Shown here piece after piece: positions 1-64,000 of a stretch of DNA of 64,000 nucleotides. The position numbers were made by a program, and so were the translations under genes. The notes under the pieces were generated by a model that made no database searches, was not told where the DNA came from, and saw nothing but the letters and a program-made list of their open reading frames with translations. The stretch is from the NCBI RefSeq assembly GCF_023055435.1, contig NW_025963802.1:26784001-26848000 (forward strand), read 5' to 3'. The first letter of the stretch is position 1. Each line of letters opens with the position of its first letter. This stretch comes from Haliotis rufescens (taxonomy: Eukaryota).

Positions 1-94
1 CATGACTCTTACCCCAACATCCACGAGTATCTGTACTATCCATCACCCCATCTTCGCCACGCGTCGCCGTACCACTCTTCTTTGTTTCAGCCAT
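1..94 (-). CDS. 5' part of the duplicated BIR protein gene (runs off the window start)
   Basis: Identical to 5152-5245 (MAETKKSGTATRGEDGVMDSTDTRGCWGKSH). Confidence 0.85.
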   Translation of the reverse strand, partial: MAETKKSGTATRGEDGVMDSTDTRGCWGKSH

Positions 95-405
95 TCTTGA
101 TCATTTTATGTCAAATACACTGACCCACTCGAATCCACACTTGTTTTATAGGAGCAGAACCGGATCGAAAATGGCTGCTTCCTGGTTGGTCCAAAACGCA
201 ACGCACGGATTGGTTCGTTCCGGGGCCTGGTTCCCACCTCGGTTTTCTTAAACGACCCGACCCCTGTGTTTCTTTTCCATAGGAAATGGATTTTACCATG
301 GGAGAGAAAGCACAACTCGGCTCGGGTGCTGTCTTCTGATTGGTCGGTGCTGTCTTATGATTGGTCGACAACCCAGGCTTCGGATTGGTCCGATTTCGAT
401 CCTGT
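87..405. promoter_or_regulatory. Promoter cassette copy A (bidirectional BIR/pPolB), duplicate of copy C
   Basis: Multiple CCAAT boxes (GATTGG), TATAAAA on minus strand at ~144-150, identical to 5238-5556. Confidence 0.75.
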
Positions 406-483
406 TTTGGGGAAGGGTTATCCATCCATCAGACGTTCAGTCCCTCTTAGAGTACAGACGTTCATCAGATACGCATCGCTATC

Positions 484-3000
484 ATGACGAGCAACCCAAG
501 TACGCCCTATCGTTTGGAGAGGCAAGACATCACCCGCTCCAGACGATTAAGACCCGCTAACCATACCTATCGTTTGACTTTCAACCCAGACTACTTGGAC
601 ACCGTACCACCGGAACGCGTTCCCATGGAACTGCCAGTTTTATTTGACAGGGTCATCGATGACTTTTATGAACAGATGTCAGGCCAGAAGGGAGATCGTA
701 TTGGTCTAGGTATCGATCATCCCGCTTTGAACACCTCCATACGGATTCCCTTTCGTCGCTTTGAAGATCTCCATGGGCTCGATATTTTGCATGCCGTGGA
801 AAAAGTCCAACAGTCCAACAAAGACCTGAACATCGATGCCACCATGGTGGTGACTTTAGTACACGTCTCAGATCCCGACAGGCTAGGATCGGGCAGTGGC
901 GGTCATCAACTGAAACACGTGATTGGACTCGAAGCCTTTTTAACACGCAAACAGTGCATTGTACGGATCAACAACCAAGATCAATCCTGTTTGGCACGGG
1001 CCCTGGTGGTGGCACAACATTATGCCCAGAAACCCCTCCCTTTGACCCCAGAATGGACCGCCGAGCGAGTGAGACTGACGAGAACGAATCGCGTCGACGT
1101 TCAAGGCATACGGGCACGGGACTTGTTTCGACGCCTTGGCCTGTCTGAAGGCCCCTGTCAGGGCCTGGACGACCTCACACGCGTGGGACGCGCCTTGGTC
1201 CCCCTGAATTATCAACTGAAAGTCTACAGTCAAGAGGTGGACCAGAGACTGTTGTACAAGTGTGATGAGGCTCCACCCCACGCCACGGTGCTGCATCTAT
1301 ACCATCATGATCAGCACTACGATGTCATCACGTCCATGCCCGCTTTTTATGGCTCTAACCATTACTGCGAACGCTGCGACAAACGTTACGATCATCCCGA
1401 AAAACATCCCTGCACCAAGGAATACCGCTGTCACCGCTGCCTCCACTGTACCTATTGCAAGTCCCTGGAAGAGCACGGGATCCCTTGCTTGACATGTCAA
1501 CGTTGGTTCCCCAATCCATCGTGTTACACTCGACATCTCCAGTCACCGTCAGAGGGAAAACCCAGCGCCTGCCAATCGATTCACAGGTGCCCGACCTGTT
1601 TTCATCTGGTCCGCATCTTGGAGACCCCCATGGTTCACCACGAGTGCTTCGACGAAGACCATCCCTGCTTGGTGTGCCGAGAACCCATGACCCCAGACCA
1701 TCGCTGTTACATGACGCCTCTCCGTGAAGAAAACGAGGAGGAGGGGGAGGGGGAGGAGGGGGAGGGGGAAGAGGAAGCGGAGAAGGAGGGGGAAGAGGAA
1801 CAACATCACGTACGAGACAATGTACGATACGCCTTCTATGATTTTGAATGCATGCAAGACACGGGGGAACACATTTCAAATTTGTGCGTGGTGCAACTGG
1901 GATGTGGACGGTGCATCAGTGAAGTCAGCAAGGACTTGTGCGAACACTGTCCATGGAGAGAAGAAGGATATGGTCCCAGCCGTGAGATCGTGTTTCGAGG
2001 CCCCACCACGCGACATGATGTGTGTGTGTGGTTGACCACGTTGGCTGAAAAACCCAGGAAGAAGCCCCACCCAGAGGAAGAAGAGGGCAGCACACGCAAG
2101 GGGACAACAGACCGTCTGGGGAAAAAAAGAAAACGGGATGACACCCCCTCAAGAAAGTACGCTTCCAAACGTCAACGACATGCATCACCCCAGCAGGAGG
2201 CGGAGGAGGGGGAAGAGGGGGATGAGGAAGAGGCCATGGAAGTGGAGAAAACAAAGAAGCCAAAGAACAAGAACACCACTTGCCATACAGTCCCGAAGGA
2301 GGATCGCATTTATGTGATGGCCCACAATGCACGATCGTATGATTTACACTTAATCCTGAAGGGTCTGTCCCCCCTCCTGGTGACACTCCCCACCAAGATC
2401 CGACATGGCCAACACATTTTGCAGATGACCCTGGGACGGTTGTGTTTCGAAGACAGCTTAAATTTCATCCCTTACCCCCTGAAAGCCTTTCCCAAGAGCT
2501 TTGGGCTGAAAGAAATGAAGAAAGGGTACTTTCCGCACTTTTTCAATACGGGAGTCAACCAGACCTACAGAGGTCCCTATCCACCAGCCGTCACGTACGA
2601 TCCCGATGGCATGTCTCCCGCGGAACGCACCGCCTTCCTCCAGTGGCATACTCAATAAGTGCAAGAAGGAGCTTTGTTCGACTTACAAGGAGAACTTTTA
2701 GCTTACTGTCAGAGCGATGTGGACATTTTGAGACGGGGATGCGCCGACTTCCGACAGAACGCCATCCACTCGGTGGGCATGGATCCCTTTGTGGAAGTGA
2801 TGACAGCTGCTGCCTTCACCATGAAATCCTTTCGAAAACACGACCTGAAACCCAAAACCATCGCCATTCTTCCACCTCAAGGCTACCAACCCAAGAGAAA
2901 CTATTCCCAGGCCTGTATGCACTGGCTCCACTATCTGATGGAAACGGACCCCCATCTGCACCTCCAGCACGCCAGGAATGGAGGTGAACAAGAGTTCACG
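484..3000 (+). pseudogene. pPolB copy 1, 3'-truncated at the duplication junction, nonsense TAA at 2656-2658
   Basis: Same protein as copy 2 (ExoI FYDFEC, ExoII AHNARSYD, ExoIII YCQSDV). TAA here is AAA at 7807. Sequence switches to TIR at 3001. Confidence 0.92.
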
Positions 3001-3186
3001 ACAGGGTTGTTGTTGTGGTGTGGTTCTAAAAATAGAAATAGAAAAGGCGGTGGGGGTGAAGGGAGGGAGGGAGGGAAGGGTGGGGGGGAGGAGAGGAGGA
3101 GGAGGAGGCGGGGTGGGTTCACGGTGTGGTGGAGGGTGGGTTGGAGGGTCGTCAAAGCAAAGGAGGAAAAGCTGTCTTTCGGGAGA
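2999..3186 (-). repeat. Inner part of the left TIR
   Basis: Reverse complement of 14107-14293 (CGACAGGGTTGTTGTTGTGGTGTGGTTCTAAAAATAGAAATAG...AGCTGTCTTTCGGGAGA) with a few mismatches and indels in the G-rich tract. Confidence 0.92.
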
Positions 3187-3189
3187 TGT

Positions 3190-3516
3190 TCACATGCATG
3201 TGCATCCCATGGTGCAAAGGCACGGGTGGATTTTCATTTCCCGTCTGACAGGACACCTACTGGTGTGCGTTAACCGCCGCACGTAGGTGTCCTTGAGGAT
3301 GGTCTTACAGTACACACATTCGAAAGTACCATCCCGTGCCCTTGTGCCAAGGGCGTACACAGGTAAGCACCCTTGGCATTTACCGCATTGCCATGGAGGT
3401 AGCGATGGCAATGGCGGTACTTCTTCTTCTTTCTTCTCCAACTCCGAGCGACACCCTTTGCACAGTGGCAAAGGGTGCACCACTGAGGCGAGCTCCAGAT
3501 CCCAGTTTTCAGCCAT
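3190..3516 (-). CDS. Small Cys-rich, putative Zn-binding viral protein (108 aa)
   Basis: CKGC, CGKCQGC and CVYC motifs. ATG lies in the same context (CAAGAATGGCTGAAA) and at a similar distance from the cassette TATA as the BIR gene. Confidence 0.65.
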   Translation of the reverse strand: MAENWDLELASVVHPLPLCKGCRSELEKKEEEVPPLPSLPPWQCGKCQGCLPVYALGTRARDGTFECVYCKTILKDTYVRRLTHTSRCPVRREMKIHPCLCTMGCTCM

Positions 3517-3830
3517 TCTTGATTTTTCGAATAAATTTTACAAGTGACACTGACCCACTCGAATCCACTCTTGTTTTATAGGGGAGGCACTGACACCCTG
3601 CTTCCTGGTTGGTTCGCCAGGCCGCAGCTCCGATTGGTTCGTTCCGGGGCCTCGCCCGCACCTCGGTTTTCCAAAACGACCCGACCCCTGTGTTTCTTTT
3701 CCATAGGAAATGGATTTTAACATGGGAGAGAAAGCACAACCCCGGTTCGGCCAATCAGGGTCCCGCCTGGTCCGAGCGCCGCCTCTGATTGGTCGGCAAC
3801 CCAGGCTTCCGATTGGTCCGATTTCGATCC
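3508..3830 (-). promoter_or_regulatory. Promoter cassette copy B
   Basis: Homologous to copies A, C, D and E: CCAAT boxes, CCATTTCCTATGGAAAAGAAACACAGGG core, CTATAAAACAAG, TCAGT initiator-like motif. Confidence 0.75.
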
Positions 3831-4500
3831 GTTTTTTTCCTTGGGTAGCCTTGGTATTGTTTTAGGTAGACGGTCGTCTGAATGCTAAAGGAAAGGTGGA
3901 CCTTCATAGGTAGACATGAACGTGGGAATGCCTACGCGATGTACGTTGTGTCACTCCCATGCCAATCGGAGTGTCATGTGTGTATGTGTGAGTGTGGATG
4001 TCTTCAAACAGACGTTGACGTTGATGCATAGAATAGCGTGTTGTCAAGCAAAACGTGGTGTCCTGTGTGTGTGTGTGTGTGTGTGACTACAACCATGGGT
4101 GTCGTATGGAGATGAATAGAGAAAGATCGATACACCTGCGTGACGTTTGCACACGTCATGGACTTCGTGTCGCGATGTGAACGTCATGTACTTTGTGTGT
4201 TGCCATGCAAACGTTGTGTCATGTGTGTGTGTGTTTTCAAATTATTATTTTTATTATTATTATTATTATTGAAGGATACCGAGGTGTTGACATCCGTGTA
4301 AGTCGACAGACGTACTGTGACACGTGTTTTCATGCACACGTGATGTTTGACGTGGTGTACTACGTGTCTCTATTGATCTATTGATATATATCTATGTATT
4401 GTATTTTTAGACGTGTGCCTCCAAGAGGTCTAGGGGGGAGGGTGTGGGTTCTTTGTTTTTTTTTGAGGGGTGGGGTTTAGCAAAGCAAAGGAGGAAAGTT

Positions 4501-4541
4501 GTCTTTTGGGTGAGATGGGTGGCCCTGAAAAGGGCCGTTTT
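4501..4541 (-). terminator. Replication-dependent histone-type 3' stem-loop plus HDE-like element
   Basis: Minus strand reads CAAAAC-GGCCCT TTTC AGGGCC-ACCCA-TCTCA-CCCAAAAGACAAC. This matches the metazoan histone stem-loop (6-bp stem, TTTC loop, A-rich 5' flank, ACCCA 3' flank), followed by a purine-rich AAAAGA about 8 nt after the expected cleavage site. Confidence 0.8.
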
Positions 4542-4825
4542 GGGGAAGAAAAACTTTTCTGCTGCTGCTGTCCAAGAAGAACGATCATGTCCAAGCTTCA
4601 TGACAAGACAAGGATCGTCGAAGCGGTACTTGTAACCATCTGGGTATGTCATCGGGGTGCCCACCGTGGCACCACTTGTGGGTCCAACAAAGAAAAGCTT
4701 GTTGGAAACAGGAAGCGGAAACAGACTGAACCAACCACAACAACAACAGCAGTAGACAAACGGGAACTTGAACGGGAACTTGAATGGGAACTTGAACAGG
4801 AACGCAGGACACGGGAAACGTCCTC

Positions 4826-5245
4826 CTAGGCAGCCGGCTGCGCTACGTCATTCGTGTACCTCTGTTTCTGGTGTTTCAACAGGCCGGTGAGCTTGAGGTA
4901 ATCGCAGTCTGGGGACCACTTGTGATGTGCCCCCCAAGGATCGTCGTGGGGTGCCCATTGTCTCAGCCGCAACCCACATTTGAAACAGCACACACCATCG
5001 GCCATCTGAGTGTAGACAAACCCCGCATGGGCCATCTCTTCAGCAGTCTGATACATTTGCGTTGGCCACGCCTCAAACGAAGCGAGCCTTCTTTCAAAGC
5101 GTAGATAATAGTGCGATGGCGTTTGACTGAGCAGTGACACCGCATCCTCGGCATGACTCTTACCCCAACATCCACGAGTATCTGTACTATCCATCACCCC
5201 ATCTTCGCCACGCGTCGCCGTACCACTCTTCTTTGTTTCAGCCAT
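4826..5245 (-). CDS. Single-BIR-domain IAP-like protein 1 (139 aa)
   Basis: RLASFEAWP...MAHAGFVY...DGVCCFKC...LRQWAPHDDPWGAHHKWSPDC fits the BIR consensus with CxxC-H-C ligands; no RING. Confidence 0.92.
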   Translation of the reverse strand: MAETKKSGTATRGEDGVMDSTDTRGCWGKSHAEDAVSLLSQTPSHYYLRFERRLASFEAWPTQMYQTAEEMAHAGFVYTQMADGVCCFKCGLRLRQWAPHDDPWGAHHKWSPDCDYLKLTGLLKHQKQRYTNDVAQPAA

Positions 5246-5556
5246 TCTTGATCATTTTATGTCAAATACACTGACCCACTCGAATCCACACTTGTTTTAT
5301 AGGAGCAGAACCGGATCGAAAATGGCTGCTTCCTGGTTGGTCCAAAACGCAACGCACGGATTGGTTCGTTCCGGGGCCTGGTTCCCACCTCGGTTTTCTT
5401 AAACGACCCGACCCCTGTGTTTCTTTTCCATAGGAAATGGATTTTACCATGGGAGAGAAAGCACAACTCGGCTCGGGTGCTGTCTTCTGATTGGTCGGTG
5501 CTGTCTTATGATTGGTCGACAACCCAGGCTTCGGATTGGTCCGATTTCGATCCTGT
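5238..5556. promoter_or_regulatory. Promoter cassette copy C, between divergent BIR1 and pPolB genes
   Basis: CCAAT boxes, TATAAAA (minus, ~5295-5301), TCAGT initiator-like motif; the only intergenic DNA between two divergent ORFs. Confidence 0.78.
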
Positions 5557-5634
5557 TTTGGGGAAGGGTTATCCATCCATCAGACGTTCAGTCCCTCTTA
5601 GAGTACAGACGTTCATCAGATACGCATCGCTATC

Positions 5635-8600
5635 ATGACGAGCAACCCAAGTACGCCCTATCGTTTGGAGAGGCAAGACATCACCCGCTCCAGACGATTA
5701 AGACCCGCTAACCATACCTATCGTTTGACTTTCAACCCAGACTACTTGGACACCGTACCACCGGAACGCGTTCCCATGGAACTGCCAGTTTTATTTGACA
5801 GGGTCATCGATGACTTTTATGAACAGATGTCAGGCCAGAAGGGAGATCGTATTGGTCTAGGTATCGATCATCCCGCTTTGAACACCTCCATACGGATTCC
5901 CTTTCGTCGCTTTGAAGATCTCCATGGGCTCGATATTTTGCATGCCGTGGAAAAAGTCCAACAGTCCAACAAAGACCTGAACATCGATGCCACCATGGTG
6001 GTGACTTTAGTACACGTCTCAGATCCCGACAGGCTAGGATCGGGCAGTGGCGGTCATCAACTGAAACACGTGATTGGACTCGAAGCCTTTTTAACACGCA
6101 AACAGTGCATTGTACGGATCAACAACCAAGATCAATCCTGTTTGGCACGGGCCCTGGTGGTGGCACAACATTATGCCCAGAAACCCCTCCCTTTGACCCC
6201 AGAATGGACCGCCGAGCGAGTGAGACTGACGAGAACGAATCGCGTCGACGTTCAAGGCATACGGGCACGGGACTTGTTTCGACGCCTTGGCCTGTCTGAA
6301 GGCCCCTGTCAGGGCCTGGACGACCTCGCACGCGTGGGACGCGCCTTGGTCCCCCTGAATTATCAACTGAAAGTCTACAGTCAAGAGGTGGACCAGAGAC
6401 TGTTGTACAAGTGTGATGAGGCTCCACCCCACGCCACGGTGCTGCATCTATACCATCATGATCAGCACTACGATGTCATCACGTCCATGCCCGCTTTTTA
6501 TGGCTCTAACCATTACTGCGAACGCTGCGACAAACGTTACGATCATCCCGAAAAACATCCCTGCACCAAGGAATACCGCTGTCACCGCTGCCTCCACTGT
6601 ACCTATTGCAAGTCCCTGGAAGAGCACGGGATCCCTTGCTTGACATGTCAACGTTGGTTCCCCAATCCATCGTGTTACACTTGACATCTCCAGTCACCGT
6701 CAGAGGGAAAACCCAGCGCCTGCCAATCGATTCACAGGTGCCCGACCTGTTTTCATCTGGTCCGCATCTTGGAGACCCCCATGGTTCACCACGAGTGCTT
6801 CGACGAAGACCATCCCTGCTTGGTGTGCCGAGAACCCATGACCCCAGACCATCGCTGTTACATGACGCCTCTCCGTGAAGAAAACGAGGAGGAGGGGGAA
6901 GGGGAGGAGGGGGAGGGGGAAGAGGAAGCGGAGAAGGAGGGGGAAGAGGAACAACATCACGTACGAGACAATGTACGATACGCCTTCTATGATTTTGAAT
7001 GCATGCAAGACACGGGGGAACACATTCCAAATTTGTGCGTGGTGCAACTGGGATGTGGACGGTGCATCAGTGAAGTCAGCAAGGACTTGTGCGAACACTG
7101 TCCATGGAGAGAAGAAGGATATGGTCCCAGCCGTGAGATCGTGTTTCGAGGCCCCACCACGCGACATGATGTGTGTGTGTGGTTGACCACGTTGGCTGAA
7201 AAACCCAGGAAGAAGCCCCACCCAGAGGAAGAAGAGGGCAGCACACGCAAGGGGACAACAGACCGTCTGGGGAAAAAAAGAAAACGGGATGACACCCCCT
7301 CAAGAAAGTACGCTTCCAAACGTCATCGACATGCATCACCCCAGCAGGAGGCGGAGGAGGGGGAAGAGGGGGATGAGGAAGAGGCCATGGAAGTGGAGAA
7401 AACAAAGAAGCCAAAGAACAAGAACACCACTTGCCATACAGTCCCGAAGGAGGATCGCATTTATGTGATGGCCCACAATGCACGATCGTATGATTTACAC
7501 TTAATCCTGAAGGGTCTGTCCCCCCTCCTGGTGACACTCCCCACCAAGATCCGACATGGCCAACACATTTTGCAGATGACCCTGGGACGGTTGTGTTTCG
7601 AAGACAGCTTAAATTTCATCCCTTACCCCCTGAAAGCCTTTCCCAAGAGCTTTGGGCTGAAAGAAATGAAGAAAGGGTACTTTCCGCACTTTTTCAATAC
7701 GGGAGTCAACCAGACCTACAGAGGTCCCTATCCACCAGCCGTCACGTACGATCCCGATGGCATGTCTCCCGCGGAACGCACCGCCTTCCTCCAGTGGCAT
7801 ACTCAAAAAGTGCAAGAAGGAGCTTTGTTCGACTTACAAGGAGAACTTTTAGCTTACTGTCAGAGTGATGTGGACATTTTGAGACGGGGATGCGCCGACT
7901 TCCGACAGAACGCCATCCACTCGGTGGGCATGGATCCCTTTGTGGAAGTGATGACAGCTGCTGCCTTCACCATGAAATCCTTTCGAAAACACGACCTGAA
8001 ACCCAAAACCATCGCCATTCTTCCACCTCAAGGCTACCAACCCAAGAGAAACTATTCCCAGGCCTGTATGCACTGGCTCCACTATCTGATGGAAACGGAC
8101 CCCCATCTGCACCTCCAGCACGCCAGGAATGGAGGTGAACAAGAGTTCACGTGTGGAGAGGGCCACCATCGGTACAGCGTGGATGGCTACGATCCAGCGA
8201 CAGGCACCATCTACGAGTTCCTGGGCTGTTTCTGGCATGGGTGCCAGACCTGTCACAAGACCCAACGTGGAGAACCACATCCCGTCCTTGGCACGTCGTT
8301 GGGAGCCCGTTACACCGACACCCGCTACCGCTTGAGTCTGCTGAGTCAACACCCTGAGGTGAAACGGATCTTCACCCTGTGGGAGCACGAGTTTACGAAA
8401 ATGCAACGGGAGGACTCCGCTCTGCGTGCTTTCTTGCAGGGACCCCGCTGTATCCACGTCCCCGGGCCGCTCAACCCTCGCGACGCTTTCTATGGAGGAC
8501 GCACCAATGCGACGCGATTATGCTACGAAGCCCAAGATGGTGAAACCATCAAGTACATCGATATTTGTTCCCTTTACCCCTACATTTGTAAGACCGGAGC

Positions 8601-9865
8601 GTTTCCCACGGGACACCCGACCCTTCTCCATCAACCCCCTGTGGACACGTTGTTTGAACTGAAAGGCCTGATCCAATGCCGTGTCCTACCCCCGAAACGC
8701 CTCTACCACCCGCTACTGCCTTACAGATCGGGTGGCAAACTGCTCTGTCCTTTGTGCCGTACGTGTGCCGATGCCCGGTCAGACTCCCCCTGCCAGCACA
8801 CGGACGAAGAGAGGTCATGGGTCGGGACGTACGCCACCGTAGAACTTCAGGAAGCCGTGAAGAAGTATGACTACCGGGTGCTTCAGATCTACGACGTTTG
8901 GCATTTTGACACTTTTGCACAGCATGACCCCGACACCCAGCAAGTGGGACTCTTTGACACTTACATCGATCGGCATTTCAAGGAGAAGCTCGAAGCCAGC
9001 GGATACCCCGAGGGATGTACGGATCACGATGCTTACATCCAGGAAATCTATGACAAAGAAGGCATTGGGTTGGACAAGGATCGCATCGAAAAAAATCCAG
9101 GACGTCGCACGATTGCCAAGATGCAACTGAATTCGCTCTGGGGCAAGTTTGGACAACGGGTAGACTACAGTCAGAACGTCTATATCAGCGATCCTGTACA
9201 GTACTTTGCCTTGTGGAGGGATGACCGCAATACCATCGAGGATGTGACCGTTGTCAACGAACACATGGTGGAAGTGACCTATACCCATCGGAAAGAATAC
9301 CAAACCCCTCATTCTCATTTCAACGTCGCCATCGCCGCTTGGGTAGCCCAAGCACGTCTCAAGCTGTACGAGACCCTTGCCCTGGTGGGCCGCAGGGTCT
9401 TGTATTTTGACACGGACACCGTCATTTACATTCATCGACCCCACGATGAAAATCCAGAGCTGGGCCATTCGTTGGGTGAGTTTACGGATGAACTGGACGG
9501 AAACACCATCAAGACGTTTGTGTCGGGAGGTCCCAAAAACTATGGCTACGAGTTAATGAACCCCAGACCCGATGGAACGCGCACGACCTGCAAAGTGCGA
9601 GGGTTCACTTTGAATTACCGAAACCAACACCATCTCAACTTTGACACCATGAAAGGACTGATACTGGGACAACGGCCTGGGAAAGACGAGGAGAAAATCA
9701 GTTTGCATTACCCTCATCAGATCATTCGAAAAGGACCTCGTCACGAAAACGCAATTGTGACCCGACCCTCCCGAAAAGACTATCGTACCGTGTACGACAA
9801 GCGACGAAACCACAGGGCTGCCTGTAGATACGCTCCCCTTTGGGTACAGAGACGACTTTCACTAA
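5635..9865 (+). pseudogene. Protein-primed family B DNA polymerase (Polinton-type pPolB) with N-terminal terminal-protein-like/vOTU-like region, Zn fingers and VSR-like nuclease insert; nonsense at 6682 and +1 frameshift near 9807
   Basis: ExoI/II/III, motif A YIDICSLYP, motif B KMQLNSLWGKFGQ, motif C YFDTDT, KNYGY. DQSCLARAL...HYDVI is vOTU-like. VDGYD...YEFLGCFWHGC is VSR-like. CGA>TGA at 6682 (CGA intact at 1531). The conserved C-terminus DTLPFGY continues in another frame to TAA 9863-9865. Confidence 0.95.
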
Positions 9866-9920
9866 AAACAATTTCATAACAGCGGATCGAAACCGAATCG
9901 ACATGGACCCCTACAGAAAA

Positions 9921-10152
9921 AAACGGATCGAAATCTGACCAATCCGAAGCCTGGGTTGTCGACCAATCAGAGGCCGCACTCGGACCAGGGTGGGCTCTGA
10001 TTGGTCGAACCGAGGTTGTGCTTTCTCTCTCACGCTACAAGACTAACCCTATGGAAAAGAAACACAAGGGTCGGTCCATTTTGGAAAACCAAGGTGAAAG
10101 TCCGACACCGGAACGGACCAATCAGAAAGCAGGACCTCCGTGGCTTTTAATA
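9921..10152 (+). promoter_or_regulatory. Promoter cassette copy D (more diverged)
   Basis: GGATCGAAATCTGACCAATCCGAAGCCTGGGTTGTCGACCAATCAG...CCTATGGAAAAGAAACACAAGGGTCGG, homologous to the other copies. Confidence 0.72.
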
Positions 10153-10356
10153 CGACCGACGCTCTCCGGTCCTCACTTTTCACTGAACGGACCAAGCAAC
10201 AACATCGTCCCTCTGATTGATGTTCCTCACGTTGTGTTGGCTGTTGGCGTTTTATCTGGAAGAAACACGTGTTTGGAGAGAGTACCATCAAGTGTTGACA
10301 CACATCCGTGAAGACTTGGAAAGAAAAAACAACGAACAGAACATCCGAACAACATC

Positions 10357-11501
10357 ATGTCGAAACGGTTGAATGACAAGACACGAAGCGACATGAGTGG
10401 CCAAGGAAGCAGTGGAGATGGGAACGGTGACATGACTGCTGAACTGTGGGGTGAAGTGTACGACTTGCTGTGTTTAAAGATGAAGACCGACGACGCGTAC
10501 GCCAAGTTACGTGCGAAGGGCGACAACCTGATGTGCGAACAGATACGTTCAAAGATGAGGAAGCTGACTGAACCCGAGAAAGGCACATCGAAGAGGACGA
10601 TTAAGAAGATCCAGAAGAAAAAGACGAGCAAACCCACAGCCATGGTGACCCCAACAGCAGCAGCAACACCCACCACCACCACCATCACCACCACAGCGCC
10701 AGTCCCCACCACCACCACCACAGCAGCCACAGCAACCACTGCAACAGCGACAACAGACACCGAAACAATGGGGACATCCTTTTTGAAACCTGCAACACCT
10801 GCAGCGTCTGCAAAAAGACGATCACGGAAGAAATTATCTCTGAAGATCTCTCCTCAAGAACAACTGTAAGTACCCTGCTCTTCTTTGTCTCAGTCGTTCT
10901 TGATGTGATGTTGATGTTGATGATGATGATGATGATGATAGCGATGTTGATGATGACTATACCTATGCCTATGATGAATGGACTCTGTCCTTTGATTGAC
11001 AGGACCCCTGATGTCAGTTCAGCCCAGACCGTGCTAGAACAGTGGTGGGAACAAACCCCTCGGGAGCCCACCTATTCACCGAATGCCCCTGTGACGATGG
11101 CGACGGGTGACCTCGATGATCATGAAGCGCTCAAGCTGGCCACTCTCCCATCCATGGATCTGGACACGCTCCCCCTGCTTGAGGCTTCATGGTCACCAGC
11201 ATCACCGGAAGAGGTTCATGTCTACTCCTCAGGTACGCCCATGGTTTGCGACGATGATGATGATGATGACAATGTTGACCTGGATCCTTATGGAGAAGCT
11301 CAACTCACTCCCCTACAACGCGAATGTCGTGTTCGCCGACACAACAACATGTTAAGGTACATCAGTTGCAACAGCGGGCAAGTGATGTGCCATGCCTGTG
11401 GTCTGGAGCTCATAGACTATACTTGTAGTATGTTGACCTATGACAGCATAGTGACACATGATGACATGCCTATCGCATCTGAGGATCACATCTTATGGTG
11501 A
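10357..11501 (+). CDS. Spliced viral protein of unknown function (~335 aa; exons 10357-10865 and 11003-11501): basic, Thr-rich and acidic regions, C-terminal Cys/His cluster
   Basis: CT|GTAAGT donor at 10866 and TTGACAG| acceptor at 11002 join ORFs 10357 and 10905 in frame (QEQ-L-TPDV). The intron removes the (GAT)n microsatellite. Lies downstream of cassette D; ATTAAA at 11804. Confidence 0.65.
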
Positions 11502-12265
11502 TCCTCCTCTTCACCCGAAGAACTTTACAACACGTAAGCTGCAACCGTGATCAAGTGATGTGTCATGTCTGTTTCAGGGAGGCCATAGACTGTACGTGTT
11601 GAACGGATGGACCTCTCACATGGTTGAGGGAGGACCACCTCTTATGGGATTGAAGACAGAAGAGCTTGAAGATGGAAGAGGAAAACGTTGTCGCGTTATT
11701 GATGTTGTTGTTGTTGTTGTTGTTGTAGGGACATGCAAAGCACTCCCTCCTCCATTGACTTTTCGTATTTCCATTGTATCTGGTTGTGATTGGTTTTTTC
11801 ATGATTAAACAGTGATTGATTGAACTGACTCTTTGTGTCTTGATTGACCTCAACTCCAATAGAGTGCCGAACCGAGGGTAGAAGTTGAGTTGAGATGTCG
11901 TTTACGTCGTCTGTCCGTCTGTCTGTCTGTCTGTATGTGCGTCTGTCATGTCCGTGCACACCAAAGTGTAAAATTAAAATAAAAATAGATAAAAGAGAAA
12001 GGCTATGCTTGAAAGATCAGCTGCCTGGTGTCAGTCATTCCAGTACGCATCGATCATCCCCACACCCACCGTGTGCCATGTCATGTCATGGATCATGTCA
12101 TGCCTCATGCCGTGTGTCCGTCAACCCAAACACAGGATGACGTCACGTCATGAGGTGGAGGAGGTGGAAGCTAAGGTCATGACCTTCCGTTGAAGGGAGT
12201 AGGGTGGAGAGTTTCATAAAAGCAGGCGAACCCTCAGACCTTCTTTCAGTGAAGTCACAGTCATC

Positions 12266-12796
12266 ATGGAGCAAAGACGTTCTATGAATGCCATGTCATC
12301 CTCCCGAGATGTCGTCACCGATTCCGAGTGGGTGTGTGAAAAGGCGAGAGAACCAGAAGCGAGAAAACGTCCACTCTTGATGGACGACACACTCTTGATG
12401 GACGACAGGTGTCGACTCGGTGACGTTCTGGAGAGACCTTTTCCTTCTTACACCTTGTGTCATCCTTCTCATCCCCACTATGATTCATTTCAAGAACGTC
12501 TGAGGTCTTTTCAAACGTGGCCTAAACAGATGACCCAGACCCCTTATGACATGGCCATGGCTGGCTATTTCTATCCAGGACGAGGGGACTGTGTGACCTG
12601 TTATTGCTGCGGTGTGGCACTCCGCCAATTGGAAGCCACAGACCAACCCTGGAAAGAACATCTGAAGCACGACAAAGTCCCCTGCGAATACTTGTGCGTG
12701 TTTTGTCCTGATGGAGAAGTGAACGAAAAATACAGACGTTTGGTGTCCCAAGAAGCACGGAAGAGAAGAGTCGAGTGTCTTGTACACCCCAAGTGA
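12266..12796 (+). CDS. Single-BIR-domain IAP-like protein 2 (176 aa)
   Basis: ERLRSFQTWP...MAMAGYFY...DCVTCYCC...DQPWKEHLKH...C; upstream CATAAAAG and TCAGT; ATTAAA at 12949. Confidence 0.9.
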   Translation: MEQRRSMNAMSSSRDVVTDSEWVCEKAREPEARKRPLLMDDTLLMDDRCRLGDVLERPFPSYTLCHPSHPHYDSFQERLRSFQTWPKQMTQTPYDMAMAGYFYPGRGDCVTCYCCGVALRQLEATDQPWKEHLKHDKVPCEYLCVFCPDGEVNEKYRRLVSQEARKRRVECLVHPK

Positions 12797-13013
12797 CAAC
12801 GTTTTTTTGTTTTTTTTCAAAGTGGTCAGACGTTCCTACCCTCGTGGTCACCCCTCGTGGTCACCCCTCGTGTTCACAAAAATCACAGGGATGACCCCCC
12901 TCATCCTGTGACTTTTGTTTTGTTGTGTTGGTTCATGTGATCAGGGGGATTAAATTTGTTTTAAAAACTCATAGTCGTGTTATGTTGTCTGTAGGATGAA
13001 GAAAAAACAAAAC

Positions 13014-13310
13014 AGGATCGAAATGCACACCCCGATAAAAACCGGATCGAAATCGGACCAATCGGAAGCCTGGGTAGTCGACCAATCAGAGACCGCGCTC
13101 GGACCAGGCGGGGCTCTGATTGGCCGAACCGGGGTTGTGCTTTCTCTCCCATGGTAAAATCCATTTCCTATGGAAAAGAAACACAGGGGTCGGTCCGTTT
13201 TGGAAAACCGAGGTGCAGGCCGGGCCCCGGAACGAACCAATCGGGGGAGCTGCCTGGGGAACCAATCAGGAAGCAGGGTGTCAGTGCCTCTCCTATAAAA
13301 ACAAAACAAG
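13014..13310 (+). promoter_or_regulatory. Promoter cassette copy E
   Basis: Near-inverse copy of B; CCAAT boxes and CTCCTATAAAAAC just upstream of ATG 13340. Confidence 0.78.
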
Positions 13311-13339
13311 AGCGAAGCCACTCACACACACTGCATTCT

Positions 13340-13969
13340 ATGAAACCCATCATGTCAGCTCGATACAGTTGTATGAAGTGCCAGACCGACAGTCACAGTT
13401 ACCTGTACTGCCCTGAAGTGACATGCCTCCAGTGTCACGATCAAGGTCACCGTCACTATGTCTGTCCGAAGCTGAGCAGTCTAGAGATGCAGGAGAAGCA
13501 GAACCTGGCCCCCTGTTACAACTGTGAAGCCCTGGGTCATTTCGCTGCAGATTGCCCAGAACCCCGTCGAAAGAAGACTCCCCATCGCCTGGACCGCTGT
13601 TACAACTGTCGAGCCCTGGGCCATTTCGCTGCAGATTGCCCAGAACCCAGTCGAAAGAAAACGTTAGCAACACCGTCCACGTCGACACCCGTGGCATCCG
13701 TGGCAACCGTGACCCCCGTGACCCCCGTGACCCCCGTGGCACCCGTGACACATGTCCTTCATCTCATCGAAGACATGCATGTCGATGTCCTCGACCTAAA
13801 AGAATGCCTCACACAACTCCGTGTAGGCATCACACCTCGTGTAGAGAAAAGAAAACGGAACAGAAGCCCCTCACGAAAACACGTTTCAAAGCGTCGACGA
13901 CACCTTCCGTCCGAGGATGAGATGGAAGTAGAGGATGGAGAAGTTAGATCATCTGAACAAAGTGACTAA
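13340..13969 (+). CDS. CCHC zinc-knuckle protein (4 knuckles) with bipartite NLS-like tail
   Basis: CMKCQTDSHSYLYC, CLQCHDQGHRHYVC, CYNCEALGHFAADC, CYNCRALGHFAADC. The start is placed after the TATA box, not at 13151, which lies inside the promoter cassette. Confidence 0.85.
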   Translation: MKPIMSARYSCMKCQTDSHSYLYCPEVTCLQCHDQGHRHYVCPKLSSLEMQEKQNLAPCYNCEALGHFAADCPEPRRKKTPHRLDRCYNCRALGHFAADCPEPSRKKTLATPSTSTPVASVATVTPVTPVTPVAPVTHVLHLIEDMHVDVLDLKECLTQLRVGITPRVEKRKRNRSPSRKHVSKRRRHLPSEDEMEVEDGEVRSSEQSD

Positions 13970-14106
13970 CGCATGGGCCATGCTGCCCCACTGTTTTTAC
14001 CCGTTTCCCATCGTTTGCAGTTTTTCCAGTGTTCCAGTGTTCCAGTGTTCCTGCCGTTTCCTGTCGTTTCCAGTTTCCAGTTTGTTTTCCAACGGCCCTT
14101 TTCATC

Positions 14107-14665
14107 TCTCCCGAAAGACAGCTTTTCCTCCTTTGCTTTGACGACGCTCCAATCCACCCTCCACCACACCGTGAACCCACCCCTCCTCCTCCTCCTCCCT
14201 CCCCTCCCTCCCTCCCCCCTCCCTCCCTCCCTTCACCCCCACCGCCTTTTCTATTTCTATTTTTAGAACCACACCACAACAACAACCCTGTCGATCTTGT
14301 TCACCTTGTACGTGCGCTTCTCCGGGTTTTTCCCCATTCATCTCCTCCCCGGAAACGGAGGCGACGCCCTCTTGGAGGCGCACGCCACCGGACACGGAGG
14401 CGACGCCATCTTGAAGGCGCACGCCACCGGACACGGAGGCGACGCCATCTTGAAGGCGCGCGCCACCGGACACGGATGCGACGCCATCTTGGATGCGCGC
14501 GCCACCGGAAACGGATGGGACGCCATCTTGGATGCGCACGCAAGTCCCATCATGCCCCGCGCGCATGCGCAGGTCACGTGACCGGATGTGACGTCACAGA
14601 GGTCACGTGATCCTCTCGACCAATCAGAAGCCAGGAGCGGTTCTCGGGTAATGTACACAACTACT
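14107..14665 (+). repeat. Right TIR (~560 bp)
   Basis: Inverted match to 2999-3186; ends ACTACT; contains E-boxes (CACGTG), a CRE (TGACGTCA) and a CCAAT box near the tip. Confidence 0.88.
14351..14541 (+). repeat. Five 39-bp tandem repeats inside the TIR, four with a YY1-type site
   Basis: Unit GGACACGGAGGCGACGCCATCTTGAAGGCGCACGCCACC; CGCCATCTTG matches the YY1 consensus. Confidence 0.85.
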
Positions 14666-15709
14666 AACACTAAACCAGTAAATGCCCCCATTGCAACTTA
14701 AAAGAAACGCCTGAACTAATGGGCATGGCCTCAGCCCTCCATAATCAAGAATCCAAAAACCACAAAAAAAACCTAATACTTACCGACTACCTAAGTGGAC
14801 TGCAAGCCCTCCAAAACAAAAATACCAAAAACCGGCCTAAATTAATAAATCAAATACTTAAAAGCTCCAACGACCTAACTAACGCAGGCAAACAAATAAC
14901 CTTCTTGTGGATACCCGCCCACGTAGGAATATACGGTAATGAAAACGCCGATAAGGCAGCTAAACTATCCCTCAAAATCCCAGAAATAAGCTTAAACTTA
15001 CCCATCTCAAAATCAGAAATTAAAAGCGTTAACAAGCAAAAAATCACAAAAAATGGCATAATCTATATCTAAACTCAAATAGCCAAATCAAAAAAGTGCT
15101 CAGCAAACCACTAACCAGACCAAAAATTCTCCATCCATCAAAACAAATCGACAGAGTAATCACTAAACTCCAAACAGGACACACCAACCTAAATAACCAC
15201 CTAAAAAATTTAAAAAACACACTACAGGTAACTGCCCACACTGTAAACAACTAGAAACCCCAGAACACGCACTCATCCACTGCACACACTACCTTACACA
15301 TAGAACCGCATTACAAAACCACCCTCAATCTAAACAAGGCTCTCACTCTAGAAGCAATACTAAACCCACAAAATAAACTAGAAAACTTCAAGGCCTTAGG
15401 CGTATTCTTAATCAAAACGGAACTAATAAAACGCATCTAAAAACACAATAACCTACCAAATCAAAATTACATAAACACACAAACATCCACCATACCCAGC
15501 TCCCTTAGTTCTCCTCCCCTACCCCATCGGCATCTATTCCAAATCTCAAAATTCCCAAATTCTATATAAGCATCCCCTTAACCCCCCTCTTGGGTTGCAC
15601 AGACCACTTTCGCCCCTTTCGGAAACACATTAAATGGCCTGGCCGGGCCCGTGTGCGAAATACGCATCAGTCGGAAAGCGCACGTTAAATCTCCAAAGTA
15701 AGTAAGTAA
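14666..15709 (+). mobile_element. 3' part of an RNase H-bearing non-LTR retrotransposon (I/Nimb-like), the insertion target of the Polinton-like element
   Basis: ILTDYLSGLQAL...FLWIPAHVGIYGNENADKAAK is RNase H; downstream frameshifted TGH...CPHC...ETPEH...C motif; (GTAA)n tail at ~15698-15709. Confidence 0.85.
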
Positions 15710-15717
15710 CAATTTGA

Positions 15718-16762
15718 CTCATCTCGGCTTGGACACTCGCCCCGCGCAGACGTGTCCTTCCTTGCTCGCAACCCAAGCCCTTACCATGAGAGATATCGCT
15801 CTATCTCTTCCGAGGGAGTTAGTTGCCATCCTTGCTGGCTTTCAGGGTTGGGAACGACTCCCTCCGGACTTCCAACAAGTCCAACTCCTCTACCCTCTCC
15901 ATCTCTGGTCAAAGCTCCGGCCAAAACCAAGCCTAAGGTGAAGAAGACCCCGGCCCCTACCCCTGCTGCACCACGCCCGGTACAGAAGGCCAGGCTGCCC
16001 AAAGTGAAGAAGGCTCCACCAGTCGCCCCCATGGAGATCCAGGAGAGCCTTCCCACCACCCATCCGCCCACGACAGCTGCACTGGAACTCGCTCCCCTCG
16101 AATCCAGAGGGGAGGAGCCCTTTCGCACGCCGGAAGGGACTGGCCACGGAAGGAAGAAGAGGAAGAGGAGAAGTATCTTCTCCCCCGACTCTCCACCCCT
16201 CCCATCACCACCACCCAGCAAGACCACGGAAACCCAGACCGCCACACCACCAGGCCCGTCCCTCAACTCCAGCCAAGTCCAGACTGACCCAGTCCCGGAT
16301 CAAGAGGTTGAGGTAGACGACCGTGTCCACCTTGCAGAACAGGCAGATCTCATACTGGAGCAGCACAAGGTACACCCTAACCCCTGCTACCAGCATGAGA
16401 ACGGAAGTTCGACCTAGCCAGGAGGCTCCTGGCTGGGCAGAAACAGTAACTTCCTTGCCACCTCAGCTCGCCAGCCGACGCCGTGCCTTCCCACGCAAAA
16501 CCCTCCCCCACCCCCCCAAGCCCAACTTTTCCACTTTATTATTACTTTTTTACAGACCCCTCCCCCACCAAGCCAAACCCACCCCCCTAGTTTAACTTTT
16601 TTAGGTTTACTTCATTTACATTTTTTGGGGTCGCACTTCTTATTTATTCATTACGCTTTTTTTCCTATTTAGTATAAGTGCTTCCCCGTGTGCGAGATAC
16701 GCTAAATGTAATTTATTACACGCGGAAAGCTCACGTTAAATCCCCGAACGAACGAACGAACG
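15718..16762 (+). mobile_element. Non-autonomous retroposed element with a Pro/Lys-rich ORF1-like remnant and the same 3' end as the adjacent LINE
   Basis: Flanked by direct repeat AACAATTTGA (15708-15717 and 16763-16772); 3' motif CCCGTGTGCGA...CGGAAAGC.CACGTTAAATC shared with 15648-15692; (GAAC)n tail. Confidence 0.65.
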
Positions 16763-17570
16763 AACAATTTGATGTTCATACGTTTTTCACGAGACCGTGT
16801 TCTTGAAATGACGTAAACACTGACGGACTACTTCAACATTCCTGGGGAAACCCCTGGGAATTCCCTACCACGAAAACATACATAAACGTTCTTTCTGATC
16901 ATTTAGAACCTTAACTCTTGGTCTCAGCGTGTCAGTATACGTTGAGAAATGTCAGAGAGCGTGACTGCATGATTGTTCACGAATATCCTCGCTGCGGCCT
17001 ATCCTAATGAACAAACGAAGAAATGCACATCTAAACTATCGTAGTATCGACTCGATCCGTGATTAGGTTGACATTGACCGTCTCCAGCAATCTATGAATT
17101 TACCTTAGTGTCTGTTTGGCGCATCTTTATTCACCTTTCAATGATCGGCCAGTTGATCAATGATGACTAACACATCTAACCGCCACAGGTTCATTAACAA
17201 CTTCGGAAATCTCTCCCGTCACGCGTTTATCGTGTCGGCCATTTTGACGTCTTGTACTTGATGCATATGTATTATGACGCGCTGTCATTGTGACTGACTT
17301 ACTGAGGTAGTTCTTTACAGACCTTTCTCATCTAATGAGGATATGATTTGAATACATGTGCTGCGTAGGATGTTTCTGAAGAGCAAGTTGTGCATCCATA
17401 CGCCCATGTCACCTCTCTTTTTGAGGAACTATTTTACACCGCGATGTAGCTGGTTGTTGTATGGCTGTCAGTGTAAACATGAAGTCACGCGTACTAAACA
17501 AAAAAATTAAATTGTGTTTAGATCTTGGCCTACATCCTTTGGGGTAAGACATTGTGATAAAAACATTATA

Positions 17571-17728
17571 AAATTTACTTTCACTTTGTGTGAGTTCATT
17601 GGAGTATGAACCTTCATAGAGTGAGGGCCAAACATTGTAGGAACGTTGTCGCAAGCTCCGCCGTTAATTGGCCCTCATTCTATGAAGCTTCATACTCCAA
17701 TGAACTCACACAAAGTGAAGGTCAATTC
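17571..17728. repeat. Inverted repeat (~60-bp arms), MITE/hairpin-like
   Basis: TTCACTTTGTGTGAGTTCATTGGAGTATGAA...GAGGGCCAA versus TTGGCCCTC...TTCATACTCCAATGAACTCACACAAAGTGAA. Confidence 0.8.
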
Positions 17729-17739
17729 TTAAATGTACA

Positions 17740-18587
17740 AAGCTATACAAATGTAGTTAACAAATTGAAGCGAGATAAATGTGCATGAAGCCAGTTTAAA
17801 ATACGAACAGGTATATAAAACATGGTCGACTGGTATGTAAAGAAGAAAGCATGGATGACTTCATTAATATTCAAAGCCTGGCTACTGATCTTGGATCGGC
17901 AAATGCGATTGGAGCGACGCCACGTGGTATTGCTGTTGGAAAACGCCCCATCCCATGCTACTGTCGACACAACTAATGTAAAGGTCACTTTTTGCCACCA
18001 AACACCACATCGCACTTTCAGCCACTAGATGCACGAATCATAAAGAATTTCAAGCTTTATTATAAGAAACAGCAAATGAAATTACACCTGGACAATGTTG
18101 ATGCTGAAGAACCACAAGCCCTAGACGTCAAGCGAACAGGGGACTTTGAGAAATGTGCCTTCAAAATGTGAGAAACAGAAAACACTGACAGACTATTTTA
18201 AGTAGATGAAGCAAGTTGTTAAGACAGTAGCACTTGCATTTACACGAGGAAACGTGTGTGGTTGATGTGATATTTTCAGTGAGTAATGTCTCTATTGTTA
18301 CGTATAAATGGGAAAATTATTATTATTATTGCAATGTCATTAATTATAAATTAAGGAATGAATGAATAAACAACATAACAATATAAATATTTAGTTTTTA
18401 ATGATTTTATTACGATATAAATATTTCGTTTTTAATGATTTTATTACAAGGTACACACGGTTATTATCTATCGTGAAGATGTCCGATTTTCGATCACAAA
18501 TCACTTAATTTCGTTAATCCGACATACTCGTTAATCCGACACAAGCATGTGCAACCAACGATGTCGGATTAACGAGACTTGACTGTA
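17740..18587 (+). mobile_element. Decayed pogo/Tigger-family DNA transposon (DDE fragment plus right TIR)
   Basis: KKAWMTSLIFKAWL...VLLLENAPSH...NVKVTF followed by a frameshifted QPLD; terminus GTCGGATTAACGAGACTTGACTG|TA. Confidence 0.8.
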
Positions 18588-18849
18588 CGCACATGTCGGA
18601 AAGCGCACGTTAAATTCCTAATTTAAGTTAGTAAGTCAATCAGAGAGACGCGGCAGAGATCGATTTGTGTAAGTGACAGGGCGGGTCTCCACACCCGGGA
18701 ACATTGGCCACTTAGTCCCTGCGTTATGTCACATTATTATCAACCTGTACCATTTCGACATGCAACAATAAACATGGCTGCTGTCGTCTTAAACTTCACC
18801 CCTGAGTTTCGTCTTCCGTCCCCACCATGAGCTACCGAAACGTACGCCC

Positions 18850-19060
18850 TTAGACAATATGTAAAGCCAATTCATTTCTTTTAGCGCCTGAAATTGTTTG
18901 CTGTAATGTCATAGGAACATTTTTGGGGGGCGAGACGGAGGCGATTCCATTAAAAAACCACCATCGGCTGTAATAAAACGACTTGTGTTTCGTATCTGGA
19001 TGGAGTGGTATTTGCCAAAAGCCACTAGCACAATCAAGGACACTCAATTGTTGGCATGGC
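18850..19060 (-). mobile_element. Ty3/gypsy reverse transcriptase fragment
   Basis: LSVLDCASGFWQIPLHPDTKHK motif. Confidence 0.7.
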
Positions 19061-19629
19061 TGTCGCCTATATATGGTCACTATTTTTAAAACGTTTTTGA
19101 GGACAAAAGCTCCACGACGTTCAGGGGTTTTGTTATAGTGCAATCTACTTCAATAGATTTCTTTAAAACTTCATTTATTCAAAATACCTAATTGTTTCAA
19201 TGTGTTTCTAAAGTGCACTGAAATTCTATCTTTTTTTCTGTTTAATGTATACAGCAAACATTCAGCGTATCCTTTCCAATCATAACGCCCCTCTGGGCAC
19301 GACCCTCAATACCCTTGTTTATCTATAAATGTCAGGTAATACCTCCTTACATCGCGGGTCCTAACAAATGATCTTTTATTATATAAAAATGCATCATTAT
19401 AGTGCAATTTTCATTGTTTTATTTTTCATCTTTACAGTTATAATGTTTTAGTTAACAGTGAGAACATTTTAACATATTTTCCATAGGTTGAATTTGGAAT
19501 GAATAACAAATCTAAAAATAAAGAAAAAAACCATGACCCTACCCAACACCCGACACCTGAAAATGTTACAACAAAACCTGATAATATGGATGGTCAAAGA
19601 CGCATCTAGAAACATCTAAAGTCATCTTC

Positions 19630-20070
19630 GAAAAAGAAGGCAAACACTGTTCAGCTAGCGAGGTGATGCCTCCGGTTTTCTGATATTCCAAAAGAATCCT
19701 AGCTACTGGTGGACTACCCCACGAAATGTCACACCATTAATGGCAAGCATAATGCTTATCTCCTCAGGCAACTGCATGGTAATATCAAGGCTAAACGTCG
19801 TGGATAACTGACTAAAGGTGTGGTGTTTCACTGACAATTCACTTGTGCACAAGTCTGTAGTCACCATGGCTGCAATGCATGACGCTGGCCTTGAACTCAT
19901 TGAACATCCGCTCCATTCACCATATTTGACACGGTCAGATTTCCACCTCTTCCCAAACTGAAAGAAAGAACTTCCTGGCAAGCACTATGCAACCGATGAT
20001 GAGGGCATTCCTACCGCGGGGTACTTTTTACGCCACCAGAAGGAAGTCTTCTACACCGTACAGTAGGATC
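19630..20070 (+). mobile_element. Decayed mariner (D,D34D) transposase fragment
   Basis: Plus-strand frames give KRRG.LTKGVVFH..., ELIEHPLHSPYLTRSDFHLFPKLKKEL, a degenerate HPPYSPDLAPSDF. Confidence 0.8.
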
Positions 20071-20499
20071 CAGGCACTCCACCCACCCAGTCATAGCAGG
20101 TACGCTGGGAGCTTGTCAGTCACAACACCTCCTGTTGGTGTAGCCATTATTTTGTAACTTTGGTCAGACACACAGAACTGTACAGGGACAAATGTTGTTA
20201 CGAGGGTTTGAATGCAGTGTTTGTGGGCGGTGATACGGACATACCTCGACTGCAGGAAAACACAGACCCTAGAGTCTCAACAAATAACCAATGTAAGCTT
20301 GGTAACATCAACTCAATCTTTATTCATAAAGTAGTGGAGGCCATAGGCCCAGTCTACAGTTACATCATTGCTTGAGAGAGTGACAGCATACATACAAAGA
20401 TACATTATTATACACTGTTCACCCAATTGATTGTCTCAGTTGCATTGATTTATATACGAGATTGCAAGATTTGTAACAGTTTCTGGATTGTCTAAAGAC

Positions 20500-22400
20500 T
20501 TTAGTAAGTTAAATTTATGTAATGTTAGATATAAGTAGTATTTTGGGATATATACGAGTAAACACTCCTGAGATTGCCATAGAACAGGAGTACAAGATGG
20601 TATTCATCCTTTATGTATCTGTGTTTGCATACATGACATAGTCTATCTGATTTTACTTCTTTAACATATCTACCAGTTTCAATTCCGAGCTGGTGTGAAG
20701 AACATCTAAGTTGAACTAATGCAGCACGGAATTTTGAAATGGAAATTTCTTTAATATAGAATTCAAGGCCAAAGGATATTTTGAAAGAAGCGTAGATTAC
20801 CAATTTAGAAAAGGAAAAAGTGCTGCATGCCAATCTTGCTCGTAGGATGATTTCAGTCTATATAAAAACTCAGATATAAAACTAGAAACATTATATACAC
20901 GTTCTTGTTACCAGACATATCCGAAACCAAACATGTATAAAATATCTTTATTTTTTGAAGCCCGGGTAGTCTTTCCATTCACACAATCTAAAACTAGTAG
21001 AAATATTTCTACACATATCTGGTGTCAGGCATATTCATAACACCCGTATTTGACAACCCTTTTATATGTGAATATATACATAGGATATCGTCAACGTCCA
21101 CCGCTAACTACAGGACGATTTTTTTACGCATAAAAGCGTTTACAAGCAAGGATGTAAATTGTTTCGATTTCTTTGTGAGTATCCAGTCCCCATATTGCTG
21201 AACCATAAAGTAAGATAGGACTAATCCTGGTATCAACAATTTTAAAACATAGATCATTTGGCAGTGGCTTAATCATATACAAGGATTTGAATACACGACA
21301 AATAATCTTCTTCGCTTGTATAGCAGCATTACCAACACGTTGAGACCGTGATAAAAATCTTGCGAAAAAAACACCCAAATATTTCTAGAATGAAATAGTG
21401 CCATACAAATACCATTTTTTATGTTTGGATAGTATACCACCATTTTTAAAAACAACAATTTTCGTTTTTTTCTAAGTTCACAGATTTCTGGTGACTTTCA
21501 TAGAAACATTCCAAAATGTTTTTGTAAACCATATACAGAATCTGCAAGTAGCACTTCGTCATCTGCAAATAATAATAGAAATAGTTGTATAATATCCAGA
21601 TGCATCTGTATCCCATGTTCAAAGTTTGATCCGATTTCTAAAGCTGACTCATTAATAAACACACACCCTTGTCTTTCACCAAATGGACAATCAAAATCTT
21701 GTATTCGCGTACTCGGCCCTTTACACACATGTAGATGGATGTGACAGCATTAAGTATTTTCGGCGAAATGCCTCTTACATTTCAGTACAAACCATAGCTC
21801 TGTCAACAAGATCAAAAGCCTTTTTGAAATCAACGAATATGCCATAAAGCTCACCTTTCTTTCTTGAAAATAACGCTGAATAATAGCTCGGAGGATGAAC
21901 ATGTTATCAACAGTGCTATACCCTTGCCTAAAACCTGCTTGTGACGCCATAATTGTGTCATAAGAATCAACCCAGAATGTTAATATGTTATTGAATATAG
22001 ATGCATACAATTTGCTAAATGTGCTGAGAAGAGATATTCCTCTATAGTTAGGCTCTTTAGAATCACCTTACTTATACACGGGTACATTCACTGCCGTATT
22101 CCAGCTGTCTGGAAAAATAGATGAGTCAAACAATATGTTAAACAACAGTTTAATAGTATGGCAACACTACATCCATTGAGCGCTTGAAGAATTCAGGTAG
22201 TAAATTATCTTCACCAGATGACTTGGAAGTTTTTAATAACAATGCTAATTTCATTTCATCAAAGGCAAAGTCACAGTTATAATCTAACTGCCAACATGAT
22301 TCATCATCATTACGCTCGCCTTTAAATAATGCAGTAAATGAGAAAACCATTCATCCATGGATACCGATGCTTGGTTAACATATAAATCATAGTTTATTAT
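20500..22400 (-). mobile_element. Decayed non-LTR retrotransposon (RT and C-terminal region)
   Basis: QAGFRQGYSTVDNMFIL, LLLFADD, PILLYGSAIWG and LRCSSHQLGIETGRY fragments with many frameshifts. Confidence 0.85.
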
Positions 22401-22459
22401 AATATAAGCTGTGTTTTTCTCATATTTATTATTATCCCAATCAATTACGATAAGATATA

Positions 22460-23173
22460 TAGAGGTTATCACGCGAGTGTGTTTTGGGATGGTAAATATC
22501 CTGCATTAGAAATAAACATTGTATTTAGCGAGCCTTGGCGAGCTAAATACATAGTGTTAATTCCTAATACAGGATATTTACCAGGATATATATCCCCAAA
22601 CACACAAGCGTAATAACCTCTTTATCATATAATGTCATTCTTTAATTCTGTGGTTTAAAATCGCTTTCGCTCTCTCACAAACATTACCGAACATTGCGAG
22701 TTTTCCTGGAATGCGCGCATTAATATTTATTACGTCAGAGGGTAAGTGATGTGTCAGTCGGACAGTGACAGTAGCAAATATAGTTCCAACTGAAATCTGT
22801 TTCTTATACAGTGGCGAAGCAACATATACACAAAACAACCGTTGTTTTTAATTGCCTTTCGCGGCAGTCCATCGGTCTGTCCGCTAGAGTAACTGCCCTT
22901 TGTCAAAGGGAAGCTACTCAACCCTAGTCTATGAGACGTCACGGCCACGGTCAGACGTTGTTGACAGTCCCTGTAGTTTATCCAGATTCCCGATGGTTAA
23001 TTCTGACTCGATCGCCGAATGACGAGGGCGACGCCATGTTTGTTTATAAACAGTGAAAGTAGTCCTACTTGACCTTTGATATTTGCATCTCTATCCGCAT
23101 ATGACCCCAACGGATATCGTTTTTATCCGTTGGCTTTATCCTGCCGAGAAACCTGCCCATTATATGATAAAAG
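22460..23173. mobile_element. Palindrome-bearing non-autonomous DNA element (Crypton/MITE-like)
   Basis: ~160-bp imperfect palindrome 22460-22622; short inverted repeats TTTATCATATAATG (~22621) and CATTATATGATAAA (23158). Confidence 0.5.
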
Positions 23174-26100
23174 CAATGCTTTACGCGCTATTTTAAGTAT
23201 TCGTACATAGCTATACGTATCCAATGCTGAAATCAAATGTTGAACATGACTGCTGTACTATACATCCAGGAGTACATTAAAGTATATCTAACACAGTAAG
23301 CCGCATATTCGTCATTGTTTTACCAAGAGTTATAATTGGATTTACTTCCTCAAATATGAATGTGTAATCTGAACGATTTAACTGGACCTGCATTGGACTC
23401 CCAACAATCTGAGAACTATAATCGTTTTATCAACCATCTGACCAGGGCATGTTGTAAAGGTTATTACATACCCAAACATGTCGTACGATTTGGATAAACA
23501 AAAGTGCAACTTGTGGCGGCAGGCTGTATTTGTATTCCCACGTGTGTCCCGTCCGTTATATAGGGGGCTACAACTGGAGGGTGTCGTCGGTGTCGGTTTG
23601 TTCATCGCTATATTTAATAACTTAAATGGATGCTTGTGTAATCATCCCCATGGTAACGAAGGACAACAGTCATGTCGGGTTTTCTGTTTGTTGATCAAAC
23701 GGTCGGTCCAATGAACTATAACTGAACGTCATCAGGTTGTATTGATCAGAAGTCTAGTTAATTAAGTGTACAAACTTCGATCTTCCCAGTCAGTGACTGG
23801 GAGGCCAGCACGTGTCAGTCACCATCAAACACCAAACACAAACTAGTCATCTAACGAACCAATTCCGTAAATACTCTTTGAGATTACATTTGCCAGACGT
23901 GTGCTTACACAGCTTTGAGGTGGAATGTTATTGCCAAGGCGAATGTATTTCGCTTGATTAGATGAAATACATTTTAGTACATGTTCTTTCAACGACACAG
24001 TTGAATCGTGTTCGCGGACCATAAAGCGAACAAGGAACACATGGGCTTTATAACTTGAACTTTCCTAGATAGCTCGCATGGCTTTTTGAAGTCTGTGATT
24101 AACATGCTGTGATGCTGTGATTAACACAAGGATGTATGTTCAGTAAACGAAGGCCCAAAAGCAAAAACTTGGGACAGGACGCGTTTCACGTGCAAAGGAA
24201 GAGTTCGGGGGTTGAGGTGGCGTGGTGAACGTAGTGTTCATCCACTACGTGTATGTTTCGTCTGGTGCGGTGAGGTGCACGTGATATGGGTATTAACGTA
24301 ACGTGGCGTTCAAGATTATTGCACTTATATAATGTGTGTATGTGCGCGTGCATGCGTGCGTATGTGTGATGGATTTTTCATAGAAATCGTCTTTGGAAGT
24401 AATAGAAGTGTGAGACCCTAGACAGGGAAACTCTCCCACCTGTACTGTTGTGATCGTCTGCGCAGATTAAGCACACGCGAGTGTTCAGTTGCCATTTGAA
24501 TATTTGAAAAACTGATCAGGCAAAAAACGCAGTCGCTAAGGAAATGTGTGGGGAGGTCTTCATTTTGAAGATATGCATAGAATGTCCATGTATACGATAC
24601 GTAGTTTAACATCCGTAAAGAAAAGAAACAAACGAAGCAACAGGATAAGTGGGGGGCAACTGGAATGCCAGGCCATGAAATAGATACACCTTTCCATGTT
24701 CAATACTGTCACCTTCCTCCCAGTGTCAGATGTCACTGCAAATATAAATAGACCATACCCGTTTCAAAAAGTAGTCCAGACTCCCAAAACTCCAAACGCG
24801 CATCCTCCACACCACTATCTACATATCCTACCTAGTTCAACTCACTGGGAACATCCTCTACAGCCTGGCCTAGATGTATAATGTAGTTCGATACAATAAT
24901 AGGTTAAAAAGATTGATGATATTCCTTCGCCAACTGGTGGTTGTTTTTTTCGAGTGATGCCAGTTGATAGCTGCCTCGCACGGTACTCCCAGATTGATAT
25001 TCATTGATTTTAACTGCATGCTTTCCACTATGCAATATAAAGTGCTGTATGGCAGACTACGCGTGCATACGTTTGTTAGTTGTTTGATGTTTATCTTAAA
25101 AAACATCCCCATGTGGTCTAGCGTCACTTTGTTGTTTACACTAGTTTGACATTTCCCTCACAAGTTGTTCAGGTGTGGTACGTGGCGAGTCTTTATTCTC
25201 TCCGTCCACCATCTGTGCGTCATGCGGCAGACACAGGTCAGTGCCTTCTTATCATACACACATTGTTTGCACAACAATTGCTAATTATATTTACTTTCTG
25301 ATTATCAAATAATCATCCAAATTTTACAACCAGTTTCACAACTTACCTGTACCTCCAGATGTTGCAGTTCCATAAATGTGGCGATGTTGAGGTTTTGTTA
25401 GGACGAAAGCCGACGATTTGCATGTGTTATGTGTTTCTTTACAATAAAAAGTATATTCGTAAAACAAAATTAATGAATTGTTAAACCTGACCTCAGTGGG
25501 CGGAGGCTGAGGTGGGTTTTAATCATAAAAGAGAGCTGAGAATTTTCCAGTCACATTTCAAATTATATATTTGGAGGGAATTTTTAATTTTTCTCACTGT
25601 CTGCATAAACATAATTTAACAGTTCAGACGTAGGTGATTTTATAACAATCCACGGATTGTTGCGTAAAAAGTAATTGATTGACTTATGGCCCTATTTAGG
25701 AGTTTTATGGCATCGCCCGCCCCCAGGTCCAGTTATCAAAACAAACAGCAAATAACACTGCTTATTAGCGCTGAGTAGTGTACTTCCTCAAAAATAATAG
25801 TGTTTTCCTAAAAACAACACTTAGGTTATATCAATGTTTATTCTGTTTGCGGAGTAGATGTCATCAAACTGGAAGTCCTCACCCCAGCAATGGTATCACT
25901 TCCGGATGTCCATTATGTAATGTCTAGTGGTTGAACTGTTCTCAATAGTTGTTTCGTTCTATACTCAAGTTGGTGTTTCCGCTATTCTAAGTGTGCAGTT
26001 AGGCCGTCTTATCCACAGTCATTTCTGAGACATAAATGCAAAGTTTAATTAATTAAGTCCACTCTCATTTCTTTGCATTTATAATTAACTATAACATTAA

Positions 26101-26539
26101 TTTAAGATTTACAGTATATACTATTTAAAAGAAGTTAAGGAACACCCGATTCTTTCATATGACTATGGTAAGGCATGAGAGAAAGCGATAGGGCGAGAAA
26201 GCGATATTTCCAAACATTAGAAGGTTTTTGCTGATTTTCAGTGATCCATTCTTATAATTCTCACCGCTATTTTGCCCTTATAATTAGATTTTTTCAACAT
26301 CTTGTAAATAAATATGTTACATATACATTCATATTTCTATATCATTTAGTTTTTTTTAAACAATATTTATTTCCACTTGGTACAGTGAAAGGGGATTGAT
26401 AAACAGGCAGAGCCTATATAAATATCTCTCCCCAACACAATGCAAACAAGCAGCAGTAGTATGATTATACAGTACCATAGACCTGGTATGAAGTCATATG
26501 TGGTACATCAAGGGTTAACAGTTGTTAGGGAGATTTATA

Positions 26540-27960
26540 TAAGAGTGCATGTTTAGACACATCTTTTGCTCATAGAGAAGAAATGATGTACAGAGTCAGT
26601 ATTCAGCAGGATTTCTTTGTCTAGGCTGACGTTACCAAACAGGACGGTTCGTAGGTCATATCCATTAACATAACAATAGCTTTCAGATCTAATCTCAGTA
26701 TAATTTGGGCAAGTAAATAGGTAGTGTAAAGCACTTTCGTTGAAAAAACACATGAACATTCAGCATTATCGCTAACATATCTTTCAAAGTTGTGACCGTT
26801 CAGATCACTACATCCTAGTCTTAACTTAAAGTGGATTATCTGATTTGCGCGTGAACCAATATTTTTAAATATGCCAGGCACTTCTGATTTAATACACTTA
26901 TACATTTTTTTAAAAACTGAGATAATGAAGCGACTTCTCTCAAAATAGAATCTAGTACATTCCAGGCGGAGACTGTGGAAGGTAAAAATGACTTTTTAAA
27001 AATAATTCAGTTCGTTTATGTTACGTGTTTCATAATGTGGGCGATCCAAGGTTTTATCACATAAATAATTTTGCGCTGTCCCACTTTTCATTTTATAAAA
27101 AAATGCATAATTTGTGAAAATGTCGTCTCTCAGCCAAGGAGGATAGACCGGTTTCGTTATATAATTTTGTATGGCTTGTGACCCTTGGTGCAATTATTGC
27201 TACAATTATTGCTGTGACCCTTGGTGCAATTATTGCTTATATGGTCACAGTAATCAAACAAGGGTAATATGAATGAACAATAGAGCGTATGTAGACTGTG
27301 TCTGTTCAAACGATATTTCAGACTACGAAAGAAATTTACCAATGGGCTAACCTTGGAAGTTAGATTTTCAATATGGCTATGCCAATGTCCATGACTCTGT
27401 AAAGTTAGCCCGAAATGATTGTGGCTATTAACATTCTTATTTTTACATCATTCATGAACAGATCAGGCAGGACAGTGACGTTACGTTTTCTTGAAAATTG
27501 AATTGCTTCTGTTTTATCGGGATTAAATTTTACTTTTCAAGTTTTAGCCCATTGAGAAATACGTTCCAAATCATGATTAACTGAAATACTTGTTGATAAT
27601 GGATCATCAATAATGACATATAGCGAATTATCATCAGCAAACAATTTTACATTACATTGGATGTCACAGACGATATCATTAATGAATACTAAAACTAAAA
27701 ATAATAAGTGCCCAAACACTGAACCTTGAGGATCACCGGCAAGTACAGGTTTAACATTCGATTTGTGTCAATTAATAACTGTATGTTGCTTTCTACCAGT
27801 TAAGTTACCTTAGAACAATCTTCAAGAGAGTCCCTTTTATCCCGCACTTGCTTAATTTATGTAACAAACCTTTGTGCCAAACACGATCGAAAGCGTTACT
27901 AATGTCACAGAATATTGCCATATTTCCTTTCTATGATCTAAGGCATTACCTATGAAATCA
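26540..27960 (-). mobile_element. Decayed CR1/L2-like LINE
   Basis: FDRVWHKGLL, PQGS..GHLLFLV..FIND, VKLFADD, LPLFDYCD and LRLGCSDLN fragments. Confidence 0.85.
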
Positions 27961-30311
27961 TCACTTGTAGTTTGTATATACGCCTGCGTTTATTTTCTTG
28001 TAGTGTAGTAAATAAGCAAGATTCACAGACTACTACAGAATAGTCGCAATTCATATTTTTATTTTGTTCATAAAACCACCCCATGCTTCCATCAATCTTA
28101 AAACTGAAACTTTAAAGGCTAAATTGAACTGAAATAATTAATGATTTACATATAGATCATATATTGACAAATAATTGTCAGTATTATCAGCCACTGTTTG
28201 TATTGTTTGCAATGACCAAAGAATTATTTTGTCAGTCAACAGATTTGGAGTTTAAGCCGAATATGTGCTCGTCCGATTGCGGGATGACAATTACAAAATA
28301 CAGATTGATTAGATATATGTTTCCACCCTAAGTCACACATACGACATTTGAGAGCGTCATTAACACTTAACCTTATTCCTTGGAAAATAGAAATGAAATG
28401 CGTTGTAAATATTATTTAAAAACAACTCGTTTCTTATAATTCCTTTCGATTAATCTGTCCCCGGGAATTAAATTTAATGCTGAAGTGCTTGTAAAATAGA
28501 GTTTAACTTTCCCGCCAGGGGAGACTAGATATCCAATTATAGTATAGGCTCAAGCAGTAATATACATATTTATGCAACAATTCTCTCTGTGTTAAACTGT
28601 ATATATAGTTAACAATTGTGCGTTCTGATGTGTGTTGTAGTTATCTACCACATATATACTCAGACAATGAGTCAGACACACACACAAACACACACACATA
28701 CATAATTTTGACAGAACTATACTTAAGATATACATAAAATATGAGAATGATTGCCGAATTAACGTTTGTTATAGATAATCATAGTAATGGACTTCATATT
28801 GTATTGTTTGATAGGCATTATTTAGAAGCTGACGGATGGCAAAGTAAACACAATATATGGATAACAACTTCTTTGATACTGTATAGGCGACGTTTCGGTA
28901 TAGATCCTTGTACCGTTGTCAAGCAAGGAGGTGAAATAATACTGCTTAATTACTGCTGGAATATATGGACCGATGGAGTATGCCTTGTATCTTTATGTGA
29001 ACAAAAATAATTTCATGGATCATTATATGTTAGTTGATATCCAAGTAGAACATTTCTGCTGGTGATATTTACTTTAGCTTGAGCACCTGTGTCTGGTCAA
29101 CGTTCCAGTGATGTCCAGATCATTTTACTTTGCTTCAATCCCCAAATAAGTGTTGCGTCGTTTCTAAACTGAACGGCAAAAGAAACCTTGCACCAGATTC
29201 AAGTGATTGTAATTAATAAACTAAAAATAACAAAAGTTTGAGGTAAAGTTTATTAAAAAACCAGCAAGTCCACAAAGTGCTGAACAACTCAATCTGGACT
29301 TTTTGTTGTTAGATATTTACACCAGTCAAACAACAACCGTGGGAGTTGAAAATTCTGTTGTCCAGATTTTCACTGCAACTCATTCAAACACGGAAAGTGG
29401 TCACAGACACAAAATTTGTCACTTTAGTGCCGAATGTGTCCACTGCGTGTCTGCTAGCTGTATTCAGACAGATAAACCCATCTATATAGCCACAAACACA
29501 AGTGAACCATCCAGCAAATTCATCTGGTTCAAACGCCAGCGCAGCCTAATAAACTCTATCATAAGAAGAATGGCTCAAAATGCTGCTTTCGAAAACAGGA
29601 AATTCAAGAAAACAGGATATTTAACCTAAATGTTTACATAAGTGCAGGTACCCCATGTGCAAAGAAATCATATTAGAATAACATTGTTCTTGGACCTTAT
29701 TTTATCCAGTTTGCATTTTCGTCGCCGCCTTGATGATCCACGTATGGCTGACCCTGTTTGTGGAGGGTCACGCTGGGTATGAGTAGTAAGCAATAAGCCG
29801 GATCATTCATGACCGTTGTGTTATGTGTGAATGCGCCACTGCGCCCATTGGTATAGACCAAATATGCATGGATTCGATGCTAAAATGATGCGGTTTTAGG
29901 ATGTGTAAGAAACAGATGACTACACTCGTGCCTGTCAGATATACCACTCCCCCTTTCCCCCGTTAGATACGTTTTGAAGCAACTCGTTGTAAGATAAATG
30001 GTATCTAATAGACACTCGTGTAGTAATCTCTGTTTTGACGATGTGGTATTGCAAACAAACGACAGAAACATCACAGCAATTGGTGAAGCCGCCACATTGT
30101 TGGTGGTTTGTTAAAAGTTGCGTAAAACCATCACTAAATATAGCCGATTTTATGAATCTACCACGATTGCAATTCCGACATATTGACGTTCCATTATTTT
30201 CAGGATGGTAATGTGTAGTTTTAGTAAACGCGAATTAACGTTGCAACACAGATCTAAGAAAACCTCCAAACAATTTGTATATTTTCAACGAACCGTTCCT
30301 TGTGCTAGGTG

Positions 30312-33300
30312 ATGCAGTGGACTCTCTACATCCTGATGTCTCTAGCAAGTGGTAAGTATTTTACACCTAACATGCCCGTGTCAAGGATGTATTCATCAAT
30401 CAATGGTACGTTTATGTTATGGGTTTATGTTGCGTCTCAAGACACAGCTCACCGTCTAGTATCAACATGGGTTTATGTTGCGTCTCAAGACACAGCTCAC
30501 CATCTAGTATCAATATGGGTTTATGTTGCGTCTCAAGACACAGCGCACCATCTAGTATCAATATGGGAGTATGTTGCGTCTCAGTACACAGCGCACCATC
30601 TAGTATCAATATGGGTGTATGTTTTGTCCAAGTACACAGCTCACCATCTAGTATCAATATGGGTTTATGTTGCGTCTCAAGACACAGCGCACCATCTAGT
30701 ATCAATATGGGTTTATGTTGTGTCTCAGTACACTGCTCACCATCTTGTATCAATATGGGTTTATGTTGCGTCTCAAGACACAGCTCACCATCTAGTAACA
30801 ATATGGGTTTATGTTGCGTCTCAGTACACAGCGCACCATCTAGTATCAATATGGGTTTATGTTGCGTCTCAAGACACAGCGCACCGTCTAGTATCAATAT
30901 GGGTTTATGTTGTGTCTCAGTACACTGCTCACCATCTTGTATCAATATGGGTTTATGTTGCGTCTCAAGACACAGCGCACCATCTAGTAACAATATGGGT
31001 TTATGTTGTGTCTCAGTACACAGCGCACCATCTAGCATCAATATGGGTTTATGTTGCGTCTCAAGACACAGCGCACCATCTTGTATCAATATGGGTGTAT
31101 GTTTTGTCCAAGTACACAGCGCACCATCTTGTATCAACATGGGTTTATGTTGCGTCTCAAGACACAGCGCACCATCTAGTATCAATATGGGTTTATGTTG
31201 CGTCTCAAGACACAGCGCACCATCTAGTATCAATATGGGTTTATGTTGCGTCTCAGTACACAGCTCACCATCTAGTATCAATATGGGTTTATGTTGCGTC
31301 TCAGTACACAGCTCACCATCTAGTATCAATATGGGTTGATGTTGCGTCTCAAGACACAGCGCACCATCTAGTATCAATATGGGTTTATGTTGTGTCTCAG
31401 TACACTGCTCACCATCTTGTATCCATATGGGTTTATGTTGCGTCTCAAGACGCATCGCACCATCTAGTAACAATATGGGTTTATGTTGTGTCTCAGTACA
31501 CAGCGCACCATCTAGCATCAATATGGGTTTATGTTGCGTCTCAAGACACAGCTCACCATCTTGTATCAATATGGGTTTATGTTGCGTCTCAGTACACAGC
31601 GCACCATCTAGTATCAATATGGGTTTATGTTGCGTCTCAAGACACAGCGCACCATCTAGTATCAATATGGGTGTATGTTTTGTCCAAGTACACAGCTCAC
31701 TATCTAGTATCAATATGGGTTTATGTTGCGTCTCAGTACACAGCTCACCATCTAGTATCAATATGGGTGTTTGTTTTGTCCAAGTACACAGCTCACCATC
31801 TAGTATCAATATGGGTGTATGTTTTGTTCAAGTACACAGCTCACCATTTAGTATCAATATGGCTTTATGTTGTGTCTCAAGACGCATCGCACCATCTAGT
31901 AACAATATGGGTTTATGTTGTGTCTCAGTACACAGCGCACCATCTAGCATCAATATGGGTTTATGTTGCGTCTCAAGACACAGCGCACCATCTTGTATCA
32001 ATATGGGTTTATGTTGCGTCTCAGTACACAGCGCACCATCTAGTATCAATATGGGTTTATGTTGTGTCTCAGTACACAGCTCACCATCTTGTATCAATAT
32101 GGGTTGATGTTGCGTCTCAAGACACAGCTCACCATCTTGTAACAATATGGGTTTATGTTGCGTCTCAGTACACAGCGCACCATCTAGTATCAATATGGGT
32201 TTATGTTGCGTCTCAAGACACAGCGCACCATCTTGTATCAATATGGGTGTATGTTTTGTCCAAGTACACAGCTCACTATCTAGTATCAATATTGGTTTAT
32301 GTTGCGTCTCAGTACACAGTTCACCATCTAGTATCAATATGGGTGTTTGTTTTGTCCAAGTACACAGCTCACCATCTAGTATCAATATGGGTGTATGTTT
32401 TGTTCAAGTACACAGCTCACCATTTAGTATCAATATGGCTTTATGTTGTGTCTCAGCACACAGCTCACCATCTAGTATCAATATGGGTTTATGTTGCGTC
32501 TTAGTACACAGCTCACCATCTAGTATCAATATGGTGTTTATGTTTTGTCCAAGAACACAGCTCACCATCTAGTATCAATATGGGTTTATGTTGCGTCTCA
32601 GTACACTGCTCACCATCTTGTATCAATATAGGTGTATGTTTTGTCCAAGAACACAGCTCACCATCTAGTATCAATATGGGTGTATGTTTTGTCCAAGTAC
32701 ACAGCTCACCATTTAGTATCAATATGGGTTTATGTTGCGTCTCAGTACACAGCTCACCATCTAGTTACAATATGGGTGTATGTTTTGTCCAAGTACACAT
32801 CTCATCATTAAGTATCAATATGGGTTTTGTTGCGTCGAAGTTCGCTGCTCACAATCTAGTATCAATATGGGTTTATGTTGCGTCGAAGTACACTGCTCAC
32901 GATTTAGTATCAATATGGGTTTATGTTGTGTCTCAGTACACAGCTCACCATCTAGTATCAATATGGGTTTATGTTGCGTCTCAAGAGACAGCGCACCATC
33001 TAGTATCAATATGGGTTTATGTTGCGTCTCAGTACACAGATCACAATCTAGTATCAATATGGGTTTATGTTGCGTCTCACTACACAGCTCACCATCTAGT
33101 AACAATATGGGTGTATGTTTTGTTCAAGTACACAGCTCACCATCTAGTAACAATATGGGTTATGTTGCGTCGAAGTTCGCTGCTCACAATCTAGTATCAA
33201 TATGGGTTTATGTTGCGTCGAAGTACGCTGCTCACCATCTAGTATCAATATGGGTTTATGTTGCGTCCAAGTACACTGCTCACCATCTAGTATCAATATG

Positions 33301-36300
33301 GGTTTATGTTGCGTCCAAGTACACTGCTCACCATCTAGTAACCATATGGGTTTATGTTGCGTCTCAGTACACAGCTCACCATCTAGTAACAATATGGGTT
33401 ATGTTGCGTCTCAGTACACAGCTCAGCTCGCGGCTGGTTCACCTTCTTCTCGGAACCCATGTCGTGGAACGAAGCCTTCACCGTGTGTTCAGACCGAGGG
33501 GAACGTCTACTCCACATCAACAATGCTGATAAATACAGCGATGTGACGGACATGATAAACGAGCTCACTGATCAAGGTTATTTGTAAGTATAGTATTTGT
33601 CCATGGGCGACGTAGTTTAACTTGTGAGTTTTTGAAACATGTCTGTTTCATTTTTTCTTGCTTAGCATATACCCATGAAAAAACTTGAATTTTGTTATTT
33701 TATCTTTGGAAATGGGTTTCCAGAATTAAAATGGGACGTGTTCTGTATTATGTTGTATTTTACTTGACAGATTATAAACAAATTATTACAATCCCACTGG
33801 AATCGTCAGAGAGTCTTAAATCTCATATATCCTTGCTTATTCTATCAAGGACTAGTTTTACCTGTGTGATTTAATTAGCTGTAACAGTGTGGAGCTATTC
33901 ATTCACATCAACTATATGTGTAATACATGTTATCCTTACCGCCATGTAGGTCACATCTGGTAGTTATGCCAGGAGTCGGTGATCGCTGGTTCAAATCCAA
34001 GATTCAATTTGATCATGGGCCGTGGTTATACCCAGAGTGGTAAACGCCTGAGACTGNNNNNNNNNNNNNNNNNNNNNNNNNNNNNNNNNNNNNNNNNNNN
34101 NNNNNNNNNNNNNNNNNNNNNNNNNNNNNNNNNNNNNNNNNNNNNNNNNNNNNNNNNNNNNNNNNNNNNNNNNNNNNNNNNNNNNNNNNNNNNNNNNNNN
34201 NNNNNNNNNNNNNNNNNNNNNCTTGACATAACTGAAATACTGTTCGAAATACGTTCATCCATGACTCACTTATCTACGTTTTCTCCATGCGATTACACCC
34301 TTTTTCATTTCTATGCAGCAACTATTGTATGTGTGTTGTTTCACCCTTGTCTCTTTCAGGACGGGTCCCCTGTGGTTAGGTGCCTATAGAACATCAGGAT
34401 CCACTCCGACCACCATGTGGACAGACTGTAGCCTCGCTCAACTCACGCCCTGGCAAAATGCGACTTATAGCGCAGACAAGTTGTGTGCAGAGGTGCATGG
34501 TGATACCTTCGCATGGCAAAAGTGTAACGTGCTTCATCAGTTCATCTGTGAAGGGCATATTGGTAAGTTAGGTACTGACCAAAACACTACGCGACGTACG
34601 AGGGAATCACAGTGTCTTATTCTGTGTGTTCCTCATTTGGGTGGTATTGTTGTTCCAGGTCAATGTCGCAAAACATCTTTGTCCTTTATATGTGTGTTCC
34701 TCATCAGGATGCTATTGTTGTCCCAGGTTGATGTCGGTATGGTCCTTTATATGTGTGTTCCTCATCGGGATGCTATTGTTCTCCCAAGTCAATGTCTGTA
34801 TAAATGTCCTTTATATGTGTGTTCCTCATCAGGATGCTATTGTTGTCCCAGGTTGATGTCGGTATGGTCCTTTATATGTGTGTTCCTCATCGGGATGCTA
34901 TTGTTCTCCCAAGTCAATGTCTGTATAAATGTCCTTTATATGTGTGTTCCTCATCAGGATGCTATTGTTGTCCCAGGTTAATGTCGGTATGGTCCTTTAT
35001 ATGTGTGTTCCTCATCGGGATGCTATTGTTCTCCCAAGTCAATGTCTGTATAAATGTCCTTTATATGTGTGTTCCTCATCGGGATGCTATTGTTCTCCCA
35101 AGTCAATGTCTGTATAAATGTCCTTTATATGTGTGTTCCTCATCGGGATGCTATTGTTCTCCCAAGTCAATGTCTGTATAAATGTTCTATATATGTGTGT
35201 TCCTCATCGGGATGCTATTGTTGTCCCAGGTTGATGTCGGTATGGTCCTTTATATTTGTGTTCCTCATCGGGATGCTATTGTTCTCCCAGGTCAATGTCT
35301 GTATAAATGTCCTTTATATGTGTGTTCCTCATCGGGATGCTATTGTTCTCCCAGGTTGATGTCGGTATGGTCCTTTATATGTGTGTTCCTCATCGGGATG
35401 TTATTGTTCTCCCAGGTCAATGTCTGTATAAATGTCCTTTATATGTGTGTTCCTCATCGGGATGCTATTGTTCTCCCAAGTCAATGTCTGTATAAATGTC
35501 CTTTATATGTGTGTTCCTCATCGGGATGCTATTGTTGTCCCAGGTTGATGTCGGTATGGTCCTTTATATGTGTGTTCCTCATCGGGATGTTATTGTTCTC
35601 CCAGGTCAATGTCTGTATAAATGTCCTTTATATGTGTGTTCCTCATCGGGATGCTATTGTTCTCCCAAGTCAATGTCTGTATAAATGTCCTTTATATGTG
35701 TGTTCCTCATCGGGATGCTATTGTTCTCCCAAGTCAATGTCTGTATAAATGTCCTTTATATGTGTGTTCCTCATCGGGATGCTATTGTTCTCCCAGGTTG
35801 ATGTCGGTATGGTCCTTTATATGTGTGTTCCTCATCGGGATGCTATTGTTCTCCCAAGTCAATGTCTGTATAAATGTCCTTTATATGTGTGTTCCTCATC
35901 GGGATGCTATTGTTCTCCCAAGTCAATGTCTGTATAAATGTCCTTTATATTTGTGTTCCTCATCAGGATGCTATTGTTGTCCCAGGTTGATGTCGGTATG
36001 GTCCTTTATATGTGTGTTCCTCATCGGGATGCTATTGTTCTCCCAAGTCAATGTCTGTATAAATGTCCTTTATATGTGTGTTCCTCATCGGGATGCTATT
36101 GTTCTCCCAAGTCAATGTCGGTATAAATGTTCTATATATGTGTGTTCCTCAAGGATATGCTATTGTTCTCCCAAGTCAATGTCGGTATAAATGTTCTAAA
36201 TATGTGTGTTCCTCAAAGAGATGCTATTGTTCTCCCAAGTCAGTGTCGGTATAAATGTTCTATATATGTGTGTTCCTCAAGGATATGCTATTGTTCTCCC

Positions 36301-39072
36301 AAGTCAATGTCGGTATAAATGTTCTATATATGTGTGTTCCTCAAGGATATGCTATTGTTCTCCCAAGTCAATGTCGGTATAAATGTTCTATATATGTGTG
36401 TTCCTCAAAGAGATGCTATTGTTCTCCCAAGTCAGTGTCGGTATAAATGTTCTATATATGTGTGTTCCTCATCGGGATGCTATTGTTGTCCCAGATCAAT
36501 GTCGGTATGAGAAAACCAGTGGTCATGACCTGGCGTCCGGCAAAGGTCACTCCGGGACGAGGGTCAGCAGTGCCGTATGTGGCAGCTACTGTATGACGTA
36601 TGAATTGCACACTGCGCACTTTGACCTCATCTGTGCAGCCTACAGCTTTAACAACGTGACACGCGAGTGCTTCGTTAACATGAAGCCGAGCCTGTACGAA
36701 CCTGACAAGTCTCCTTCCTTCGCAGCCAACACGGACATGGAGGTGAACGTCAAACGATGCTTCAGTTGTAAGTAGATGCCCACTTCTTGAACCCTGCGGG
36801 TGTCGTCATAGAACATTGTAAAACACGGGCGGTAGTTCATGATTTCATCTCATTTTCTAACTTTATTGACAAGATCTATTGGCATTGAACTAACTCAGTC
36901 TTCAGGTCATTTTTTCTTTGTGCAGAGAATTATGCTTGTGTTATGAATTGCGTTTCTGTAGATATTGCGTAAACGTCATTTGTTATTAGAAACTGAACTT
37001 TAATTTCAAATCCTGGTAAGAATATCATTTCCGTGTGAAAATGTAACCAGCGCCAGTAATNNNNNNNNNNNNNNNNNNNNNNNNNNNNNNNNNNNNNNNN
37101 NNNNNNNNNNNNNNNNNNNNNNNNNNNNNNNNNNNNNNNNNNNNNNNNNNNNNNNNNNNNNNNNNNNNNNNNNNNNNNNNNNNNNNNNNNNNNNNNNNNN
37201 NNNNNNNNNNNNNNNNNNNNNNNNNNNNNNNNNNNNNNNNNNNNNNNNNNNNNNNNNNNNNNNNNNNNGGAGTTACATTATTCTACATTCCAAGACAATT
37301 CAGTCTACTATTTTAGAGGAAATGGTGTGTGGACGGGTACTGCAGGGGATCACCAAGGTTACTGGGTCCCGTATACAGGTGGGTACCCACCCACCACAAG
37401 AAGATACCCTCGTTTCCCGTACAAGATCGGCGTGTAGCGAAACGTAGCCAGCAAAGTTTAATCTTTAAGAAACATGACTGACCATGACGGCGGCATAAAA
37501 CTGTTTAGGTAATCTGGAATGCAAAGCGAGATTTCACTCTGCTGGGTACCTTTCGCTAAATTTGGCAACTCTGCTGGGAACGTGGGTGCCTTCTTGTGTC
37601 AGCTGGGTGCCCCCTGTACTCGGGTTTCCGTACTACCGGTCCTTACAACGACCTCTTTCACTGATTGCTGTGGATCCTTGTTTTATTGTAATCACGTGAT
37701 GAAGTCACCTAAAGTTGTGCTATCTCACTTTTAACAGTGAACATTTCCTCATCATCCGCTGGTCGGCCCGATTCTCGATTGAAGCCAGAAAATCCATGCA
37801 CTAGTGACCAGGTGTTCTTCTCTGCCACCTCTACCACCATCTTCAGCAACGTCACGCCATTGACGCACAGCACTGCGGTACAGTCGTCAACGACCAATGC
37901 CCATAGTAGTATGTTGGACACGCCTAGTTTCGACTTCAGCGCCATGGCGACGGTTGGAGTGAGTGACCACATTCCCACTGCTGTCTCTGTGGTCGGAACC
38001 ACCCTCCAAGGATTGATCACTGTACTTAATGTAGATAATAGTAATGTAAGGTCACACGTATCAGAATCTTCAGACATTTCCCCGAGCTTCAACCTTGTGT
38101 TTCCAAGTGACAACTATGCAAGCACACTCTACTCAAGCACATCGCACATATGGATGACGAGCAGCAGATCCCCACCGCTGTCGTTCCCGCCTCCCAATAC
38201 CGCAACTGAACACGTAACTGGCACGCTTTCCCTATCAGAAAAAATGACACAGGGAACCACTAAATTACCTCCCTTGTCGCAGGGGGACCCCAAACTGATC
38301 AGTTCAGCTTACTCTCAACAAGATGTTATCACACACGGCCTAGTGGCAACGACTACTACATCCGGGGCGTTCAGCGATGTCCCAAACAATCCATCAGGTA
38401 AGCTTTACTGTTGCATTCATGAAAAATACCAACTGTTATATGGAAGTTGAATATTAACGAATACATATTTGACTTTAAATGCTGATAGAGGCACGGTTGC
38501 GCAGCAATTCTATTTGCAGAGTTGGGTCTCTCAGCTCAGCCAACATCAGCTGAACGTGAATCCAAATCTTAGATTTACTCTGAATATGATTATTGGTTTG
38601 TTAGTACCATGCTTCGGTTTACCAAAGTGGTAAATGTCTTTGACATGTGTCTCTTCTGGCTTCCTTTCCATATCGAGCTGACTGACTCAAATGCCGATTT
38701 CCCAAAATTTTGTGTTGACATTTTCCAGGCACCATGTTGTGTACATGCCACTGTCGGCCGTCTAACATAACAGAGGAGCGCCTACGGTCAATCAAGCAAC
38801 ACCTAGCTGTGGATAGAGCCAACCTCTCGACCACCAGGCGCCGGATGATGTCTGCCCCTGACCACCGGAAGTCTGTGACAGCCGTGGGGAGTATCAGCGT
38901 GGGTGTGCTCTGTGTCCTGCTGCTGGTGCTCCTGGCGCTTGACGTGGATCAGGTATTACGACTGGTTACCTGGTGTCACTACGCCACCCCAGGTACTGAA
39001 ACCGGGACATGTGTGGGTAGTGGCCAGACAGCAAGTTCACCAGTCAGAGAGGGGAGGGAACATATGCTGTGA
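30312..39072 (+). CDS. Host type I membrane protein: signal peptide, C-type lectin domain, PAN/apple domain, Ser/Thr stalk, TM. Exons 30312-30351, 33415-33583, 34360-34562, 36495-36767, 37738-38397, 38729-39072
   Basis: All junctions are GT-AG and phase-compatible. MSWNEAFTVC...LWLGAY...W..KC...QFICE is a CTLD; C..YC...CAAYSFN...C is PAN/apple; the last exon has a hydrophobic ISVGVLCVLLLVLLAL. Two introns contain N gaps. Confidence 0.85.
30412..33430 (+). repeat. 48-bp intronic minisatellite (~60 copies)
   Basis: Unit ATGGGTTTATGTTGCGTCTCAGTACACAGCTCACCATCTAGTATCAAT. Confidence 0.97.
34625..36510 (+). repeat. 61/64-bp intronic minisatellite (alternating variants)
   Basis: Unit TATATGTGTGTTCCTCATCGGGATGCTATTGTT(G/C)TCCCA(G/A)GT... 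Confidence 0.97.
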
Positions 39073-40534
39073 ATCAGCACTTAACATTACTTTAAAGGCA
39101 AGATGTTTTATGATTACAACTTCTTCATACTGTTATGATGCGACGTTTCAGTTCAGATCCTTTTTCCGTTGTCAAGCAAGAGTGAAGTAAGTCAGCACAG
39201 AACAGATTATATGCATCTAATATGGATTAACAAAATGAGGAAATACATGACTTGGATTACCAACAACAGCAAAGGATAATACTTGATTGACATAGTAACA
39301 ACAGAAAGAAGAAAATGGCTGATTGATAACAGAAGACGCCAACAGAAGGCGTACAAATATACAGTGCGCAGCGTAATTTGTTCTTTGATCATGACAGTAA
39401 ATGAAACAGGATGAGTAGTGTTCCAAGTGATCTATGTATGATACAAGTTGATTACAGCAGTATCAGTGTCAGGCTCCTCCTCCGCCGGGGCATGGTGTGT
39501 ACCGAAGAAGGGGAAGCGGTAGTATAATCACCCCACATTCCTCGTATAACCGAATACATTTCGCTTTTCTCACCAGTAATACAATCTCAGAAAGCTAATC
39601 TCGCTAGACTCCTATAATCATCTTAAATGTATCCAAATACTCAATGAGTGTCCATACATCCACAAGAGACAAGACCACGACGTCTACTACATCCCAAATT
39701 ACTAACTCCTTACAACAACTACCTCTACCACTAAAGCTATTATCATTATTACTAATCCACTAGTAGCCATTGTGTTACTGACGTTTACTATTACCCTCTT
39801 ACTTCTACTTGGCAGTTTTATATCAATATTTGAGTTAATTACGACGTCGCTATCTTCTATAGTGTCTATTTCCTTCACGGACATTTCAGCCCAGCAACAC
39901 AAAGGTTATGGTTAGCAACATTTAGCGAGACGATGAACGTTTCCCGGGGGTAACTACAACGGGATGAACTGATTTAAACTGACGCAATGAGACGTGACTT
40001 ATGCATTGACCAAAGGACGGTTTTATTCACGCCCGTCTTCGATTTAATCAAGCACTTGATTCAGTTCAATGTGTCAAGAGATTTATTTGGCGTAATCAAG
40101 ATACGGTTTCTGTTAGACACTGCAATTTGAGGTTTTCAATCACAATTACAGAATGCTTGAAACAAGATCGGGGGAAAATCTATAAGGATTCATGCCCTCT
40201 ATCTACTTTTTCAACTTGCACTGACGGTTTAACAGTCACACGTAGTCACTGCAGTAGATGTCACCATCGATTGGCTGATGTCGCGCGGACCTCGGAGAAG
40301 GCACTATTCATAACAGCGACCTTTCATCACACCTTGGACTACCTGTGAGAGAATTACACGGAGATCAAATAGATACTGTTAAGTAAATGGCACGAAAACC
40401 AACTACAGTAATCAAGCTGAAAGAACATGAATTTATATTGTAAGTGTAGAACATTACTTAGTTGGACATAGCATAATTCAGACATTGATTTAGAAGTTGG
40501 GAGAACATGAATACATAATAGCAAGTTTGTTAAA

Positions 40535-40590
40535 TTCTTTGTACGACGTTTCAGAGCTACTTCTTGCTCCTTCATCAGGTGAATGCTCAG
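40535..40590 (-). ncRNA. Possible minimal hammerhead ribozyme (Penelope-type)
   Basis: Minus strand CTGATGA-A-GGAGC-AAGAAGTA-GCTCT-GAAAC-GTC-GTA; catalytic core and stem II present, stem I weak. Confidence 0.5.
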
Positions 40591-41149
40591 TATATATAAA
40601 TCATGATATTTACATAAGGTGGGATTCATGTACAGAGATAACAACATAATGACAAAGGCAGTGACATTTTGATTAATGTACAAAGATATTAACAATATAA
40701 TGACGAACCGATGAGATAGGATGAATGTACAAGGGTAACAATATAATGACGACGCCGATGGGATAGGATTAAGATAACATTGTGATGAAGCCAATGATAT
40801 TAACAGGAGAGGATTATTTAAGTACACTGAAGGTGTAGTGGTGACAGGGATCTGGCTATTGTGACACAAGCACTAAGGTAATCAAGATGTCCATTCTGGT
40901 AGACATAATTTATATTGTACCATATTGGACATAACTTCGTTATGGTTGTCGGATGTTTAGCAACGCTTTGAATATATTCCCATACACTGAACAGCATACA
41001 CAGCACTGGAGGAAAAAACCCTGTAAAGAACTGACGGGCATAACGAACGTATTGTTTGGTCCCGACCATTTGTTATATACATGCTGTACATGTGCTGATA
41101 ACAAACTAAAATTAGTGGTCCCTTTGAGTTCGTTATAACCGTACTTTAC

Positions 41150-42162
41150 TGTACACTGAATAACGTACACATCACTAGGGGAAAGCAACACGCTGACATA
41201 ACTACTGAGTATATTCGCATACACTTAATAGCGTACACAGCACCAGAGGAAAGCAACACGCCGACATAACTACTGAGTATATTCACATACACTTAATAAC
41301 ATACACAACACCAGAGGAAAGCTACACGCTGACATAACTACTGAGTATATTCGCATACACTGAATAAAGTACACAGCACCAGAGGAAAGCAACACGCTGA
41401 CATAACTACTGAGTATATTCACATACACTGAATAACGTACACATCACTAGAGGAAAGCTACACGCTGACATAACTACTGAGTATATTCACATACACTGAA
41501 TAACGTACACATCACCAGAGGAAAGCTACACGCTGACATAACTACTGAGTATATTCGCATACACTGAATAACGTACACAACACCAGAGGAAAGCTACACG
41601 CTGACATAACTACTGAGTATATTCACATACACATAATAACGTACACATCACTAGAGGAAAGCTACACGCTGACATAACTACTGAGTATATTCGCATACAC
41701 TGAATAACGTACACAGCACCAGAGGAAAGCTACACGCTGACATAACTACTGAGTATATTCACATACACATAATAACGTACGCAGCACTAGAGGAAAGCTA
41801 CACGCTGACATAACTACTGAGTATATTCACATACACTGAATAACGTACACAGCACTAGAGAAAAGCTACACGCTGACATAACTACTGAGTATGTTCACAT
41901 ACACATAATAACGTACGCAGCACTAGAGGAAAGCTACACGCTGACATAACTACTGAGTATATTCACATACACATAATAACGTACACATCACTAGAGAAAA
42001 GCTACACGCTGACATAACTACTGAGTATATTCACATACACATAATAACGTACACATCACTAGAGAAAAGCTACACGCTGACATAACTACTGAGTATATTC
42101 ACATACACATAACAACGTACACATCACTAGAGGAAAGCTACACGCTGACATAACTACTGAGT
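41150..42162 (+). repeat. 68-bp minisatellite (~15 copies)
   Basis: Unit ...AGGAAAGCTACACGCTGACATAACTACTGAGTATATTCACATACAC... Confidence 0.95.
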
Positions 42163-43214
42163 TTTAAGCATGTATATCGCATGCCATGGACAGTGTCAAC
42201 TGTGTCGATGTGTCAATACACAAACAACACTGGCCTGTCAGACAGCCAACTTGATTACTTCCAGGCTGCAAGCATGACATGCCCCTCAGCTGCAGACGGA
42301 GTATGGTCAGTGTTTGAGGTAATAAACACGACCCACACTTCAGCATAGACGCCACGTAGGCTACACAAGTATACTTCAACAGCGGTGAATTTGATTACAT
42401 GCAGTAAAACAACATTTGTTTGAGGAGACAGGACACAGACAAGCCTACATGAAAGAAACTGTACGTGCAGACGTAATGTGTTGATTAATTTATTGATACC
42501 CGCTTGTCAATGTTATCGAATGATATACTTGTCATGATATCACGGAGGTGATTCGTGTTATTGAATTATCTTAACAATATTCTAGAATGTGATTTCAAAT
42601 GACAGTATACCTACTGATGACATTCACTTGATTTATTATTGAAAAGTGCTTATCCAGATATCTATCTGACGTCACGTTTGCTTTCGTAAAATAAAACACA
42701 TTAAACTTTTTGTTAGGAGGGCTCTTAAGGAACAACAAGATTCGGATACCAGAAGCCGTATCTGGAAAATAACACACTGCAAGTAGCTTCACCATACATC
42801 ACGCGCAATGTTGCTAGTCGGAATCATCTACCTTGTCAAAACGTCCTATGGTAACACACATTGTGTAAACACTGTATTTGTTTAGATACACTTGTTTCAT
42901 ATCTAACAATTTGATAAGGAGAAAACTACGATAATTTGATGTTGCTAATTAACCGTTGACCTTGTTATCAGTACTCATTATCGTACGTGTCATAATCTGA
43001 GGGCCCATAGGGAAACAAACCCTGGCAAGAACGGGCACTACATCCCCGACATCGATGGCGGATACAAGTCCATCCATTGTTCTCCGCACTGAATATACCG
43101 GCAAATTCGGCGACTTAGCAATGTTGGGTTGATTGCTACAAGGGCAACTGAAAATAAGTTTAGCTCATATGTCAAGTGTTTGGACGTGTTGTCAGCTGTA
43201 GCGGTCCTTAATAG

Positions 43215-44300
43215 TCAATTACGAGTGCGTGTTATCGGTTGAAGTGGTCCCGACCAATCAATTACAAGTACGTGTTATCGGTTGAAGTGGCCCCGACCAA
43301 TAAATTACAAGTACGTGTTATCGGTTGAAGTTCTCCTGACCAATCAATTACAAGTATGTGTTATCAGTTAAGGTGGTCCCGACCAATCAATTACAAGTAC
43401 GTGTTATCGTTTGAAGTGGTCCCGACCAATCAATTACAAGAATGTGTTATCGGTTGAAGTTCTCCTGACCAATCAATTACAAGTATGTGTTATAAGTTAA
43501 GGTGGTCCCGACCAATCAATTACAAGTACGTGTTAAATGTTGAAGTGGTCCCGACCAAATAATTACAAGTACGTGTTTATCGGTTAAAGTGGTCCCGACC
43601 AATCAATTACAAGTACTTGTTATCGGTTGAAGTGGTCCCGACCAATCAATTATAAGTGCGTGTTATCGGTTGAAGTGGTCCCGACCAACCAATTACAAGT
43701 GCGTGTTATCGGTTGAAGTGGTCCCGACCAATCAATTACAAGTACGTGTTATCGGTTGAAGTGGTCCCGACCAATCAATTACAAGTACGTGTTATAGGTT
43801 AAAGTGGTCCCGACCAATCAATTACAAGTACGTGTAAAAAGCCGAAGTGGTACCCACCAGTCAATTCCAAGTACGTATTATGGGTTTAAATAGTCCCGAT
43901 CAGTCAATTGCAAGTACGTGTTATAAGCCGAAATGGCCCCTTCTAGTCAATTGCAGGTACGTGTTATCGGCTGAAGTGGTCCCTTCTCGTACGTGTCAAA
44001 ATCTTAAGTGTTCAAGTCAAGTACATGTACAAGTATGCTTACGTGGTCTTACACGGTGTTATCAACTGATGTGGTGTCGACCAGTTAAGTATATGGACGT
44101 GTTATCAACTGAGGTTGTCTCGACCAGTTCAGTGTATGGACGTGTTATCAACTGAGGTTGTCTCGACCAGTTAAGTATATGAACGAGTTATCAACTGATG
44201 TGGTGTCTACCAGTTAAGTGTATGGACGTGTTATCAATTGAGGTTGTCTAGACGTTTAAAGTGTGTAGGCATGTTATCAACTGAGATGGTCACAACGAGT
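43215..44300 (+). repeat. 43-bp minisatellite decaying into related ~42-bp units
   Basis: Unit GAAGTGGTCCCGACCAATCAATTACAAGTACGTGTTATCGGTT. Confidence 0.92.
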
Positions 44301-45229
44301 TAAGGTTATGGACGTGTGGTGATCTGAGGTGATCCTACCCCGTTAGATGCTCTGAAACGTAAAGCGAGTGTTATTCCATCACGTATCTGTTAGGAGGCGT
44401 TAACTCTAAGTCTTATCAAATTCACTGATGAGTGAATGGAAAGGCGATTACGGTAGTTTTAGCAGAATGTGGGACTTACTTAATAAAATGAAATCATGTG
44501 GTGACAATCATTAACGTTTTTACGCTGTAGTTCTAGCTGTGTTTCTTCACCTGCGATGGTGATAGATGATATCGGTCGGCCAATCCATCATGTCTGAGTG
44601 AGACACTTTACAGTATCTTTTACCAAAATCTGTGTACAAAAACATCAATCCGTGATCAATCGACACCAAATGCACAACGACAGTTTGACTTTTCGTTATT
44701 AATATCCAATGTCCTAAGAACATAGCACGACACAATTATTGATATGCAATGAGTGTATTTGTACATGGGTGTCAGGTTTAATTTGAGTGATTGATGACAT
44801 CCATAACTGGCATGAAGAACAGTCATCTTGTTGGGGGATGTATTCTTGCGCTCAATTGAATATTAATACGAAGTGTTGTTGAGCTACGTTTATGAAAAGG
44901 TTTCCTGGAGACCGCCGAGAAGGGCCAGCAACACACCAGTACTCGTACTGCTGCAGTCCCAGATGAAGCTATTAATCAGATCAATCAAATTATAACAGCC
45001 CCCAATGAGCCGCTCTGACATTTGTTAAAGCTGGTGTAATGCAACTGGCATCATATAAGCACCAAAGGAAACTGTGCATATAACAAAATCATATGCACAG
45101 TTTCGTTTGGTTCCCAGTCTATATCTCGTTTGGTCGTATATTAATTATCATTGGTTCAAGCAACGATTACGCACATTACGCAAAGCACTTTAAGCAAACT
45201 CGATCGAGACGTGCAGTGGCGAAATTATC

Positions 45230-48200
45230 ATGAACTGGAACAAAACAAATATTGAACAACCAGCCGAAAACCGAAGAATAACACGACTAACATGAAGTCA
45301 CATTACCTACAAGAAGACAGCGGCAAAACCCGGAACACTAACAATACGATCAAGACATAGACAAGAACTGAAACAGTAACAAATTAGAAGATATCGTCAC
45401 AGACTTGAACAATAACACTACCATCAAGAAGCCATTGCCTCAAATTGAAACATAAAAACAACCAAAAAAAGACGGGTAAAAACTGAACAATCACACTACC
45501 ATCAAGAAGACATTGCCTCAAATTGAAACAATAACGCTACCAACAAAAACACGGACAAGAATTAAACAATGACACTACTATCAAGAAGACATTACCTGAG
45601 ACTGAAACAATAACACTACCAACAAAAAGACGGACAAGAATTGAACAATAACACTGCCATCAAGAAGACATTGCCTCAGACTGAAACAAAACAACAACCA
45701 TCAAAAGAACAGGCAAGAATTGAACAATAACACTTCCATCAAGAATACATTACCTGAGACTGAAACAATAACACTACCAACAAAAAGACGGACAAGAATT
45801 GAACAATAACACTACCAACAAAAAGACGGACAAGAATTGAACAATGACACTACTATCAAGAAGACATTGCCTGAGACTGAAACACTAACGCTACCAACAA
45901 AAAGACGGACAAGAATTGAAGAATGACACTACTATCAATAAGACATTGCCTGAGACTGAAACAATAACGCTACCAACAAAAGGACGGGCAAGAATTGAAC
46001 AATTTCACTACTATCAAGAAGACATTGCCTGAGACTGAAACAATAACACAACCAACAAAACGACATGCACGAATTGAACAATAACACTGCCATCAAGAAG
46101 ACATTGCATCAAACTGAAACAATGCAAAAACTAACAAAAAGACGGGCAAGAATTGAACAATAACACTACCAACCAAAACACGGGGAAGAATTGAACAATG
46201 ACACTACCATCAAGAAGAAATTGCCTGAGACTGAAACAATTAAACTACCAACGAAAAGACGGGGAAGAATTGATCAATGACACTACCATCAAGAAGACAT
46301 TGCCTGAGACTGAAACAATAACACTACCAACAAAACGACATGCACGAATTGAACAATAACACTGCCATCAAGAAGACATTGCATCAAACTGAAACAATGC
46401 AAAAACTAACAAAAAGACGGGCAAGAATTGAACAATAACACCACCATCAAGAAGACATTGCCTCAAACTGAAACAATAACACTACCAACAAAAACACGGG
46501 GAAGAATTGAACAATGACACTACCATCAAGAAGAAATTGCCTGAGACTGGAACAATTAAACTACCAACGAAAAGACGGGGAAGAATTGATCAATGACGCT
46601 ACCACCAAGAAGACATTGCCTCAGACTAAAACCATAACACTATTAAAAAAAGACCGGCAAGAATTGAAAATTGACACTACCATCAAGAAGCCATTGCCTC
46701 AAATTGAAACAAAAAAACAACCAAAAAAAGTCGGGTAAGATATGAACAATCACACTACCATCAGAAGACATTGCCTCAAACTGAAACAAGAACACTACCA
46801 AGAAAAATGACGGGCAGGAATTAAACAATGACACTACTATCAAGAAGACATTGCCTGAGACTGAAACACTAACGCTACCAACAAAAAGACGGACAAGAAT
46901 TGAAGAATGACACTACTATCAATAAGACATTGCCTGAGACTGAAACAATAACGCTACCAACAAAAGGACAGGCAAGAATTGAACAATATCACTACTATCA
47001 AGAAGACATTGCCTGAGACTGAAACAATAACACTACCAACAAAAAGACGGACAAGAATTGAAGAATGACACTACTATCAATAAGACATTGCCTCAAACTA
47101 AAACAATAACACTACCAACAAAACGACATGCACGAATTGAACAATAACACTGCCATCAAGAAGACATTACCTCAAACTGAAACAATGCAAAAACTAACAA
47201 AAAGACGGACAAGAATTGAACAATAACACTACCATCAAGAAGACATTGCCTCAAACCGAAACAATAACACTACCAACAAAAAGACAGGCAAGAACTGAAC
47301 AATCGCTCTACCATCAAGAAGACATTGCCCCAGACTGAAACAATAACGCTACCAACAAAAGGACAGGCAAGAATTGAACAATATCACTACTATCAAGAAG
47401 ACATTGCCTGAGATTGAAACAATAACACTACCAACAAAAAGGCAGGCATCAAGAAGACATTGCCTCAAACTGAAACAATAACACTACCATCAAGAAGACA
47501 TTGCCTCAGACTGATACAATAACACTACCATCGAGAAGACATTGCCTCAGACTGAAACAATAACACTACCAACAAAAGGATGGGGAAGAATTGAGCAATC
47601 GCACTACCATCAAAATACATTGCCTCAAACTGAAACAATAACACTACCAACAAACAGACGGGCAAGAATTGAACAATAACACTACCATCAAAATACATTG
47701 CCTCAGACTGAATGAATAAAACTACCAACAAAAGGATGGGGAAGAATTGAGCAATCGCACTACCATCAAAATACATTGCCTCAAACTGAAACAATAACAC
47801 TACCAACAAAAAGACGGACAAGAACTGAACAAAAACACTACTACAAAGAAGACTTTGCCTCAGACTGAAACAAAAACACAACCAAAACAAAAGACGGGGA
47901 AGAACTGAACAATCGCACTACCATCAAAAGACATTGCCTGAGACTGAAACAATAACACTACCAACAAAAAGACGGACAGGAATTGAACAATCGCACTACC
48001 ATCAAGAAGACATTGCCTCAGACTGAAACAATAACACTACCAACAAAAAGACGGGCAAGAATTGAGCAATCGCACTACCATCAAGAAGACATTGCCTCAA
48101 ACTGAAACAATAACACTACCAACAAAAGGCAGGCAAGAATTTAACAATAACACTATCATCAAGAAGATATTGCCTCAGACTGAAACAATAACATGTCTAA

Positions 48201-49770
48201 CAAAAGACGGGCAAGAAGTGAACAATTAAACTACCATCAAAGAGACGTTGCCTGAGACTGAAACAAAACAAGTACCAACAACAGGACAGGCAAGAATTGA
48301 ACAACAAACACTACCATCAAGAAGACATTGCATCAAACTGAAACAATACAACAACTAACAAAAAGACGGACAAGAATTGAACAATGACACTACCATCAAG
48401 AAGACATTGCCTCAGACACTGAAACAATAACACTACCAACAAAAAGACGGACAAGAATTGAACAATCGCACTACCATCAAAAGACATTGCTTCAAACTAA
48501 AACAATAACACTACCAACAAAAGGAAGGGCAAGAATTGAACAATATCACTACTATCAAGAAGACATTGCCTGAGACTGAAATAATACAACAACAAACAAA
48601 AGGACAGGCAAGAATTGAACAATAACACTATCATCAAGAAGATATTGCCTCAGACTGAAACAATAACACTACTAACAAAAGACGGGCAAGAATTGAACAA
48701 TTATACTACCATCAAAGAGATGTTGCCTGAGAGTGAAACAAAACAACAACCAACAACAGGACAGGCAAGAATTGAACAACAAACACTACCATCCAGAAGA
48801 CATTGCATCAAACTGAAACAATACAACAACTAACAAAAAGACTGGCAAGAATTGAACAATGACGCTACAATCAAGAAGACATTGCCTGAGACTGAAACAA
48901 TGAAACAAGTAATATAAAGGCGGGCAAGAATTGAACAATAACGCTACCATCAAGAAGACATTGTCCAAGACTGAAACAATAACACTACCAACAATAAGGC
49001 AAGCAAGAATTGAACAATAACACTACCATCAAGAAGACATTGCCTCAGACTGAAACAAAACAACAACCATCAAAAGGACAGGCAAGGATTGAACAATGAC
49101 ACTACCATCAAGAAGACATTGCCTCAGACTGAAACAATGAAACAAGTAATAACAAGACGGACAAGAATTGAACAATAACGCTACCATCAAGAAGACATTG
49201 TCCAAGACTGAAACAATAACACTACCAACAAAAAGACGAACAAGAATTGAACAATGACACTACCATTAAGAAGACATTGCCTCAAACTGAAACAATAACA
49301 CTACAAACAAAAAGGCAAGCAAGAATTGAACAATAACACTACCATCAAGAAGACATTGCCTCAGACTGAAACAAAACAACAACCAACAAAAGGACAGGCA
49401 AGAATTGAACAATGACACTACCATCAAGAAGACATTGCCTCAGACTGAAACAATACAACAACCAACAAAAAGACGAGGAAGAATTGAACAATAACACTAC
49501 CATCAAGAAGACATTGCGTCAAACTGAAACAGTAACACTACCAACAAAAAGACAGGTAAGAATTGAACAATGACACTACCACCAAGAAGACATTGCCTCA
49601 GACTGAATGAATAAAACTACAAACAAAAAGACAGGCAAGAATTGAACAATGACACTAACATTAAGAAGACATTTCCTCAAACTGAAACAATAACACTACC
49701 AACAAAAGGACGGCGAAGAATTCAGCAATAACACTACCATCAAGAAGACATTGCCTGAGACTGAAACTGT
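45230..49770 (+). repeat. A-rich composite satellite (~75-80-bp unit made of two related halves)
   Basis: Recurring CAAGAATTGAACAATAACACTACCATCAAGAAGACATTGCCTCAGACTGAAACAATAACACTACCAACAAAAAGACGG. Confidence 0.95.
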
Positions 49771-50149
49771 CGGTTAGGCTTCGGTCTGTGTGAATGGGGG
49801 AACCACAGTTAACTGAGGTTTTACAGGGAAAGGTTTTGATTTTTTTAACACCACTTATGTACCGATTCGTGTAAATACCAGCAGCAAACACGGGCGACAT
49901 TTGACGTGGTTAACCAGCACATTAATCACAACCATTGGTGTAATTAATTCTACCATGACAGCCAATGTACAACCGGCTAGGTACAGCAACACGGACGTGT
50001 ATCATATAGCATGTGATGGATTGTCACCATAAATCCTTTTATTCGCCACAGACCATATTAGTCGTTCACAAGGAAAGGCCGAATCCTAACAAGACGCTGG
50101 TTAATTTCCCACGCCAGGAAAAACGAACGCGTAGTCTCCAGATGAAAGA

Positions 50150-53100
50150 TATACACTGATCCTATACACCCGGACTAGGTACTGCTGCACCGACACCTAT
50201 CCTAAACACCGGGCCCAGGTGCTGCTACACCTACACTTATCCTAAACACCCCGTCCAGGAGGTGCGCTACACCTACACGTATCCTATACACCCGGTCCAG
50301 GAGGTGCGCTACACCTACACGTATCCTATACACCCGGTCCAGGTGCTGCCACAACTACACTGATCCTATACACCCGGTCCAGGTGCTGCTACAACTACAC
50401 TGATCCTATACACCCGGTCCAGGTGCTGCTACAACTACACTGATCCTATACACCCGGACTAGGTACTGCTGCACCGACACCTATCCTAAACACCCGGCCC
50501 AGGTGCTGCACCTACACTGATCCTATACACCCCGTCCAGGAGGTGCGCTACAACTACACTGATCCTATACACCCCGTCCATGAGGTGCGCTACAACTACA
50601 CTGATCCTATACACCCGGACTAGGTACTGCTGCACCGACACCTATCCTAAACACCCGGCCCAGGTGCTGCACCTACACTGATCCTATACAACCCGTCCAG
50701 GAGGTGCGCTACAACTACACTGATCCTATACACCCCGTCCATGAGGTGCGCTACAACTACACTGATCCTATACACCCGGTCCAGGTGCTGCTACAACTAC
50801 ACTGATCCTATACACACGGTTCAGGTGCTGCTACAACTACACTGATCCTATACACCCGGTCCAGGTGCTGCTACAACTACACTGATCCTATACACCCGGT
50901 CCAGGTGCTGCTACAACTACACTGTTCCTATACACCCGGTCCAGGTGCTGCAACAACTACACTGATCCTATACACCCGGTCCAGGGGCTGCTACAACTAC
51001 ACTGATCCTATACACCCGGTCCAGGTGCTGCTACAACTACACTGATCCTATACACCCGGTCCAGGTGCTGCTACAACTACACTGATCCTATACACCCGGT
51101 CCAGGTGCTGCTACAACTACACTGATCCTATACACCCGGTCCAGGTGCTGCTACAACTACACTGATCCTATACACCCGGTCCAGGTGCTGCCACAACTAC
51201 ACTGATCCTAAACACCCGGTGTAAGTGCTGCTACAACTACACCTATCCTATACACCCGGTCCAGGTGCTGCTACAACTACACTGAGCCTATACACCCGGA
51301 CTAGGTACTGCTGCACCGACACCTATCCTAAACACCCGGTCCAGTTGCTGCAACACCCATACTTATCCTATACACCCGGACTAGGTGCTGCTGCATCTTC
51401 ACTTATCCTATACACCCAGTCCAGGAGGTATTACACCTATACTTATCCTATTCCCCCTGTCCAGGAGGTGCTGCATCTATATTTATCCTATGCACCCGGT
51501 CCAGGTGCTGCTGCACCTATATTTATTCTAAACACCCGGTCCAGGTGCTGCTACATCTACACCTATCCTATACACCCGGTCCAGGAGGTGCTACACCTAT
51601 ATTTATCCTATGCACCCGGTCCAGGTGCTGCTGCACCTATATTTATTCTAAACACCCGGTCCAGGTGCTTCCTATACACCCGGTCCAGGTGCTGCTGCAC
51701 CTACACTTATCCTAAACACCCGGACTAGGTGCTGCTGCACCTACACCTACACCTATCCTAACACCCGGTCCAGGTGCTGCTGCACCTACACTTACCCTAT
51801 ACATCCGGTCTAGGTGCTGCTGCATCTACACCTATCCTATACACCCGGTCCAGGAGGTGCTACACCTATCTTTATCCTATACACTTGGTCCAGGTGCTGC
51901 TACACTCATACTTATCCTATGCACCCGGTCCAGGAGGTGCTGCACCTATATTTATCCTATGCACCCGGTCGAGGTGCTGCTGCACCTACACTTATCCTAT
52001 ACACCCAGCCCAGGAGGTGCTAAACCTGTACTTATCCAATGCACCCGGTCCAGGAGGTGCTGCACCTATATTTATCCTATGCACCTATATTTATTCTAAA
52101 ACCCCGGTCCAGGAGGTGCTGCAACTATATTTATCCTATACAGCCGGTCCAGGTGCTGCTACACCTACACTTATCCTAAACACCCGGTCCAGGTGCTGCT
52201 GCACCTATATGTATCCATAACACCCGATCCAGGTGCTGCTGCACCTATATTTATTCTAAAACCCCGGTCCAGGAGGTGCTGCAACTATATTTATCCTATA
52301 CAGCCGGTCCAGGTGCTGCTACACCTACACTTATCCTAAACACCCGGTCCAGGTGCTGCTGCACCTATATGTATCCATAACACCCGATCCAGGTGCTGCT
52401 GCACCTATATTTATTCTAAAACCCCGGTCCAGGCACTGCTGCACCTATATTTATCCATAACACCCGGTCCAGGTGCTGCTATACCTACACTTATCCTAAA
52501 CACCCGGTTCAGGTGCTGCTACACCCATACTTATCCTATACACTCGGTCCAGGTGTTAATGCATCTACACTTATCCTCAACACCCGGCCAAGGACGTGTT
52601 TCACCTATATTTATCCTATACACCCGGTCCAGGTGCTGCTACACCCATACTTATCCTATACACCCGGAGTAGGTGCTGCATCTACACTTATCCTATACAG
52701 CCAGTCCAGGAGGTATTACACCTATACGTATCCTATACACTCGGTCCAGGTGCTGCTACACCCATGCTTATCCTATACACCCGCAGTAGGTGCTGCTGCA
52801 TCTACACTTATCCTATACACCCGGAGTAGGCGCTGCTGCATCTACACTTATCCTATACACCCGGAGTAGGTGCTGCTGCATCTACACTTATCCTATGCAG
52901 CTGGTCCAGGAGGTGCTGCACCTATATTTATCCTATGCACCCGATCCAGGTGCTGCTGCACCTTTACTTATCCTATACACTCGGTCCATGTGTTAATGCA
53001 TCTACACTCATCTTATACCCACACACTTATATATACTGTATACTCTAATGCTGCTGATCCGCTATTAATCCCATACACGGACCAGGTGCTACTGCTTTTA

Positions 53101-53170
53101 CAGTTATCATATATACCCGGAACAGTTGATACTGCAACTACATCTGTCATACCTACTCGGTCCAGGTGCT
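50150..53170 (+). repeat. ~40-bp minisatellite
   Basis: Unit CACCCGGTCCAGGTGCTGCTACAACTACACTGATCCTATA. Confidence 0.95.
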
Positions 53171-54109
53171 ACTTCTGCTATATGTATCCTACACATCCGA
53201 AATGGTGTGTCGACGTCGACCATAGACGTCTGCAATTTGCACACAGAGGGTATTAAAACTACACTTTATTTCAAAAGCATAAGGATTTTGAGAAAACTAT
53301 CGAAACCTAGGCTTTACTTTACACTGTTTAATATCAATGATAATGGCCATCAATATTTGTTATTGGAAGAAGAAGTGTGTGGAAGTGCACATCGTGACAA
53401 TGATAATCAACTATCTGAACAGTAAAGTGTGTGTGACGTGATCCATCGCCCGGTCTCATGGGGTCTTTCTGCAAGGGAAACGTTTTTAAGACAAGACGGC
53501 GGCCTTCAAGGGAGATCATTCACTTTCGAACAATGTGATTGAGAAGCCCGCCCTGGTGCTTCCCCATAATCTGATTAAATACAAATAAAGATTTTCACTT
53601 TAACCCAATCAAATAAAAAATAATACTTCCAGCTTCTGATGTTTTGTAATCCCAACAGTAAATGTTCTGTTGTGGGCTAAATTCAATCACAGCAAAACAG
53701 TAATTTGGATATAGTTCCCCTTGCAAACACATCTAGTTTGCAAACACACATATCACTCCATGGGGCATGTGTGGGCCTGCTGTTATCGATGGAAAACACA
53801 ACCTATTTTAACTGCTTTGAACAATCAAATGGAATCCAAATATTCGAGATTACAACATGTGTGTAGGGTGTGTGGCGGGGGGCTTGCTGTCCTTGTGATT
53901 ACCGCTAACACTCCTCAAGGCTCTCGGTCAGGTATACTCATTATCTGATGCCCCGAGTCGCTGCACCATCTGATAGAGAAGCGTGATTGTGACTGTAATG
54001 TTACATCTGGCAAAGCTGCTGCAACACAGCGATGAGACCTGGTCTACAGCCCTATGAAAATAATCTGAAGGCTGAGATTCCTGTTTGATCACCCTCACCT
54101 TTTACATCA

Positions 54110-54665
54110 TGGTCAGGCTCCCTGACTTGGTTGGTGCATGTCATCGGGATCGGGTGGTCAGGCTCCCTGACTTGGTTGGTGCATGTCCTCGGGATCTGGA
54201 GGTCAGGCTCCCTGACTTGGTTGGTGCATGTCCTCGGGATCGGGTGGTCAGGCTCCCTGACTTGGTTGGTGCATGTCATCGGGATCGGGTGGTCAGGCTC
54301 CCTGACTTGGTTGGTGCATGTCCTCGGGATCGGGTGGTCAGGCTCCCTGACTTGGTTGGTGCATGTCATCGGGATCGGGTGGTCAGGCTCCCTGACTTGG
54401 TTGGTGCATGTCATCGGGATCGGGTGGTCAGGCTCCCTGACTTGGTTGGTGCATGTCATCGGGATCTGGTGGTCAGGCACCCTGACTTGGTTGGTGCATG
54501 TCATCGGGATCGGGTGGTTGATGCATGCCATCGTATCCCAAGTGCATGGTTCGATGCTCATGGTGTTAGTCACTGGATTGTCTGGTCCAGACACGATTAT
54601 TTACAGACCGCTGTCATATAGCTGGAATATTGCTGATTGTGGGGTTAAATGACAAACAAACAAAC
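54110..54665 (+). mobile_element. SINE-like copy with an internal 45-bp segment tandemly amplified (~9 copies)
   Basis: Unit GGTCAGGCTCCCTGACTTGGTTGGTGCATGTCATCGGGATCGGGT followed by CACTGGATTGTCTGGTCCAGAC...GCTGGAATATTGCTGA and a (CAAA)n tail, homologous to 56575-56840. Confidence 0.75.
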
Positions 54666-55499
54666 TACATCATGAAGACCTTTGCAAAAATGTTCAGCCC
54701 TGATGCTCATATAATAGTAGATAAATTAAAAGTATAGATTCAGCACCCCATGCTGCCATCGTATACCATCTGCGTAGATCGATGCCCATGATTTCAACCT
54801 CCGGATTATCTGGGCCAAACTCAATTATGTACAGGACCGAATACAGGATCATTGTGACGAGGTGAGCGGCAATACTTGTCATTCAAACATATTCTTCAAT
54901 ACAGAATACTTGTGCATTCAGAGAGAAAGTGGTCTATTAAAACACAAACGTGCAACAGTTGGTGTCCTTCTGACGCGAGACCTAATTTTCTTTAAAAACA
55001 TTCATCGGGTAAGTTCTGACTTCCACGTACATAAGCAGCAATCACGCCACCGACACACCCTACTGTATGCTGCTAGAGGAGACAGAACTCTGGAATAAAT
55101 TGTTCTAGTTGCAGACACAAGCCTCAAGACACATAGCCAAACCACTTAGCACTGAGAATTGTGATTAGGAGGATTCTGATGACCGACTGCCTGGCCTGTC
55201 TCATCCCTAAGTACGCTGGGCAGTAATTAATATATATGGTAAGTGGGATCTTGACCCAGTGAGGAACAAAAGGTCAGATGACCAGTGGTGACACTCACAA
55301 CCTCCAGCCGGCCAAAATGTCCACCGTCAACAATAGGATGACGGTACTAAAACAACCTTCGTCTGATACCTCTTTTTGGGGAGTGCTTGGTTGGCATGGG
55401 TCAGTGAAGGGCTACCGACGCCATCGTGATCTCTCACTTGACAGGGAATTTAACAAAACAATATACTGATGCTCGGACTTATGCACCAGGTTGAAATGT

Positions 55500-56500
55500 A
55501 CACTGCAAATATGTGTTCAGACCCTAAAACACTTGAACACGTCCCTTGTCCTATAATTTGACATGTTTTGGTCAAAACATGTGTAGGAATGTGTTTGACA
55601 ACTAAACGCGTGTGGGGTCTAAATATGGATGGGAAAGACCCGTGTATCCCAATTGAAATTCATTGTAGGTACAACTGGGCGCTTTCTGTGAGTGTTTTTA
55701 ACGTTTAATAGGGACACAGAAGTAGGGTGCGGATAACTGAAAAACGTTAAGGGACTTTCATCGTATGAGATATATACTTTCAGCTTCCGTCTCTTCTATG
55801 AGAGAAATGCTTATTAGTCATATAGCAACAACACATTTATGAACACAACACACGATACGAACCTTCTTCCTACCAGCTGTGCTATGGAGACTGTTGACAA
55901 ATGTCAATTTTCCTTGTTACCATTAACGTAGCTTGGTTTATTTTTACATTCTTATATTGATTATACGACGTTGGTTGTAAATTCTGATGGTATATGAAGT
56001 ATGCGACTGCCTGTGAATCAGATTGCACATCTAATTTAAATATATATAATTATACTTTCGTGTATTATACATATTTTACATAAAGCCAAATGATATGCAT
56101 TTAATTCAGCATCTTTAAATTCTAAGCATGTTTAGATTATTTGGACGATATATAATGATATGCATTTTGTCGTAAACATGTTCAAACACTAAACCTGTAA
56201 AATCTTAACATGTTTAAACGTGTTCAAATTCTAAACATGTTTAGATTATGGAGATTGGGTTGAGGTGGTGTTTAGGTTGTGACACGATAGCTCATTTCAT
56301 GTGTTAAGACTCTAAACGTGTTTAGACAGAGATCACCAAATGTGTATCCCGTTTTGGATTTAGTCACATTCCGAAACATATTAACATGTCTTGTATGTGT
56401 TTTCATTATTATAAATATGTGTCTTAATATAGTCTCACAATGCTGGTTTAGTGCTTCCGTTTAGGATTTAAAACACATTCCTAAACATGTCTTACAGTGT
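55500..56500. mobile_element. Non-autonomous DNA transposon with CACTG...CAGTG ends; related shorter copy at ~57118-57397
   Basis: TACACTGCAAA at ~55499 and TTACAGTGTA at ~56491; 57118-57397 starts CACTGTAAAA and is inversely similar to 56200-56500. Confidence 0.5.
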
Positions 56501-56574
56501 AGATGGGTGGCTGTGAGGACCGCTGTGAGTAATATAACTGTTTGATCAGTCCTGGCAGAAGAAATGTACTTACC

Positions 56575-56840
56575 CGCGTAGATCCGGGGTAGAACAGGTC
56601 TTCAGCAACCCATGCTTGCCGAAAAAGGTGACTATGCTTGTCGTTAGAGGCAACTAACGGGATCGGGTGGTCAGACTAGCTGATTTGGTTGATGTCACCG
56701 CATCCCAATTGCATAGATCGTGCTCATGATGTCAGTCACTGGATTGCCTGGTCCAGACTCGATTATTTACAGACCGTCATCGTATAGCTTGAATATTGTT
56801 GAGTGTGGCGTTAAACAAAGAACCAAACAAACACAAGCAA
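56575..56840 (+). mobile_element. SINE-like repeat (resembles the abundant abalone SINE family); another degraded inverted copy at ~54720-54860
   Basis: Three homologous copies in the window, with an (AAAC)n-like tail. Confidence 0.7.
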
Positions 56841-59800
56841 AGTACTTGGTGTGTACAGGCATTGAACTTGAGTTATAGATCTCATCACTTTGTGATGAAA
56901 GTGATGGTTTTCCCAGATGATGTCACGAGACACTCAATACCCAGTCTTCTGCTTTCATCACTGCAACCTGTTGTATGTTGATGTAGATATTGTGATACCA
57001 TAAAGAGACACAGTATTAGTTAGTCATAACAAGTGAGATTTACCACTTCAGAAAACTTGAACATTGATCAGTATATAAGGTTCAGGTCTCGCGTTATTTC
57101 TCCGCATGATCTAGTGTACACTGTAAAATATGGGTTTAAAAATGTAAACACATACAGGACATGTTTAGATCTAACCATGTTTCGGAATGTGTCTAAATCC
57201 AAAACGGAATACTCATTTGGTGTAGGGTATAGGGTTTGAACACATGAAATCAACTATCGTCTCACGGCCTAAACACCACCTAAACACAACTTCCCCACAA
57301 TCTAAACATGGTTAGAATTTTAAAAAAACGTTTAAACATATTAAGAATTTCAACATGTCGAAACATGTTTAGAACTTAAATTGTGTGTAAAGTGTACGTG
57401 TTGCCGAACACAAAAACGCATTCACATGTAACACGTAGACGATTCAGAACAACACAACACAACTAAATGTTTGAAAATAGCAAGCAATTTTCTCTGCTGC
57501 ACAAATTGCGTATTTAATTTAACCCAGACAGAAATATCCGCCCCGAGCTTCCGGAGACAGCGTTGTAGACGCTGTGCATATGTGCGATGTCGGACCACAT
57601 ATATTCTGCCGTGGCGATTCTCCCTGCCGCCTGGACAGACGGGCGGGGTGAGGGGCACGCCCAACTCGTGTGTCCATATGTAACTTTGCTGCGAGTATTC
57701 AGTTTCTTATAATAATATGCCAGTTTTGTGTGTTCGTATGTGAATGCGTGTTCGTCAAATCCTTTTGATACTTTGTAAATAACGACATTTGAGTCGTCAA
57801 TCATTTCCTTCTACCTAGTCAACCATCAACCCTCTGTTGTCGCGACACATACATTGTATTTGACATTTACCTCTCTAAAACACAGTAATCGTATCTTGGG
57901 TGTTTATATGTTTACGATTCATCAGTTCCTATATTGATCTTTCTTAATAAGATTCAACCTGTTTCATGACACTAGTGACTTGTTTCACATGACCCTAGGC
58001 AGATGTTAGATAACACCATCTTAGTGAAGTACATTGAATATTCAACAAATACAAAGTCACGAAGTTGTGTCAAGTGTCTCTCAAGAAAACAAAAAATAAG
58101 CCACAAAAACCAAAAGGAAATTGATGGAGATAACCATGTGACGTTCGAGGAACTGAATCTTCTTCTAAAGCTCAGTGACACGCTGTCCCATGTCCATTTC
58201 TTAACCAGATGATATTTTGACGGTAAGTCAGTCATATGGGAATGGCGTGGAACACTACTAAAGCATGAAGTATCCGAGCAATTCCAAACAATATATCAGG
58301 TTGACGGTCCACATGCACGCCTCCATTCACCACCAGGGGGCAACATTCCAGCTTAGTGGGTAATAAGATAATCCAATTACTATGATCACTGGACAGGTAT
58401 TTAAGGAGAGTCGGAAGATGCTGGTGGGGCGTCACCTTGTGTCCGTTTGTGGGCAATTGAAATTCAGCTAAGCCGTTGTTGCTACCGCCATTAGCGTGAC
58501 GGGACAGCGAGGTAATGAAGCCCCAGCGAGTTGGGCACGTTCGGAAAGGGGATGACACCTTCCTCCCCGACATTAAATCGATCGTTGGGCTTGTCATACC
58601 ACGGTAACTTACCAATTACTTCTTCAAAGCTCTTGAAACCCATTTTCGACCGTGAGTAGATCGAAGCAGTACATTTATTCCTATCTATTTCTGGATACAG
58701 ATGCAAAATTCTAGAACTTCTGCGCACAATCAGCAATGTTTCGCTGTAAGTCACGCAAAGGTGAAGCCCTATGCGACCAGCGAAAAACGTTTTAAGTGTC
58801 GGTTCCGCCAGGTTAACTGCGCTCTTCAAACTGGTTGTTACAGAAGTCACAAAGGCTACTTTCTTCAAGTATCTCACGCAATAGGCAAGCATATCCAACT
58901 GTAAAGCTAATGGTATTAGGCCTTATGTAAGTGTCTCTAGGCATGAGATATTTCCTGCCAGTCGCTTACAGACATTTCGTTTGTGCTCCTTTTTGCGACC
59001 ACATCCCATATGGCCAATTAAATGATATTGAAATGTTAGAGGTACAGATATTGAGGGGTTTGCACGTATGTACTGTACTAATGCACGCCGATCGATGGAT
59101 AAGCAATGGTTATTACTTTGAACTCTGCAATTTGAGAAGATGAGACTCTGTCTAAATGGCCAGTGGTGCAGGAGTCGTGTTATCTTTATCGTATTGTACA
59201 AACACTTGACTTTCAGAACTCTCTTTTGCTTGGCAAGACAAACACATACAACTGCTTGTGGAAACGTTTCCACACCTACAGTGGCTAAGAAGTGGAAGAG
59301 GGGTACCGTTGAGGGTTGTCTGTTTGCGTATGGACCGACCGCTTCATATAGATCAGACACACGTCAGGTGTAGCTGCAAGGGTATCTACTTCAGTCGCAG
59401 TTTCACTTTAGAATGCAGAAGAGAATGCACTATGAAAACCGTGTTGTCCTTGGGTGTTTAATAATTCGATTTATGTATTATAAGTCTCTATAATAATATC
59501 AAGTTAAAGATACCTGTGTAAATATTACCGTTGAAGCCTCGCGTGGTCACACGATGATCTGCTTAGCCAAACGCTCACACAAATTAAACTTTATGAATAG
59601 AGGCATTTAGTAATATAAGAAATCAATTTAAAACGGAAATATTATCGTAGCTGTTCCTTGCATATTCGTCCAAATAAAGTATGACATTAATGGAAACTCT
59701 TAACTGAGTTGCGTGCAAATGTACAAATATGTTTCATGACAATACAATACATTTGTTGAACATTATTACTATCTGTTTTCAACTTAAAGAGGTGATCGTC

Positions 59801-60995
59801 ACGCTCAGCCATTTCTCGGCAAAGAACTGAAACTGATGTTTGCCATGAATAAACTTGTCGACGATGGCTAAAGTTTGACAGTGGTGTAAGGACATATTCG
59901 TCACTCAAAGCGCAGAATAATGGCATTGAAGCCCATAAAATAATTTATGTCTACCCTGTTGATTTAAGCATTTGTGTTATAGACAGGCGAGGTATATATG
60001 TTTTGGACGTTCTGACGTTGGTTAGGATGGACTTTTGTTAGTGGACACCATGATAACAGCAGCAAAACACACTCACGTGATGTCAGCAAGGCGTGCAAGG
60101 TTTAGGTCAAACTCAGTTCGGTTTACCTTCCGCTAATAATTTCAAGGTCACATTTCATTTACCTTTTCAGTGAAATAAAGGATAGGGCAATAGTACATGC
60201 ATGTCCTTCTGTTCAGTTAAAATATAAAGGTAAAGCCAACTCAATCCAACAAATGACTAGTGAAACTATTTACCAACCGGGCCCAGTTAGATTCCTAAAC
60301 CAGAGATTATTAGGTAAGTATGCTTCCATATCATAAATATAATACTTTAATAGGAAGAAAAAATAACTTTAGAAACCGCGTATGAATATCGTGTTTGAGT
60401 GAACGGATCTATTTATCATAGTGCCAAATGATTAGCAGCAATGTTTGTGTGCATAATCATCCTCGGAGAACCCCGATCTAAACTACTGGGAACGTTAGTC
60501 AATGGTGTATTGAACAAGCAGACATTGAATCGATGTATGGAGATTAAAAGTTCCTGCTTGGCTCATTTGCATATTTTTCGGATCGTGATACCAAGGTTTT
60601 CGGATTGGTTTATTGCATCGACAACACTATCCATTATACGATGAAACCATATATTTTCAAACTTCACTGAATGCACTCTTGGTACCGCAGCCATGGTTTA
60701 TTTTGGCTGGTAATCATACAAAACTTTCTGTGAACACAGTCGCTGCGTAACGTGATGATGGCACTGGCTGCAACACTGACACGGGACTTGCCTCTGCGAG
60801 ATCTGAACCGACTCCTGTGGACGCGCATTGCGATGAGAAAGCGCGTGCTGGAGAGGGCTGAAGTTGATAAATTGAAGGAGATGAGTGCTGACACCAAGGC
60901 GAAACCTTCTGTTAGCCCAGACAATACCAGAATTATCCTTATCAATGAAATTTCCTTTCTGTGGCAATCGCTGAAAGAGAAATCGGGACTCTAAT

Positions 60996-61340
60996 GCCCA
61001 CTCCATTCCATCGATTACGCTTTAAGTGAATGGGAATATTAGATCTTGGAATGGGGTCTTCTGGAGAATTGTGTGGTCAGTTATGTCTTGGTTAGTCGTG
61101 TACGAGTCCTGATGAGGGTATACACATTGAGGAGTTTGTACAACACAGCAGCACAAGGGGCTTAGCCTCAGGTTAATTATCTAGGGGGTCGTGGTCAATG
61201 TTTTACTGGATTACAAAAGAAATCGGGGTGATTGAATTTCAATTAAAGTTAGCTTGTTACGAAATTACAGTTAATAGTCTTGCCAGGATGACACAGAGAA
61301 AAGTGTGTGTTTGAGGAGCAGCGCCAGGTCAGTGGTTCAG
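60996..61340 (+). repeat. ~345-bp direct repeat, copy 1 (copy 2 at ~63499-63845)
   Basis: GCCCACTCCATTCCA...CAGGTCAGTGGTTCAGTA present twice at high identity. Confidence 0.9.
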
Positions 61341-61584
61341 TAACCAGCCAGTGGCCCGGGAGTGATTGTATTCGGAGTCAGAGGGGCTGGTGCTGTGGGA
61401 ACACCACCAGACGCATGCAATGAATCATTTTTGACAGACAATTTCATCAAAGTGTAAGACGTGTCTGGTTCAACATTAAAAACCATTAGTCTTCGATTAA
61501 ACCAAATACGACAATATGACGAGCAAGAACACATGTATAGCTATGTGGTGCTACCGCCTTATTTCAAAACCCATCCCGGAGCAG

Positions 61585-64000
61585 TCCAATAGATCTAAGG
61601 AGGGATTGCCTGGTGCAGACCAACAGATCTAAGGAGGGACTGCCTGGTTTAGCCCAATTGATCTAAGGAGGGATGCCTGGTGCAGGCCAATATTTCTAAG
61701 GCGGCCCTGCCTGGTGCAGCTCAACAGATCTAAGGAGGGATGCCTGATGCAGCTCAACAGATCTAAGGAGGGATGCCTGGTGCAGCTCAACAGATCTAAG
61801 GAGGGACTGTCTGGTTTAGTCGATTTGATCTAAGGGGGGATGCCTGGTGCTGGACAACATTTCTAAGGAGGGATGCCTGGTGCAGATCAACAGATCTAAG
61901 GAGGGATGCCTATTGCAGCTAAACATTTCTAAGGAGCCCTGCCTGGTGCAGCTCAACGAATCGAAGGAGGGATTCCTGATGTAGCTCAATAGATCTAAGG
62001 AGGGATGTCTGGTGCAGCTCAACAGATCTAAGGAGGGATGCCTGGTGCAGACCAACAGATCTAAGGAGGGACTGCCTGGTTTAACCCAATTGAACTAAGG
62101 AGGGATGCCTAGTGCAGGACAACATTTCTAAGGAGGCCCTGCCTGGTGCAGCTCAACAGATCTAAGGAGGGATGCCTGGTGCAGCTCAACAGATCTAAGG
62201 AGGGACTGTCTGGTTTAGTCGATTTGATCTAAGGGGGGATGCCTGGTGCTGGACAACATTTCTAAGGAGGGATGCCTGGTGCAGATCAACAGATCTAAGG
62301 AGGGATGCCTATTGCAGCTAAACATTTCTAAGGAGCCCTGCCTGGTGCAGCTCAACGAATCGAAGGAGGGATTCCTGATGTAGCTCAATAGATCTAAGGA
62401 GGGATGTCTGGTGCAGCTCAACAGATCTAAGGAGGGATGCCTGGTGCAGACCAACAGATCTAAGGAGGGACTGCCTGGTTTAACCCAATTGAACTAAGGA
62501 GGGATGCCTAGTGCAGGACAACATTTCTAAGGAGGCCCTGCCTGGTGCAGCTCAACAGATCTAAGGAGGGATGCCTGGTGCAGCTCAACAGATCTAAGGA
62601 GGGACTGTCTGGTTTAGTCGATTTGATCTAAGGGGGGATGCCTGGTGCTGGACAACATTTCTAAGGAGGGATGCCTGGTGCAGATCAACAGATCTAAGGA
62701 GGGATGCCTAATACAGCTAAACATTTCTAAGGAGCCCTGCCTGGTGCAGCTCAACGAATCGAAGGAGGGATTCCTGATGTAGCTCAATAGATCTAAGGAG
62801 GGATGTCTGGTGCAGCTCAACAGATCTAAGGAGGGATGCCTGGTGCAGACCAACAGATCTAAGGAGGGACTGCCTGGTTTAACCCAGTTGAACTAAGGAG
62901 GGATGCCTGGTGCAGGACAACATTTCTAAGGAGGCCCTGCCTGGTGCAGCTCAACAGATCTAAGGAGGGATGCCTGATACAACTCAACAGATCTAAGGAG
63001 GGATGCCTGATGCAGCTCAACAGATCTAAGGAGAGATGCCTGATGCAGCTCAGTTGATCTAAGGAGGGATGCCTGGTGCAGGACAACATTTCTAAGGAGG
63101 GATGCCTGGTGCAGCTCAACAGATCTAAGAAGGGATGCCTGATGCAGCCCAATAGATCTAAGGAGGGATGCCTGGTGCAGACCAACAGATCTAAGGAGGG
63201 ACTGCCTGGTTTAACCCAATTGAACTAAGGAGGGATGCCTGGTGCAGGACAACATTTCTAAGGAGGCCCTGCCTGGTGCAGCTCAACAGATCTAAGGAGG
63301 GATGCCTGATACAACTCAACAGATCTAAGGAGGGATGCCTGAAGCAGCTCAACAGATCTAAGGAGAGATGCCTGATGCAGCTCAATTGATCTAAGGAGGG
63401 ATGCCTGGTGCAGGACAACATTTCTAAGGAGGTCCTGCCTGGTGCAGCTCAACAGATCTAAGGGGGGATTCCCGGAGTAGCCCAACAGATCAAGGGAGGC
63501 CCACTCCATTCCAACGATTACGCTTTAAGTGAATGGAAACATTAGATCTTGGGATGGGGTTTTCTGGAGAATTGTGTGGTCAGTTATGTCTTGGTTAGTC
63601 GTGTACGAGCCCTGATGAGAGTATACACATTGAGGAGTTTGTACAACACAGCAGCACAAGGGGCTTAGCCTCAGGTTATTTATCTAGGGGGTCGTGGTCA
63701 ATGTTTTACTGGATTACAAAAGAAATCGGGGTGATTGAATTTCAATTAAAGTTAGCTTGTTACGTAATTACAGTTAAAAGTCTTGCCACGATGACACAGA
63801 GAAAAGTGTGTGTTTGAGGAGCAGCTCCAGGTCAGTGGTTCAGTACATAACCCAACAGATCTAAGGAGGGACTGCATGCCTGGTGTAGCCCAACAGATCT
63901 AAGGAGGGACTGCATGCCTGGTGTGGCCCAACAGATCTAAGGAGGGATGCCTGATCAGTGGTTCAGTATATATCCCAACAGATCTAAGGAGGGACTGCAT
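61585..64000 (+). repeat. 33-bp satellite with ~399-bp (12-mer) higher-order repeat
   Basis: Unit CAGCTCAACAGATCTAAGGAGGGATGCCTGGTG; near-identical translated ORFs recur at 61816, 62215 and 62614 (period 399). Confidence 0.95.

Follow-up and report, generated by a model that had tools for sequence, protein, structure and literature searches.

The window, the whole 64,000-nt stretch of Haliotis rufescens DNA that was analysed, carries an element bounded by terminal inverted repeats (TIRs) of ~563 bp with tips AGTAGT...ACTACT, which measures 17,218 bp as found and ~12.07 kb once an internal tandem duplication (unit ~5,151 bp) is subtracted. The right TIR (14103–14665, plus strand, ~563 bp) ends in ...ACTACT at 14665, as originally predicted, and is followed by the 6-bp target-site duplication (TSD) AACACT (14666–14671, plus strand). 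The left end had been placed at 2999–3186 (plus strand), and this we rejected, as the site is the duplication junction: it holds a partial internal TIR whose outer ~370 bp are missing, and here pPolB is fused, across a 12-bp microhomology, to the inner part of the TIR. The element's real left TIR was located at G000:C24:26781448-26782021, beginning at window position -2552, i.e. 2,552 bp upstream of the window; the right TIR is 96% identical to it. Positions 1–2998 (plus strand) are the end of the first duplication copy, comprising the start of BIR1, a promoter-like repeat and a truncated 5′ part of pPolB, and they copy 5152–8149 with 7 differences. The left boundary of the predicted ~12-kb element at 2999–14665 was wrong. 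It had also been proposed that the left flank be checked for AACACT within the same LINE, and AACACT directly precedes the true left TIR; the insertion splits a LINE-like ORF with RNase H, whose region continues in the host flank at 14674–15254 (plus strand).

The gene for the protein-primed DNA polymerase B (pPolB) occupies 5635–9879 (plus strand; PF03175, E 5e-34) and has a premature stop at 6682–6684 and an altered 3′ end; its duplicate copy is cut off at 2998, and an unbroken relative encodes about 1,416 aa. On the minus strand lie a Cys-rich accessory gene of ~108 aa with no Pfam match (3190–3516; shared-variant omega 0.16) and BIR1, with a single IAP-like BIR domain (4826–5245; shared-variant omega 0.27), and on the plus strand BIR2 (12266–12796) and an accessory gene with two CCHC zinc knuckles (13352–13969). 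Domain matches confirm the pPolB, the two BIR genes and the zinc-knuckle gene that had been predicted for the interior, and the Cys-rich gene is an ORF under purifying selection among copies. The spliced gene of the original prediction corresponds to a predicted two-exon accessory gene at 10357–11501 (plus strand; exon 1 10357–10865, exon 2 11003–11501), whose in-frame GT..AG intron (10866–11002), called from sequence alone, has its donor conserved in 14/14 aligned A copies (see below) and its acceptor AG in 13/14. A promoter-like repeat with CCAAT-like and TATA-like motifs read by eye (3574–3837, minus strand) recurs at 5326–5559, 9916–10126 and 13037–13300. Searches of the whole element with 17 partner and relative proteins (tblastn, E<0.01) found no integrase, ATPase, protease or capsid genes, MCP and protease profiles gave nothing significant in its six frames, and no helicase family appeared among the ORFs scanned. 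The predicted absence of integrase, ATPase, protease and capsid genes therefore stands, with the correction that the interior keeps an ATPase deletion scar (11976–12279, plus strand).

Elements sharing these TIRs fall into three classes. Family A (about 11.1–11.9 kb), a large family that includes the window element, carries pPolB, BIR and accessory genes, with variable cargo (A′ variant). Family B (about 10.0–10.5 kb) shares these TIRs, is flanked by 6-bp TSDs of its own, lacks pPolB, and encodes an ATPase, an integrase, a putative minor and a major capsid protein (mCP and MCP) and a protease in canonical Polinton order, identical to that of monopartite controls. Class C consists of gene-poor elements, and the promoter-like repeat is also present in B and C. 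Among 42 classified loci, 20 belonged to A, 18 to B and 4 to C, with no mixed locus; a further 39 TIR-anchored stretches contained B core genes in no case and A genes in 27. Two proposed checks were thereby borne out, namely many independent ~12-kb copies with 6-bp TSDs, as a stable family predicts, and a second TIR-sharing class with integrase and capsid and without pPolB.

We then scored linkage in one assembly from the best 94 of 433 pPolB and the best 95 of 316 MCP candidates, taking as young those loci with 90% identity or more (pPolB) and as linked any MCP, integrase or ATPase within 15 kb. Among the matches listed, none of 44 young pPolB loci had a neighboring MCP, integrase or ATPase, and none of 31 young MCP loci a neighboring pPolB, while 30 of those 31 had an integrase nearby; likewise, no fused A-B copy was seen among the young insertions listed. 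As a control, 6/6 divergent pPolB loci lie near structural genes, and the divergent Polintons of the same genome are unsplit. With 20 A loci and 0/44 listed young pPolB loci linked, we reject the window locus as a one-off deletion; the near-identical full-length copies that this would entail were absent from the matches listed. All core genes on a single TIR-bounded molecule were found at none of the young loci listed, mixed copies being only old and heavily deleted: 4/9 loci in one set, 3/31 loci chosen by their ATPase, and 1 old locus found separately. Since A and B genes occur together in these old decayed copies, the split was, as read from their sequences, not absolute early on. At one duplicated locus a B fragment lies nearby.

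The assignments of the B proteins rest on profiles and models of differing strength. The integrase combines rve (PF00665) with a chromodomain (PF00385) and is on segment B only, and the ATPase is A32-like (Pox_A32, PF04665, E 3e-6). No PDB relative emerged from the MCP sequence profile; the AlphaFold model (pLDDT 70) matches the Sputnik MCP in Foldseek (E 4e-16) as well as PBCV-1 and iridovirus capsids, and the atlas score is DJR-like 0.98, so that on modeled structure this is a double jelly-roll major capsid protein, present on B only. The protease gives only E 0.61 as a single sequence; a profile of 40 relatives matches adenain (E 3e-9) and ASFV pS273R (E 4e-11), and its His, Gln and Cys are invariant and its Asp nearly so; it too is on B only. 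The mCP is 32–34% identical to monopartite homologues and corresponds to them in position; its resemblance to the Sputnik V18/19 cluster in the atlas has a low recognition score and is a lead only.

The ATPase scar links the two families. Its segments 11976–12037, 12114–12161 and 12207–12279 match, respectively, the region upstream of the segment B ATPase (87%), the ATPase start region (77%) and the region immediately after the gene (82%), and the start-codon context of BIR2 is that of the gene following the ATPase on segment B. Twenty-five A copies span the scar region. The ATPase gene is still present in older A copies, and 24/31 loci chosen by ATPase are A plus ATPase. The A copies without ATPase form one clade (27 rows, support 98/93) nested among the A-plus-ATPase copies, which suggests that the ATPase was lost once, in the continuing A lineage. 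In the same trees, mixed copies are scattered among the A-plus-ATPase copies and an old B copy is basal, so that the idea that all mixed copies are pure monopartite fossils was not established. A polymerase swap, with A and B arising separately, had also been suggested by quick trees; since a clade of A plus an H. asinina monopartite relative was not rejected by the AU test on the pPolB tree (p 0.225), we dropped that claim.

Non-autonomous Maverick families exist, and A and B might be independent deletion families of this kind, dependent for their mobility on a full-length master Polinton, one either absent from the assembly or belonging to a monopartite family. The old mixed copies would fit such an origin, as would the many internally deleted A copies with clean TSDs and one young-looking H. 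cracherodii MCP/pPolB pair with consecutive accession numbers (96% and 88% identity), which could be an unsplit copy. A young same-TIR autonomous master and neutral decay, the marks of deletion derivatives, were both absent from the loci examined: young full-length copies numbered 0 among the matches listed, and A and B both show selection where passive derivatives should decay neutrally. Moreover, the four monopartite control Polintons share neither the TIRs nor the promoter-like repeat, and identity in the core proteins is only 41–57%. The single ATPase loss in a continuing A lineage also speaks against a master, and we regard this explanation as very unlikely.

With accession adjacency as a proxy for genomic adjacency, an MCP lies next to a pPolB in 11/18 listed H. 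asinina records and in 1/12 from H. cracherodii; comparison led us to reject orthology between the adjacent H. cracherodii pair and the old mixed C290 locus. Among 14 metagenome contigs examined no second split lineage was found, and none had TIRs; those with enough upstream sequence mostly have a long ORF ahead of the ATPase. An IMG/VR search returned no relative, and none of the sequencing runs listed was an RNA run carrying the family. In four sequencing runs, the family was present in contig sets of two organisms, with 10 partial small-RNA reads.

Selection and termini bear on whether the two families worked together and whether particles were involved. Omega for shared variants was 0.25–0.34 for pPolB, 0.21 for MCP, 0.20 for mCP and 0.13 for a small gene between MCP and mCP, against 0.48–1.19 for singleton variants; selection was weak on the integrase (0.45, p 0.03) and ATPase (0.32, p 0.04), and the test for purifying selection on the protease was not significant. 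Median private divergence was 0.86% in A and 0.92% in B, ages of this kind varying with sampling density. The low shared-variant omega and matching age distributions indirectly suggest that A and B were maintained together under selection. Perfect TSDs flank 26/30 two-ended copies. Left and right TIR tips agree within 1 mismatch in 28/30 copies and differ between copies by ~8.5/18, so that nearly every insertion bears its own matched tip, a pattern consistent with recurrent entry from a diverse external pool. The TIR tree, built on 120 bp and poorly resolved (3 starred branches), mixes A and B (13 label changes vs 13.1 shuffled); one A and one B copy also have a rare tip type in common (support 97).

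These observations also weigh on a bipartite transposon without particles, in which A and B would complement each other in germ-line nuclei, the B integrase excising and inserting, the A pPolB copying, and the capsid genes riding as passengers. All copies seen are integrated, with TSDs and no extrachromosomal form among them, and as A and B share one genome, complementation would need no infection. Passenger status sits poorly with the purifying selection on MCP and mCP and on the small gene that separates the two, a kind of evidence that has been used to argue for re-infection (PMC8097293), and a purely nuclear life sits poorly with tips that are particular to nearly each insertion. We consider this reading unlikely.

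Alternatively, the pair could be asymmetric, B being a virus replicated by polymerases of the host or of other Polintons, and A a plasmid-like pPolB satellite that hijacks the B capsid and integrase. Paired linear pPolB plasmids occur in yeasts, A has variable cargo, and young A-type loci outnumber B-type loci (44 vs 31 among the matches listed). However, the long TIRs and AGTAGT tips of B are those of A, as expected of a pPolB template, with the tips of the two intermixed; the two segments, which have the ATPase as their point of overlap, jointly yield the ancestral gene order; and in the pPolB tree a shared origin with the monopartite H. asinina relative is not rejected. The asymmetric pair therefore seems to us highly improbable. 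The nuclear linear plasmid or satellite that the original prediction had entertained is weakened by the existence of a dedicated reciprocal partner.

We think it likely that A and B, known here from integrated copies, worked together as a two-segment Polinton virus, given their complementary gene sets, shared ends, independent TSDs, matching ages and purifying selection on both. This accords with the predicted bipartite Polinton-like virus, of which the window element would be the replication and host-control segment, and which the TIR-sharing integrase/capsid class without pPolB supports. In a cell with both segments, the pPolB of A would prime and copy any DNA bearing these TIRs (A, B or C), the capsid, ATPase and protease of B would package them, probably with a single segment in each particle, and the integrase of B would insert each separately into the germ line, with A contributing BIR genes against apoptosis and further genes for host control. 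Both segments may descend from a monopartite ancestor (pPolB, ATPase, ..., integrase, mCP, MCP, protease, BIR) as reciprocal deletion genomes overlapping at the ATPase, A afterwards losing its ATPase once and keeping the scar. We lean, somewhat cautiously, towards a bipartite, separately packaged double-jelly-roll dsDNA animal virus whose endogenous copies keep the transition in time order, which would run from monopartite, through overlapping ATPase-carrying segments that still re-fused, to a two-segment state locked after ATPase loss, with gene-poor cheats alongside.

The closest known relatives, as described in PMC8502044 and PMC11071308, are Polintons/Mavericks with ‘alpha’ pPolB (adintoviruses), which have the same AGTAGT TIRs, 6-bp TSD, PF03175 pPolB, rve and chromodomain integrase, A32-like ATPase, adenain-like protease, double jelly-roll MCP and gene order, and whose minor capsid gene has a putative counterpart here. 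BIR accessory genes also occur in local monopartite Polinton copies. Unlike in adintovirus-type Polintons, the core genes here are spread over two separately integrated elements (~12 and 10.4 kb), about 22 kb in sum vs 16.3–17.5 kb in three local monopartite copies. Polintons have so far been described as single molecules, and we found no bipartite Polinton in the open literature searched. One published pipeline (10.1101/2023.08.22.554363), as described, accepted a Polinton only if its five core genes all lay within 20 kb, a rule that would discard both segments, so that elsewhere such elements may have been classed as defective copies. Accounts of defective Mavericks (PMC8097293) describe TIR-bounded copies without core genes, to which class C and the deleted A copies are alike. 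What sets A and B apart from these is that they form two reciprocal classes of matching age, both under selection, and that the matches listed include no young full-length master.

Segmentation, shared terminal repeats and a Polinton-derived pPolB on only one segment are likewise described for Bidnaviridae (Bombyx mori bidensovirus, PMC4061559) and Vesanto virus (PMC8363768), although bidnaviruses as described have ssDNA, a parvovirus-like capsid and an S3 helicase and carry their main capsid gene on the pPolB segment. The bidnavirus hallmark of a parvovirus-like single jelly-roll capsid with an S3 helicase is not seen in A and B, which have a double jelly-roll capsid and an integrase and place pPolB and capsid on different segments. 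Yeast pGKL1/2 linear plasmids, transpovirons and polydnaviruses also comprise several linear or segmented dsDNA replicons in mutual dependence, polydnaviruses being domesticated, with packaged DNA that does not replicate; to our knowledge, none is a reciprocal split of one Polinton gene set. The origin of multipartite viruses is described as an open question tested mostly by models, and one theoretical model (PMC10159356) has two partial genomes replace a full one, with gene-poor ‘full cheats’ that resemble class C. With more than 100 datable insertions here that document full, overlapping, split and gene-poor forms, natural data can be used to test in which order events took place and what part cheats played. 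A split Polinton, if true, extends segmentation to integrating double-jelly-roll DNA viruses of animals, and whereas multipartite viruses are described as mostly known from plants and fungi (PMC11721093, PMC12474326), A and B would represent an integrating dsDNA animal virus with dated intermediates.

The element predicted at window 2999-14665, a TIR-bounded pPolB element of about 12 kb, is a real feature whose left end has to be corrected. Its right end at 14665 and its interior, with pPolB, two BIR genes and a zinc-knuckle gene, are as first described, and integrase, ATPase, protease and capsid genes are missing from the whole element: 17 partner and relative proteins used as tblastn queries gave no match at E<0.01, and major capsid (MCP) and protease profiles gave no significant match in its six frames. 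Position 2999, taken for the left end, is a junction of pPolB with the inner part of the TIR, with 12-bp microhomology; window 5152-8149 is duplicated at 1-2998 with 7 differences, and the true complete left TIR lies at G000:C24:26781448 (contig of the window). The expected AACACT precedes this TIR, with the identical six bases directly after 14665, and the insertion lies, as proposed, within a LINE-like ORF. The TSD left by the Polinton rve integrase is 6 bp. As it stands the element measures 17,218 bp, and about 12.07 kb on subtracting the ~5,151-bp internal duplication. A premature stop at 6682-6684 interrupts its pPolB. Haliotis proteins are the nearest named homologues, pointing to an abalone as the likely host. 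The host flank contains tandem arrays of 48-bp and 40-bp units (30274-33300 and 50192-52900), and MITE-like short inverted-repeat pairs occur at 56114-57323 and 17563-17736.

The TIR was searched for across the genome, the best 40 of 485 candidates being scored, and its tip pattern matched 224 places vs 44 for a control pattern. Forty-two loci were extracted (22 via the TIR, 10 via pPolB, 10 via a capsid match) and comprise 20 of class A, with pPolB and accessory genes like the window element, 18 of class B, 4 of class C, which lack any core gene, and none that is mixed. Many independent copies of ~12 kb with 6-bp TSDs exist, as does the second TIR-sharing class that the original prediction had envisaged, since B has integrase and capsid without pPolB. 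Both ends were located in 30 of the 42 loci, with a perfect TSD in 26 of these 30 (A 11/13, B 11/13, C 4/4); two-ended copies measure 11.1-11.9 kb in 9/13 for A and 10.0-10.5 kb in 8/13 for B. B genes run in the order ATPase, two unnamed ORFs, integrase, small ORF, minor capsid (mCP), small ORF, MCP and protease, with an additional small gene near the opposite end. Integrase and ATPase were identified by Pfam rve, Chromo and Pox_A32, the protease by profile matches to adenain and pS273R, and MCP by an AlphaFold model (pLDDT 70) matching virophage and giant-virus capsids (E 4e-16), while gene position and atlas similarity provide a lead for the putative mCP. Of a further 39 TIR-anchored stretches, drawn from matches not already assigned to B and many spanning just 10 kb, 27 contained A genes, 3 the class-C gene alone and 9 no gene; none contained a B core gene.

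The matches listed include no young full-length copy: at ≥90% identity, 0/44 pPolB loci lie less than 15 kb from MCP, integrase or ATPase, and of 31 MCP loci 30 have integrase nearby and none has pPolB. The rival reading, that the window element is a one-off internal deletion of near-identical full-length copies, finds no such copy in these lists, near the top of both of which a young full-length copy would be expected. As a control, divergent pPolB loci (50-57%) adjoin structural genes in 6/6, and the four of these that were inspected are all monopartite (three of 16.3-17.5 kb, one enlarged by insertion), with pPolB and then a gene order identical to that of B; neither the element's TIR nor its promoter-like repeat was found in these four. 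A distant Polinton of another pPolB type (L087-L088, G000:C334:29.71-29.73 Mb; MCP 30-32%) has, read by eye, a homologue of the small class B/C gene beside its ATPase, with retroelement-like ORFs in between.

The split has left a record in A. Window 11976-12279 matches B in the stretches on either side of the ATPase and in the start of that gene, whose body is gone, and this scar is spanned by 25 A copies. A set of 31 loci (30 chosen via ATPase or the accessory-ATPase junction, 1 from an unrelated family) includes 24 of A type that retain the ATPase at the scar position, 2 of B, 3 mixed and 1 with ATPase alone. In the BIR2 tree (46 rows), the 27 A copies without ATPase form a single clade (98/93) that nests within copies carrying it. 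The latter appear older by their median private differences (1.77% vs 0.35%, p 2.5e-5, a measure that depends on sampling density). Because A-plus-ATPase copies and old B copies interleave in the ATPase tree, we infer that the ATPase was for some time on both segments.

Against a clean split speak 8 old, heavily deleted loci with A genes and B structural genes (4/9 of a deliberately divergent set, 3/31 of the ATPase set and 1 other), 7 of them in canonical gene order, and an additional duplicated locus in which an A-plus-ATPase core adjoins a B fragment. These mixed loci belong neither to the clade of young A copies (27 rows, 100/99) nor to that of young B copies (14 rows, 100/98), and in no case are pPolB and the structural module both complete. 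They may be relics of the unsplit form or have arisen by re-fusion via the common ATPase. In other species, accession order served as a proxy for linkage. Of the MCP records listed, 11 of 18 in H. asinina and 1 of 12 in H. cracherodii are no more than 4 numbers away from a pPolB-cluster record, suggesting an unsplit relative in the former and a split in the latter, though the sole adjacent pair of the latter looks young and may be an unsplit copy. The H. asinina MCP (74%) groups beside B with modest support, and an AU test did not reject a common origin of A pPolB and the H. asinina element. The H. asinina pPolB cluster (P0170, P0172) includes 151-aa members labelled 'caspase-2-like' by the source, a hint of a caspase-like gene within or next to the pPolB of this monopartite relative.

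A and B act as a single population. A tree built from the first 120 bases of the TIR (39 rows) is poorly resolved, with 13 changes of the A label vs 13.1 in shuffles; in it, a rare TIR tip type groups one A copy with one B copy (support 97). Median private divergence is 0.86% for A (26 copies) and 0.92% for B (17 copies), one duplicate locus having been dropped. For variants common to at least two copies, omega is 0.25-0.34 in pPolB, 0.27 in BIR1, 0.21 in MCP and 0.20 in mCP, with marginal values for integrase (0.45) and ATPase (0.32); singletons give 0.48-1.19 and hold most stops. Selection was not significant for the protease, BIR2, zinc-knuckle gene, spliced gene exon 1 or three B ORFs. PMC8097293 takes selection on capsid genes as an argument for spread by re-infection. 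TIR positions 7-24 (window 14642-14659) are hypervariable among copies, differing on average at 8.5/18 bases, and the left and right tips of one copy mismatch at no more than one base in 28/30; coding genes differ by a few percent. This tip pattern suggests end-to-end correction and frequent exchange.

A promoter-like module of ~260 bp, found in the window element at 3574-3837, 5326-5559, 9916-10126 and 13037-13300, precedes four A transcription units and occurs once on B and C. The class C elements (L035, L045-L046, L047, L061-L062, L215, L217, L240) are TIR-bounded, span 5.8-12.4 kb and mostly carry the small gene from one B end; some are palindromes, and one holds ~100 copies of a 22-bp repeat. 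They may be satellite or defective genomes, or a third segment. In variant A' segments (L099-L100 on C179, L109-L110 on C1, L097-L098 on C68, L235, L236), which are nested among young A copies, an Ala-rich ORF of ~400 aa without convincing Pfam match replaces the BIR and zinc-knuckle cargo; their pPolB is of the A lineage and their inverted repeats exceed 1 kb.

We regard a two-element complementary system as very well supported, and its passage as a bipartite virus as probable. In Polinton biology as described in PMC11071308 and PMC4061559, the terminal protein is part of pPolB, which copies linear TIR-ended DNA, and the TSD is generated by the rve integrase. A would supply replication in trans to all three classes, and B would package and integrate them. 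Separate packaging of the segments is an evenly balanced question; segments of 10-12.4 kb each, with a summed length above that of local monopartite genomes, favour one segment per particle. The split may have been driven by cheating or by relief of a size limit.

L310:1831-9300 (G000:C13:17.95 Mb) represents a separate family. It forms a palindrome of 7.47 kb (99.9%), each arm of which encodes an rve-chromodomain integrase and a 512-aa ATPase of C2H2/A32-like type; no polymerase or capsid was detected in this stretch. The family has many open copies (~38% integrase identity), several as inverted pairs, and the palindrome may be another reduced Polinton-derived element. The short metagenome contig FXBE01006104.1 (L131), from a relative with 72% MCP identity, has a BIR gene between the small capsid-adjacent gene and MCP.

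No bipartite Polinton was found in the openly accessible literature covered. The gene-poor 'full cheats' of PMC10159356 are a fitting parallel to class C. Among the nearest cases in the sources covered are integrase-less PLVs, possibly integrating in trans (PMC11296320), and the bidnaviruses, which differ in having ssDNA and a parvovirus-like capsid.

Follow-up and report, generated by a model that had tools for sequence, protein, structure and literature searches.

A defective Maverick/Polinton-derived element in a Haliotis genome reuses one promoter cassette in front of unlike genes, and this cassette together with a 3' module probably constitutes a histone-gene-like transcription unit whose ORF is not a histone, copied within the element with the ORF swapped. 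Analysis of the whole 64-kb stretch of DNA (the window) revealed a pPolB gene and no integrase or capsid genes. The pPolB assignment was clear (PF03175, E 4e-34), although the gene is interrupted in this copy; its closest proteins are Haliotis pPolBs (identity up to 96%), and pPolB used as a single query matched none of the viral contigs. Because no rve integrase was identified, either with Pfam or by comparing relatives' ORFs with the window, the element is Maverick-derived and non-autonomous or decayed rather than an intact Maverick. A tblastn search of the 64 kb with 119 ORFs of 8 relatives (E 1e-4) revealed no match outside pPolB and no trace of capsid, packaging ATPase, protease or integrase. 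Maverick TIRs end in (AGT)2//(ACT)2; the right ACTACT was found at 14660-14665, and the left terminus lies outside the window. On the left only the inner 190 bp of the TIR are retained (2999-3186), joined to a truncated 3000-nt duplicate (1-3000 versus 5152-8151, 7 differences). An outer TIR repeat was identified upstream of pPolB in gene model P0016. The features of the element are as follows.

87..405, minus strand: cassette B', a copy of B within a duplicated, truncated 3-kb segment
484..3000, plus strand: second copy of pPolB, truncated; interrupted by an in-frame stop at 2656-2658; ends at about 3000 at the junction with the inner left TIR
2999..3186, minus strand: left TIR, inner part only, 93-95% to 14107-14306; 3153-3186 is the purine-rich downstream element without a stem-loop
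3190..3516, minus strand: ORF-A, 108 aa; residues 40-105 form a small Cys/His domain matching no Pfam family; 5 credible homologs among 6 matches
3507..3835, minus strand: cassette A, comprising the head motif, two CCAATs spaced 24 bp apart, a CCAAT in inverse orientation, the AAGAAACACA core, a further CCAAT and a TATA at 3580; predicted +1 at 3551
4481..4555, minus strand: 3' module behind BIR1; intact histone stem-loop (RF00032, 4496-4541) and purine-rich element 13 nt past the stem
4826..5245, minus strand: BIR1, a single-BIR IAP-like protein of 139 aa starting MAETKK
5236..5559, minus strand: cassette B, between the divergent BIR1 and pPolB; TTCGATCC close to each end; TATA at 5301, with a predicted +1 at 5272; TATAAAA lacking on the side facing pPolB
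5635..9879, plus strand: pPolB (PF03175)
9884..10152, plus strand: cassette C; no TATAAAA; likeness to the other copies stops just past the fourth CCAAT
10220..10369, plus strand: ORF49, a candidate 49-codon ORF whose ATG lies as far from the motif in cassette C as the zf-CCHC ATG does from that in D, within 1 nt
10357..10869, plus strand: ORF170, no Pfam match
10908..11501, plus strand: ORF197, an acidic product with Cys pairs that looks oncoid-like by eye; lacks a cassette; hexamers of the poly(A) type follow the stop at 303 and 472 nt
12138..12250, plus strand: promoter-like region of BIR2 with TGACGTCA, CATAAAA and TCAGT, distinct from the cassette
12266..12796, plus strand: BIR2, 41% to BIR1 across its domain; followed by ATTAAA 153 nt past the stop
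13015..13300, plus strand: cassette D; TATA at 13294, with a +1 predicted near 13324
13340..13969, plus strand: zf-CCHC ORF, 209 aa; 13820-13960 similar to a basic stretch of pPolB from this same element
14079..14140, plus strand: 3' module behind zf-CCHC; stem-loop 5' arm and loop kept, 3' arm missing, purine-rich element present
14107..14665, plus strand: right TIR with 39-bp repeats and a CCAAT box at 14620, ending in ACTACT at 14660-14665

The cassette repeat of about 300 bp proposed in the earlier note (where the lettering differs, B' being counted as A) is real. Four diverged copies and one recent duplicate were identified, with core identities over about 200 nt of 93.6% (A-D), 84.7% (C-D), 83.2% (A-B), 82.3% (B-D), 82.2% (A-C) and 74.4% (B-C), a range of 74-94%. 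Even with 3 mismatches allowed, the 64 kb contain exactly 5 occurrences of the head motif (0/100 shuffles reached 5; mean 0.01), the 18-nt core also occurs 5 times, always before position 15000, and no cassette copy was detected in the 49 kb of flank. Also as described there, all copies are oriented outward. A start context is common to A, B and B', and TATAAAA is present in A, B, B' and D, with C the one exception. TATA is followed by TCA at +29/+30 in A, B and D. The cassettes front ORF-A, BIR1, ORF49/ORF170 and zf-CCHC, and one also backs onto pPolB. The description of the cassette as standing before nearly every gene was too broad: it fronts 4/7 accessory ORFs (ORF49/ORF170 being counted as two ORFs behind the single cassette C), whereas ORF197 and BIR2 have none. 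Outside the element, the 32-nt head pattern gave 0 matches in metagenome contigs. Four matches of the 18-nt core in viral contigs showed no likeness past 19-21 nt and were taken as chance.

The borders of the copies bear on how they arose. The 5' border is sharp, agreeing within 6 nt in 6/6 pairs, and unlike cargo ORFs stand behind promoters that are 92-94% identical, as might be expected of a dedicated, site-specific, integron-like system of cassette capture. We regard such a system as very improbable: the 3' borders differ from pair to pair, the copies are mosaic (A resembles D upstream and B in the UTR), and the window contains no recombinase or integrase. Still less credence can be given to an independent MITE or solo LTR inserted several times, a reading already largely refuted. 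It would account for the block presence or absence of C among family members, and a CCAAT twin of 24 bp is a signature of human LTR12 (PMC4982600). However, no copies were found in the window apart from the element, A, C and D lack any terminal inverted repeat of at least 7 bp, and the 3' borders fall at three different ends, none of them fixed. Summed DNA depth, which is not a copy number, was 3.9-14.7 thousand for cassette bins, similar to pPolB (8-18 thousand) and 50-190 times below a flanking retrotransposon fragment (734 thousand). There is also no room for an R-U5, because the TATA-to-ATG gap is just 46-64 nt. The earlier note had itself raised the MITE as the case against its proposal; it was rejected on flank, borders and depth.

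To place the cassette we compared it with histone promoters, which were real invertebrate ones recovered from prokaryote bins and not those of abalone itself. The cassette carries an H3-type promoter head. The four heads aligned best with the H3 promoter of locus L096, with scores of 61, 59, 59 and 51, and for A and C the second-best alignment was the H3 promoter of L115. Shuffled heads scored a mean of 20-21 and a maximum of 30-36 against the L096 promoter (0/300 each reached the cassette scores), and the same promoter reached at most 43 on 1474 related-Maverick windows and 30 on 148 host-flank windows. The match is limited to the first 50-100 nt of the cassette. Twin CCAATs 23-25 bp apart were found in 3/6 H3 promoters and 0/23 other histone promoters; the spacing in the cassette is 24 bp. 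According to PMC4982600, 24 bp is the minimum spacing for two NF-Y, and human c-Fos-class promoters have a CCAAT spacing peak at 31 bp, unlike the cassette. The link to histone promoters drawn in the earlier note is supported by the H3-type head and the histone stem-loop, more firmly than could be seen when the note was made.

Likeness to H1 genes was narrower. An H1 box exists in histone promoters (PMC12240685, PMC6027317). The middle of the cassette gave no significant match to 3 H1 promoters. AAGAAACACA, a candidate H1 box, occurs in 5/5 cassette copies at -163 to -182, with 2 further occurrences in the other 49 kb and none in 2 H1 promoters. The motif TTC(A/G)ATCC was present in 4/29 histone promoters (shuffle mean 0.42, max 4) and, having been picked after the data were seen, carries little weight. 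The BIR1 start matched the H1 start of L108 at 20/24 nt (0/300 shuffles; best of 24 comparisons), a likeness confined to the first 6 codons.

The second histone-like feature was identified at the 3' end. The stem-loop behind BIR1 scored 36.8 bits against RF00032 (gathering 34, E 8.4e-08), with the candidate downstream element AAAAGA 13 nt past the stem, as in the histone genes compared. It is the one intact stem-loop among the three 3' modules; a half copy follows zf-CCHC, and ORF-A is followed by the purine-rich element only. Its position does not lie near the stop: it stands 289 nt past the BIR1 stop, compared with 21-56 nt in 22/24 histone genes and 114-118 nt in 2/24, and the intervening UTR is 62-104 nt shorter in other family members. 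No AATAAA/ATTAAA was detected within 700 nt of the stops of ORF-A, pPolB, ORF170 or zf-CCHC. An AATAAA lies 571 nt past the BIR1 stop, and poly(A)-type hexamers do follow both cassette-less genes, ORF197 and BIR2. pPolB has neither a TATA nor a stem-loop. A match to Xist_exon1 was rejected (23 bits versus gathering 50). Taken together, the H3-type head and the histone stem-loop support the promoter-cargo-3' module architecture put forward previously.

An ordinary Maverick origin of these features has to be weighed against the histone-like unit. The cassette could be an NF-Y/TATA promoter derived from the twin-CCAAT block that lies subterminally in the TIR and duplicated along with genes, its likeness to H3 being convergence and the stem-loop incidental or a decaying relic. 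In the window a CCAAT precedes ACTACT by 40-41 bp, as it also does in 5/66 related loci (shuffles: mean 0.66, max 3), frequently in the form of a 25-bp twin whose flanks resemble the cassette head, and multi-CCAAT arrays precede genes in L047, L083 and L026/L027, with promoter and gene duplicated together in L026. Damage to 2/3 stem-loops also fits. Convergence on NF-Y is possible, because Mavericks as a group commonly carry twin CCAATs at 23-27 bp (20 such pairs across 11/66 loci; shuffle max 12), in TIRs too. Nevertheless, the TIR block scored only 22 against the H3 promoter compared with 51-61 for the cassettes, and the head motif that the cassettes share with H3 promoters upstream of the first CCAAT is missing from the TIR. 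Moreover, the stem-loop recurs with a correctly spaced downstream element in unrelated Mavericks: RF00032 was above gathering in 2/66 dereplicated pPolB loci (L057 twice, L087), with a near-identical copy 19 nt past a non-histone stop in L057 and one about 40 nt past such a stop in L087. No match at gathering was found in the other 64/66 clusters, many of which are short fragments. On balance we consider the TIR origin unlikely. A 200-bp repeat in L057, examined as a common 3' module, was rejected since it appears coding. Among Helitron and MADF-type genes, too, there are non-histone ORFs that end in a histone stem-loop.

The cargo consists of BIR, zf-CCHC and proteins of no known family, with no histone ORF. 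Gene capture, as proposed earlier, is partly supported by the variable cargo behind near-identical promoters, but the tail of zf-CCHC is a piece of the element's own pPolB. BIR1 had 14 near-length matches, all from Haliotis, and no longer relatives at 1e-10 among 222 candidates, a result that is weak evidence. The cargo ORFs matched none of 85 Maverick loci, ORF-A matched no locus among the viral contigs, and atlas searches with ORF197 and ORF-A gave no usable match; P0136 was dropped as a repetitive false match. In the Haliotis gene models P0003, P0011 and P0134 a translated cassette adjoins pPolB or BIR. Four pairs of BIR and pPolB models carry consecutive accession numbers on equally long contigs, and this pairing shows many of the single-BIR genes annotated in abalone to be carried by elements. 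Small-RNA run X21 placed 10 of 21.6 million reads and yielded no start or end sites. Coverage over the element in read sets X15 and X18 (putative RNA) was as even as that of DNA, and these sets were therefore left out as evidence of expression.

We also examined variants of the family. Six contigs have a joint skipping 9854-10217, the cassette C block; one joins an A-type UTR to the BIR1 coding sequence; two, under another species label, are unlike past 13327; and one joins C to D (9994 to 13168). The hrs of baculoviruses are dispersed repeats with a conserved imperfect palindrome in every copy, and the cassettes might likewise serve chiefly as origins or enhancers and as hot spots of recombination through which a capsid/integrase module was lost. 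Copies C (z -6.0) and D (z -2.8) contain a palindrome with CCAAT arms that folds well, the C-D joint is of the kind expected, and C adjoins the end of pPolB, where L011, L014, L053 and L083 carry a gene run that in L014 includes integrase and ATPase. However, A and B lack the palindrome (z -1.1 and -0.4), and internal copies lack the terminal repeat used in protein priming (PMC8097293). The C-D joint misses the register of an exact crossover by 55 nt, and members without C pass from pPolB directly into the ORF49 region, with no structural genes at the joint. This role is improbable. The suggested origin or hr function is therefore unsupported, and the suggested loss of the structural module through recombination between cassettes is conjectural. 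Promoter reuse on this scale was not seen elsewhere: among 28 dereplicated relatives of at least 7 kb, none had a promoter of at least 200 bp before different genes, and the shared blocks were shorter (48 bp in L047; 164-196 bp at about 74% in L075).

Under the histone-like reading, the cassette would be an RNA polymerase II promoter built like that of a replication-dependent histone gene. One unit would have multiplied inside the element through tandem and inverted duplications beside the TIRs, its copies exchanging sequence by recombination, and its ORF would have been replaced at varying points: past codon 3-4 (A versus B), just past the TATA (A/B versus D) and past the fourth CCAAT (C). 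Copy B also faces pPolB, an arrangement resembling that of divergently paired histone genes. The anti-apoptotic BIR, other accessory proteins and perhaps pPolB would then probably be produced through the histone-gene machinery of the host, either during S phase or in oocytes and the early embryo. Judged from sequence features, the cassette very probably drives transcription, and the stem-loop is probably used for 3' processing of BIR1 mRNA. The chances that expression is timed to S phase or the germline appear about even, and descent from a captured host histone locus is evenly balanced with mimicry. These features suggest that the element may borrow the division-linked histone expression machinery of its host.

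The stem-loop/U7 pathway is regarded as a hallmark of replication-dependent histone mRNAs (PMC5011920). A mobile element that places non-histone cargo between a histone promoter and a histone 3' end would represent a novel means of exploiting the cell cycle of the host, and would predict transcripts missed in poly(A) libraries. More tentatively, and with somewhat less than even confidence, Mavericks and other mobile elements of marine invertebrates may express non-histone proteins as true histone-type mRNAs, with captured promoters, SLBP/U7 cutting and no poly(A). If so, IAP, oncoid and replication genes would be tied to S phase or maternal stores and invisible to poly(A) RNA-seq. The abalone family would then exemplify a captured histone gene turned reusable chassis, whose cargo would account for part of the single-BIR 'IAP expansion' annotated in abalone. 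The timing of Maverick gene expression is essentially undescribed in the literature examined. No earlier report of histone-type Maverick units was found in the literature searched, which comprised top-ranked papers with few subscription journals or Repbase reports and no supplements.

The known systems compared each match the element in part. Its 24-bp CCAAT twin on a selfish element recalls the multi-CCAAT promoter of LTR12/ERV9 (PMC4982600), but the cassette lacks LTR structure and is not dispersed alone. Like baculovirus hrs, the cassettes are dispersed repeats in a DNA virus-like genome, with an imperfect palindrome in two; unlike them, they are single oriented copies at a set distance from an ATG, and the palindrome is in 2/4 copies, not in A or B. 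The element resembles Maverick/Polinton and adintoviruses in its pPolB, its TIR ending in ACTACT and its accessory IAP and oncoid-like ORFs (PMC8502044, PMC8097293), and differs in lacking integrase, capsid, ATPase and protease and in reusing a promoter of at least 200 bp; the Maverick papers examined contain no description of Maverick promoters or histone-type 3' ends. Compared with a replication-dependent histone unit, it has BIR, zinc-knuckle and other ORFs, about 190 extra bp from head to TATA, the more distant stem-loop noted above and a location in a mobile element. It shares with such units the twin-CCAAT head, TATA, short 5' UTR, apparently intronless ORF and stem-loop with purine-rich element, as well as a divergent pair on a common promoter of 200-300 nt (PMC5011920, PMC13525598, PMC6210712).

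A pPolB gene (PF03175), a pair of single-BIR genes and one zinc-knuckle gene occupy the window's first 14.7 kb, with nearest proteins in Haliotis rufescens and H. cracherodii (identity up to 96%). The right TIR terminates at 14660-14665 in ACTACT, the Maverick end motif in the accessible part of PMC8097293; the left TIR is reduced to its inner 190 bp and abuts a 3-kb stretch that duplicates the BIR1-pPolB region in truncated form. When 119 ORFs of 8 Maverick relatives were compared with the window, no match fell outside pPolB, so the integrase and capsid genes are absent. Both pPolB copies in the window are interrupted, and pPolB clusters of 17 and 10 members were spread over many contigs. The element is a defective Maverick derivative, one of a dispersed family. 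Positions 1-3000 duplicate 5152-8151 at 99.8% identity, carry a separate premature stop and meet the inner TIR near a common 12-nt stretch; this is either a recent tandem duplication or two haplotypes assembled together. ORF-A (3190-3516) is a member of a small Cys/His domain family that has no name and has been seen only in contigs lacking annotation. In the Haliotis gene model P0130, a BIR of the element type is joined to a C-type lectin domain; the flank at 34265-38450 has exons of lectin-like and Ser/Thr-rich type, and the model points to possible element-host chimeric transcripts.

The earlier note proposed one promoter cassette reused before nearly every gene. The cassette is a real feature, the whole case being in silico: its head motif occurs in five copies in the window, where none is expected by chance, and is absent from the 49-kb flank. 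Its reach was overstated, as ORF197 and BIR2 have no cassette. Core identity between copies was 74-94%, and geometry relative to the ATG was conserved, with twin CCAAT boxes (24-bp spacing) near -280 to -300, a AAGAAACACA core at -163 to -182 and a further CCAAT at -102 to -121. Cassettes A, B and D (before ORF-A, BIR1 and zf-CCHC) also have a TATA at -46 to -64 and a TCA 29-30 nt past it. A host tandem repeat at ~43250-43820 has CCAAT boxes with a 43-bp period and no relation to the cassette.

We also compared the cassettes with animal histone promoters. Scanning genome contigs for a stem-loop pattern yielded 53 loci, many being histone clusters of animals inside prokaryote bins, and 29 distinct histone promoters were retained from 133. 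Among the GTDB bins behind L091-L143, G001 and G002, several prokaryote bins contained animal histone clusters and Maverick polymerases, which is host contamination. For all four cassettes the best alignment was to the H3 promoter of L096, an animal histone locus (50-110 nt, scores 51-61, 0/300 shuffles each), and the head motif and twin CCAAT had equal order and spacing in both. The next-best match of A and C (the latter before ORF49/ORF170) was another H3 promoter (L115). Empirical controls for H3 promoter alignment peaked at 43 across 1474 Maverick windows and at 30 across 148 flank windows. The 24-bp CCAAT twin was present in 3/6 H3 promoters versus 0/23 other histone promoters. The cassette middle matched none of 3 H1 promoters; the BIR1 start was identical to one H1 start at 20/24 nt, and 11 of 14 BIR1 relatives start with MAE. 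The cassette core is a putative "H1 box", an element whose existence is confirmed in PMC12240685 and PMC6027317 (both in part). Two NF-Y need a spacing of at least 24 bp in human data, a distance that also marks LTR12, and the peak for c-Fos-class promoters lies at 31 bp (PMC4982600, in part).

In the main rival to the histone-gene-like reading, the cassette is a standard NF-Y promoter that arose from the TIR block. This view is favored by a CCAAT box located 40-41 bp inward of the terminal ACTACT, found in the window (14612-14665) and in 5/66 related clusters (L032, L046, L064, L066 and L078; shuffle maximum 3). This subterminal box, often a 25-bp twin, is a candidate site for a host factor at the Maverick origin. 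The TIR at 14349-14610 is motif-dense, with what are presumably YY1 (four repeats), NRF1, E-box (two), CRE and ETS sites.

The cassette was rejected as an independent mobile unit. Copies share a common 5' border, but their alignment breaks off at three separate positions on the 3' side; terminal inverted repeats are missing from A, C and D; and summed depth in a DNA run, a rough measure, was close to that of pPolB for the cassettes and 50-190 times higher for a flanking retrotransposon fragment. Gene models P0003, P0011 and P0134, from two species, contain translated cassette adjoining pPolB or BIR. The copies are mosaic, because A is D-like upstream (93.6% identity) yet has the UTR and first codons of B. 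Among the 15 of 166 joints and 18 of 1263 loose ends listed, family variants lacked cassette C as a 364-nt block (at least 6 contigs), joined BIR1 coding sequence to an A-type UTR (at least 1 contig) or, under another species label, followed a D-type core with divergent sequence from 13328 (at least 2 contigs), 3-4 nt past the predicted transcription start of D. Most likely, a histone-gene-like unit adjoining the TIR, either captured or arisen by mimicry, gave rise to a tandem duplicate (A, B) and an inverted copy on the opposite arm (A, D), and recombination would then have reshaped the units, with ORFs swapped at varying points. One part of the zf-CCHC ORF derives from the element's own pPolB.

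A 3' module is likewise present in three copies, after ORF-A, BIR1 and zf-CCHC. The BIR1 copy is a histone 3' stem-loop by Rfam (36.8 bits, gathering 34, E 8.4e-08), the sole match above gathering across 12.1 kb, with a purine-rich stretch 13 nt downstream of the stem. Behind zf-CCHC the 3' arm is missing, and only the purine-rich part remains after ORF-A. Stem-loop and downstream element are hallmarks of replication-dependent histone mRNAs (PMC5011920, in part), with a bivalve example in the accessible text of PMC6210712. No poly(A) hexamer was found within 700 nt after pPolB, ORF170, zf-CCHC or ORF-A (the element covers only 190 of the 700 nt for ORF-A); BIR1 has one at 571 nt, and the two genes without a cassette have them at 153-472 nt.

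A set of 85 pPolB loci (80 of 512 kept from a metagenome scan) was dereplicated to 66 clusters. RF00032, the Rfam histone stem-loop, scored above gathering in two, L057 and L087. L057 has two matches and a near-identical copy 19 nt past the stop codon of a 124-aa non-histone ORF with the head motif upstream at -175; the L087 match lies ~40 nt past a non-histone stop, and L037 has a sub-threshold copy 11 nt past a stop. At L057:5170-5807, three near-identical 3' ends with stem-loops are followed by three tRNA genes, and splice-acceptor-like starts precede the second and third, which may be alternative last exons. Maverick loci L037, L057, L086 and L087 contain or adjoin tRNA genes. Promoter reuse at the window's scale was absent from 28 pPolB clusters of at least 7 kb; L047 and L075 repeat shorter promoter blocks, and L026 duplicates promoter and gene together. 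In five bins, a biased set picked for non-histone stem-loops, 13 stem-loops exceeded the cut-off: 4 behind histones, 5 at most 30 nt behind non-histone ORFs (MADF-domain, Helitron helicase, RING, unknown) and 4 behind no 80-aa ORF.

Histone stem-loops 9-26 nt after stops of Helitron helicase, MADF-domain, RING and unknown ORFs
L176:1484, minus strand, stem-loop
L111/L150, stem-loop
L130/L160, stem-loop
L155, stem-loop
L173:181, minus strand, stem-loop
L149, stem-loop
L175, stem-loop

The RING gene with a histone stem-loop sits in a compact virus-like contig. A histone-like stem-loop below Rfam gathering follows a capsid-like ORF in a Rep/Cap-like small circular virus contig (L090:1235-1256, minus strand); as the sole match in the collection, it could be chance.

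Within an incomplete coverage of the literature, we found no publication describing CCAAT arrays in Maverick promoters or histone stem-loops on genes of mobile elements. The Maverick texts, available in part, mention "promoter" only in two unrelated places, and the accessible part of an SLBP CLIP preprint (10.64898/2026.08.17.745202) has no bearing on non-histone targets in invertebrates. The benefit to the element could be S-phase expression or oocyte storage of transcripts; in zebrafish oocytes, histone mRNA is stored by an SLBP (PMC6239174, in part). Adintoviruses are already known to carry IAP and oncoid cargo (PMC8502044, in part). The BIR1 stem-loop lies 289 nt from the stop, compared with 21-118 nt in 24 histone genes. 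A divergent 200-300-nt promoter commonly serves histone gene pairs (PMC13525598, in part), and BIR1 and pPolB are similarly arranged on the common cassette B.

Follow-up and report, generated by a model that had tools for sequence, protein, structure and literature searches.

A conserved histone-type 3'-end cassette behind small intronless genes of a Polinton-type element family

To our knowledge, the stem-loop, SLBP and U7 pathway is regarded as exclusive to histone mRNAs. Initial annotation of a 64,000-nucleotide stretch of DNA (the window) placed a complete signal of this type behind a BIR-domain gene of a Polinton-like element, which raises the question of whether the signal is genuine, which genes of the element carry it, and what a mobile virus-like element might do with a histone mRNA 3' end.

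The processing signal and its host counterparts

The quoted motif is present on the minus strand (Table 1), the only correction being that its leading C is position 4542, one base past the end given for it, and the hairpin starts 290 nt past the BIR1 stop codon, as claimed. With Rfam, the sequence scores 36.8 bits against RF00032 (Histone3; gathering score 34), the sole Rfam match above cut-off within the window, and the hairpin has the 6-bp stem, 4-nt loop and conserved flanks of that family. The motif pattern matches once in the window and in 0 of 100 shuffles, even with two mismatches allowed, and in the centroid fold of positions 4490-4560 the hairpin is the sole helix (z -2.06; 6 of 200 shuffles fold as well). 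Neither AATAAA nor ATTAAA occurs in the 525 nt after BIR1 (4300-4825), and both are likewise absent behind the zinc-knuckle gene.

The statement that no histone ORF lies nearby was borne out, as the upstream ORF encodes a BIR protein and no histone remnant was found by tblastn; host H1, H2A, H2B, H3 and H4 gave no match at E 0.01 against four element stretches. In blastn comparisons between elements and host histone loci, likeness is confined to the cassette of about 45 nt and two matches of 17-23 nt. A replication-dependent histone gene or pseudogene was thus rejected as the source of the motif, since likeness to host histone loci ends at the cassette and histone coding sequence of all five host classes is absent upstream.

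Set against the metazoan replication-dependent histone 3' end (RF00032, HDE, SLBP and U7 snRNP), the hairpin, flanks, loop, HDE core and spacing are host-like. The 16-nt element hairpin is that of host H1; compared with the hairpin of host core histones it has a different pair 3. The purine core lies 13 nt past the stem as against 12 nt in host core histones; the exact element hairpin and the 13-nt spacing occur together in two of the four host H1 loci fetched. In the comparison with host histone HDEs that had been proposed at the outset, the element HDE matches 7 nt of the core common to the five host classes and differs at the eighth. Judged by sequence, the signal is compatible with the host and in full identical to none of the five histone classes, and it may stem either from capture of an H1 gene end or from convergence. 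The C-G pair in place of U-A at pair 3 was considered as a compensatory change against host histones and rejected, because host H1 has C-G too. Host core-histone units are about 4.1 kb long; apart from these four-gene repeats, a tandem array of about 100 H1 genes with 3-kb spacing was observed at G000:C445:49.27-49.84 Mb. For host U7 snRNA, the Rfam model gave 0 matches, and no control matched either; two patterns matched at chance level (23 versus 26, and 238 versus 204, with 100 of the 238 places listed), and by inspection none of the 23 candidates was convincing.

The element is like replication-dependent histone genes in its intronless ORFs and in its CCAAT/TATA promoters, which resemble those of host H3. 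Unlike histone mRNAs, however, those of the element code for BIR proteins, a zinc knuckle and orphan Cys-rich proteins, and unlike host histone genes the element genes belong to a mobile element; they have longer 3' UTRs and promoter modules from which the motif common to the host H1, H2A/H2B and H4 promoters is absent. A histone-like promoter in the narrower sense was judged a weak candidate: in 30 comparisons, the only likeness to stand out was a 12-nt word in common with the H1 promoter (p 0.003-0.007, uncorrected), which is present in three paralogous modules and absent from the BIR1 module. Two back-to-back arrangements like that of an H2A/H2B pair were also observed, one formed by the BIR1 and polymerase promoters (window 5236-5634), and the other by the 86-aa ORF and ATPase gene of the second element type, which share one module (L085:2905-3174).

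A Polinton-type family with two element types

The left end of the element is at G000:C24:26781448, a short way left of the window, and its right end is at window position 14666; its length is about 12 kb once a 5151-bp internal tandem duplication is discounted. Its terminal inverted repeats (575 bp, 96% identical) are flanked by matching 6-mers of a 6-bp target-site duplication, and such repeats and duplications are found in further copies. Together with a protein-primed PolB (PF03175, 118.7 bits), these features confirm the Polinton-type identity first suggested for it, Polintons being understood as defined in the available part of 10.1101/2023.08.22.554363. The gene order consists of a left-facing Cys-rich ORF and BIR1, followed by right-facing polymerase, two orphan ORFs, BIR2 and the zinc knuckle; an upstream duplicate of BIR1, with its own stem-loop, lies just left of the window. 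The closest homologues of BIR1 that were found are all named from Haliotis (14 of 14), and the host is therefore most likely an abalone. The anti-apoptotic role of BIR1 is putative, as suggested by its single BIR domain, with RING absent in the Pfam scan.

Table 1. Coordinates of features of the window's element and of type-B elements (window positions unless a contig or locus is given)
Feature	Position	Strand	Remarks
Remainder of internal tandem duplication (5151 bp)	1..5151	+	1-3000 is 99.8% identical to 5152-8151
Cys-rich ORF, 108 aa	3190..3516	-	No Pfam match
HDE-like purine-rich element	4501..4508	-	Core 4507-4502; 13 nt past stem
Histone-type stem-loop with 5-nt flanks	4516..4541	-	Hairpin 4536-4521, ACCCA 4520-4516; predicted 3' end after 4516
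BIR1, intronless single-BIR ORF, 139 aa	4826..5245	-	Pfam BIR, 82.7 bits
Promoter module of BIR1	5236..5559	-	Four CCAAT boxes, TATA 56 nt before ATG; back-to-back with polymerase gene
Paralogous promoter modules	3507-3835, 9890-10123, 13037-13300		
Feature right of the BIR1/polymerase promoter region	5635..9879	+	
BIR2, second single-BIR ORF	12266..12796	+	No stem-loop; ATTAAA 152 nt past stop
Zinc-knuckle (zf-CCHC) ORF	13340..13969	+	Behind promoter module; stem-loop follows in sister copies
Third cassette, inner edge of right terminal repeat	14091..14119	+	3' arm of hairpin lost, HDE kept
Right terminal inverted repeat	14103..14666	+	About 575 bp, 96% to left repeat at G000:C24:26781448; 6-bp target-site duplication
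Type-B elements	G000:C1:46151509-46161860 (L085, L105); L150-L163		

The canonical one-piece Polinton gene set (integrase, ATPase, capsid and protease plus polymerase) is not present in the window's element, which belongs to a type (type A, about 12 kb) that has the polymerase and is without integrase, ATPase, capsid and protease. In a second type (type B), with a length of about 10.4 kb, genes for an ATPase, an integrase and capsid-like and protease-like proteins are present and the polymerase is absent. Type B has terminal repeats in common with type A; its target-site duplications are perfect in five copies and near-perfect in a sixth. One of 40 integrase places, and no capsid place out of 40, is at most 25 kb from any of the 100 polymerase sites listed (17 more sites exist, and a further 22 integrase and 20 capsid candidates are unscored), whereas integrase and capsid places occur together in 27 of 40 cases. 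Direct Pfam matches of type-B proteins are weak (Capsid_N, E 0.015; Peptidase_C5, E 0.052; S273R, E 0.71), and a 38%-identical full-length homologue passes Pfam as DJR-like. The protein family matches hint weakly at a double-jelly-roll-like capsid and an adenain-like protease. An ORF of the RING/B-box (TRIM-like) type was observed between tandem type-B copies (L080:6027-7310).

In common with Polintons/Mavericks, the family has pPolB, long terminal inverted repeats and 6-bp target-site duplications, with an A32-like ATPase, an rve-chromo integrase and capsid-like and protease-like genes in type B; it differs in the histone-type ends on a subset of genes and in dividing its core genes between two types, one of about 12 kb and the other of about 10.4 kb. 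We lean towards the reading that the family is in a bipartite state, with two separately integrated types that have terminal repeats in common, the alternative being an unseen one-piece helper. Decayed copies that join type-A genes to type-B genes such as ATPase and integrase pieces (L093, L101, L116, L165 and L166-L167) suggest a one-piece ancestor or recombinants. Bipartite pPolB viruses with common termini are known in the Bidnaviridae, which have ssDNA and parvovirus-type capsids and are not known to carry an integrase. The polymerase on one segment and the terminal repeats common to segments are thus points of likeness, whereas a putative double-jelly-roll-like capsid, an integrase and genomic integration set the present family apart.

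Genes that end in the cassette and its conservation

The initial annotation treated the cassette as a feature of the IAP gene only, and BIR1 indeed carries it, but its distribution is wider, as four different genes of the family end in it. The cassette stands in sense orientation behind BIR1, the Cys-rich ORF, the zinc knuckle and the 86-aa ORF of type B, all of which are small and intronless. Each is preceded by a version of a single promoter module, which contains several CCAAT boxes along with a TATA box. The distance from stop codon to hairpin is 10-21 nt for the Cys-rich ORF, 45-47 nt for the 86-aa ORF, 113-204 nt for the zinc knuckle (for an ORF chosen by script) and 125-290 nt for BIR1; in host core histones it is about 30 nt. 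In intact elements the cassette is always sense to a gene; it faces outward at the inner border of a terminal repeat in three of its four positions, with one site internal. In the window copy two cassettes are damaged: the hairpin has been lost behind the internal duplicate of the Cys-rich ORF, although both the left-end copy (L032) and sister copies have a stem-loop there, and at the right terminal repeat the hairpin is without its 3' arm.

The mapped loci show no cassette after the genes for integrase, ATPase, capsid or protease, after an intact polymerase, or after BIR2 or the 197-aa ORF; the last two end with ATTAAA or AATAAA instead, and in the rearranged copies L093, L095 and L082 the cassette is found beside polymerase fragments. 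Of seven type-B elements chosen by integrase, six have the hairpin at the end that bears the small promoter-driven ORF and none has it at the protease end, which indicates that the cassette follows the gene class and not the terminal repeat. A segment with another hairpin and ATTAAA is common to window 12870-13020, after BIR2 in type A, and L105:3660-3825, after the protease in type B; this is possibly a second, poly(A)-type end signal.

Comparison of sister copies bore out the expectation that the signal is retained, the stem-loop behind BIR1 being kept in 30 of 30 copies at loci picked by BLAST with a 951-nt query. For 28 aligned copies (leaving out L002, a tandem duplicate, and L005, which breaks off after the HDE), diversity across the 40-nt stretch of stem-loop and HDE is 0.007, without gaps, compared with 0.052 for BIR1 coding sequence, 0.06-0.08 with many gaps for the 3' UTR and 0.04-0.12 for downstream DNA. 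No other 40-nt window reaches so low a value (0 of 941), and with L005 included none of 452 non-coding 26-nt windows is as low as the stem-loop, a comparison between mutually related copies and thus not an independent-sample test, to which conversion among repeats could contribute. Position and spacer of the HDE have no variable column in 14, and the SLBP-type flanks and loop are conserved to the same degree as the HDE. The loop is unchanged in all 119 distinct sites and the purine core is 13 nt past the stem in 110 of them, while many HDEs have one or two positions at which they depart from the host core; counts from L063-L122 lean upward because these loci were fetched around hairpin matches. 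Genome-wide, the stem-loop matches 1114 times, host histone genes included, and the element-type word 294 times. The cassettes after BIR1 and in the terminal repeat have about 60 bp in common (92%), which indicates that the BIR1 cassette arose by duplication.

RNA evidence, proposed mechanism and rival explanations

Among sequencing runs recorded as RNA, none containing the stretch was found. Four of 24 listed sequencing runs were compared with the upstream duplicate, L002: two small-RNA runs, of which X20 gave 0 reads and thus no test, and two contig sets from probable RNA runs of related organisms, which may contain DNA and in which contigs cannot show ends. Contigs of both probable RNA runs cover BIR1. 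One contig (X1 record 1, L002 292-638) runs across the Cys-rich gene and has its end at L002:292, which is the final base of ACCCA and the predicted cut; this is one of 16 pieces listed, with 85 more, and branching alone gives such an end in 1-7% of simulations. No end at the BIR1 cut was found among the 16 pieces listed. Sequence past the terminal-repeat cut is likewise present in both contig runs (bin 211-321, with a loose end at 240), one contig having a damaged hairpin. The small-RNA run with reads, X21, contributed 128 reads, with no pile-up at either hairpin and five start peaks (L002:1139, 1477, 2736, 2980 and 3376), all antisense to element genes, which fits piRNA-type silencing.

Our reading is that the Polinton family has probably co-opted SLBP/U7 3'-end formation for one class of its genes. 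For the proposal that the histone 3'-end pathway had been captured, the canonical signal, its sense placement, its conservation and the host match all hold, but at the predicted cut there is one contig end, and sequence beyond it is also present. The known metazoan pathway consists, in the available text of PMC12360213 and PMC4604434, of SLBP binding, U7-guided cleavage, a non-polyadenylated mRNA and coupled termination, and from it we infer the steps of the mechanism. Host RNA polymerase II would transcribe the cassette genes, SLBP would bind the hairpin while U7 snRNP pairs with the HDE, and CPSF73 would cut about 5 nt past the stem. The products would be non-polyadenylated mRNAs dependent on SLBP for export and translation, and cleavage-coupled termination would end outward transcription before the terminal repeats are crossed.

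It is conceivable, if on balance doubtful, that these genes form an early class confined to SLBP- and U7-rich cells (S phase, oocytes and cleavage embryos), where a protein-primed replicon would find nucleotides and reach the germ line. Replication-coupled decay needs a stop codon near the hairpin. The restriction to S phase put forward in the initial annotation is therefore weaker than proposed, because the H1, H2A/H2B and H4 promoter motif of the host is missing and the BIR1 UTR is long.

A different emphasis would make the cassette a terminator or insulator first, cut by the histone machinery and selected mainly to stop outward transcription, with SLBP timing incidental; read-through of the terminal repeats or a neighbouring gene would give double-stranded RNA and feed piRNA silencing. 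The outward-pointing positions at the repeat edges agree with this, as do the antisense small RNAs against the family in one run and the missing host histone promoter motif. However, a poly(A) signal, which other family genes carry, would also terminate, the SLBP-type flanks and loop are conserved like the HDE, and the type-B protease end is without hairpin in seven of seven, so that we regard this account as unlikely. The hairpin might instead not be a normal 3' end, SLBP binding it inside a longer polyadenylated or read-through RNA as a translation aid, for maternal storage or as a decoy for SLBP/U7. Such RNAs would explain the sequence beyond the cut in both contig runs and would accommodate the departures of HDEs from the host core, and bimorphic and polyadenylated histone mRNAs are known (H2AFX, in the accessible part of PMC4604434); yet the conserved position and spacer of the HDE would be needless for binding alone, and the lack of a poly(A) hexamer after BIR1 also makes this quite improbable.

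Co-option likewise has to be weighed against the view that the cassette is an inert captured histone 3' end, or a mark at the DNA level (for replication, packaging or the boundary of the terminal repeat), and that it reached its present places through duplication and gene conversion among repeats. The origin of the BIR1 cassette by duplication, the identity of the hairpin with that of host H1, and the ability of conversion among repeats to lower diversity are all in keeping with it. Against this, diversity rises directly outside the 40 nt, the cassette is always sense to a gene in intact elements and has one internal site, and no histone sequence extends beyond it. In addition, one end is without the hairpin in type-B elements whose target-site duplications match, so that transposition does not need it in both repeats; we consider inertness or a DNA-level role very unlikely, and co-option remains our preferred reading.

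In the literature covered by title and abstract, which leaves out most subscription journals, Repbase reports and supplements, we found no description of histone stem-loops in Polintons, viruses or transposons, nor of bipartite or segmented Polintons. In the available parts of the more closely related texts, a 2026 preprint on evolution of the pathway screens giant viruses only for processing proteins and leaves transposons and Polintons unmentioned, a histone-gene review does not cover histone stem-loops on Polintons or viral mRNAs, and a viral-histone review mentions stem-loops zero times. Two encounters with the histone RNA machinery offer partial parallels: HCMV, a virus, needs SLBP, but a viral-mRNA stem-loop is undescribed in the passages on this (PMC9169081), and U7 represses the mobile element HERV1/LTR12, which, in the part of the text available, is host repression and not a 3'-end cassette (PMC11417402). 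IMG/VR gave 0 matches to the stem-loop pattern and no capsid relative. Two metagenome relatives of the polymerase, one of them with 39% identity on an 8.7-kb contig, are both without a Histone3 match, but as both contigs are partial this does not show its absence.

The cassette is thus real, conserved, family-wide and without precedent found, and on the sequence features described a function is highly plausible. A full signal on four unrelated genes of a mobile virus-like family would be a natural exception to a histone-only pathway and, if true, a natural case of virus-encoded non-histone mRNAs as substrates of U7 snRNP and SLBP. The element would then be timed to replicating or germ-line cells, a novel means by which a virus could tie the expression of its genes to host replication or oogenesis, and the question arises whether U7 processing can operate at dispersed loci, away from the histone locus body. 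The cassette genes would be under-represented in poly(A)-selected RNA-seq. The proposal is directly testable in the probable host, an aquaculture animal. The two-type architecture, if confirmed, would be a second new feature, and one that screens requiring all core genes in one element would miss. The combined picture is tentative, and we hold it close to evenly balanced: a bipartite integrating abalone polintovirus with two 3'-end classes, in which the mRNAs of small regulatory genes would be histone-like, bound by SLBP and without poly(A), and those of structural and replication genes would end in another way.

Several minor observations concern derivatives of the family and the DNA around the window's element. 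Short or rearranged derivatives with terminal repeats, promoter pieces and stem-loops, and with no match to the reference genes, were seen at L072-L073, L088, L096-L098 and L122. Directly right of the insertion site, window 14719-15072 holds an RNase H fragment of a LINE-like element, and a MITE-like 69-bp inverted repeat (90%) with a 36-nt spacer is found at 17563-17736.
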